Below are positions 1 to 32,000 of a stretch of 32,000 bases of DNA, piece by piece. The notes under the pieces were generated by a model. The model did no database searches. It was not told the origin of the DNA and saw only the letters and a list, made by a program, of their open reading frames with translations. The position numbers and the translations under genes were made by a program. Location of the stretch: contig SHMX01000001.1 in the NCBI GenBank assembly GCA_008080745.1, positions 570,001-602,000 on the forward strand. The letters are read 5' to 3'. The stretch comes from Candidatus Thorarchaeota archaeon (GTDB lineage Archaea > Asgardarchaeota > Thorarchaeia > Thorarchaeales > Thorarchaeaceae). The stretch's first letter is position 1. The number at the start of each line of letters is the position of its first letter.

Positions 1-287
1 TGGAGAATCTCATATTGTGCTATCTGCAATGTTGACCGTACCAATGCAATGGTTTCATATGCCTCATCGTTTAGAAGATTTTCATCGAATGCCCTGACTA
101 ATGCATGAACTCTATTCTGCAGACTTTTGCTAGGAACTGCCTCAGCAAGAGTTCTGAAGATATCGATATCACTGGGTTTTGCATGGCCTGTGCCGACAAG
201 AAGCAAAGAATCGATGGACTCAATATATGTGTGTAGCTCCTGAAATTGCGTGGGAATCTCACTAAGATGTTCTAAGGTTGCATCCAT
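1..287 (-). CDS. Hypothetical helical protein, partial (runs off window start); probable operon partner of the SWIM-like gene
   Basis: Manual translation from ATG at 287: MDATLEHLSEIPTQFQELHTYIESIDSLLLVGTGHAKPSDIDIFRTLAEAVPSKSLQNRVHAL..., open to position 1. GAGGG RBS upstream; starts 10 bp after the stop of 298..768. Confidence 0.8.
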   Translation of the reverse strand, partial: MDATLEHLSEIPTQFQELHTYIESIDSLLLVGTGHAKPSDIDIFRTLAEAVPSKSLQNRVHALVRAFDENLLNDEAYETIALVRSTLQIAQYEIL

Positions 288-297
288 GTGAATCCCT

Positions 298-768
298 CTA
301 GAAGAACCAGGCCATCTCTGGAATATATTCGTTCACAGACTCAACCTCAAGATAGCGAAGATAACCCAAGAACCTGCTGAAGACTTCACTTATGGATTCC
401 TTTACTTCTGACCCGTGAAGTAGAGCCAGTATATTTCTTGCAGACTTGACCGATTCAGGATTAGTAGGTAATTTGAGATATTCTGCAACCTTCTTTGCAC
501 CAAACTGTTTGACTGCCTCTTCAAGTAACCATCTTAGATGTTTACAATAAGTACCCCGTAACCCACCACACCTTCTGTTGTTGTTTGTACTGCAATAGTA
601 ATCATGAGAATTTGCCTTTATGAAAGCTAGGTACACCCTTTCCTTGCTCGATCCTGACGATACCACTCCCTGCAATCGCCCATCATGCAGTTCGACAAAG
701 GGAACATTATTGACTTTTCGTTTGTCGATTTTTGTTTCTCTATCAGAACCTTGTGTTAGAAATGACAT
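298..768 (-). CDS. SWIM-like zinc-finger protein
   Basis: C-x7-C-x7-C-x-H (YCSTNNNRRCGGLRGTYCKHL) plus VPFVELHDGRLQGVVSSGS, resembling a family I recall from Actinobacteria. Confidence 0.75.
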   Translation of the reverse strand: MSFLTQGSDRETKIDKRKVNNVPFVELHDGRLQGVVSSGSSKERVYLAFIKANSHDYYCSTNNNRRCGGLRGTYCKHLRWLLEEAVKQFGAKKVAEYLKLPTNPESVKSARNILALLHGSEVKESISEVFSRFLGYLRYLEVESVNEYIPEMAWFF

Positions 769-986
769 TCTTTTTCACCTCATAACTCACAGATTTGATG
801 CCCATTTGAAGTCTATTGATTTAAAATCAATTCGACAGTTGGTTAAGGACTTACACATATAAACCAAGCGGGATATACTAGAAAACGAACTAATTGAGTT
901 CATAGGATTTGTACGGTTTCTTCCATACAATATCGCTTTTTCTTCGCGCCAGCTTATATTCATTCTAATCGAGATAGACAAGAAAG

Positions 987-1679
987 GTGATACCGTTGCT
1001 ACAATGGACTCCAGAAATAATTCAACTCATTCTTGAAATGGCAGAAAGACTCAATGAGAACCTCTATCCACTCTCAGTAATCATCCCATTTGCTTCCGCA
1101 TTATCATTTGTCATCCTAATATTATATGCAAAGCAGAATCCAGGAAACAAAAGTAGTACGTATCTCAAAATACTTTTTGCAGTCATTTACATCTATAGTG
1201 GCTGGACAATCCTTCTTATGATATATGAAGAAGCTGCTCTTGCAATAATAGGTGGGGCTGCTATGTGGGGAATTGCAATATTGCTTCTTTTGGATGTTTA
1301 TTGGAAAAAGGCCACATTTACATTCTCTTTAGAATCCCATAGATGGGTTAGAATCATTGGTCTGATCCTCATCATTTCAGGCCTCCTAGTATATCCGCTC
1401 CTTGAGATAGCGACAGGTCACACATGGCCCGCAATGGTTTTGTTCACTGCTGAATGCCCAACCACCACATCTCTGATTGGGCTTTATCTTACTGCGGTGC
1501 CAAAGACAAACAAATTACTTCTAGCAATTATCTCACTCAATGCAGCTTATACAGGGTTTGCGGTTGCTCTAGCTGGTTTTCTAACTGATGCATTGTATGG
1601 TATTGCGGGAGTGTTTGGGCTCCTTACTCTAATCATCTACTGGAGAGAAATATCATTTCTACCACTCAAAGAAGAGTAA
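987..1679 (+). CDS. Multi-pass membrane protein, DUF6064-like
   Basis: About 7 hydrophobic segments; GHTWPAMVLFTAECPTT resembles the DUF6064 G..WP....FG..PCPTT motif. Confidence 0.7.
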   Translation: MIPLLQWTPEIIQLILEMAERLNENLYPLSVIIPFASALSFVILILYAKQNPGNKSSTYLKILFAVIYIYSGWTILLMIYEEAALAIIGGAAMWGIAILLLLDVYWKKATFTFSLESHRWVRIIGLILIISGLLVYPLLEIATGHTWPAMVLFTAECPTTTSLIGLYLTAVPKTNKLLLAIISLNAAYTGFAVALAGFLTDALYGIAGVFGLLTLIIYWREISFLPLKEE

Positions 1680-1686
1680 ATCTGAT

Positions 1687-2463
1687 TCACGTATACTCGA
1701 GCTCTTTTAGTTGAACTTCAATAGCATGCTCCTTCAAGGACCGATGAAGGCGATTGAACCAATAAACTGCCCTAGGTCCTTGTAGGAATAGACACTGTGA
1801 GAAGCCAAGATTGTTATCTAGGGAGGGAAGGAATACAACACCACCACGTTCAGTAAACCCATAACCAATATTGCATGGCTTTTTCATATAGAATAGACGA
1901 GTAACATCAGTAGAAACATTACGTATGAGAACACTATCAGCAGAGAGACCCTTGAGCGATTCAATCACCTCTTTTGGAAAGACAAATTCGCTATCAATAC
2001 TTTTGAAATCGGGTTGCCAGATTTCCAGAAGGGAGGTCTCAATCGCCATATCAAGTGCTCCACCAACACGAATATACTCAGGTTGATTGTAAAGCTCCTT
2101 TTGTAGACGTTCGACCAGGGTCAAAATATTTGTTAACACTTCAAATTTCAATGTGGTAAACTCATATTGCAACTGCTTATCAGGGATTTCAAGACGATGA
2201 GTTGATAGATATGAATCCAATGCGACTCTGGAACAGACATCCATCATCGTCAAGCAATATTCCGAGTTTATGTTTGAAGTGTACAAACCCTCATGTTGAG
2301 ATATAAGACCTGAATCGATTAGTTTTCTAATATGATCCTCCATAGTGGATTTATGAATATCAAGTTCCCGGGCAATGTCACTGAAACGCATGGCTTCCTT
2401 ATTTTTAGAAAGAAGCAAAATGATACGCAAACGTGTCTCCGATGCAAGAGCCTTGAATACCAT
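1687..2463 (-). CDS. ArsR-like winged-helix transcriptional regulator with C-terminal effector domain (FilR1/DUF1724-like)
   Basis: FKALASETRLRIILLL...MRFSDIARELDIHKSTMEDHIRKLIDSGLI is a typical ArsR wHTH, followed by ~170 aa of alpha/beta sequence. Confidence 0.8.
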   Translation of the reverse strand: MVFKALASETRLRIILLLSKNKEAMRFSDIARELDIHKSTMEDHIRKLIDSGLISQHEGLYTSNINSEYCLTMMDVCSRVALDSYLSTHRLEIPDKQLQYEFTTLKFEVLTNILTLVERLQKELYNQPEYIRVGGALDMAIETSLLEIWQPDFKSIDSEFVFPKEVIESLKGLSADSVLIRNVSTDVTRLFYMKKPCNIGYGFTERGGVVFLPSLDNNLGFSQCLFLQGPRAVYWFNRLHRSLKEHAIEVQLKELEYT

Positions 2464-2764
2464 TTCATTATGATTGATTGAAGCCTTGTCGTTTATTATG
2501 ACGCACCCAATTTTGCAGGTATTACCAATCGTATTATTTCTATTGAGTCTAAGATAGATACTCCTACAAGGAATCTCTTTCCAGTTTTGGCTGTATATTG
2601 CAACTGCTCAGAATCCCTAATCGTATAGTGGAATATCCAATTAGCTTGTTCTGCACGAAGGAATTAGCTTTCAAATGCTGCATTTACATATCATCAATAG
2701 CACTATAAGCAGGTACGACCATATACTAGGTTGTGCCATCACGGGATTATGAGGAGCGAGTCAA

Positions 2765-4147
2765 ATGAGTCGGATTCTTAGAAGGCAATTCAAGGTTTGT
2801 CTCTTAGGGAATGGCTTTGTCGGCAAGACAAGTATACGCCGAGAATATTTGAAAGAAGGATTCAAGAGAAGCTATATTCCTACTCTGGGGGTTGACTTCG
2901 CTCAGAAGCAGACGGAATACAAGGACATACCTACAACACTCGTTATTTGGGATATTGCAGGCCAAGAGGCATACAAAAGACTGCGACGTCAGTACTATCA
3001 AGGTTGTTCTGGAATGGTTCTAGTATACTCTGTGGTAGATAGACAGTCATTCGATGATGCAACCAAATGGCTTGTAGAAGCACACGGATTCATAGAAAAA
3101 TTCCCACCATTGATTATTGCCGCAAACAAGATAGATCTTCGTCCAACACATCTAATAGAGGAAACAGTTACCACCAAAGAGGGTCTGGAGTTTACCGAGA
3201 GGTTCAGAGAGAGATTAGGAACGCCTGTTATCTTTTTGGAAACATCCGCCTTGGAAAATATCAATATAGATGAGGCTTTTGAAGCGCTTACCAAAATGAT
3301 GGTAGGAGATGAAGCATTTGAGGAGATTGAATTAGAATATTCTACTAGACCAAAAGCATCAACATCCGAGGTAGAACCCAAAGTTTCAGAATTGCAAGAG
3401 TCTTTGAGAGAGGAACCATCTACTGCAGAAGCAGATACACAACAAGCTGAAACAGTGGATAGAACAGAGAGCATCGTGGCAGATCGAACTGCCGATTCTG
3501 AAGTCAAAGTTGAAACCAATGAAGAACCTACTGGCAAAGTAGCTGTTTCAAGCTCGGAAGCAACAGAAACCAGTAGCAGGGAATCTGTTACTGAGAGGTT
3601 CACACCAAGTTCAGAACAAGAGGAATCAACAGCAAAGGTTTTCAAATCTGGGGTAGAGGTTCAGAAGGAATCTGTTGATGAAGATATAGAAGAAGTAGAA
3701 AAACCAGCAAGAGAGATTGTAGAAATACCCTACACAGAAGATGGCGATTTAGAACCTATTACATCCTTACCTGCAGGGTCTCAATATCTAAAGGAAGAAG
3801 AAATTGGCAAAGCAATGGCAAAGCTAGTTGAACTTCGAAAGAAATTGAAGGAAAAAGAAGATGAACTAGCTAACATTCTCTCAGAGGCAGAAAAGAAGCT
3901 TCTCACGCTAAAGAACACTGTACATGTCAAGAAGCTAATGTATGATCATCTGCAAGAACAACTTGAACAAACCCGAAAAGAATGGGCGGATGCATACGAC
4001 GAATACGTAGAGGTTGATACTGCCAAGAAGAAAGCGGTCTCTAAGAAACTCGAACAGATGAAAGATATTCGGGACCATATTGAGGAAGTCGGAAGAGGAA
4101 TCCGGAAGCGAGTCAGTAAGCTGGATCTCAAGAATATGGCCGAATGA
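2765..4147 (+). CDS. Rab/Ras-like small GTPase with acidic linker and C-terminal coiled coil
   Basis: G1 GNGFVGKT, G2 YIPTLGVDF, G3 WDIAGQE, G4 NKID, G5 ETSAL; E/S/T-rich linker (aa ~180-340); heptad-patterned C-terminus. GAGGAG RBS upstream. Confidence 0.92.
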   Translation: MSRILRRQFKVCLLGNGFVGKTSIRREYLKEGFKRSYIPTLGVDFAQKQTEYKDIPTTLVIWDIAGQEAYKRLRRQYYQGCSGMVLVYSVVDRQSFDDATKWLVEAHGFIEKFPPLIIAANKIDLRPTHLIEETVTTKEGLEFTERFRERLGTPVIFLETSALENINIDEAFEALTKMMVGDEAFEEIELEYSTRPKASTSEVEPKVSELQESLREEPSTAEADTQQAETVDRTESIVADRTADSEVKVETNEEPTGKVAVSSSEATETSSRESVTERFTPSSEQEESTAKVFKSGVEVQKESVDEDIEEVEKPAREIVEIPYTEDGDLEPITSLPAGSQYLKEEEIGKAMAKLVELRKKLKEKEDELANILSEAEKKLLTLKNTVHVKKLMYDHLQEQLEQTRKEWADAYDEYVEVDTAKKKAVSKKLEQMKDIRDHIEEVGRGIRKRVSKLDLKNMAE

Positions 4148-4320
4148 AAAATCCAACGATAGTAAAACTATCAATATTTCATCAAGTTCGAATCTAATTG
4201 AAGAGGACAATATGGAGCTCTAGTATCATTGAGAATACGAAAGGTTTATTTGGATTCGAGAAATGAATTAGATAGACTTTATTGTTTTATGCATAGAGTC
4301 AAAATATATAGAGTGTTAAA

Positions 4321-5022
4321 GTGATGGAAAGAAAGAAACTAGTAATGCTTGGTTCACTTCTGATGGTTTTCATGCTACTAGGAAGTTTATCTACAGTGGT
4401 GGCATTTGACCTAGATCCAGGTGATGGCGGTACAGAATATACTAAAGCAGATGTTACTGTTAAATTCCAGAAACTCAGATGTGTTGAAGACACAGATTGG
4501 AATTCTGGAGCAGATGTTTGGATGAGAATCGATGGTCCTATTGACTATTACACATATTATGCGCAACTTGATATGATATATGGATTTGAGGGCGTGATTG
4601 ATGGTGCGACGGGTTACCCTGAAACCGAGTTAAAATCATCATTATGGAATGGATACGGAGCTGGTGGATATTTCGAGGTCACCTATCAGAATGTCAATCT
4701 GAATAACGATTTTGTTTTGAGATTGAGAGTTCGAGATGATGATGGGTGGTTTAATGATGAGCTTGTTGAATGCAGACTGACCGTCAAGTCACATGCATCT
4801 GTTGAAAGCAGCCGCTCATACAACAATATATTTGCACACTGTGCAGGTCAATATGACGCATATTTTGGTACGAATTACTACACCTATGGTTATGAAGACA
4901 GCTACATCAATTATGAATGGATTGATGGAGCAGGGTTCTGGTTTGGCGGTATATCGGATGACTATCGATCATACACTTCAAACGGTCTGTACATTGATGT
5001 GTGTCTAAACTATCATTTATGA
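4321..5022 (+). CDS. Secreted beta-rich protein, putative C2-like Ca2+-binding domain
   Basis: Signal peptide (MMERKK + hydrophobic + VVA|F); acidic loops EDTDWNSGADVWMRI and RVRDDDGWFNDELV; Tyr/Gly/Asp-rich. Confidence 0.7.
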   Translation: MMERKKLVMLGSLLMVFMLLGSLSTVVAFDLDPGDGGTEYTKADVTVKFQKLRCVEDTDWNSGADVWMRIDGPIDYYTYYAQLDMIYGFEGVIDGATGYPETELKSSLWNGYGAGGYFEVTYQNVNLNNDFVLRLRVRDDDGWFNDELVECRLTVKSHASVESSRSYNNIFAHCAGQYDAYFGTNYYTYGYEDSYINYEWIDGAGFWFGGISDDYRSYTSNGLYIDVCLNYHL

Positions 5023-5035
5023 ATACAGAGATAAT

Positions 5036-5061
5036 GGTTCTGTGAAATCAGTCACAGAATC
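5036..5061 (+). terminator. Hairpin with U-rich tail between convergent genes
   Basis: TTCTGTGA-aatcag-TCACAGAA perfect 8-bp inverted repeat (5038-5059), followed by tctctcttctctttttt. Confidence 0.6.
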
Positions 5062-5116
5062 TCTCTTCTCTTTTTTGCAATTCACTCTTTTCTCGACCAG
5101 ATAGATGACCAAATAT

Positions 5117-5536
5117 TTACTCGCCAATGATTTTTATTAGAACACGTTTGGGTCTCCGGCCATCAAACTCACCATAGAATATACGCTCCCAGGTGCCGAG
5201 GTCAAGACGTCCCTTTGTAATGGCTACAACGACTTCCCGACCCATAATTTGTCGTTTCAGATGAGCATCTCCATTATCCTCACCTGTGCGATTATGATGG
5301 TATTGGCTGGTGGGCTCATGAGGTGCTAATTCTTCTAACCAACGTTTGTAATCTTCGTGAAGGCCGCTCTCATTATCATTGATGAAAACACTAGATGTGA
5401 TATGCATGGAATTGACTAGACAAAGTCCCTCTTGAACGCCGCTCTCAGAAACAGCCTCCTGTACCTGAGGTGTGATGTGAATGAGGTCCATCCGTTTTGG
5501 AACAGTAAATGTCAGATATTTTGTGTGACTCTTCAT
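5117..5536 (-). CDS. yjbQ: YjbQ/UPF0047 family protein (secondary thiamine-phosphate synthase)
   Basis: [53 protein letters not shown]. Confidence 0.93.
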
Positions 5537-5628
5537 ACTTTACATTGGTTATTCGTTTGGTTTAAGCATTATTGAAGAAACAGCTGTGAATAGTTGTTCC
5601 GACCAGAAATAGCGACATCTTTAAGGAG

Positions 5629-6444
5629 ATGCATGAAAGGGTAAAGAAGGGAGCTAAATTGACAACGATTACAGTTCATGGTTTCAAAGGTGGAACTGGA
5701 AAGTCCCTCATTGCTATAGCTCTAGGATATTTACTAAGCAAACAGGGAAAGAAGGTTCTTCTTATCGATGGAGATTATTTTGCACCTTGTTTTGATGCCT
5801 TCTTCCCTCAGAATGACGATGTGAATCCCTTTACAGAATATCTGGAGGAGAAATCGAAATTCGAAGAAGTTGTTGCTGAAACTAGATTTCCAAATCTATG
5901 GGTGAGCTATGCACCCACTCCGAGTTTCACACAAAAGATTCTTCAAGCAGATACCAAAACGCACGGAGGGTTTCTCAAGAGAATATATGCAGGAATCAAA
6001 ATAGCTCGTGATGATTTAGGATTTGACCACATTGTTATTGACAACTCAAGCGGAATCTCTCTCGCTGCAATCAATTTCCTAACTTGTAGCAATCAATCTC
6101 TATTGGTAATTCGGCCGGTCCGATATGGAGTTGAATCAACCTACAATCTCATCAGTGCAATATACAGAAAACTCAGGTACGCCGACTCAAAATCCGTACG
6201 CCGTGACTTCCTAGTCTGGAATCAAGTACCCACTGATGAGGAATCCATAATCAATCCGGATATTGAGAGATATTTGAACCATTGGACCGATAAATTCTCT
6301 GAGGCAGGGATTCAGCTGGGGTCTAGAATACCCTATATTTCCGAAGTGGTTACATCCATGATTGTGGATAGTACACTAGATATAGAGAAAATAAGCAAGC
6401 CAATATCTAACTATATGGGAAACCTAATCAAGTTACTTGGATAG
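5629..6444 (+). CDS. MinD/ParA-family P-loop ATPase
   Basis: Deviant Walker A GFKGGTGKS, LIDGD, Walker B IVIDNSSG. Start may be TTG at 5659 (GGAG RBS). Confidence 0.88.
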   Translation: MHERVKKGAKLTTITVHGFKGGTGKSLIAIALGYLLSKQGKKVLLIDGDYFAPCFDAFFPQNDDVNPFTEYLEEKSKFEEVVAETRFPNLWVSYAPTPSFTQKILQADTKTHGGFLKRIYAGIKIARDDLGFDHIVIDNSSGISLAAINFLTCSNQSLLVIRPVRYGVESTYNLISAIYRKLRYADSKSVRRDFLVWNQVPTDEESIINPDIERYLNHWTDKFSEAGIQLGSRIPYISEVVTSMIVDSTLDIEKISKPISNYMGNLIKLLG

Positions 6445-6459
6445 ATTCGGCGCGATAAT

Positions 6460-7131
6460 TTACTGTGTCCATGGAAAATAATAATCCTCATCGACAGTCT
6501 GTTCTTTTCTAATCAATATTCTGCGAAGTAGATACTTAATTGCAGAATCAAGCTTCGGTTCAATATTCTTTTTTGGAACATCATTCCATGGCTCTTCACC
6601 TTGTTCTTTCAATCCTTTGACAAATTCAAGAAGTTCGAGCTTGCTTATACCTTTATCAGAGTTTTTGACAATTGTCTGTGCAATTGGGACAATGTAATCA
6701 GGAAGATCCATTAGAACAGGTAGGTCTTCTAATCCCTCATCACGGTTTGTCACCGAGTAGAATTTTGCATTGTATGGTTTAAGGCCAATCTCTGTACCTC
6801 GGAGCCAGAAGATTAGAGATGCCTCTTCGAGTTTTGAGAGGTGGTCATAAATCGTTGGCAGCTCTACTCCACGTAGCCTAGCTAGGTCTTTTGCAACTAC
6901 ACCATGTTCATGTTCTTTCTCATATTTCTTAATTGTATCAAGAGTGCCCATCAAAACTTTTGAGAAAATGAGTGGATTCCCACTATCAAAGCTGGTCTTT
7001 GGACCCAGTGCTCTCTCAAGGGATGCAATTCGTTCATCAAAACTTGATAGAGTCTTGTTGATAGATTTCAGTTCTTTCTGAATTTTCTCTAGAACCGGAC
7101 CCAATGCGAGGTCTTTCTCAACAGGACTCAT
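6460..7131 (-). CDS. Coiled-coil + winged-helix DNA-binding protein
   Basis: N-terminal heptads (LEKIQKELKSINKTLSSFDERIASLE); HTH VVAKDLARLRGVELPTIYDHLSKLEEASLI; second wHTH-like C-terminal segment. Confidence 0.7.
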   Translation of the reverse strand: MSPVEKDLALGPVLEKIQKELKSINKTLSSFDERIASLERALGPKTSFDSGNPLIFSKVLMGTLDTIKKYEKEHEHGVVAKDLARLRGVELPTIYDHLSKLEEASLIFWLRGTEIGLKPYNAKFYSVTNRDEGLEDLPVLMDLPDYIVPIAQTIVKNSDKGISKLELLEFVKGLKEQGEEPWNDVPKKNIEPKLDSAIKYLLRRILIRKEQTVDEDYYFPWTQ

Positions 7132-7184
7132 CTATGCACACCTAGAAGATAGTATTTCATGCATAATATGATAAAGTCTTACCT

Positions 7185-10100
7185 TTAAGTGCTATCCTCA
7201 TGGCCTTCCATCTCGGATTGTACCATGTCAAGATAATCTAGGGCAGTTTCTAAGTCCTCTCCTTTATTGGTAGAGAGAGGGTTAAATCGTTTGAGAAGTC
7301 CTTTTGTATGCAAAGCTGCCAGGACAGCGACAATACCCATACCGAAGCCAGCAATTCCTAGAAAGAGTAGCCAGGGAGGGATTAGGCCCGGCACTTCACG
7401 TACAGTAATTGAGATGACAGTTGATAAATGATTATCATACTGATCGTATATTGTTATATTGATAATATAGGTGTCAGGAAGTAAGTTTCCTTTAGTGGTG
7501 AGTAGACCAGTATCACTGATAGCAAAATGATCAGAATCGTTCACCATCCAGAGCTTGATTGGTGATAGATCCGTAACATAGAGTTGATATGAAAGGCTTT
7601 CATCAGCGAAAATAAACTGATTCTCGGGAATTTCTACCCATTCAGGACCTGTACGATCCATAACGGATATAGAAAATGTTGTACTAAGTTGGTTTCCATG
7701 AATATCACTAACCATCACAGTTAGAATATAATCACCAACTGGAAGAACTACATTATTTGATAGAACTCCTGAGCCGTCAATATCAAAAAGAGAAGATCCT
7801 TCAATAGACCAAGATGAGAGGGGAGATAGATCGATTGCCTTCAAGTTCATCAAGAAAGAAGTTCCCAGTTCGATAACTTGGTCTTGTGGAACCTCCACCC
7901 ATGAGGGTGAAATTGTATCTTCCACTAGAACATGCAATTCGGTAGTATTCCAATTTCCTTCAGAATCATCAACCCGAATCTCCAGATTATAAAGCCCAAC
8001 TGGAATCTTGCTTTGATTTGTCAGTTTTCCTGTCCCATCAATATGAAAATACGAATCGTTCACTGACCATTCCAGAGGTGTAGAAAGGTCAAATGCACTA
8101 AATTGAAGAATTAGATGCGACCCGAATTCAGACTCAAATTCTGATGGAGCTTGAATCCAACTAGGAACTGTATTATCGGTTACAGATACCCAAATTGTCG
8201 CATTCAGCTCCCGACCCCAGGTATCGTTCAAGAATACAATAATCCAGTATCTTCCTACAGAGAGAGGCGTGTTGTTTTGAAGACTACCATCTTCTGTAAC
8301 TACAAATTTTGAGTCATTTACCCACCACATATCAATTTCTTGAAGGACCTCGGCAAGTAGGGCATAGGACAATGCCTCACCGAGTTCGATATCTTGATTT
8401 TGGGGTTCCTGTATCCATTCTGGAGCTGTAGTATCATAAACGTGTATCAGAAACACCTCAGAGAGGTTATTGTTATGTGTATCATTAACCGTAACTAGAA
8501 TCCAATACAAACCTGTATCGAGCCACGTCTTATTTTGAATCTCACCAGTACTGGTTATGAAAAAGTTAGCTGTGTCATTCACTGTCCAAGTATGAATCCC
8601 CGAGGGATCAGTGGCATTAAGATCATAATAAAAATGATAACCATATTCTCCAGGCTGCTCTGATGGAGATTCAATCCACTCTGGTGGAAGGGTATCGCTA
8701 ACAGATATTGAAAATGAAAACGAAATATCGTTATCGTATGTATCATTAACTGTTACTTCTAACCAATATACTCCAACATCAACTACAGTGTTATTGAATA
8801 TGACACCTGAATTAGTGATGTCAAAGTAGGAGGTGTCATTTAGAATCCATTTATCTAGACCAGACGGGTCACTACAATTGAAACCATAGAGAAAATCTGT
8901 AGCATACTCGTAATCCAGATTACCCAGAGGAGAAATCCAATGTGGAGCGGTGGTATCTTGAATTATTACTTGGAATGTAGTGTTGATTGTTCGTCCATAG
9001 CTATCATTTACAAAGATCCGAAGATTGTATGTCGATATGGGTATAGTAGTTGAATTAGTTAGAAATCCTGTATTGTTGACTTGGAAATAAGTATCATTGT
9101 CTAACCACCAGAGAAAGACACCAGATGGAACAGTAGCATTCAATTGATATTGGAATGAATCAAGATATTCAAAAATCTGTGTGGAGGGGTCTTGATCCCA
9201 GGAGGGGGCAGGTTCAGGATAAGCCCAAACACAGAAGGTGGAATTACTGCTAAAAATAGTAAAGACATTCCAAGTATCATCACCATCAGCACTTGATACA
9301 TTGTATCCTAATCTACCTTCATCATTCAGAATGAAGGTGGTGTCATTTATGTGAATGGTACCAGAATATACTTGGAATCCATGATACTCCCAGAAATAGT
9401 ATTCTGCCCGGATTACTATTCCTGAGGCATTGGCCCCAGGAAGAATTACCTGTTCAGTAGGCGGAGAGATATAGCAATTCAGTTCTTCCCAATACATTGT
9501 TAGAGAGAATTCATTCATATTTATTTCTGAGATTCCGTGTGCATCAGGGGTGATTTGAGATATGATGTTGTATGTGATATTCTTCAACTCATTAGGTGTA
9601 TGCGATGCCCTCCACAAATCATCGATTTGTTTCTCTAAACTCAAATCATTCAGGAGATAAGACCCATCCACCACATTGGAGTTATCATATTCATATCTTA
9701 AGCGTACATGCATAATTCCAGTATGGGAGCTATCTATGATGAAAGCAGGAGTTGAAAGAGAGGTGCAATTGATTCGGTCTGATATGTATGTCTTTGTAGA
9801 TGTGGAAATTAACCGATTCACTCCTTCTACTCTGGCCTCAAAGGAATAGGTGTCAATTCCTACTTCATCATCAGCAACAACATCTACAGAGAAAAAACCA
9901 GTTGAATCATCATATTGTAGAACTGTCCAAGGGCTGGTAGATACATTTGCACATTCTACAATAATAGTGGTGATTTCTGTGAGAGGATGATAGTTTTCAA
10001 ACCCGTAGTAATGTAGTGTTCCATTTGCAATAATAGTTCCGTCAATGGAGCCGCGATCAAAGGTTCCAACACCATCGAAGAGACCCCAATTTCCTGATAG

Positions 10101-11552
10101 GGCTAGCCTGTTTTCTGATGACCAATTTGTTTCATACCAGTATGGAGAATCCAAACCAGCTTCATCTTCGTCCACAACAAGCAGCTTATAATCCGCATTG
10201 GTAATACGAGGACAATCCATATCTAGAGTGTAGTTAAAGTCGAGAAAGATATTGATTCCTGATTTACTGACTGAAGAGGTTGTAATGTCAAATTTGACAT
10301 AATGAGGGTTATGCGTGACTTGGAATGAATCATTACTCTCATTGTACAAAAAACGGAAATATTCTGTTGATCTACCATCATCATACACACTCAGTTCAAC
10401 ATAATCCAAATTAGAATAGCCATCAGGATCACTTACGTTCAATGATGTAACCACATAGTTATACTCTGAAAGAATTGTATCACTATCTACAAGACCCTCA
10501 GTGATAGGGGTTCCATTGGTCTGTGGGTCCGAGTTTGTCAATCGAAGGTACATGCGGTCTATTGCCCAGGTTGATGAAATTGCATCGTTAGACCTCGATT
10601 CATCACGAATCATAACATAACAATCAGGACCTGTAAGCCAATCATGAATATTCACCACAAAATCGGTATTTCCTGCTATATTGTCCACAATAAGATGATC
10701 AGGGCTTGTATCACCAGACTCGAACCAGAACTCCAATGTTTCTGAGGAACTCACCGAGTTAAAGTCTACAACAAGTTCTTCTGTTGCATAAGAGTCAAAA
10801 TCAATACCTGAAAAATTATAGATTGCCTCAAAACGGTAGCGGGTATATGTATCACGCTGCTCAATTTTCCAATTGTCAGCATCAAAGGACATACTATCAG
10901 CATCATTCCAATAATAGATTTGAACGTGAAAATCCGTTCTTTTATATTGAGCATCTGTTGATGTGACCGTGCGAGCAGACTTTGAACCCTCCGTTAACGT
11001 TGTCATTACATCATAATTAGACCCATCCCAAAATTGGATATAGACATACGAGTTTATATCCCATGAACCACCAAAGTCAATGCTGAACCGTATCTCTTCA
11101 GAACCAGAGGTATCTACTTGGGTACAGCGTAAATACCCAGTCATGAACCCACTAACGTCTTCATGGAACTCAGAGTCATAATAATCAATATGATCATCAG
11201 TCCATCCAGTAGGTTTCGAGCTAAATGTTGTCTGTTCCAAAAGAGTGCTCCACTGCGATGCAGTGTAGGATGCCTCAGCTAGGCTGGTTCTTGAGTCAAC
11301 CGTTTCGTTATTGTCTAATGCCATTCCATTTGGGGGACCATTAGTATGAGTACCATAAACCTCATCATAGATACCATCCACATAATAATCACCAGCAGAA
11401 GACAGAACGGGTACGACTTCTGTTTCTAACGTGTTTGGTGTTGGGGTAATTTGCATATCCGTATTGGAACTTGTAAATATTGGAATTATCAGTAATATAA
11501 CATAAGTCACTAACAGGATACTAAAACTTCTTTCAGCGTGCATCAAAGCCAA
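7185..11552 (-). CDS. Large membrane-anchored cell-surface glycoprotein with tandem Ig/cadherin/HYR-like repeats
   Basis: Signal peptide, beta-rich D/S/T/Y-rich ectodomain with many N-x-S/T sequons, 7 repeats, one C-terminal TM (WLLFLGIAGFGMGIVAVLAAL) and an acidic tail. Alternative ATG start at 11543. Confidence 0.88.
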   Translation of the reverse strand: MALMHAERSFSILLVTYVILLIIPIFTSSNTDMQITPTPNTLETEVVPVLSSAGDYYVDGIYDEVYGTHTNGPPNGMALDNNETVDSRTSLAEASYTASQWSTLLEQTTFSSKPTGWTDDHIDYYDSEFHEDVSGFMTGYLRCTQVDTSGSEEIRFSIDFGGSWDINSYVYIQFWDGSNYDVMTTLTEGSKSARTVTSTDAQYKRTDFHVQIYYWNDADSMSFDADNWKIEQRDTYTRYRFEAIYNFSGIDFDSYATEELVVDFNSVSSSETLEFWFESGDTSPDHLIVDNIAGNTDFVVNIHDWLTGPDCYVMIRDESRSNDAISSTWAIDRMYLRLTNSDPQTNGTPITEGLVDSDTILSEYNYVVTSLNVSDPDGYSNLDYVELSVYDDGRSTEYFRFLYNESNDSFQVTHNPHYVKFDITTSSVSKSGINIFLDFNYTLDMDCPRITNADYKLLVVDEDEAGLDSPYWYETNWSSENRLALSGNWGLFDGVGTFDRGSIDGTIIANGTLHYYGFENYHPLTEITTIIVECANVSTSPWTVLQYDDSTGFFSVDVVADDEVGIDTYSFEARVEGVNRLISTSTKTYISDRINCTSLSTPAFIIDSSHTGIMHVRLRYEYDNSNVVDGSYLLNDLSLEKQIDDLWRASHTPNELKNITYNIISQITPDAHGISEINMNEFSLTMYWEELNCYISPPTEQVILPGANASGIVIRAEYYFWEYHGFQVYSGTIHINDTTFILNDEGRLGYNVSSADGDDTWNVFTIFSSNSTFCVWAYPEPAPSWDQDPSTQIFEYLDSFQYQLNATVPSGVFLWWLDNDTYFQVNNTGFLTNSTTIPISTYNLRIFVNDSYGRTINTTFQVIIQDTTAPHWISPLGNLDYEYATDFLYGFNCSDPSGLDKWILNDTSYFDITNSGVIFNNTVVDVGVYWLEVTVNDTYDNDISFSFSISVSDTLPPEWIESPSEQPGEYGYHFYYDLNATDPSGIHTWTVNDTANFFITSTGEIQNKTWLDTGLYWILVTVNDTHNNNLSEVFLIHVYDTTAPEWIQEPQNQDIELGEALSYALLAEVLQEIDMWWVNDSKFVVTEDGSLQNNTPLSVGRYWIIVFLNDTWGRELNATIWVSVTDNTVPSWIQAPSEFESEFGSHLILQFSAFDLSTPLEWSVNDSYFHIDGTGKLTNQSKIPVGLYNLEIRVDDSEGNWNTTELHVLVEDTISPSWVEVPQDQVIELGTSFLMNLKAIDLSPLSSWSIEGSSLFDIDGSGVLSNNVVLPVGDYILTVMVSDIHGNQLSTTFSISVMDRTGPEWVEIPENQFIFADESLSYQLYVTDLSPIKLWMVNDSDHFAISDTGLLTTKGNLLPDTYIINITIYDQYDNHLSTVISITVREVPGLIPPWLLFLGIAGFGMGIVAVLAALHTKGLLKRFNPLSTNKGEDLETALDYLDMVQSEMEGHEDST
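7398..9215 (-). repeat. Seven tandem ~86-87-aa protein repeats
   Basis: Units begin EPAPSW, DTTAPHW, DTLPPEW, DTTAPEW, DNTVPSW, DTISPSW, DRTGPEW. Consensus D..xPxW..xP..Q..ExG..F.Y...A.D.S....W..ND...F.I...G.L.N...L.VG.Y.L.V.V.D..GN.L...F.I.V. 1818 nt = 606 aa. Confidence 0.92.
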
Positions 11553-11592
11553 GCGTCCTTCTGAGATTTATCTCTAGAGATTGGTCCTAATA

Positions 11593-11608
11593 TTTCGAAA
11601 TTTCGAAA
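11593..11608. promoter_or_regulatory. Candidate operator: perfect 16-bp palindrome in divergent promoter region
   Basis: TTTCGAAATTTCGAAA, two tandem copies of the palindrome TTTCGAAA, between the surface-protein and M23 gene starts. Confidence 0.4.
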
Positions 11609-11717
11609 CACATAGCGAACTTATAGGGACCATTCTTAAAGTTTGTCAATGAAAAAGTATATCCTTGGACAGAAAGAAGGTTTATCATGCAGTTTTATTA
11701 TTCCTCAAATGGTCTGT

Positions 11718-12443
11718 ATGAATAGCAAGAAAAAGGCACTATTGGTGCTACCACTGATTGTTATTGTTTCGATTATAGGGTATAGCTATTACAATATGAG
11801 TACTAGTAATTCGAGTCCACCAACACTTGAATTTCCAATAGCAGAACCTGAAAAGATAGAACGACTAAGTGCATATCACACACCAGACTGGGGAGAACCA
11901 GGAGTCTATCACAATGGGATAGATCTGATTACTACAGATAATGTAACCATCATATCACCAACAACTGGAACAGTGGTTGGGAAGACTGAACATCTCAATA
12001 CGTATGGAGGGAACATGCTGTTCACCATCTCTATCGAGTATAATTGGGCATGGCATGTTGACTTGGTGTTAGAGCCAGATTTCTACGATGATGCAAATAA
12101 CTCACTTCAGACCAGTATGATTGAGGTTGAGGTCGGGCAAACAGTAGAAACAGGTGATGAGATAGGAATCTTGCTTTACAATGGTCCATCATATTATTCA
12201 CATCTTCATTATATGTTGAGAGTTCAAGGTGCAGATGTATGTGCGTACAACTATTCTTCATCTGCTGCACAGACCATCTTTGAAAATATTGCAGAGGACT
12301 CGGACACCAGAATTCTGTATCCCTACGAAGAACCGGAGATTGCCACCGAACAGAATATTCTTGCAAATCCAATGATTATCATTCCAAGTTTCGCAGGAGG
12401 AGTGTATGCAATTATCATCCTTGTGGTGATTCGTCGAAAATAA
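11718..12443 (+). CDS. M23/LytM-family metallopeptidase-like protein with N- and C-terminal membrane segments
   Basis: HxxxD (YHNGIDL) followed by TIISPTTGTVV, and HxH (SHLHY). ATG 11718 (MNSKKKALLVLPLIVIV) is preferred over the track start at 11643. C-terminal TM ends in RRK. Confidence 0.8.
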   Translation: MNSKKKALLVLPLIVIVSIIGYSYYNMSTSNSSPPTLEFPIAEPEKIERLSAYHTPDWGEPGVYHNGIDLITTDNVTIISPTTGTVVGKTEHLNTYGGNMLFTISIEYNWAWHVDLVLEPDFYDDANNSLQTSMIEVEVGQTVETGDEIGILLYNGPSYYSHLHYMLRVQGADVCAYNYSSSAAQTIFENIAEDSDTRILYPYEEPEIATEQNILANPMIIIPSFAGGVYAIIILVVIRRK

Positions 12444-12448
12444 CCACT

Positions 12449-12982
12449 CTATCGATTCGATACACTTCTTTGGAGACTGCCACCGGGACAGATATCTCGG
12501 ATTGCACATGAGGGGCAGACCGAGAGACCAAATATCACGTAATGTCCGAGTTGGAATATGAAATAGAGTAAAGCAAACTCAAGACTGAACTGATATATCC
12601 AGTAGAGTGGAAAAAGAACAGTAGCAAACCAGCTGAAAACTCCCAGATTCTTATGAAGTTTGAATTTCTTTTCAGAAACCTCAGCATTCTTCTTTCTAAG
12701 ATGGCTAGCAAGGATATTACCAAGATATATTCCTGAGATAGCTGGACAAAATGCCCCTACATAGGGACATCTCTGATAATAGCAGCAGTAGGCTTGGAAA
12801 TAGTTCGTAGCAAGATAGAAACCAATCACAATCAGAGCAAGAAATGGGCTAACTGCCCAGAGATAGAGAATGACCCAGCCCAAGACTACAAGAAAGACCG
12901 CAGTAAGAGCATAGTATCTTCTACGTTTTGCGTATGGCACACAGGTCATATCAGGTTCATTCTCTGTCATAATTGGCACCAA
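12449..12982 (-). CDS. Four-TM membrane protein with two Cys clusters
   Basis: CCYYQRCPYVGAFCP and CPSCAIRDICP flank hydrophobic helices. Start may be ATG 12970. Confidence 0.75.
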   Translation of the reverse strand: MVPIMTENEPDMTCVPYAKRRRYYALTAVFLVVLGWVILYLWAVSPFLALIVIGFYLATNYFQAYCCYYQRCPYVGAFCPAISGIYLGNILASHLRKKNAEVSEKKFKLHKNLGVFSWFATVLFPLYWIYQFSLEFALLYFIFQLGHYVIFGLSVCPSCAIRDICPGGSLQRSVSNR

Positions 12983-13078
12983 GTTGATTTCTAGAGATAT
13001 AGAACGAATATTTTGGTGTTTGATTATAACTTATTGGAAATTCCCAGGTCCATAGAGAATTATGTAAGCGAAAGGAAT

Positions 13079-13098
13079 GGGAGGGATGAAGCCCTCCC
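13079..13098. terminator. GC-rich hairpin (possible terminator on - strand)
   Basis: GGGAGGG-atgaag-CCCTCCC perfect 7-bp stem; on the - strand it is followed by attcctttc. Confidence 0.45.
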
Positions 13099-13149
13099 CA
13101 GTAATATGAAGCGGTTAATACAATTCCGTTACATTATGGAGTTTTATTT

Positions 13150-13224
13150 CTACTTGGAGCTGTTTCTGTTTGAAAAACGCTTTAGTTCATCATTATTGGA
13201 TACATGCTTGTTCTCTTTTCGCAT
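13150..13224 (-). CDS. Candidate 24-aa small ORF
   Basis: Canonical archaeal RBS GAGGTGA (13229-13235) precedes ATG; translates as MRKENKHVSNNDELKRFSNRNSSK*; hairpin lies ~50 nt downstream. Confidence 0.3.
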   Translation of the reverse strand: MRKENKHVSNNDELKRFSNRNSSK

Positions 13225-13508
13225 TTTATCACCTCTTCTTACCAAGATGCACACCTGTACCATATACATCCAAAATCAGGGATGCGATGCCAGGTTATTT
13301 CATTTAGCTGTTCCACTAGTAATGGAAAAAATGAATATGAATTTATCCAAAGAGACCAAGTCCTTTTGTTTGCTCTTGAAATTTACACTTGCGAAGATAC
13401 GATCCACTCAATATCAATCATATTTCTTTTAGGTCTAGTAGTTATGTACTATTATCCAGTAAAATCGGGCCCGGGGACGTTAAATCTTCATCTGCGTTCT
13501 GTACTTGA

Positions 13509-13869
13509 AAAGAAATCTTCAGAAGATGTGGGAGCGATTTAGAAGAAGAAGGAATTGATAAAGACAAGATTGAGAAAGTGCTGCAAAAAATGGAACAACT
13601 CGTAGAAGCAAGAGCATTCGGGGGATACCTTGAATTTCTTATTGCGCCCACAGTTCCGAGTATTTCAAGCAATGACCGAGGCGGTTATTGAGGATACAAA
13701 TGATCCTTCGAAGGTCCCGTTAACAGCAGGATGGAGAAATAAGAATCAACCCAGAGTAGTAAGTGAAGTTTCAAGAAAGCGAATATACGGAAGAGGAGGG
13801 ATAACTGCATGGTTTGTTAAATTGGATCTTGCTATTATTCGTGAATCGCCTAGCAGATGGGGAAGATAG
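13509..13869 (+). pseudogene. Possible frameshifted gene remnant of unknown family
   Basis: Start-less, protein-like frame KEIFRRCGSDLEEEGIDKDKIEKVLQKMEQLVEARAFGGYLEFLIAPTVPSISS continues plausibly in the next frame as MTEAVIEDTNDPSKVPLTAGW. Confidence 0.3.
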
Positions 13870-13968
13870 CAACTTCAGTATAGACTGAATACAGATATCC
13901 AGGTAGTAAAAGACTACATTAACACAATTTGGAAAATCAAATCATAGTAATGAGTAAAATTGCTTATT

Positions 13969-14646
13969 TTACCAATCAGCAAAATTCAACCGTTTTCTAA
14001 CTCCATTCAATAGTGAAACGAAATCTGGATTTACTGAATCAATCAACTTCAACACTTCGAAAATCTCTGAAATATCAAGGCCTTGTTTAGTAATTGCTGC
14101 CTCATGTTCAATTAGCCAATTACCCAAAGTTTCCTCTTGTTTCCTTTTGAGTGCATGATACTCCTTTGGAACATGTTTTTGCTTATCTAAGTTCGGAGAT
14201 ACGCCGATTGCTTCCATCAGATCAAATAATTGAGAGAACCGTCTCTGTAGAGTATCGAGTCGTTCTATAGGGTCTCGAACAAAGATGTATTGGGCACGTC
14301 TACCATAGTATGTAATATAATGACGTTTCTGGAGAATTTGCGCAACAGGGATAATTAGACCAGCTTCTTCCAAGACCTCAAGATGGAAGTACATATTGGT
14401 CTGACTAAGTTCGATAGAATGATGGGTTTCAAGCATCTGCCTTAGCTCACTGGCATTCATAGCATGACGTTTTGCACCTTCTATTTCATCTTCAATACCT
14501 TGTTTTAGAATCCCAAGTATTGCTGCTCTTGCGGGATGTGAACTCAGGGTGTCTTTAGAAACATCAAGGAACTTGGATTTCGGTATCTCATCCCAGTACT
14601 CAAACAGAACTCTGCGTTCAGATCCTCGATAAACTTCTTTCTCCAA
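13969..14646 (-). CDS. Winged-helix (ArsR-like) transcriptional regulator
   Basis: LSSHPARAAILGIL...AMNASELRQML...LSQTNMYFHLEVLEEAGLI...YYGRRA. TTG start at 14646 with AGGAG RBS is preferred over 14742. Divergent from the aldo/keto reductase. Confidence 0.8.
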   Translation of the reverse strand: MEKEVYRGSERRVLFEYWDEIPKSKFLDVSKDTLSSHPARAAILGILKQGIEDEIEGAKRHAMNASELRQMLETHHSIELSQTNMYFHLEVLEEAGLIIPVAQILQKRHYITYYGRRAQYIFVRDPIERLDTLQRRFSQLFDLMEAIGVSPNLDKQKHVPKEYHALKRKQEETLGNWLIEHEAAITKQGLDISEIFEVLKLIDSVNPDFVSLLNGVRKRLNFADW

Positions 14647-14759
14647 GTGAATACACTCCTTTTCTACACAGTATCCAAGTACACAAGACATATATACATT
14701 TACCATTCTAATTATAATTGAACGGTACAGTTCAAAATGCATTTGAATGGTGAAATAGA

Positions 14760-15737
14760 ATGAAGAAACGGAAACTCGGGAAAAGCGGAATCAAAGTTAG
14801 TCCAATGGGACTCGGTGGCTGGGCAATTGGTGGACCTTTCCTCCACCCAAAAAATGGAGTTTTGGCTTATGGGAAGGTTGATGATAAGGAATCGATTGAG
14901 GCGATAAGAAAAGCGGTAGATATGGGAATCACATTATTTGATACTGCAAATATCTATGGAGGGGGAAGAAGTGAACGTGTATTAGGAGAAGCACTTGAGG
15001 GACATCGAAACGATATGGTAATAGCAACAAAATTTGCTACAACATGGGACATGAATTCAGGTAATCCAGACATTCCTTGTCAGATTACAGGTACTGATGT
15101 AACACCTGAAGGAATCAAGAAAGCTTGTGAAGGTAGTCTCAAACGGCTTAGAACTGACTACATAGATGTATACCAACTACATGATGGTGGACTCGATTTT
15201 GAGATAGCAGAGAATGTGCTTGATACTTTGGATGAATTAGTCCAAGAGGGAAAAATTAGATACTATGGATGGAGCACAGATGATCCAGAGAGAGCAGAGA
15301 TTTTTGCTAAGAAAAAATATTGTGCTACTGTTCAATTTCGTCACAATATCTTCTCGCACAACGAGATTATGATCTCTAATGTGATTGAGAAATATGGAAT
15401 TGCTGGACTTGTCAAAGGGCCTCTTGGATATGGAATCCTCACTGGAAAATACAAAGCTGATTCACAACTGCCAGAAGACCATATGTGGCATGGAACCGAA
15501 TTCGATAAAGGTAAGGCTGCAGAAACTCTGGAAAAGTTAGAAAGAATAAGAGAGATATTACAAGAAGATGGCAGAACTCTTCCCCAAGCCGCTCTAGCTT
15601 GGATTTGGGCACAGCATGATTTGCTCATACCTATTCCGGGATTTAAAAACGTCAGACAGGTGGAAGAGAATGTCAGTGCAATGGAATTTGGACCACTGAA
15701 GAAAGAGCAGCTTAGATCAATTGATAGTTTGCTTTGA
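14760..15737 (+). CDS. Aldo/keto reductase
   Basis: RKLGKSGIKVSPMGLGGW, FDTANIYGGGRSE, IATKF, SLKRLRTDYIDVYQLH, IPIPG...QVEEN; catalytic D/Y/K/H all present. Confidence 0.95.
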   Translation: MKKRKLGKSGIKVSPMGLGGWAIGGPFLHPKNGVLAYGKVDDKESIEAIRKAVDMGITLFDTANIYGGGRSERVLGEALEGHRNDMVIATKFATTWDMNSGNPDIPCQITGTDVTPEGIKKACEGSLKRLRTDYIDVYQLHDGGLDFEIAENVLDTLDELVQEGKIRYYGWSTDDPERAEIFAKKKYCATVQFRHNIFSHNEIMISNVIEKYGIAGLVKGPLGYGILTGKYKADSQLPEDHMWHGTEFDKGKAAETLEKLERIREILQEDGRTLPQAALAWIWAQHDLLIPIPGFKNVRQVEENVSAMEFGPLKKEQLRSIDSLL

Positions 15738-15808
15738 AATGACTATTGTTATGTAATCCGCGAATGATTATTATCAGTCTTTGATATCGTAAAGTAGAGG
15801 ATTACATT

Positions 15809-16141
15809 ATGAGTATTCAAGAAAAGTTTGAGGAAGAGATGCAGGATATCTGTGAGAAGTATTATGAACTGGACAAGGAACGAGACGCAATCGAAGAGCA
15901 GTTAGAACAATTAAAAGACTATATGGAGATTACTCTTCGGAAATATGATAAAGACGAATATGATGATCCAAAGACTCCAGTACGAGTAAAGAAAATCTCA
16001 TACACCACAGAACGCATGAAACGGGGTGGAAAGGATAGACTCAGAGAAATACTCACAGAAGAGGAATGGTCTGAGGTATATGGTGAGCCCAGAGAAGTTG
16101 AGTCTGTCAGAGTGTCAACTCGTAGGGATTGGGACGAATAG
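15809..16141 (+). CDS. Small highly charged hypothetical protein (N-terminal coiled coil + short beta segment)
   Basis: E/K/D-rich 110 aa; GAGGA RBS; heptads ICEKYYELDKERDAIEEQLEQLKDYM. Confidence 0.75.
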   Translation: MSIQEKFEEEMQDICEKYYELDKERDAIEEQLEQLKDYMEITLRKYDKDEYDDPKTPVRVKKISYTTERMKRGGKDRLREILTEEEWSEVYGEPREVESVRVSTRRDWDE

Positions 16142-16239
16142 GATTTCTATTACAAGAAGAGTTGCTATTGAGAATAACTTAGCCCAACCAGAGTGAAATC
16201 CTATGAAAATGAATAGCACATAGGATGGTGGAATGAATC

Positions 16240-17031
16240 ATGTCCGATATCAAACTATTTCATTTTGGAGCATTTTGTCCTTATGGTCTACATATGATAG
16301 GAGAGGTAGATATTGCTGCTAAGAAGTTAGACTATTCATTTTCGGTTTATGATATTGGAAAAGAGCCAAGATACGCTAAAGAGTTTGAAATCTTTACACC
16401 TTACATGCTGCTCGTTAATGATGAACTCCGATATTGTAAACCAATGAGTCATACACAACTCATCAAAAAGATCAAGAATAAAGAATTGGACTCATGGCGT
16501 AGATATACTCAAAGAGACCCCATCAGAGAAGCATTTCGTATTGAGGATTTGAGATATAATGAAATCTATAGATCAGTTCCAATCTGCATGGAGGGAACAG
16601 TCGATGTGTATGATGCACAAAAAAGTAACTGGGCACTTCATCATCACAAATCAACGGGCATAATTCATTTTGGATATATTGCATGGAGTAAACAGTCGTA
16701 TTTTCCAGTTGGAGCAAATCAGATTCTACCGGCCAACCTCATTCCATTCCCAATACCAGAGCACAACAAAGAAATTGCATTCATAATTTGTCTGCATTCC
16801 AAACCAAAAATGGGAGATTATCGTAGGGACCTAATTCGTCATGCGATCAAAGACCTTCCATCGAGAGGATACACTTCATGTCAGGTTATTGCAGGAAAGA
16901 ATACTGCATATCCAAATGGCCCAGCTTACATTTTCGAAGAATATGACTTTGAAGAAAAAACGATTCTGCAAAAAGTAGAACTGAAAGACGGATATGAACC
17001 ATTGATTCTACTTGAGTATCAATTCACCTAG
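16240..17031 (+). CDS. Thioredoxin-like domain fused to a GNAT/YoaP-like acetyltransferase domain
   Basis: N-terminal FHFGAFCPY...TPYMLLVND. C-terminal FGYIAW...PVGANQILP...IAFIICLHS...RDLIRHAIKDLPSRGY...IFEEYDF shows GNAT topology. Confidence 0.6.
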   Translation: MSDIKLFHFGAFCPYGLHMIGEVDIAAKKLDYSFSVYDIGKEPRYAKEFEIFTPYMLLVNDELRYCKPMSHTQLIKKIKNKELDSWRRYTQRDPIREAFRIEDLRYNEIYRSVPICMEGTVDVYDAQKSNWALHHHKSTGIIHFGYIAWSKQSYFPVGANQILPANLIPFPIPEHNKEIAFIICLHSKPKMGDYRRDLIRHAIKDLPSRGYTSCQVIAGKNTAYPNGPAYIFEEYDFEEKTILQKVELKDGYEPLILLEYQFT

Positions 17032-17218
17032 TTATAGAATAATTTCTAATTATCAATAATCCAAGTCCGTTTATTGGAATAGAGAGTCCCAGAAAGAAAC
17101 CTGATAAGAAATTTACCAATGTAAATGGAGAGGCAATAATACTAAGGAAAAGCCCTAGAACTAATGCTATCATCCCTAATGGAAGTAATGCTTGTGTTTT
17201 TGTTTTCATTTGTTTCAC
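17024..17218 (-). CDS. Small two-TM membrane protein
   Basis: 64 aa, basic N-terminus and two hydrophobic helices; overlaps the convergent gene by 8 nt. Confidence 0.6.
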   Translation of the reverse strand: MKQMKTKTQALLPLGMIALVLGLFLSIIASPFTLVNFLSGFFLGLSIPINGLGLLIIRNYSITR

Positions 17219-17259
17219 TGCGATTATAGAGGAATATTAGTACTAAAAACAGAACAACG

Positions 17260-17275
17260 ATGCAATCTATTGCAT
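17260..17275. promoter_or_regulatory. Inverted repeat, candidate operator
   Basis: ATGCAAT-ct-ATTGCAT perfect 7-bp inverted repeat ~40 nt upstream of the 17218 start. Confidence 0.3.
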
Positions 17276-17342
17276 AGAAATATATCATATAGCATTAGCA
17301 ACAAGATGACTGACTTCTGATGTGGCAAAATTGCTTATTCAG

Positions 17343-18167
17343 TCAAGTTTCGACAATATTTTCTCCACGTACGAAAATCATTCCCTTTTGACCAACATCA
17401 CGGCCCTGGTCGTATTCATCAGCATATACACACGACACATCCCATCCAGTTTTTGCAAAAAAAGCTGGGATATCCATGATTTCGATACCCCATTCAAAAT
17501 GTCGAGTAAATGGTCCAAATTTCAATTCAGCAATGGGTGGTACACAGGTATCTGTAAATAGTTCGCTGTTGGGTGAACTAATTTCTGACATGGTTCTAAG
17601 TAACAAAATAGAGGCGGTTTTAGGGATATAATACAGAAGGCCTTCCAAAATCCATAATGAAGGAATATCTTCTGAAAACCCAGCATCCAACAACTGATGA
17701 ATCCAATCAGGTTTGGACATATCAGTGGGGATTCGCACAAGTCTGCATAATGGAGTCTGATCTTCTAGTATTCGTGTCTTATACTTAATTGTGACAGGAA
17801 GGTCCAATTCAAAAATTGTGTGTTTAGTATTCTTGAGTGGGGCAAATCGATATGCTCGAGTATCCAATCCAGCTCCAAGAAGTATAATCTGTGATTCTTT
17901 ATGAGTTGATAACCACGGTCTTAGTAGATATTCATCAATGTAATAGGTGCGTGCGATTGTATAACCATCTCGTGCCATTGAGTATCGATGTTCTTTAGCA
18001 TAATCAGAAATGTCTCCAACTAACAGCTCAGCATAAGGATCCTCAAATAATGACTCTTTTCTCTTTGTTTCAGCTGCTCGATGATATGCTGTTAGCTTTG
18101 CAGTAAATGGAACTGCATCATTCTTTTCATCAATTCCAGCATCGTTCTTACAGCACATAAGATTCAC
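17343..18167 (-). CDS. Class I SAM-dependent methyltransferase, leucine-carboxyl-methyltransferase (LCM)/ML2640-like
   Basis: FTAKLTAYHRAAE, FEDPYAELL, ARTYYID, QIILLGAGLDTRAYR, FELDLP, WILEGLLYY. Confidence 0.92.
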   Translation of the reverse strand: MNLMCCKNDAGIDEKNDAVPFTAKLTAYHRAAETKRKESLFEDPYAELLVGDISDYAKEHRYSMARDGYTIARTYYIDEYLLRPWLSTHKESQIILLGAGLDTRAYRFAPLKNTKHTIFELDLPVTIKYKTRILEDQTPLCRLVRIPTDMSKPDWIHQLLDAGFSEDIPSLWILEGLLYYIPKTASILLLRTMSEISSPNSELFTDTCVPPIAELKFGPFTRHFEWGIEIMDIPAFFAKTGWDVSCVYADEYDQGRDVGQKGMIFVRGENIVET

Positions 18168-18267
18168 ATCAAAGATAGGTTATGATGTTCACTGAAGAAA
18201 AAGGAAAATATCTTTTGGTACTATAATTTTATTTATCTTTTTATCAATTAATATATGAGGAGTTAAT

Positions 18268-18675
18268 ATGAATAAATCGGAGAGAAAGTGTAATTCGTGT
18301 GGTGCTCCAATACCAACAGGTGTGAGAGTGTGCCCACAGTGTGGAAGATTATCTGTGGAAAAGTCAGCAAGATTAGGCGCTGAACCACAAACACAGAGAC
18401 CTGAAGAAACTAGTCTGTCAGAATCATCAGACCCTCCCGTAGATCCAAAACCTACTGAGAAGCCACCATCAGGAGATGACAGGACAGATAGCTATTATTC
18501 CATAGCACCAAGAATACTTCCAAAATGCCCAAAATGTGAAAAGAGCTACGAGCCTCCAAAGTGTGAGAATTGTGGATATGTCAAGGAGGAAAGCTCAAAG
18601 AAATGTGGTTGCGGTCCCTGTGTGATACTTCTAGTGGCGTTATCTTGGATATCGACCGCAGTCTGGTTTCTTTAG
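18268..18675 (+). CDS. Double zinc-ribbon protein with Pro-rich linker and C-terminal membrane anchor
   Basis: CNSC..CPQC; CPKC..CENC; then KKCGCGPC followed by a hydrophobic tail. Confidence 0.8.
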   Translation: MNKSERKCNSCGAPIPTGVRVCPQCGRLSVEKSARLGAEPQTQRPEETSLSESSDPPVDPKPTEKPPSGDDRTDSYYSIAPRILPKCPKCEKSYEPPKCENCGYVKEESSKKCGCGPCVILLVALSWISTAVWFL

Positions 18676-18748
18676 TATTCATTGAAGAAATATGCAGGCA
18701 GTTGCAAAATGATTATCAGAGTAGAGAAAGGGCATTATTTGAAAAACC

Positions 18749-19399
18749 ATGTACGAAGCAGAGAGAGATGTTTTATTCCGAACCTGTAGAGAGATGGAAA
18801 ATGCAGGTCTAGTGTTAGGTTCTGCTGGAAACGGGAGTTACAGAGTAAGAGATCACGTTGTGCTAACACCCAGTTCCGTTAGATATGACGAGATGGGTCC
18901 TGCAGATATGCTGGTTATGGACTTGGAAGGCAATATCGTGGAGAGTACTCGTAAACCAAGTATTGAAACAGCTATGCATCTTGAAATCTATCGACATAGA
19001 GAAGATGTTCAAGCTATTGTTCATACTCACAGCCTCTATGCTTCAGCTATGTCATTGTTGAACATGTCCCTACCGCCTATTCTTGATGAGATGGTTCATG
19101 TATTTGGTGGAGAAGTCAGATTATCACCATATGCAATGGCTGGAACTGAAGATCTTGCAGAAAACGTAGTAAAAAATTTAGAAAACAGGAATGCCCTACT
19201 CCTTGCGAATCATGGTGCTATCTGTTGTGGGGATAGTCTAAGAGATGCTTTTCAAGCTGCGATGCTCCTTGAGCGATGCTGCAAGATTTATGTTACAGCT
19301 TTACAAGTGGGAAAACCAATCTCTCAACTTCCTAAGAAAGCCGTTGAGGCACAGAAACAAGCGTGGCTCAAGAAACAAAGAACTAAAGAAGTTCCTTGA
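18749..19399 (+). CDS. Class II aldolase/adducin family (L-fuculose-1-phosphate aldolase-like)
   Basis: GSAGNGSYR, LTPSS, KPSIETAMH, AIVHTHS, LLANHGAI. Confidence 0.93.
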   Translation: MYEAERDVLFRTCREMENAGLVLGSAGNGSYRVRDHVVLTPSSVRYDEMGPADMLVMDLEGNIVESTRKPSIETAMHLEIYRHREDVQAIVHTHSLYASAMSLLNMSLPPILDEMVHVFGGEVRLSPYAMAGTEDLAENVVKNLENRNALLLANHGAICCGDSLRDAFQAAMLLERCCKIYVTALQVGKPISQLPKKAVEAQKQAWLKKQRTKEVP

Positions 19400-20108
19400 T
19401 TTCAATCAGCTCTTTGATGACAATCACATCGTCTAGTTCTTGCTCATATGGACCAAGTAAGATTGACTTCATCCCAGCCCGTTTAGCCGCTTCTGCATCT
19501 TTAGTAATCGAATTTCCAATGAATACACATCGGCCTGGATTGACACCAAGGTTATGGCTTGCCATTATTAGCATGTAAGGCGAAGGTTTCGAATAGCCAC
19601 GTACCAATGTCCATTGAATATCATCAAAGAATTTGAGTAGACCATGTTCCTCAAGTTGTTTATGAGGGGGTCTGTCCCAATTAGATGCAATTCCCAAGAG
19701 ATAGCCCTTCTCTTTTAGGTATGATAAGATTTCTTTCGCCCCGGGCAATGGAGCATGACCCGTAGATTCCAATAGATCAACCCATAGGGATTGATATTGA
19801 GCAGCAAGATCGTCAATATTTTCAGTAACTCCAAGCTCTTTTAGAAGAGTTCTATCAACCAAGTGCCACTCATCACTAGTAATCAGATGATCGTATCCAA
19901 CTCGTGAATCAAAATGATGTATGCCAACCACATGTTCAGCGATGCTAATTGCGGAAGATAGTTGTTCAGACGTCACTTCAAAATCGTCACCAAGAATCTG
20001 TTTTAAAAATTTGAAGTGATATTCTTCAATCGAAAGTGGAAATCTGAGTAGAGTATCGCCTATGTCAAATATGACAGCATCTATGCTTTCCAATTTATTT
20101 TCTGACAT
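19383..20108 (-). CDS. HAD-superfamily hydrolase
   Basis: Motif I FDIGDTL, II GIASNW, III KPSP, IV FIGNSITKDAEAAKRAGM. Confidence 0.9.
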   Translation of the reverse strand: MSENKLESIDAVIFDIGDTLLRFPLSIEEYHFKFLKQILGDDFEVTSEQLSSAISIAEHVVGIHHFDSRVGYDHLITSDEWHLVDRTLLKELGVTENIDDLAAQYQSLWVDLLESTGHAPLPGAKEILSYLKEKGYLLGIASNWDRPPHKQLEEHGLLKFFDDIQWTLVRGYSKPSPYMLIMASHNLGVNPGRCVFIGNSITKDAEAAKRAGMKSILLGPYEQELDDVIVIKELIEIKELL

Positions 20109-20190
20109 AATTATTCAGCTGGTTTGATTATTTTAATCGTTTTCCAGAAAGTATTTTGCATATATAGAAGATTGGAGTATTTGTGATCAA

Positions 20191-20502
20191 ATGACCAAAG
20201 AAAAGTCACGAAAAATCATTGCAGAACTAGTAATAGCTCCTTTTGGAGTTGGTACAAGTCTTAGCAAGTATGTAAAAGAATCTGTAAAGGTTATCGATTC
20301 ATTTCCAAGAATCCGTGTGCAACATACACCAATGAGTTCAATAATCGAGGCAGACTCAGTAGATGATATTCTTCAAGTCACCAAAGAAGCACATGAGAAA
20401 ATGTTTGAGGCTGGGGCTGAGAGAGTATCTACGTTACTTAGAATTGACGACCGTCGAGATAAGAAGAGAAGCATGGAGGATAAAGTAAAGGCAATTCAGT
20501 AA
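20191..20502 (+). CDS. MTH1187/UPF0045 thiamine-binding protein
   Basis: AELVIAPFGVGTSLSKYV, TPMSSIIE, GAERVSTLLRIDDRRDKKRSMEDKV. Confidence 0.92.
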   Translation: MTKEKSRKIIAELVIAPFGVGTSLSKYVKESVKVIDSFPRIRVQHTPMSSIIEADSVDDILQVTKEAHEKMFEAGAERVSTLLRIDDRRDKKRSMEDKVKAIQ

Positions 20503-20515
20503 GGGCTTCGCAATA

Positions 20516-20938
20516 TTATTGATTGTCAACAATCTCAAATCGGACATCCATATTCTCAATCTTCCACCATATCTCCCGGATGAACTGAACATAACCCCGA
20601 GCAACCTTGTCACGTTTGAATTTATCATCACTCACACAGTCATATTCTCGAGTCAGACATTTCACACACCATTTACAATCGGATTTCACTACTACCGATC
20701 CTGAAAAATCTGATGACTTCACAAACATGACCGCTTGAAGAATTGCATTAAGCTTCATCTGTCTGGTAGTGGTTCCAGATGCTTCTCCACAATCCGAGTG
20801 ATTAAATGATATTGACCGATTTGGAGAAATATATTCTAGTTCATAAGACCATTTTCCAAGTCCTTTGAAACATGAGCCGTGAGTAGTAATGGTAAATGAC
20901 ATTTTCTTAGAATGAGGCAACAATCTGTAAATTTTCAC
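20516..20938 (-). CDS. RNase HI-fold protein, probably catalytically inactive
   Basis: TTHGSC..GLGKW aligns to YTDGAC..GPGGW, TTRQMKLNAI to TNNRMELTA, and VKSDC to I.TDS. GTG start overlaps the flavin reductase stop (GTGA). Confidence 0.7.
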   Translation of the reverse strand: MKIYRLLPHSKKMSFTITTHGSCFKGLGKWSYELEYISPNRSISFNHSDCGEASGTTTRQMKLNAILQAVMFVKSSDFSGSVVVKSDCKWCVKCLTREYDCVSDDKFKRDKVARGYVQFIREIWWKIENMDVRFEIVDNQ

Positions 20939-21498
20939 TCTTTCATTTCATTACCGATATTCCAAGCCTCACCAAGTTCATTTCCAACAGTCCAATACCG
21001 ATTGTCTGGCATTGTCAAGGTGAAAGGTTTTAGTTTTTTAATATCCGGGGTATCATCAGTAAGAATCGATTCATCTGCATACGCATTGATAATTTCGCCA
21101 ACAAACAATGTATTTGTTGGAAACTCTACCTTTTGGTATAATTTGCATTCCATAGTCATCTTGCACTGTTTAATCATAGGAGCGGATTTCAAAGCACCAT
21201 AGAATATATCGAATAGGTCCGATTTGTCAACATTTTTTCCCTTAACTATGCCACAGTAATCAGTTACTTTCACCATAGTTACGTCAGGAATATTTACACT
21301 GAAAACTTCGGTATCCATTATTGCTTCAGCTGTAGTATGGCGAGTGTTAATGCCTGCACCTAATAATGGCGGATTGAAATTAACACGATTTATCCATCCG
21401 ACGGGCATAAAGTTTGGTCTATCCTGGTAATGAGTACCGACCAAAACCATTGGCATGGGATAAACAAATGCGTTGGCATCTATCTTCTTTTTATCCAT
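20935..21498 (-). CDS. Flavin reductase-like FMN-binding protein
   Basis: YPMPMVLVGT, NFMPVGW, FSVNIP, TDYCGIVKG..DKS, APMIKQC..MECK, LFVGEI, LGEAWNIG. Confidence 0.93.
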   Translation of the reverse strand: MDKKKIDANAFVYPMPMVLVGTHYQDRPNFMPVGWINRVNFNPPLLGAGINTRHTTAEAIMDTEVFSVNIPDVTMVKVTDYCGIVKGKNVDKSDLFDIFYGALKSAPMIKQCKMTMECKLYQKVEFPTNTLFVGEIINAYADESILTDDTPDIKKLKPFTLTMPDNRYWTVGNELGEAWNIGNEMKE

Positions 21499-21562
21499 TA
21501 GAAAACTCTCCTATTTATCTGCCAACTAGCGAAGTTCCTAATGAAATAGTTGGTTTTCTGAC

Positions 21563-21586
21563 TTTTTTCTCATCGTAGAGAAAAAA
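21563..21586. other. AT-rich inverted repeat upstream of the flavin reductase
   Basis: TTTTTTCTC-atcgta-GAGAAAAAA (9-bp arms). Confidence 0.3.
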
Positions 21587-22020
21587 AGCTCATGATTACT
21601 TTGTTGCAAACCTTGTACACAAAAGTTCCAATTCATGCATTGATTGAATTTGATGGCTTGAAGCGAATGCCACGGAGAACCATTGCATACCTATAGACTT
21701 TATACGCCTCATAATTCCAGTCGTCTGTACATAGTAGTTACATCATGAACCCATTCAATTATTTGAATAGAAGATAATGGATACCAATTATTATTCATAC
21801 TAAGAGGATATCGGGATATACATCACTTCATTCTAATTTGATGATTCACAACCAGCATTGACATAACCGAAATGACTTGTCAAGTAAATAGTGACCCCAT
21901 CAAGAGAAATCCAACTATCAATAGAAATATTCCTGAAACAACTCCTGTATTTCTCTTATATTGGAAAATAGAAAAGGATACCAAAAAACTCAGTCAGTGA
22001 GAGCTTTTCATCATCATCAA

Positions 22021-22233
22021 TTAATCATCAATCATGTCAATGCTATCATTCTCGTCTTCGAAAGCACCATAGTCTGTGTAGAGAGAGGGGAGAGATTCTA
22101 GAAACGTGGGATTTTGCTCATGAGGGGGGGTAGGTCTTGGAGCAATAGCCACAAGAGCCACGGCAAGCAGCATGATCATGAACATAGCTAGAAAGAGTGT
22201 AAAGATTATAGAGAGGTTCAAGTCTACTGCCAT
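22021..22233 (-). CDS. Small single-pass membrane protein with acidic tail
   Basis: 70 aa; long hydrophobic N-terminal helix, PRPTPP, then D/E-rich end. Confidence 0.55.
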   Translation of the reverse strand: MAVDLNLSIIFTLFLAMFMIMLLAVALVAIAPRPTPPHEQNPTFLESLPSLYTDYGAFEDENDSIDMIDD

Positions 22234-22330
22234 ATATGTCTATACTCATGAGAAGGGATAAATGTTTTTATCAATATTTGACACATTCTTATGTCTCCTC
22301 AATCTCATGCAGAAAATACGGACAGTCATC

Positions 22331-22470
22331 TTGGCCAGGGGGCACGGGAGCCATCCGCACGTGGCCACGCATGAGCAGATGTGTATAGTGTCTGTCGTTA
22401 ATTCTTCCTCCACAGGGTGAGGCCCGCAGGAGCCCGAGCGAGGACCTGTACCCATGCTTTGGTGGGACAT
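22331..22470. ncRNA. Candidate structured non-coding RNA or element of unknown family
   Basis: 85/140 bases are G+C (61%) in an AT-rich intergenic region; several hairpins (GGCCA/TGGCC, CAGATGT/GTGTCTG, ACAGG/CCTGT, CCCA/TGGG). Confidence 0.4.
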
Positions 22471-22732
22471 ATCGCTTTTCTCATCGTTGTGCTCGATTTT
22501 CCATAGAGTGTGGTTTGGCGAATTTCACTCTCAACCTCCCATGCTTTTGTGAGATCTTCTTCTAGAAAATGAGCAGCTGTTCCAAAGCACACTAATAGAT
22601 ACAGGAATGAAGAGTATTCTAGCAGGGAAATGATTATGGAAACAAAATACCTGCAATCACTGATAAAGTTGTTAATCTAGCTAGAAACCCAACGAGCGGT
22701 TTGAAAATTTTCATCTCTCGTCGGGCAGTCAT
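22398..22732 (-). pseudogene. Possible frameshifted small membrane-protein gene with an HxxEE motif
   Basis: MTARREMKIFKPLVGFLARLTTLSVIAGILFP* (22732-22634), then in another frame IIISLLEYSSFLYLLVCFGTAAHFLEEDLTKAWEVESE...; its 3' end runs into the GC-rich element. Confidence 0.3.
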
Positions 22733-22923
22733 TTTTTTATAGTCATATAATTCTATCGAAGAACAATAATATTTTCTCCCATGAATTGCTTTTTTTCCTT
22801 TCAATTGTTGAAGACCTTTGGGACTCCAGAGGTTCGATTTCTTGCTATTTACGAATCAATATAACTGTACAAAAGAACAGATTGACAAAACCCGTAGAGA
22901 TGTTGGTAATTTTGGGAATAATT

Positions 22924-23733
22924 TTGAATCCGAATAAAATCAAAGAGTTTCAAAATCACGTGATGGACTGGTGGTGTAGTAATGCACGAGACCTTCCTTG
23001 GAGAAATAATCCTACACCATATCAAGTATTAGTTTCTGAGATAATGCTCCAGCAAACACAAGTTACCAGAGTTGTTCCAAAATATCACGAATTTTTAGAA
23101 ACCTTCCCGACTATTGAAGATCTTTCTAATGCCGATACAAAAAAACTGCTACAAGTATGGAGTGGGCTTGGATACAACCGTCGAGCACTCTGGCTTAAAG
23201 AAGCAGCCAGTCAGATATCGGAGATGGATGAATTTCCATCTGAAGCTAAAGACCTCAGAAAATTGAAAGGTATCGGCCCCTATACTTCTCGTTCTATTCT
23301 CATTTTTGCATTCAACAGAGATTTAGCCGCGGTGGATACAAACATTCGTCGAGTATTCATTGCTGCTGGGTTTGCAACTGAGAAAATGTCCAAGAAAGAG
23401 ATTCAAGAGATTGCTGACCAATTGCTACTTAATGGAAGGGCAAGTGATTGGCATAATGCACTCATGGACTATGGTTCCAAAGTCTTGACCGCCGCATCAA
23501 CGGGAATCACCCCAAGAACAACTCAATCTAAATTTGCAGGTTCGACCCGTCAACTGCGAGGAAAGATAGTTCGCTTGTTAACTCAGTCGCAAACAATATC
23601 GGAGAAAGATTTGTTGAGCAGGCTTGAACTTGATGATTCTCAGCAAAATCAACTAAGATGCATACTTGATCAGCTTATCAAAGAAGAGATGGTAGAGAGA
23701 ATAAACGAAGACTCGGTTAGAATTCCTTCATGA
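22924..23733 (+). CDS. mutY: A/G-specific adenine glycosylase (MutY-like HhH-GPD), short form without the Fe-S motif
   Basis: ARDLPWR..PTPYQVLVSEIMLQQTQVTRV, WSGLGYNRRA, HhH LKGIGPYT, AVDTNIRRV; no C-x6-C-x2-C-x5-C. TTG 22924 is preferred over the track start at 22786. Confidence 0.88.
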   Translation: MNPNKIKEFQNHVMDWWCSNARDLPWRNNPTPYQVLVSEIMLQQTQVTRVVPKYHEFLETFPTIEDLSNADTKKLLQVWSGLGYNRRALWLKEAASQISEMDEFPSEAKDLRKLKGIGPYTSRSILIFAFNRDLAAVDTNIRRVFIAAGFATEKMSKKEIQEIADQLLLNGRASDWHNALMDYGSKVLTAASTGITPRTTQSKFAGSTRQLRGKIVRLLTQSQTISEKDLLSRLELDDSQQNQLRCILDQLIKEEMVERINEDSVRIPS

Positions 23734-23817
23734 AATTTGTTACCATCCAGCATCTAATAGTTTATACTCGTTTTTTTGTTAGCAAATCACATCAGAAGAA
23801 ACGGAATACTGATCATA

Positions 23818-24324
23818 ATGAAATGTCTGATTGCTTATTGTACGCGATATGGAGTTACAAGGGAAACCTCCAATGTGATAGCTGAAACTCTGAAAAGTAA
23901 CTTTGATGCTGAAGTTGATATCATCGATTTGAAAGAAGAAAAGAAACGAGCTAAATCGGTTAATCCAAACGATTACGATATAGTAATAGTTGGTTCTAGT
24001 ATCAGAATTGGGCGGTGGACAAAAGAAGCAAAGAACTTCCTGAAGTCAGATTTCAAAAACACACATGTTGCTATATTTGTTTCATCTGGCAGATGCGGAC
24101 AAGCAATTGAGGATGACGATATGGAAGAGTATGATAAATACGAGCAAAAGTATATAGATAGAATAGCTGAGAAACAAGGACTCAAGCTTTTTGCAAAACG
24201 AGGTTTTGGTGGAAGAATGGAGAGGGGTGGTGAAGTTCAATCTGATACCTGGAATCGAGACCACATAGTAGAATGGACTGTAGAAGTTGGAAAGAAGATA
24301 GAAGAAGAGATGCCAAGCGCGTAA
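23818..24324 (+). CDS. Flavodoxin-domain protein (HemG-like)
   Basis: MKCLIAYCTRYGVTRE, YDIVIVGSSIRIGRW, VAIFVSS, FGGR, DTWNRDHIVEW. ATG at 23818. Confidence 0.85.
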   Translation: MKCLIAYCTRYGVTRETSNVIAETLKSNFDAEVDIIDLKEEKKRAKSVNPNDYDIVIVGSSIRIGRWTKEAKNFLKSDFKNTHVAIFVSSGRCGQAIEDDDMEEYDKYEQKYIDRIAEKQGLKLFAKRGFGGRMERGGEVQSDTWNRDHIVEWTVEVGKKIEEEMPSA

Positions 24325-24334
24325 GTGGTACTCA

Positions 24335-25081
24335 CTATTTAAGATCGACTATGAGAATACTCTCCTGTCTTATTGGAGAAGACTTTCTCAAATTACCATA
24401 TTTATCCATATACCAAGCACCACCAATTGCAGGCTTTCTCTCATCAGGTTCATAGATATTGGATGCTAATACAGGTAATCGGGTCGACCTCCATCGTTCC
24501 AAGTATTTTGGAAATTCTTTCACCCACGCAGACACAATGTCTGTAGATGAACTGATGCTTTTTGTGAATGGATAAATCAAAACATCTACATCTCTTTCTT
24601 TGAATTGGTTATATATCTCAGGTTGCCATAACTCACCGCAAATCAGCATTGCGACTTTTCCAAAGCTCGTATCAGCAACTGGAATTTCAGAGCCAATCTG
24701 ATAAATTGATGGATTGAAGTCATCTCCAAACCAACCTCGATCATTACTGCGGTGATGTAGAATCAGCTCGCCAGAGGGGTTAAACAAAACAGCTGAATCA
24801 TAGATGACTTGTTCATCTAATTCAAGTAGCCCCGCTTCAAAATAGACTCCAAACTCCTCTGCGAAAATAGCCCATTCCTTGTTACGTGGACCCGGAATCG
24901 ACTCAGTAAGTGGATAGTCATGTCCAGCTTTACCATTGATGACCAGTCCTGTTGCGGCAGCCTCTGGAAAAATCACCATCTCAGCATCCATGTTGACTGC
25001 GTCCTGAGCTAGTCTCAGCATGCGTTCTTGGTTCTTTGTTATATCTGAGGTGACCAGGTTAGAGATTACAGCGACTTTCAC
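24335..25081 (-). CDS. Carbon-nitrogen hydrolase (nitrilase superfamily)
   Basis: IFPEAAATG (catalytic Glu), YDSAVLFNPSG, TSFGKVAMLICGE (catalytic Cys). The Lys position reads HRS. Confidence 0.88.
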   Translation of the reverse strand: MKVAVISNLVTSDITKNQERMLRLAQDAVNMDAEMVIFPEAAATGLVINGKAGHDYPLTESIPGPRNKEWAIFAEEFGVYFEAGLLELDEQVIYDSAVLFNPSGELILHHRSNDRGWFGDDFNPSIYQIGSEIPVADTSFGKVAMLICGELWQPEIYNQFKERDVDVLIYPFTKSISSSTDIVSAWVKEFPKYLERWRSTRLPVLASNIYEPDERKPAIGGAWYMDKYGNLRKSSPIRQESILIVDLK

Positions 25082-25174
25082 GGCATATTCCAGCTTCTGT
25101 ATTTAGGGGGATATCACTATGACATGGTATTGCACACTGCAACTTTAAAGTTACCAATGATTGATATAATGACT

Positions 25175-27394
25175 TCATGTTATCTTGGGATGGCTACGGA
25201 GAGACTCTATTGCTGATTTGATCTCCTCATGAGCAGTGAGAAAATCAAACCGTTCAACAATTTCAGCAATAGTTCTGCCTTCTCTATTGTATTCAATCAG
25301 GTATGCAATATCTGAGGCTCTACTCAACACAGCTTCACGAATTGCTTCATTTTTGAATAGATTCTCGGGGTTTTGAATGTCACATATCTCCCATGGTTCG
25401 TTGTGATGCAGAATTGCATATACAACAGCATCAACAATTTTCTGTGACTTGAGAAGTTCTTTGCACCAAGAGATTTGACTTATCACCTCGAAATTGTCAC
25501 GTCTTCGCTCTATGGCAAATACTAGATCATCAATACGACTCAGTATAGCTTTCATCAACGCTGGATGTTCCTCCAAAAACGGATAAACTGACGCATCGTT
25601 TATGATGAACCAACATTCCGCATAATCAGATATCTTTCTTATCAGACTTGTAGATAGTGTTTCCAATGCAGCACGGACGGACTCATTCTTGAGAATATCT
25701 TGAATGTAAGAGAGCGAATTCAAGGCAAGACGATATTCATTTCCTGTTAGCGTTTTCACAAGATTGGGAATGTTCTCTTCAATGCTTTTTGCGAAAAGAG
25801 GAGTGTCAATGATTCTCTTATCTTCATGAGCTATCTCGGCAATTAGCCAAGGCTGGTCTATATTAGTCAAAGAATCTAGAACCGCATCAACATAGTCCTG
25901 ACTTTCTGAGAAAAAGGGAATTTTGGATAGAGATTCCAAGTCATCAAAAGAACAGGTACCTGTCCGAACAGTTTCGTATATGTCATACGACCTCTGTGTT
26001 AATGCATCCATAACAGCGGGTTTGTCTTTGAACTGGGGAACTTTGAGAAGGAAATAAACAGGCTCGAAGGGATCATGATGGGTTCGGATGAATTTTGCAA
26101 TACTATCCACTACTGCAGGATGATTATACAACCAAGGTAAGTGGTCAGCAATTGACACAAATGGGTGATACCCATAGGGTTTCAGCATACATTGAATGAC
26201 CGCTTCCTTCCATTTTTCATCACGGAGGATACGCATAAACCAAGAGGAATGGACATAGAAAGGCATCAGTTCATAGATTGCAAATCCTTTCTTTACATCT
26301 TCAACAATCTCAGGAAGATTGTCATATAAAGCAGAATGTATTGGTTCATGTCCTATTAATTCTGGTACTTCTGAAATCAGAGCAATATAGGAGAGAGGTG
26401 GATTCTCTTGTGCGTAATATTCGACAAAATCATCCAGTTTTGAAATTAGTGATTCCGTTAAGTCATCACTCTGCATGACATGAGGTAAATCGTGAATGGG
26501 AACAAGAATATTCATCATATCAAGCCCATCCTTTGATGTAAGAGCATCCACAATAGCATGTTGAATCTCAGATTTGCTCGTTATTTCGTAATATCTTACA
26601 ATCAGATTGATGATATTCTTGGAAATCTCTGGATGTTTCAGAGACTCAACTATAGCATCCGTTATCATAGAATCATTTAGAAATTCAGGGTCAGAACAGA
26701 TACTCTCAACTGGAGTCCAGATTGTTTCAAAGCTTCTAGTCGCAGCAACAATATCTGGAAATCTTGACTTTATTGCAGCACGGATAGTTTCATTTTCTGC
26801 CAACAGACGAATGCCAAGAGCTGTCTTGATTAATATCCAAGGATTTTCGGAGGTCTTAATCTTTGACTCAATCGTTTTGATAGTGCTTTGCTCGTTGAAG
26901 AAGGAGGAGTGATTCTCAGCTACCTCAAGTACCGTTTCGGGATATTCACTGTTCTTCAGAAATTGAAGTAATGCATCCCTGAAAATGTCATGTTTGATGA
27001 GAATATCGAGGTAAGGTTGGAGTTGGTGTACCTGAGCCGGAGATGATGTAGTACGAACCTTTTCAACAATGCTCCTGAGAATATGTTCATCATCCAATAA
27101 CCACGGATAATGCTCAATATTTCCAAGGATTTCCCAATACATATCAGAGATGGAAATTCCTGCTGCAATGTTTTCTGCCGTACCTTTGATGATGTCATGA
27201 ACTTCGTCATTATCAGCAATGTCAGATTTTGCAAGATAACCAATTCCCCACCAAGGGCATTTAGAAGCCTTTACACGTTCCAATACTAGTTGAATATCTC
27301 GTTCAGCCAAATTATCAAAGATATTCTTCTCAATGGTTGTATCCCCACTTGGATTTCCATAATCAGAGTCACTATTCCTCGACACATCAAACAC
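25175..27394 (-). CDS. Alpha-solenoid repeat protein (~18-19 helical repeats)
   Basis: Recurring [DEN]PW.I...I...P.l...e.I..AI...i units of ~33 or ~40 aa; acidic and I/L-rich; no TM segment or signal peptide. Confidence 0.8.
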   Translation of the reverse strand: MFDVSRNSDSDYGNPSGDTTIEKNIFDNLAERDIQLVLERVKASKCPWWGIGYLAKSDIADNDEVHDIIKGTAENIAAGISISDMYWEILGNIEHYPWLLDDEHILRSIVEKVRTTSSPAQVHQLQPYLDILIKHDIFRDALLQFLKNSEYPETVLEVAENHSSFFNEQSTIKTIESKIKTSENPWILIKTALGIRLLAENETIRAAIKSRFPDIVAATRSFETIWTPVESICSDPEFLNDSMITDAIVESLKHPEISKNIINLIVRYYEITSKSEIQHAIVDALTSKDGLDMMNILVPIHDLPHVMQSDDLTESLISKLDDFVEYYAQENPPLSYIALISEVPELIGHEPIHSALYDNLPEIVEDVKKGFAIYELMPFYVHSSWFMRILRDEKWKEAVIQCMLKPYGYHPFVSIADHLPWLYNHPAVVDSIAKFIRTHHDPFEPVYFLLKVPQFKDKPAVMDALTQRSYDIYETVRTGTCSFDDLESLSKIPFFSESQDYVDAVLDSLTNIDQPWLIAEIAHEDKRIIDTPLFAKSIEENIPNLVKTLTGNEYRLALNSLSYIQDILKNESVRAALETLSTSLIRKISDYAECWFIINDASVYPFLEEHPALMKAILSRIDDLVFAIERRRDNFEVISQISWCKELLKSQKIVDAVVYAILHHNEPWEICDIQNPENLFKNEAIREAVLSRASDIAYLIEYNREGRTIAEIVERFDFLTAHEEIKSAIESLRSHPKIT

Positions 27395-27603
27395 CTAACG
27401 TAGAAAAGATTAGACTCGCGAAGTACTATTTCAAGTATAGGAGAAACAGACATGAATTAAGATAATTGTTTTGTTGAAAAAAGTGATAGAATCCTTCACA
27501 ATGTCATATAATGCCTTTTTATCATTCTAAAAACTCTATAAACCGCCCGCAACCCCAATATTAAAGAAGAAGTGAATAAACTATAATTAAGAGGATACAT
27601 ACA

Positions 27604-27807
27604 TTGTCAGTAGCCAAAATTATCGAGTTAGTTGGAACTTCAACAGAAAGTTTTGAACATGCAATACAGACGGCCCTCGAAACCGCATCACAGTCGATAA
27701 GACACATTCATGGCGTAGATGTTAGAAATATGACATGTGATGTCGAGGACGGTAAAATTACCGCGTACAAAGTGGATCTCAAAGTAGCTTTTCGCTACGA
27801 AGAGTAA
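27604..27807 (+). CDS. Dodecin-family protein (copy 1)
   Basis: AKIIELVGTSTESFEHAIQTALETAS..IR.....DV......EDGKI..YKVDLKVAF; TTG start with GAGGA RBS. Confidence 0.9.
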   Translation: MSVAKIIELVGTSTESFEHAIQTALETASQSIRHIHGVDVRNMTCDVEDGKITAYKVDLKVAFRYEE

Positions 27808-27814
27808 AGAAGAG

Positions 27815-27830
27815 AGGCTCTTTTGAGCCT
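27815..27830 (+). terminator. Terminator-like hairpin after dodecin 1
   Basis: AGGCTC-tttt-GAGCCT followed by tatttctatttttt. Confidence 0.55.
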
Positions 27831-27989
27831 TATTTCTATTTTTATTAAGCGGACAAATCAATACATTAAATGATTCATTAATAGTAAAATAAAGTATATT
27901 ATAATTTTTTATCCTTTATCGACTTTTCATAAACCCCAATGTTGAAAAAGGAGCGTTAAGAGTTGATTTTTAATTAGGAAGATAATATA

Positions 27990-28193
27990 GTGACCATAGC
28001 GAAAGTAATTGAATTGGTTGGAGTATCAACAGAGAGTTTCGATGATGCAATTGAATCGGCATTAGAAACTGCATCTGAGTCCATAAGAAACATACATGGT
28101 ATAGATGTAATTAGTATGAACTGCGATATAGAAGAGGGAAAAATAGTAAGATACAAGGTAAACCTCAAAGCTGCTTTTCGATATGAAAAGTAA
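27990..28193 (+). CDS. Dodecin-family protein (copy 2)
   Basis: 46/67 residues identical to copy 1 by manual alignment; GTG start. Confidence 0.9.
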   Translation: MTIAKVIELVGVSTESFDDAIESALETASESIRNIHGIDVISMNCDIEEGKIVRYKVNLKAAFRYEK

Positions 28194-28203
28194 AATAACT
28201 CAC

Positions 28204-28237
28204 GGGCTCAATTGAGTCCTCATCTTTTCTTTTTTTT
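28204..28237 (+). terminator. Terminator-like hairpin and U tract after dodecin 2
   Basis: GGGCTC-aatt-GAGTCC followed by tcatcttttcttttttt. Confidence 0.55.
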
Positions 28238-28391
28238 CATAGTTTTGTAGAATCACCAAAAAAGCTGAGTACATAATGATTGAAATGAAACCTATGAAAA
28301 AGATTGGCTTCATACACTGTTCTACACTTTGAAACAAAGAAATCCATCTGTTCTAAACTTTAGATTGAAGTAAATACCTGAGTACAACAAC

Positions 28392-30287
28392 ATGATTCAT
28401 ATGACACAGAAACCGCCAGAGATGTCTAAAAAACGATTCAGAAATAAAATCGTCCAACATATATTGATGGCATCGATTCTTGCGATAATCATTAGCTCAA
28501 CAATTATCGCTTTTGTGCCTATATCAACAATACCACAGACACAGATCATAGAGGGGGAGCAGGTAGCTGATCAGCAAGACACGATGTCTTTTCTTGAAGA
28601 TATAGAACAGCCTTTTGATGGCATGCTATTGAACGCCACACCATTTCCAGGTGATAGAAAATGGGACTTTGAGGCATACTCAATCGGAGGTGTTGCTCAG
28701 TATTCATATGCTGACAGAGAAACAGGTTTGCAGATTGATTATGAAGACACAGAGTTGGTGTTCTCAACAGATGTGAACATTCCACTTCACAATATCACAA
28801 GACTGAGTTTTGATGTCCAAATTGAGGTGTTACAAGGCATCACAAATCTTAGTATGTATGTAGGCATTGTGAGATGGAAAGAACTTCTTAGAGTTCCATT
28901 TAATAACACATTCTCGAATTTGACACGATATGCCTTGTATCAATATTCATCAGTTCCAGAGAGTTATACCTTACAAATAGAGATTCCTGTTTGGATGATT
29001 AGGAATGCGACTGATGACTGGATGGTCCAAGCCGATTTTAGAGTTAGATTGGACTCGATATACTCTTCGTCCATCATTGTGAAAAGCGCACAAGTATTGG
29101 CAGAATACGACATCGACCTCTATCCAGTTACTATAGACATGATTACATCCGAGGGAAATAGTCTTTATTCAAACCCCTATTCCCGTGAGCTCGGCCCCAC
29201 GCCGTATCTAAGTCTGACTGATACCACTCATGAAAATTATTCTAGGATATATATCTCAGTTGGAAATGAAACAATATACTTACCTCAGGGAGAATACGAA
29301 GGAATCATAGGTTGGCATGTATCATTCGACTATTGGGAGGCGAGTGCAACATCATTTGTGGTAGAGAATCAAAAAAGAACAATACTGCAAGCTCCAATTA
29401 GTACTCTAAAGTTGCAAATCGACCTCAGTCCGAGAGTACCCCATCTTCAGATGTCTGTCTTATTTTTCAATGAAAACTCAACTGCAAAGTTCAAGTATGG
29501 AGATGGGCCATGGATATCATATTCGTACTACCGCTTCTGGAATATGGCAGCACATGAAATAGACTATCTCTATATTCCTGCTATCATGGGGAAATTGATT
29601 CTAGGAATTAATGTGATGGATCAGATACTGTTCTTCAGTTCAGAAACAGATATTGACATCCAACAGGAGATTTCGGGATCGAACGACTTGATTCTTGACA
29701 TAGATCTAGCATATTTCGAATTTTTGGGAATAGCACTCTCACCAGGAGAGACTATAGTCATTACCATTGCGGTTTCAATAATGTTTGCAGCTATCATCAT
29801 GTTATGGAAAAATACGGAGGAACAAAAATGGATCTCACATCTAAAGAGCGTAAAATCTATTCCATTTTTATTATTACTGGGCAGTATATTTGTACCTTGG
29901 TTCATGGTAAATATACAAAGTGGTCCGTTTACTGATGTATATGAAATCAATTATCTAGCTTTTGTGCCTCTAATGCTATTAGTGACATGGAATGAGGGCA
30001 GTTTGATATTTCCCATTGGGTTCCCACAGAGTTTTGTAAGCATTATTGTGATAGCTCTATTCTGGGTTCCATTTTTGTCAATGTTATATGTAATAAGAGA
30101 GGACAATATTTGGCAGCTACGGATACCACATTTGATAGCCATGCTTGGCCCACTCGCTATGGTAGGATCATTTCTGATTGTAGCGAACCTGTTAGATGTG
30201 CCGTTGATTCTACTACCGGGTGTATATCTAGCAATTCTTGTTCCTGTATCATGGATAGGAACATATGCATTGAAGAAACACAACTAA
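28392..30287 (+). CDS. Membrane protein with N-terminal TM, ~410-aa beta-rich ectodomain and ~5 C-terminal TM helices
   Basis: Hydrophobicity pattern; several N-x-S/T sequons in the ectodomain. Confidence 0.8.
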   Translation: MIHMTQKPPEMSKKRFRNKIVQHILMASILAIIISSTIIAFVPISTIPQTQIIEGEQVADQQDTMSFLEDIEQPFDGMLLNATPFPGDRKWDFEAYSIGGVAQYSYADRETGLQIDYEDTELVFSTDVNIPLHNITRLSFDVQIEVLQGITNLSMYVGIVRWKELLRVPFNNTFSNLTRYALYQYSSVPESYTLQIEIPVWMIRNATDDWMVQADFRVRLDSIYSSSIIVKSAQVLAEYDIDLYPVTIDMITSEGNSLYSNPYSRELGPTPYLSLTDTTHENYSRIYISVGNETIYLPQGEYEGIIGWHVSFDYWEASATSFVVENQKRTILQAPISTLKLQIDLSPRVPHLQMSVLFFNENSTAKFKYGDGPWISYSYYRFWNMAAHEIDYLYIPAIMGKLILGINVMDQILFFSSETDIDIQQEISGSNDLILDIDLAYFEFLGIALSPGETIVITIAVSIMFAAIIMLWKNTEEQKWISHLKSVKSIPFLLLLGSIFVPWFMVNIQSGPFTDVYEINYLAFVPLMLLVTWNEGSLIFPIGFPQSFVSIIVIALFWVPFLSMLYVIREDNIWQLRIPHLIAMLGPLAMVGSFLIVANLLDVPLILLPGVYLAILVPVSWIGTYALKKHN

Positions 30288-30294
30288 TGGTAAG

Positions 30295-30750
30295 GTGCTA
30301 GAGATGACTAAAGATGATGAGCTAGATATTTCATTGGTCTTTGAATTGGGTGAAACAACGTGGAAGGTCTTGGTCACCATGCTTAGCATCAAGAAACCCA
30401 TAGGTCCCAGAGAGCTAGCTCGTCATCTTAATCTGAGCAGTCCCAGCGTGGCACTCTACCACCTTGACAAGCTCAAAGAACACGGGCTAGTAACAAAGGA
30501 TGTTCATGGCGAATATCAGATAGATCCAAAAGCAGACATAGGATTTCTGGATAATTTCCTATTTCTCAAGCAGAAGATCGTTCCACGGACTTTATTCTAT
30601 GCTGTATTCTTGACCATAGTTCTTGCAATATATGTAACCATTGTCAGATTTGACTATGGCATTCATAATGTGTTTGCCCTCGTTCTAGGTATTTCTGGTT
30701 GTGCTTTTCTATGGGCGGAAGTCATCCGAATTTGGAAAGGGCTTGTTTAA
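30295..30750 (+). CDS. Membrane-tethered winged-helix transcriptional regulator
   Basis: GETTWKVLVTML..KPIGPRELARHLNLSSPSVALYHLDKLKEHGLV...GEY, then two TM helices after VPRTLFYAVF. Alternative ATG at 30304. Confidence 0.85.
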   Translation: MLEMTKDDELDISLVFELGETTWKVLVTMLSIKKPIGPRELARHLNLSSPSVALYHLDKLKEHGLVTKDVHGEYQIDPKADIGFLDNFLFLKQKIVPRTLFYAVFLTIVLAIYVTIVRFDYGIHNVFALVLGISGCAFLWAEVIRIWKGLV

Positions 30751-30890
30751 TACGGGAAAATATTCCGGAAAACAAGATGTACAAGATAGAGACGTAATCC
30801 CATAAGCCCCACAATCAAAACGGCAGATAGAAATCTAATGCGATAGAATTCTCGTAATATTTAATAGTCACCGAACATTTCCCATATATT

Positions 30891-31382
30891 ATGAAATCGT
30901 TGAAGGGTAGAACCATTATTCTTGGTCTGGTTCTCATAATGGCTGTTAGCCTGTTACCAAGTTCTGTTGTTGCGTATTCCAGCAATAGCTCACTGTTATC
31001 AATAACCCATGCCGATTATGGTGACTTGGACGATGACGGAGCAGATGATGATGTAATTACAGAGGCCCGAATTGGGTCGCTCACCGGTTTTCCAGAATTC
31101 ATTATCTGTACAGTGACATTTACACTTACATTACCGTCAGGAGCCAATTATACAACTGACGTAGTGATATGTGGGATATATGATGTAGTAGATCTTACAA
31201 TCGAATGGTACGACCATGCAACCGAATCAGGATGGTATAAGATCCACGCAGAGATGGAATCAGTCACTATGTTATGGGAATTCTCAGCTGATGCATATGT
31301 TATATTCGACCCACCAGAAGAGGGTCCACCAGGTACACCCTGGGTAAGAGTCCTTGTAAATAACCAAGTACCCTTCTGGTAA
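30891..31382 (+). CDS. Secreted acidic beta-sandwich protein with a possible Ca2+-binding DxDxDG loop
   Basis: Signal peptide; YGDLDDDGADDDV; HATESGWY; FDPPEEGPPG. Confidence 0.8.
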   Translation: MKSLKGRTIILGLVLIMAVSLLPSSVVAYSSNSSLLSITHADYGDLDDDGADDDVITEARIGSLTGFPEFIICTVTFTLTLPSGANYTTDVVICGIYDVVDLTIEWYDHATESGWYKIHAEMESVTMLWEFSADAYVIFDPPEEGPPGTPWVRVLVNNQVPFW

Positions 31383-31411
31383 TCATGATACTTGTGGGGG
31401 AAACCACATAG

Positions 31412-32000
31412 TTGAGTAATGGCCTTACGGCCAATCATCTCAGAGTGTTAGTTGCTCTTCAACAAATACCCCTTGGTACGTATGACCAACTCTCCGAGAA
31501 AGTAGGCCTAGCAAAATCAGTAGTTTATGGATACGTCCAAGAGCTAGCAGAATGGCCTGGAACTGGAGAGTCCTACTTTGTAGTTGCTGCAAACCCACAC
31601 CTAGAAAATCTAGGACTGCAGCTAGTTGATGTACTTGTGGAGGCAGACAGTGAACCTAAGTTAGAAGCAGTCGAAAGGATTTGTCAGAAACACCCATACA
31701 CGGTATACAGAGCTAGATGTTTTGGAGACACTAATGGCATGCTAACCCAGTTCCGTATACCAATTGGAAACACAGGAAAAATAGAAGAACTCTTCGGCAA
31801 AGCATCAAAAAGAGGGGTTTGTGACGATTTCAAAATCTTACCTTTTGTCGATTCAACACCTACGTACACCACAATGGACATAGATCACTGGAACCATGAC
31901 ATAGGTCATTGGGAATTCAATTGGGAGAAATGGTTTTCAGAAGAAGCCAAACTTAATCAGCCAACAGAAACTAAGCAGGCCCTGGGCTCTGAGAAGTCTT
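31412..32000 (+). CDS. Lrp/AsnC-type winged-helix regulator (long form), partial at window end
   Basis: Manual translation from TTG 31412: MSNGLTANHLRVLVALQQIPLGTYDQLSEKVGLAKSVVYGYVQEL...NPHLENLGLQLVDVLV...HPYTVYRARCFGDTNG...; open to 32000 and not in the ORF track. Confidence 0.82.
   Translation, partial: MSNGLTANHLRVLVALQQIPLGTYDQLSEKVGLAKSVVYGYVQELAEWPGTGESYFVVAANPHLENLGLQLVDVLVEADSEPKLEAVERICQKHPYTVYRARCFGDTNGMLTQFRIPIGNTGKIEELFGKASKRGVCDDFKILPFVDSTPTYTTMDIDHWNHDIGHWEFNWEKWFSEEAKLNQPTETKQALGSEKS

Follow-up and report, generated by a model that had tools for sequence, protein, structure and literature searches.

What does a Rab-like GTPase gain from a coiled coil at the end of its chain? 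Asgard archaea encode dozens of Rab-like switches and are reported to lack prenylation machinery of the kind that places eukaryotic Rabs on membranes, and both the localisation of these proteins and the targets they control are regarded as open questions (PMC10933270). A sequence-only reading of a 32,000-nucleotide stretch of a Candidatus Thorarchaeota genome (the window) had drawn attention to an open reading frame in which a Rab-like GTPase appeared to be joined, through an acidic linker, to a C-terminal coiled coil, and had proposed a self-oligomerising GTPase, or a GTPase and its tether or effector in one chain. The locus thus raises the question of whether this architecture is genuine, how widely it occurs and what its tail may do.

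A three-part GTPase gene

The gene encodes 460 amino acids with no internal stops, as read from the ORF list and the translation, and its product consists of a Ras-superfamily G domain, an acidic disordered linker and a conserved helical module (Table 1). The protein is 76% identical to a full-length orthologue in a same-genus genome (G336), and the joined architecture is not a product of chance, as the same features, their sequence conserved, are seen in dozens of genomes. The Shine-Dalgarno-like hexamer falls within the 301-bp intergenic region (2464-2764) common to the GTPase gene and a divergent HTH gene.

Table 1. Features of the GTPase gene, with positions in the window
Feature	Position	Strand	Basis
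Whole gene, 460 aa: Rab-like GTPase, linker and C-terminal module	2765..4147	+	ORF list, translation
GAGGAG, candidate Shine-Dalgarno-like hexamer, 8 nt 5' of ATG	2751..2756	+	read from sequence
Rab-like G domain, residues 1-182	2765..3310	+	Pfam Ras, TIGR00231, PDB sequence matches, Foldseek
P-loop (G1) GNGFVGKT, residues 15-22	2807..2830	+	sequence
Switch II (G3) DIAGQ, residues 63-67, catalytic Gln67	2951..2965	+	sequence
G4 NKID, residues 121-124, guanine specificity	3125..3136	+	sequence
Acidic disordered linker, residues 183-330	3311..3754	+	composition, AF2 pLDDT
Conserved C-terminal module, residues 331-460	3755..4144	+	homologue conservation, profile search
Predicted continuous alpha-helix, residues 341-452, ~17 nm; predicted antiparallel homodimer interface	3785..4120	+	AF2
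Conserved residues N384, V388, L391 and D394, forming a stripe close to the dyad that is not part of the dimer interface	3914..3946	+	column conservation vs interface list
Stop codon of the 460-aa GTPase gene	4145-4147	+	

The linker is 148 residues long and carries a net charge of -28; E makes up 24% of it, S 13% and T 10%. It was disordered in two separate AF2 runs (pLDDT 28-38 in one of them). The acidity, E/S/T-rich composition and disorder ascribed to it beforehand were therefore borne out, but its length had been put at ~160 residues. Across orthologues the linker shows no sequence conservation and can be as short as 27 or as long as 170 aa, and its net charge is acidic in every case. 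The only cysteines of the protein are C12 and C81, both outside the linker and tail, and a composition check of five homologues likewise found no Cys in these regions. With the chain ending in NMAE and no Cys after residue 81, the protein lacks the C-terminal geranylgeranylation Cys of eukaryotic Rabs, as the initial reading had noted, and no other lipidation signal was found in its 460 residues.

The G domain and its relatives

Both curated cut-offs for small GTPases of the Ras superfamily were passed, by Pfam Ras PF00071 (E 3.8e-41, residues 10-179; 140.8 bits against a cut-off of 21.6) and by TIGR00231 small_GTP (E 8e-21; 74.5 bits against 42.5). The five G motifs and the catalytic Gln (DxxGQ) can all be read in the translation, including T40 as G2 and ETSAL (residues 159-163) as G5, in agreement with what had been claimed for them. 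In an alignment of 6 fused homologues the P-loop residues G15, G17, G20, K21 and T22 do not vary, nor do their equivalents in 32; the columns equivalent to DIAGQ are invariant across the 32, and the N, K and D of G4 are invariant in both the 6- and the 32-sequence alignments of fused homologues.

The best solved sequence relative is a Thorarchaeota Rab (PDB 7ezb; E 4e-28), after which 59 of the 59 other PDB sequence matches listed are Rab, Ypt or Sec4 proteins, and the best 50 Foldseek matches are all Rabs (TM by target 0.75-0.85). Among the matches listed, the nearest relatives in both sequence and structure are thus Rabs and not Ras, Rho, Ran or Arf. The near-RabF strings pointed out earlier are all present, as LGVDF (41-45), YYQG (77-80) and LVYSV (86-90). 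The RabF1-F5 consensus, said to go back to Pereira-Leal and Seabra in 2000, reportedly reads IGVDF, KLQIW, RFRSIT, YYRGA and LVYDIT; set against it, LGVDF, YYQGC and LVYSVV lie near F1, F4 and F5, TLVIW is a partial F2, and AYKRLR gives no F3 match. Judged by its motifs, the domain would be a catalytically competent Rab-like GTP switch.

Distribution and ancestry of the fusion

The G domain and the module were in one ORF at all 31 loci inspected. In about 58 of the 86 genomes of the window's family, representing 11 of its 16 genera, there were G-domain matches with E <=1e-69 in frames of 338-489 aa that abutted module matches. The module itself was found in 80 of the 85 other genomes of the family vs 0 of 315 genomes of the phylum's other families, so that the search for the same architecture in other Asgard genomes, suggested at the outset, located it within the window's family only. 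A module profile search of 1.84 billion proteins returned 36 matches. The fused G domains formed one clade (SH-aLRT 97), with a plain ~200-aa paralogue of the window's genome as sister, in a quick IQ-TREE phylogeny whose sequences were this genome's paralogues and the fused orthologues only. On these comparisons, the fusion is real, old and restricted to one family of Thorarchaeia.

A C-terminal module shared with other proteins

The module opens with an N-terminal cap (PxTSL), followed by a long heptad helix that ends in LDLKNMAE. Two AF2 runs predicted one helix of 112 residues with pLDDT >90, in keeping with the expectation that the C-terminus is helical. Between residues ~345 and 420 the helix keeps to a single heptad register, in which hydrophobic residues occupy 0.5-0.75 of the a/d positions, vs 0.1-0.25 elsewhere; a long helix with a hydrophobic heptad seam has the character of a coiled coil. 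Among 6 homologues 52 module columns are invariant, and the most conserved seam positions are I347, M351, L354, L361, L368, L379, L396, W407, I439 and L453. We also considered the tail as a membrane anchor, a reading that is unsupported, as the net charge is +2 and there is no hydrophobic or TM stretch.

Neither Pfam nor NCBIfam placed a known domain in residues 183-460, and in homologues the matches were all sub-threshold and of generic coiled-coil type (such as Tmemb_cc2, CCDC22_CC, LXG and DUF745). A PDB profile search with the module yielded generic coiled coils, at a best E of 0.024, and the ESM Atlas gave no feature match and, by structure, unspecific long helices. Full-text literature searches turned up no description of the architecture or of the module in the portions of papers that they covered. 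Judged by these searches, the ~130-aa tail is an autonomous module that has not been described previously.

The profile search also found the module at the C-terminus of zinc-ribbon proteins (PF13240) of several paralogous classes, and headless, in proteins of 135-160 aa. The zinc-ribbon proteins resemble the GTPase in having a small head, a long disordered linker and a homologous module (profile E 1e-9 to 1e-14 and stronger), but their head is a 4-Cys zinc ribbon and their linker, of 204-234 aa, is rich in Pro, Thr and Ala and not acidic. The alignment of GTPase-type and zinc-ribbon-type modules is essentially gapless; N384, R449 and L453 are invariant across head types, and K389, Q399 and I439 are conserved at >=90%. 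The headless proteins in four g11 genomes form a distinct paralogue class, encoded downstream of an HTH regulator gene, and the idea that they are halves of the GTPase gene was rejected on that ground. By homology, then, the module is not GTPase-specific and is an independent unit common to zinc-ribbon, headless and GTPase proteins. No zinc-ribbon proteins carrying the module were found in the window's genome. One zinc-ribbon carrier, P0028, is annotated as a 'zinc-ribbon domain-containing protein' in NCBI and as 'ribosomal protein S27AE' in IMG.

Predicted pairing of the module

A model of two copies of the module reached an ipSAE of 0.55 (runs 0.55-0.56) vs 0.00 for the best control; the runs shared >=98% of contacts, and partner pLDDT was >=87. 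In calibration, 20 of 30 proteins whose solved structure is a pair of one chain attained the dimer score mark, as did 1 of 23 whose solved structure is a single chain; this benchmark applies only roughly here because the two-copy model was built on our own alignment. Contacts in the model fall at i+j ~146, with the dyad near residues 396-398, and consist of a-d' pairs (module residues 36/110, 57/89 and 71/75, for example), the pairing that an antiparallel coiled coil requires (PMC8640212, section 8.2). Conservation was higher in the predicted interface columns than in the remainder (0.72 vs 0.55, p = 1.5e-4). Elevated conservation at a, d, e and g positions is equally compatible with a parallel dimer or a higher oligomer, and coiled-coil orientation is notoriously difficult to predict. 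Septin tails are one example of such ambiguity in orientation (PMC8640212).

The window's genome, which is 98% complete, holds a single copy of the module, so that self-pairing is the sole module-module option there. Taken as predictions, these results support an antiparallel homodimer of the module, and they favour, at the level of prediction, the self-oligomerising GTPase proposed from the sequence. Since pairing of this kind would be antiparallel, the two G domains would lie at opposite ends of the rod, not side by side. Within the conserved, partly hydrophobic stripe, N384 is invariant in 26 sequences, and V388 and L/I391 are absent from the contacts of the dimer model.

Comparison with known systems

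The closest solved protein, Thor-Rab (PDB 7ezb; PMC10933270), shares the Rab-type fold and the catalytic Gln, and it too lacks a C-terminal Cys and a route to prenylation. In contrast to the window's protein, which adds a 148-aa linker and a 130-aa module, it is described as single-domain, with 182 aa and a truncated C-terminus. A survey of the architectures of 74 MKD1 GTPases names single-domain forms and fusions to longin and roadblock domains, and none of the window's kind in the portion of that paper available to us (PMC10933270).

Rab44, Rab45/RASEF and Rab46/CRACR2A, the large Rabs of eukaryotes, are likewise single chains in which a Rab-type G domain is joined to a coiled coil. PMC7645795 and PMC8303950 place their EF-hand and coiled coil N-terminal and the Rab domain C-terminal, which agrees with the reversal of order remarked on in the sequence-only reading. 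The window's protein has its G domain first and its coiled coil last, with no EF-hand (Pfam) and no prenylation Cys in the tail, so it does not belong to the large Rabs, whose coiled coils are not homologous to the module in PDB profile and ESM Atlas searches. On its distribution and the tree of G domains, the combination of GTPase and coiled coil arose independently of the large Rabs, within a single archaeal family.

Septins have a comparable layout of GTPase, flexible segment and C-terminal coiled coil, and their tails can form antiparallel homodimers that are thought to bridge filaments 15-20 nm apart (PMC8640212), a distance close to the ~17-nm rod predicted here. The window's protein is nevertheless not a septin: its G domain is of Ras/Rab type, no septin family is among its Pfam matches and its Foldseek neighbours are Rabs. 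Its helix is longer and its linker much longer than those of septins, and it is not known to have the filament interfaces G-G or N-C. Nor is it a Roco protein, as the PF08477 Roc match only overlaps the Ras match, no COR family was matched, and the tail is one helix and not a COR fold. In functional terms, an analogy may be drawn with the hypervariable region and geranylgeranyl anchor of eukaryotic Rabs, where a G domain is likewise followed by a disordered variable tail and a C-terminal localising device; in the window's protein that device would be a folded, predicted self-pairing module with neither Cys nor lipid.

Interpretation

The explanation that we favour, and rate a little above an even chance, is that a Rab-like switch on a leash is joined to a self-pairing antiparallel module, giving a dumbbell with a docking or assembly role. 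The module would pair head to tail with a second copy into a two-stranded antiparallel coiled coil of ~17 nm, a rigid rod from either end of which a GTPase head would hang on its leash, and the acidic linker would be a flexible leash, free to vary in length and sequence. By analogy, the module may act as an assembly or docking unit, standing where a eukaryotic Rab has its prenyl tail. It could hold the switch to one specific structure in the cell or to one partner, probably by way of the exposed stripe around N384, a candidate binding surface, and because the dimer would be two-headed, it might bridge two GTP-dependent targets.

A further reading, which we hold to be doubtful, makes the antiparallel rod a prokaryotic tether of a new kind, with a switchable Rab-like head at either end and with Rab and coiled-coil tether in one chain. 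Depending on GTP, it would link two membranes, two vesicles or two cytoskeletal elements, and it would share its scaffold with the zinc-ribbon and headless paralogues. If true, archaea would have arrived on their own at tethering under GTPase control, by a logic that parallels that of Rabs and golgins in eukaryotes. The coiled coil might also be a built-in effector or autoregulator, the dimer docking its own G domain or other Rab-like paralogues, with the head folded onto the stripe in one nucleotide state and released in the other. Many solved Rab complexes with dimeric coiled-coil effectors (by Foldseek titles, the LidA coiled coil, RILPL2, the OPTN leucine zipper, ELKS1 and FIP3) speak for this, as do the conservation of a stripe outside the dimer interface and the presence in the window's genome of 27 Ras-superfamily G domains, which could bind in trans. 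We consider it unlikely, however, since the stripe is also conserved in the zinc-ribbon and headless proteins, which lack a G domain, and the variable linker has no conserved motif to steer a fold-back. Judged by the pTM of two AF2 models of the monomer (0.35 with 6 sequences, 0.50 with 32), no confident head-rod arrangement emerged either, which is weak evidence.

The module may instead build tetramers, filaments or meshworks, perhaps of mixed paralogues, whose heads decorate a cytoskeleton-like scaffold in the way that septin coiled coils cross-bridge filaments (PMC8640212). Most genomes of the family carry 1-5 module genes, and V388 and L/I391 offer a second conserved surface that the dimer model leaves unused, both of which suit such a polymer, but the window's genome has one module gene, so mixed assemblies are not required, and no repeat or filament-type periodicity was seen beyond the one 112-residue helix (in models of two copies only); we give this reading a low probability. 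That the tail is a monomeric stiff spacer, a stable single alpha-helix of ER/K type that does not oligomerise, is very unlikely. Its 17% K and 14% E, and the one straight helix of the monomer AF2 models, would fit a spacer, but a solvent-exposed single helix would not keep a hydrophobic seam, and here the seam holds one register for ~75 residues and contains the most conserved positions, and the two-copy model passes its controls. Finally, an assembly chimera or mis-called read-through of two genes, for which homologues split into two genes had been named beforehand as the sign and short module-only database matches were the sole hint, can be dismissed with near certainty, as the same single ORF recurs in 31 independently assembled loci, the window's gene lies on a 669-kb contig, the short matches are truncated gene calls, either starting within the G4 or G5 motif or coming from contigs <2 kb, and the true headless forms are a paralogue class of their own.

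Significance

For one lineage, the dumbbell reading offers a concrete and testable answer to the problem of Rab placement, in the form of a protein-based C-terminal localisation or assembly module on a flexible tail. As the module is short and predicted to be soluble and self-pairing, it should be easy to express and usable as a bait for partners, with the zinc-ribbon-borne module as an internal comparison. The clear phyletic boundary illustrates lineage-specific domain shuffling of eukaryotic signature proteins, which has already been noted in Asgard genomes (bioRxiv 10.1101/2020.10.19.343400), and, as a feature of a single family, the module has little to tell about the ancestor of eukaryotes. 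New in this work are the tail as an autonomous module, its family restriction, its zinc-ribbon and headless carriers, the variable linker length, the predicted antiparallel homodimer and the conserved stripe.

Gene neighbourhood and a variant homologue

Neighbouring genes of the 31 fused loci were clustered in search of a partner gene. No conserved partner emerged among these loci, the recurrent neighbours being antisense shadow ORFs and a convergent YjbQ/UPF0047 gene, which occurs at 13 of the 31. The upstream HTH_20 regulator and DUF6064 are common to the window and its sister genome only. Because neighbours are not conserved across the 31 loci, inference of function from an operon was rejected. 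One homologue, L054, has an in-frame TAG in place of a conserved CAG (Gln) codon, with the downstream sequence intact; recoding to pyrrolysine or otherwise was rejected, and we read it as a point change or a sequencing error.

Architecture of the fused gene

The window gene is a genuine, conserved, family-specific variant of an Asgard Rab-like GTPase, encoded by one ORF without interruption (ORF list and translation). The sequence-only reading of its motifs held up in the translation, where all five G motifs, including the catalytic Gln, were present, as were the near-RabF strings LGVDF, YYQG and LVYSV. The G domain (residues 10-179) matched Pfam Ras (E 3.8e-41) and TIGR00231. Its closest solved relative in a PDB sequence search was a Thorarchaeota Rab (7ezb, E 4e-28), the remaining PDB matches among those listed were all Rab, Ypt or Sec4 proteins, and the best 50 Foldseek matches to the model were all Rabs (TM by target 0.75-0.85, 28-35% identity). 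Because of these sequence and structure matches we call the domain Rab-like, an assignment set apart from Rab in the eukaryotic sense, since the prenylation motif is absent and RabF3 is unrecognisable. As proposed earlier, there is no C-terminal Cys motif: the protein ends in NMAE and its last Cys is residue 81. A 485-aa orthologue (P0002, L010, L032) also terminates in KNMAE. Ras-superfamily G domains occur in 27 frames of the window's genome (3.16 Mb, 98% complete), among them frames of 793 aa on C7, 545 aa on C1 and 633 aa on C4. Several of the 27 are multidomain; in the C7 frame, for example, the G domain lies at residues 605-777.

Coordinates of the fused gene, its G motifs (read from the translation) and neighbouring genes
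Feature	Position	Strand	Description
Fused gene	window:2765-4147	+	460 codons
G1	residues 15-22		GNGFVGKT
G2	T40		
G3	residues 63-67		DIAGQ, catalytic Gln included
G4	residues 121-124		NKID
G5	residues 159-163		ETSAL
P0050	window:4321-5022	+	233-aa ORF between GTPase and YjbQ genes
Winged-helix regulator	window:1687-2463	-	258 aa, HTH_20/ArsR-type, FilR1-middle-like C-terminal part; divergent from GTPase gene
DUF6064 membrane protein	window:987-1679	+	beyond divergent regulator

The expected E/S/T-rich disordered spacer is borne out by the linker (residues 183-330), which is 24% Glu, 13% Ser and 10% Thr, has a net charge of -28, contains no Cys, and was modelled by AF2 with pLDDT around 30. The long C-terminal heptad region was also found, with a single register at residues ~345-420 (a/d hydrophobic occupancy 0.5-0.75 vs 0.1-0.25 elsewhere) and one unbroken AF2 helix at residues 341-452 (pLDDT above 90). 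The layout first described therefore stands, with revised sizes: the linker is about 148 rather than ~160 aa, and the conserved C-terminal unit, hereafter the module, is about 130 aa rather than a ~115-aa coiled coil. An AF2 model of a short-linker orthologue (32 aligned sequences) agrees: its G domain is folded, its linker disordered and its helix 117 residues long.

Conservation and origin of the fusion

Besides the window's own protein, a search with residues 185-460 recovered five that are 357-485 aa long and each match the Pfam Ras and Arf domains, and alignment of the fused homologues showed that the G domain and last ~130 residues are kept while the spacer is free in length and sequence. 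Among 86 genomes of the window's family (16 genera), 58 genomes in 11 genera matched the G domain with E-values no higher than 1e-69, in open frames of 338-489 aa whose coordinates abut module matches. Homologues split into two genes had been named as a sign of an assembly chimera; G domain and module shared one ORF in all 31 loci fetched and re-analysed, and an assembly artefact is excluded. Linkers at these loci are 27 to 170 aa long (median about 62) and net acidic throughout, the longest being those of the window and its sister genome. Short module-only database entries are truncated gene calls, since they begin within the G4 or G5 motif or lie on contigs under 2 kb. Several module-bearing proteins carry Thorarchaeia-consistent NCBI names, and some close homologues were labelled Lokiarchaeota by submitters.

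In a quick IQ-TREE analysis of paralogues from the window's genome and fused orthologues, the fused G domains formed one clade (SH-aLRT 97), with a plain ~200-aa Rab-like paralogue of the same genome (C1:653544-654065) as sister. This topology fits one origin, through duplication and acquisition of the tail.

The module as an independent unit

Scored as a profile against 1.84 billion representative proteins, the last 135 residues gave only 36 matches. The module matched no Pfam, NCBIfam, PDB-sequence or ESM Atlas feature, and no description of it was found in the literature searched. In a 400-genome sample of the phylum, the window's family had it in 80 of its 85 other genomes, at 1-5 copies each, and the other families in 0 of 315.

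A second group of module proteins begins with a 4-Cys zinc ribbon (PF13240), followed by a 204-234-aa Pro/Thr/Ala-rich linker and the module at the extreme C-terminus; weaker-scoring module classes have zinc-ribbon heads as well. GTPase-linked and zinc-ribbon modules can be aligned nearly gaplessly along some 130 residues; across 26 sequences from both groups N384, R449 and L453 are invariant and K389, Q399 and I439 are kept at 90% or more. Given this alignment and these specific positions in common, the modules are, by sequence comparison, homologous beyond common heptad composition.

Four genomes encode true headless forms of the module, proteins some 135-160 aa long (L071-L074, at G361:C87, G349:C11, G346:C133 and G340:C339), with the N-terminus MIAM(V/A)DPEYL and a Lys/Glu-rich tail at the end. 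Each gene lies just downstream of a separate gene encoding a regulator of ~210 aa that has an HTH_10-like helix-turn-helix in its C-terminal part, a gene pair conserved in one genus.

Zinc-ribbon module proteins also have a conserved short helical segment between zinc ribbon and linker, EKA-x-EAFAKAEEVGIEE ... ETRMLRASEV (e.g., residues ~60-140 of the frame at L022:780-1904), and database entries P0022 and P0032 start exactly at this segment. P0040 (662 aa, on a 2.1-kb ENA contig) has a zinc ribbon, the first ~105 module residues and then ~290 more with a weak beta-propeller (SBBP) match; this could be a fourth architecture, or else a gene call that is frameshifted or chimeric. In-frame TAG codons recur in module genes of several family genomes: they were flagged at G317:C1, G393:C104, G394:C133 and G340:C154, and at codon 304 of a fused gene (L054, G383:C16). 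In L054, TAG stands where a CAG (Gln) is otherwise conserved, and conservation continues downstream of it; a point change of recent date or a sequencing error seems the likely cause there.

Predicted self-pairing and possible function

The suggestion of a self-oligomerising GTPase gains support at the level of prediction. With a 26-row alignment, two module copies scored 0.55 (runs 0.55-0.56) vs 0.00 for the best control, contacts agreed between runs in at least 98%, and partner pLDDT was at least 87, which supports module self-binding in the model. In the method's calibration this mark was reached by 20 of 30 proteins with solved structures as pairs of one chain and by 1 of 23 solved as single chains, counts that apply only roughly to the module, for which a custom alignment was supplied. 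Because the predicted contacts pair module residue i with about 146-i (e.g., 36-110, 57-89, 71-75), the model supports antiparallel pairing about a dyad near L396-E398. The contacts are a-d' pairs, described in PMC8640212 as a requirement of antiparallel coiled coils. Conservation is higher at columns of the predicted interface than at the rest (0.72 vs 0.55, Mann-Whitney p = 1.5e-4), as suits a conserved helix-helix seam, antiparallel or other. A monomeric single-alpha-helix spacer is unlikely, as this hydrophobic seam is conserved.

At 112 residues the helix measures about 17 nm, and in an antiparallel dimer the linkers would exit at opposite ends, giving a dumbbell whose two ends each bear a GTPase head on a leash. 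The simplest reading, given that different heads use the module and that no second copy was found in the window's genome (next best match E 0.12), would be a self-pairing docking and assembly device. We infer a docking or bridging function, in which the module would stand in for the hypervariable tail and lipid anchor found in eukaryotic Rabs; according to PMC10933270, Asgard Rab-like proteins have neither the anchor nor the enzymes that make it. The prediction covered two copies; in a rival reading the module could build polymers, or mixed lattices with its paralogues. A second conserved stripe (invariant N384, V388, L/I391, D/E394) lies beside the dyad, outside the predicted interface, and is a candidate surface for a common partner or higher-order assembly. 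The coiled coil could instead serve as the protein's built-in effector, binding the Rab-like head when this is in one of its nucleotide states, and coiled-coil dimers are common Rab effectors, judging by the titles of solved Rab complexes; however, the conserved stripe is kept in proteins without a G domain, and neither AF2 model placed head and rod relative to each other with confidence (pTM 0.35 and 0.50).

Comparison with known systems

The module is an undescribed and probably self-pairing coiled coil common to different heads. As the earlier reading had it, the domain order is the reverse of that in the large eukaryotic Rabs Rab44/45/46, which also have an EF-hand and prenyl tail (PMC7645795, PMC8303950). 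Septins have the same order of parts, a G domain followed by a flexible hinge and a coiled coil at the C-terminus, and employ antiparallel tails as 15-20-nm cross-bridges (PMC8640212), but their G domain is of a different class. The fusion fits the lineage-restricted architectures reported in bioRxiv 10.1101/2020.10.19.343400 for most multidomain Asgard signature proteins. The protein lends itself readily to testing in vitro, and its narrow distribution restricts its bearing on eukaryogenesis.

Neighbouring genes

Gene order around the fused loci revealed no functional partner. The HTH_20 regulator and DUF6064 genes are kept in the sister genome (L010) and not beside more distant orthologues (L009). 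P0050 has a signal-peptide-like N-terminus, a Tyr/Gly/Asp-rich body and no Pfam match; it is missing from the otherwise syntenic sister locus, where YjbQ directly follows the GTPase gene.

Follow-up and report, generated by a model that had tools for sequence, protein, structure and literature searches.

A variant M23-type peptidase gene and a giant surface-protein cassette side by side in a variable interval of a Thorarchaeote genome

Two independent units, a peptidase gene and a three-gene cassette, were probably juxtaposed by the gain or loss of ~6.2 kb in a variable interval of the window, the whole 32,000-nt stretch of Candidatus Thorarchaeota DNA analysed here (contig SHMX01000001.1, positions 570,001 to 602,000). 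The first unit would be an accessory gene, conserved only patchily and driven by a proximal promoter of its own, whose product is an ecto-metallopeptidase tethered to the membrane and belonging to a divergent subfamily of M23. The second would comprise the genes of a giant, N-glycosylation-rich surface protein built of β-sandwiches, of a ParA/MinD-like ATPase and of a small HTH protein. An earlier note on this DNA had read the two divergent genes as a module for gripping and lysing bacteria. Comparison of relatives places the giant gene in a separate three-gene cassette, so that the pair does not appear to be a dedicated module of this kind, and since the pairing seems to arise from a local indel, the module idea is best dropped. 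The features referred to below are as follows.

5117–5536, minus strand: YjbQ/UPF0047 gene, left anchor of the variable interval (Pfam PF01894)
5629–6444, plus strand: ParA/MinD-type P-loop ATPase, 271 aa, conserved partner of the giant gene (Pfam AAA_31/CbiA)
6460–7131, minus strand: HTH protein, 223 aa, conserved partner of the giant gene (weak HTH_20/TrmB/ArsR-type matches)
7185–11543, minus strand: giant type-I surface protein, 1452 aa (ORF call, repeat HMM, head model, sequon count)
7383–9218, minus strand: seven tandem repeats of ~87–92 aa, residues 779–1390 of the giant protein (iterated HMM)
11593–11608, no strand: perfect 16-nt palindrome TTTCGAAATTTCGAAA, its centre ~57 nt upstream of the giant ATG
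11672–11689, plus strand: conserved M23-proximal block GAAAGAAGGTTTATCATG with TATA-like TTTATCA, 29–46 nt before the M23 ATG
11718–12443, plus strand: variant M23 (LytM-type) metallopeptidase, 241 aa (Pfam PF01551, orthologue start, AF2, Foldseek)

Architecture of the two surface proteins

The M23 open reading frame spans 11643–12443 on the plus strand, and the start was set at the ATG at 11718 (MNSKKK...) by means of orthologues. Pfam Peptidase_M23 (PF01551) was matched in two stretches (41.1 bits, cut-off 28.7; E = 2.1e-10), and a whole-genome scan retrieved this gene as the sole copy above the Pfam cut-off. The protein consists of an N-terminal TM helix, an ectodomain (~35–205) and a C-terminal TM helix finishing in RRK, with helices at residues 3–29 and 218–239 in the AF2 model (pLDDT 91.9). 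Foldseek searches with this model yielded at least 50 M23/LytM structures at probability 1.0 and E-values down to 1e-7, with ShyA, Csd3, LytM and lysostaphin as the best matches and the degenerate LytM domains of EnvC, DipM and SpoIIQ also represented. Profiles of Pfam and NCBIfam matched the M23 domain alone and no wall-binding domain (LysM, SH3, PG_binding etc.); the remainder of the chain is made up of the two TM helices plus a C-terminal extension specific to the family. The topology of the model predicts an extracytoplasmic protein held near its own membrane by an anchor at each end.

The HxxxD and HxH motifs correspond to H65-N-G-I-D69 and H162-L-H164, which are invariant in 36/36 aligned family members. 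Both align with their counterparts in 9gy1, a solved M23 enzyme, to which the sequence profile aligns the subfamily in these two regions only. Residues H65, D69, E119, P120, H162 and H164 are invariant in the subfamily, with H65, D69 and H164 as the Zn ligands. No invariant His was found between the two motifs across the 36-member alignment, His113 being replaced by Q, E, T, S, N or K elsewhere in the family. The canonical middle His of M23 enzymes (Y-x-H-L segment) corresponds to LytM His260. Its place would be taken by Glu119, to judge from strand order and not from superposed coordinates. Glu119-Pro120 ends strand 112–119 and is invariant, bacterial members and paralogue B (27% identical) included. 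Further traits specific to the subfamily are a helical insert of ~13 residues after the Glu-Pro strand and a conserved C-terminal helical extension with a Cys-containing motif.

With the family profile, a search of 1.84 billion proteins yielded only 806 representatives at E ≤ 1e-3, and the subfamily is thus sharply separate from mainstream M23. Its members come from Asgard archaea and some PVC bacteria. Two multidomain proteins tried as canonical M23 comparators were themselves Glu-variant members. A NagZ-like muropeptide link, considered on account of a GH3 gene directly 5' of a Heimdall-type M23 homologue, was dismissed, as this GH3 is of the β-glucosidase/xylosidase type and reached an E-value of only 2e-4 with the NagZ model.

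The giant gene occupies an open reading frame at 7185–11552 on the minus strand, with a likely start at the ATG at 11543 (MHAERS...), behind which lies a hydrophobic signal sequence; this Met is also the first residue in the Atlas record of the protein. The signal peptide precedes an all-β head of ~740 aa, seven repeats of ~87 aa, a TM helix and an acidic tail of ~40 aa. An iterated HMM run on the protein itself delimited the repeats as seven domains, each with an E-value of 1e-36 to 1e-40. Pfam profile searches found no cadherin, HYR or He_PIG match for the repeats, even at E ≤ 1, and no family at significance for the whole protein. An Atlas feature search assigned the repeats to He_PIG/Big_9/HYR clusters (score 0.93, 10/10 top clusters in one clan), a kinship from language-model features that is used here as a lead only. 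The head model (pLDDT 80) resembles β-sandwich chains, namely the ectodomains of RPTPmu and Eph and a Nitrosopumilus S-layer protein. This head was found in only nine proteins, those with a named source all being from Thorarchaeota, and the stalks of the head homologues contain HYR or Big_13 domains. N-x-S/T sequons number 40 in the giant protein, where shuffled sequences give 18.2 ± 3.9, and its composition is acidic (214 D/E vs 55 K/R); a Pfam scan revealed no wall-binding domain (LysM, SH3, PG_binding). Its assignment as an all-β, sequon-rich, extracytoplasmic surface protein is supported.

Much of the earlier description of the two proteins was thus upheld, namely an M23-like protein with HxxxD and HxH, a peptidase anchored in the membrane (here through TM helices at both ends) and an extracytoplasmic location of both products, the giant having a signal peptide and a TM helix. 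Its seven repeats were recovered by HMM, but the cadherin/HYR label attached to them lacks a Pfam match.

The variable interval and the spacer in related genomes

The same-genus genome G001 is collinear with window positions 987 to 20108, on both sides of the locus, with protein identities of 67–95%. Here, the M23 gene lies 89 bp from yjbQ, and 5629–11552 has no counterpart, which delimits an indel of ~6.2 kb that consists of the giant, HTH and ParA-like genes. Another Thorarchaeote, L048, possesses orthologues of these three genes (identity 40%, 61% and 63%, respectively), their order and orientation preserved and the HTH orthologue lying directly after that of the giant gene, and neither M23 nor yjbQ was found within 6 kb of this cassette. 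The ParA-like protein matched AAA_31/CbiA as well as the KGGVGR-type and archaeal MinD-like families of NCBIfam, all below cut-offs. Homologues of the giant protein in G001, G005, G020 and G016 are encoded on contigs other than that of M23, whereas G014 and G011 yielded no homologue. From gene order across these genomes, it is with the HTH and ParA-like genes rather than with M23 that the giant gene appears to be conserved.

The 6.2-kb segment may have been either gained in the genome under study or lost in the sister genome; no junction direct or inverted repeats, tRNA, integrase-like ORF or GC shift were found as signs of a mobile element. The content of the M23–yjbQ interval also varies elsewhere: in contrast to the 89 bp of G001, it contains an AsnC gene and one for a 1892-aa NosD-type protein in L040, small genes only in L045 and a penicillin amidase gene in G011, and in these three genomes yjbQ is likewise found within ~5–6 kb of M23.

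The spacer between the divergent giant and M23 genes measures 174 bp (11544–11717), or 166 bp if counted from TTG, and carries the palindrome on its giant-gene side, in agreement with the ~165-bp region with a perfect palindrome described before. By our own estimate, the chance of a 16-nt palindrome in a given spacer of ~165 bp is roughly 0.2–0.5%, so about ten such palindromes are expected genome-wide. Alignment of upstream regions showed that the palindrome is absent from the region before the M23 gene of G001, and the orthologues of the giant gene in L048 and L049 do not keep it in their upstream sequences either; a shared regulatory element conserved with the gene pair is not supported. 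Within the genome under study, a search with one mismatch allowed revealed a single further site (C3:387533), between two giant ORFs, and across the family there were 7 sites in 5/41 genomes, against 0 for a control pattern, the few other genomic sites being intergenic and mixed in context. The palindrome was rejected as a conserved operator, as it is not kept in orthologous promoters and its sites are rare and scattered in the family. It lies within what would be the promoter region of the cassette, and in the simplest view it could bind a protein that regulates the giant gene, for which the cassette's own HTH protein is a possible candidate. At the aligned position of L048 stands another dyad, TGCATC-N8-GATGCA, a finding that is no more than suggestive. 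The GAAAGAAGGTTTATCATG block, in turn, is common to the genome under study (G000) and G001 and stands at an equal distance from the M23 ATG in the upstream alignment, which points to a putative proximal promoter of the M23 gene itself.

Distribution in the family and readings of the locus

The M23 peptidase is present in 18/86 family genomes and 9/16 genera, a patchy distribution compared with giant surface proteins, which are found in nearly all of them. It lies within two genes of a secreted repeat protein of at least 900 aa at 6/15 scorable species-genome loci, against a background of 10.6% measured in G000 (binomial P = 0.003; P = 0.06 were the background 20%), and this figure is to be read with the reservations that related genomes are not independent samples and that the background elsewhere may exceed that of G000. 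An earlier sample drawn through long contigs had given 7/12 loci with giants and was biased; the 6/15 comes from a survey of species representatives. These neighbours belong to five unrelated families (the giant protein of the window, Big_13/PKD/HYR with or without S8, NosD β-helix, TSP3 and cadherin-like), and they are divergent, convergent or co-directional relative to M23, which is not an operon-like pattern. An all-against-all comparison of 22 M23 loci found no universal conserved neighbour, the largest shared class being repeat-bearing giants (7 loci), and none of the M23-bearing genomes of genus g6 has a giant neighbour. Adjacency between M23 and giants in some Thorarchaeota is hence described as a weak, lineage-restricted association. 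The genome under study further encodes a distant M23 paralogue B (C7:28932–29576; 27% identical), which is on the same strand as, and 95 bp downstream of, the gene of an 865-aa surface protein, an arrangement kept in G001; paralogue B also adjoins a ParA-like gene.

The earlier note proposed that the giant adhesin grips bacterial cells or wall debris while a co-regulated, divergent M23 enzyme hydrolyses peptidoglycan at the archaeal surface, which, if true, would constitute a notable archaeon–bacterium contact tool in the lineage closest to eukaryotes. The extracytoplasmic location of both proteins, the intact M23 fold and Zn ligands, the recurrence of giant secreted proteins near M23 in some Thorarchaeota and the bacteria-killing M23-domain hydrolases known from Halobacteriales (PMC12352652) are in its favour. 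However, adjacency unique to this genome was what the note itself had named as telling against its proposal, and among the 86 family genomes searched the M23–giant pairing was seen in this genome only. The sister genome has M23 with neither giant gene nor palindrome, the giant gene travels with its HTH and ParA-like partners, neither protein has a LysM, SH3 or PG_binding domain, the two TM helices keep the peptidase near its own membrane, and genus g6 lacks such neighbours, all of which makes a co-regulated module highly improbable. A search for sequencing runs turned up only two, both of DNA and from a single marine-sediment study that is probably the source, and none of RNA. A link to the archaeon's own envelope, through which the peptidase would trim, release or mature large surface glycoproteins and hence be encoded beside the giant of each lineage, has in its favour the adjacency above background, the span of five families, the setting of paralogue B and a tethering that fits membrane-proximal substrates. 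It is nevertheless unlikely, given that 9/15 M23 loci have no giant neighbour, that orientations are inconsistent, that M23 is patchy where giants are near-universal and that the enrichment is subject to the reservations stated above. The enrichment, the context of paralogue B and the near-copy of the palindrome between two giants are compatible with some loose functional tie of M23 to large surface proteins.

The M23-like protein might also be a non-catalytic LytM-type scaffold or activator at the membrane, like EnvC, NlpD or SpoIIQ. The non-conserved middle His, the variable His113 and the Foldseek matches to degenerate domains are consistent with such a role; degenerate LytM factors, however, typically lose metal ligands, whereas all three ligands and H162 are invariant here and the Glu-Pro pair is kept even in paralogue B and the bacterial members, so this reading is very unlikely. 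Under the preferred reading of two juxtaposed units, the M23 protein would be a catalytically active Zn peptidase, perhaps with Glu119 as the general base, which is a guess, and would act on exogenous peptides no more than a few nanometres away from the membrane of the archaeon. Its substrates may tentatively be sought among peptides derived from bacterial walls; the archaeon's own surface proteins are a more doubtful candidate. It is decidedly unlikely that the doubly anchored Glu-variant enzymes of Asgard archaea are contact-dependent hydrolases of bacterial wall peptides, deployed alongside lineage-specific giant adhesins from a neighbouring variable slot; if they were, relatives of the eukaryotic ancestor would have a means of feeding on bacterial partners, of antagonising them or of remodelling them at the cell surface.

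Comparison with known systems

The peptidase, which is the more interesting part of the locus, shares the fold, the HxxxD and HxH motifs and the extracytoplasmic location with the bacterial M23/LytM endopeptidases ShyA, Csd3, LytM and lysostaphin. It differs from them in having Glu-Pro for the middle His, the helical insert, the C-terminal extension with its Cys motif and TM helices at both ends, in lacking a LysM, SH3 or peptidoglycan-binding domain, and in belonging to a host without known murein. M23 enzymes of Halobacteriales that kill bacteria have already been published (PLoS Biol 2025, PMC12352652), in a paper whose main text does not mention Asgard archaea. Archaeal modular peptidoglycan hydrolases are defined there by a catalytic and a wall-binding domain and are secreted, and 'Woldo' of Halobacteriales is a protein with M23 and PG_binding_1 (PMC12352652). 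The Thorarchaeote protein is similar to the 'Woldo' class in being an archaeal M23-domain protein with the patchy, accessory-like distribution of weaponised hydrolases; unlike this class, it lacks a binding domain and is membrane-tethered, and it would be a candidate hydrolase only. Glu-Pro, the membrane tether and the lack of a wall-binding domain set apart a sharply distinct M23 subfamily common to Asgard archaea and some PVC bacteria, which merits an enzyme assay because other archaea have been shown to use M23 enzymes against bacteria.

The conserved giant/HTH/ParA-like cassette, for its part, offers a concrete handle on the regulation or positioning of large archaeal surface proteins. With archaeal S-layer-type glycoproteins and adhesins of the He_PIG/Big_9/cadherin-like kind, the giant protein has in common the signal peptide, the β-sandwich chain, the excess of sequons, the acidic character and a C-terminal anchor, and the structural matches of its head include the Nitrosopumilus S-layer protein. 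In contrast to these proteins, it matches no Pfam family significantly and has a cytoplasmic tail of ~40 aa in place of a sortase-type signal.

The giant surface protein and its spacer

The assembly comprises 3.16 Mb in 19 contigs and is 98% complete; the window is C1:570001–602000. Relatives of its proteins bear source names that assign it to Thorarchaeota, an Asgard lineage. The following genes and sites were placed in the window.

Features of the window
2765–4147: Ras/Rab-like GTPase gene
4321–5022: 233-aa ORF between the Ras-like GTPase gene and yjbQ, with no Pfam match
7185–11552, minus strand: giant-protein ORF; likely start ATG 11543, yielding 1452 aa with a classic signal sequence
11544–11717: intergenic spacer of 174 bp between the giant and M23 start codons
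11593–11608: perfect palindrome TTTCGAAATTTCGAAA in the spacer, centred ~57 nt upstream of the giant-gene ATG
11643–12443, plus strand: M23 peptidase ORF; start ATG 11718, set by the common Met of the orthologues, yielding 241 aa

The divergent arrangement of the giant and M23 genes about a palindrome-bearing spacer, as described in the earlier note, was confirmed with respect to the ORFs, the seven repeats, the M23 profile and the perfect palindrome. The Atlas record of the giant protein begins at the same Met as ATG 11543. Seven tandem repeats of 87–92 aa occupy residues 779–1390, each detected with a self-iterated HMM (E 1e-36 to 1e-40); a single TM helix and then a ~40-aa acidic tail come after them. 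The cadherin/HYR likeness previously assigned to these repeats was not borne out: Pfam and NCBIfam scans of the protein returned no significant family, and a feature-based comparison linked the repeats to He_PIG/Big_9/cadherin/HYR clusters with a score of 0.93, which serves as a lead only. The protein contains 40 N-x-S/T sequons, compared with 18.2 ± 3.9 in shuffles, and is strongly acidic (214 D/E vs 55 K/R). Its N-terminal head (~740 aa) was modelled with AF2 from 10 sequences as an all-beta structure (pLDDT 80) resembling beta-sandwich chains from the RPTPmu and Eph ectodomains, complement C3 and a Nitrosopumilus S-layer protein, with no enzymatic domain visible in the model. The signal/repeat/TM layout, the sequons, the acidity and this beta-sandwich likeness make it fair to describe the protein as an adhesin- or S-layer-like glycoprotein of large size at the cell surface. 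Only nine relatives of the head were retrieved among 5.8 billion proteins, and those with a named source are all from Thorarchaeota.

In a gentler upstream alignment with G001, the same-genus sister genome, the two genomes share a block 29–46 nt ahead of the M23 ATG, at equal distance in both (GAAAGAAGGTTTATCATG here, GAACGAAGATTTATCACG in G001), which includes a TATA-like TTTATCA; the alignment yielded no G001 counterpart of the palindrome region. Because the block is shared and the palindrome region is not, the M23 gene very likely has its own promoter, and the palindrome belongs to the giant gene's side. Allowing at most one mismatch, the palindrome pattern was found at two sites in the genome analysed here and at seven sites in 5 of 41 family genomes (reversed control, 0). 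It is not conserved upstream of orthologous giant genes, and the aligned position in L048, a locus from another Thorarchaeote, holds a different dyad. The palindrome could plausibly be a site for a regulator of giant surface-protein genes. The second site in the same genome, TTTCGAAATATCGAAA (C3:387533–387548; L051:1501–1516), carries one mismatch and falls between a 3040-aa ORF, which stops 5 nt before it, and an 1849-aa signal-peptide ORF ~190 nt after it.

Synteny and the three-gene cassette

G001 is collinear with window positions 987–20108, with protein identities of 67–95%. Segment 5629–11552, which carries the ParA-like, HTH and giant genes, has no counterpart there; DNA homology ends at both start codons (5537 and 11718), and the M23 gene is found 89 bp from the yjbQ/UPF0047 gene. 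Positions 4321–5022 likewise lack a G001 counterpart and mark another, small indel close by. Across genera, the M23, yjbQ and Ras/Rab-like GTPase genes lie less than ~8 kb apart, with order and orientations rearranged (window 2765–5536; L040:15185–16765).

In L048, the genes after that of the giant-head relative P0103 encode orthologues with 61% identity to the HTH protein and 63% to the ParA-like ATPase; order and orientation are those of the window, and neither M23 nor yjbQ occurs within 6 kb. Since these orthologues are kept together without M23 or yjbQ nearby, gene order indicates that the giant, HTH and ParA-like genes form the real conserved unit, a three-gene cassette. Its ATPase may have a part in regulating or positioning the giant protein. 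The cassette spans window positions 5629–11543 and L048:5133–11338 in unrelated genomic contexts; the HTH protein has 223 aa, and the ATPase is ParA/MinD-like.

The co-regulated adhesin–lysin module put forward in the earlier note is thus largely refuted by synteny, with the M23 gene lacking the giant gene in G001 and the cassette lacking M23 in L048. Nor is the adjacency conserved across genomes, as homologues of the giant protein lie off the M23 contig in G001, G005, G020 and G016, and none was found in G014 and G011 with the giant protein as query; this is among the outcomes that the earlier note had named as refuting its proposal. What remains is a weak, non-specific association of the M23 peptidase family with giant surface proteins.

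M23 genes in surface-protein neighbourhoods

Several M23 orthologues elsewhere adjoin unrelated giant secreted proteins, as listed below for a first sample, which was biased towards long contigs.

Large proteins beside M23 genes in family genomes (G) and single loci (L)
G005: 1761 aa, Big_13/PKD/HYR
G020: 934 and 915 aa, NosD beta-helix
G016: >2139 aa, TSP3 repeats
L040: 1892 aa, NosD-type, between M23 and yjbQ/Ras, the window's anchor genes, rearranged
L042: 3401 aa, S8 and Big_7
L043 and L044: several cadherin-like proteins

The peptidase is encoded in 18 of the 86 species genomes of the family (9 of 16 genera), and three of these 18 loci were left out because their contigs were too short to score. 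An ORF of at least 900 aa is present within two genes of M23 at six loci (G000, the genome analysed here, G005, G020, G016, G093 and G047) and absent at nine (G001, G014, G011, G055, G063, G045, G081, G071 and G059). Against a background of 10.6% of G000 genes lying this close to such an ORF, the binomial P is 0.003, rising to 0.06 at a 20% background, with related genomes being non-independent samples. Relative orientations were co-directional in three cases, convergent in three and divergent in one, and the locus comparison yielded no other broadly shared M23 neighbour. The genome analysed here also has a distant paralogue, B (C7:28932–29576; 214 aa, 27% identical; motifs HNGID, NFEPW and HIH). 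An Ig-like surface protein of 865 aa is encoded 95 bp upstream of it, on its own strand, and its other neighbours are a ParA-like gene (353 aa) and a gene for a membrane protein (317 aa) (C7:27862–32268, partly covered by L020), an arrangement kept in G001 (L019). We read these data as a modest, lineage-restricted tendency of accessory ecto-peptidase genes to sit in variable surface-protein neighbourhoods. Such a tendency is compatible with a hot spot of gene turnover or with a loose link in function, and does not amount to a module. Paralogue B copies in other genera are 50–59% identical, some in tandem.

The variant M23 subfamily

The peptidase matched Pfam Peptidase_M23 with 41.1 bits (cut-off 28.7). 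Its AF2 model (36 sequences; pLDDT 91.9) has TM-like helices at 3–29 and 218–239 on either side of a beta-rich domain, and Foldseek matched it at probability 1.0 to ShyA, Csd3, LytM, lysostaphin, LasA, EnvC and other M23/LytM structures. Both termini are charged (N-terminal MNSKKK, C-terminal RRK), and from this charge distribution and the two terminal helices we infer that the ectodomain is membrane-held by both ends. Pfam and NCBIfam scans found no wall-binding domain.

Canonical M23 enzymes possess a histidine within a Y-x-H-L segment (LytM His260), whereas a conserved counterpart is absent from the variant family, in which His113 varies. Invariant among the 36 aligned members are H65, D69, H162, H164, W58, E119, P120 and Q131. 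Glu119-Pro120 closes the strand (112–119) judged equivalent by strand order, and a family-specific helix (125–133) comes next. Paralogue B and the Loki-, Hel- and Heimdall-type members also keep the Glu, as do bacterial members, among them an 868-aa PKD-containing Kiritimatiellia protein and JGI proteins labelled TIGR03067 family. Our committed reading is a predicted active Zn peptidase in which Glu119 would act as the general base; a non-catalytic scaffold is improbable. Peptides from bacterial walls, as an exogenous substrate, are a serious possibility somewhat short of an even chance, the archaeon's own surface proteins are a more tentative candidate, and some other function or substrate accounts for the remaining probability. 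The gene is patchily distributed and is duplicated in tandem in G005 and L042, which points to an accessory role and not to one in the core envelope. In the multidomain relatives P0177 (770–932) and P0150 (510–674), H-I-D replaces the H-x-H motif and the Glu is retained, which may represent further active-site variation.

In a search of 1.84 billion proteins, the family profile matched no more than 806 representatives with E≤1e-3 and 48 with E≤1e-30, so that the subfamily stands sharply apart from mainstream M23. The general idea of archaeal M23 enzymes directed against bacteria is already known, since several family members already carry the NCBI label "M23 family metallopeptidase" and archaea were shown in 2025 to encode modular peptidoglycan hydrolases, including bacteria-killing M23 + PG_binding_1 proteins in Halobacteriales (PMC12352652). 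Asgard archaea are unmentioned in the main text of that paper, whose search demanded a wall-binding domain, unlike the peptidase described here. What is new is the Glu-variant, doubly anchored Asgard/PVC M23 subfamily of predicted peptidases, and the worth of the finding rests on this subfamily and the conserved giant/HTH/ParA-like cassette.

Two further copies were observed. The G011 orthologue (L038:8217–8630; G011:C40), probably a pseudogene, is broken up by in-frame stops (first search: one TAG, two TAA) and adjoins an 866-aa penicillin-amidase-family gene. In L046 (5996–8615), whose copy of the protein NCBI labels Heimdallarchaeota, the variant M23 gene is of the short form, without the C-terminal TM, and begins 10 bp past a 664-aa GH3 glycosidase of the beta-glucosidase/xylosidase type, with which it probably forms an operon.
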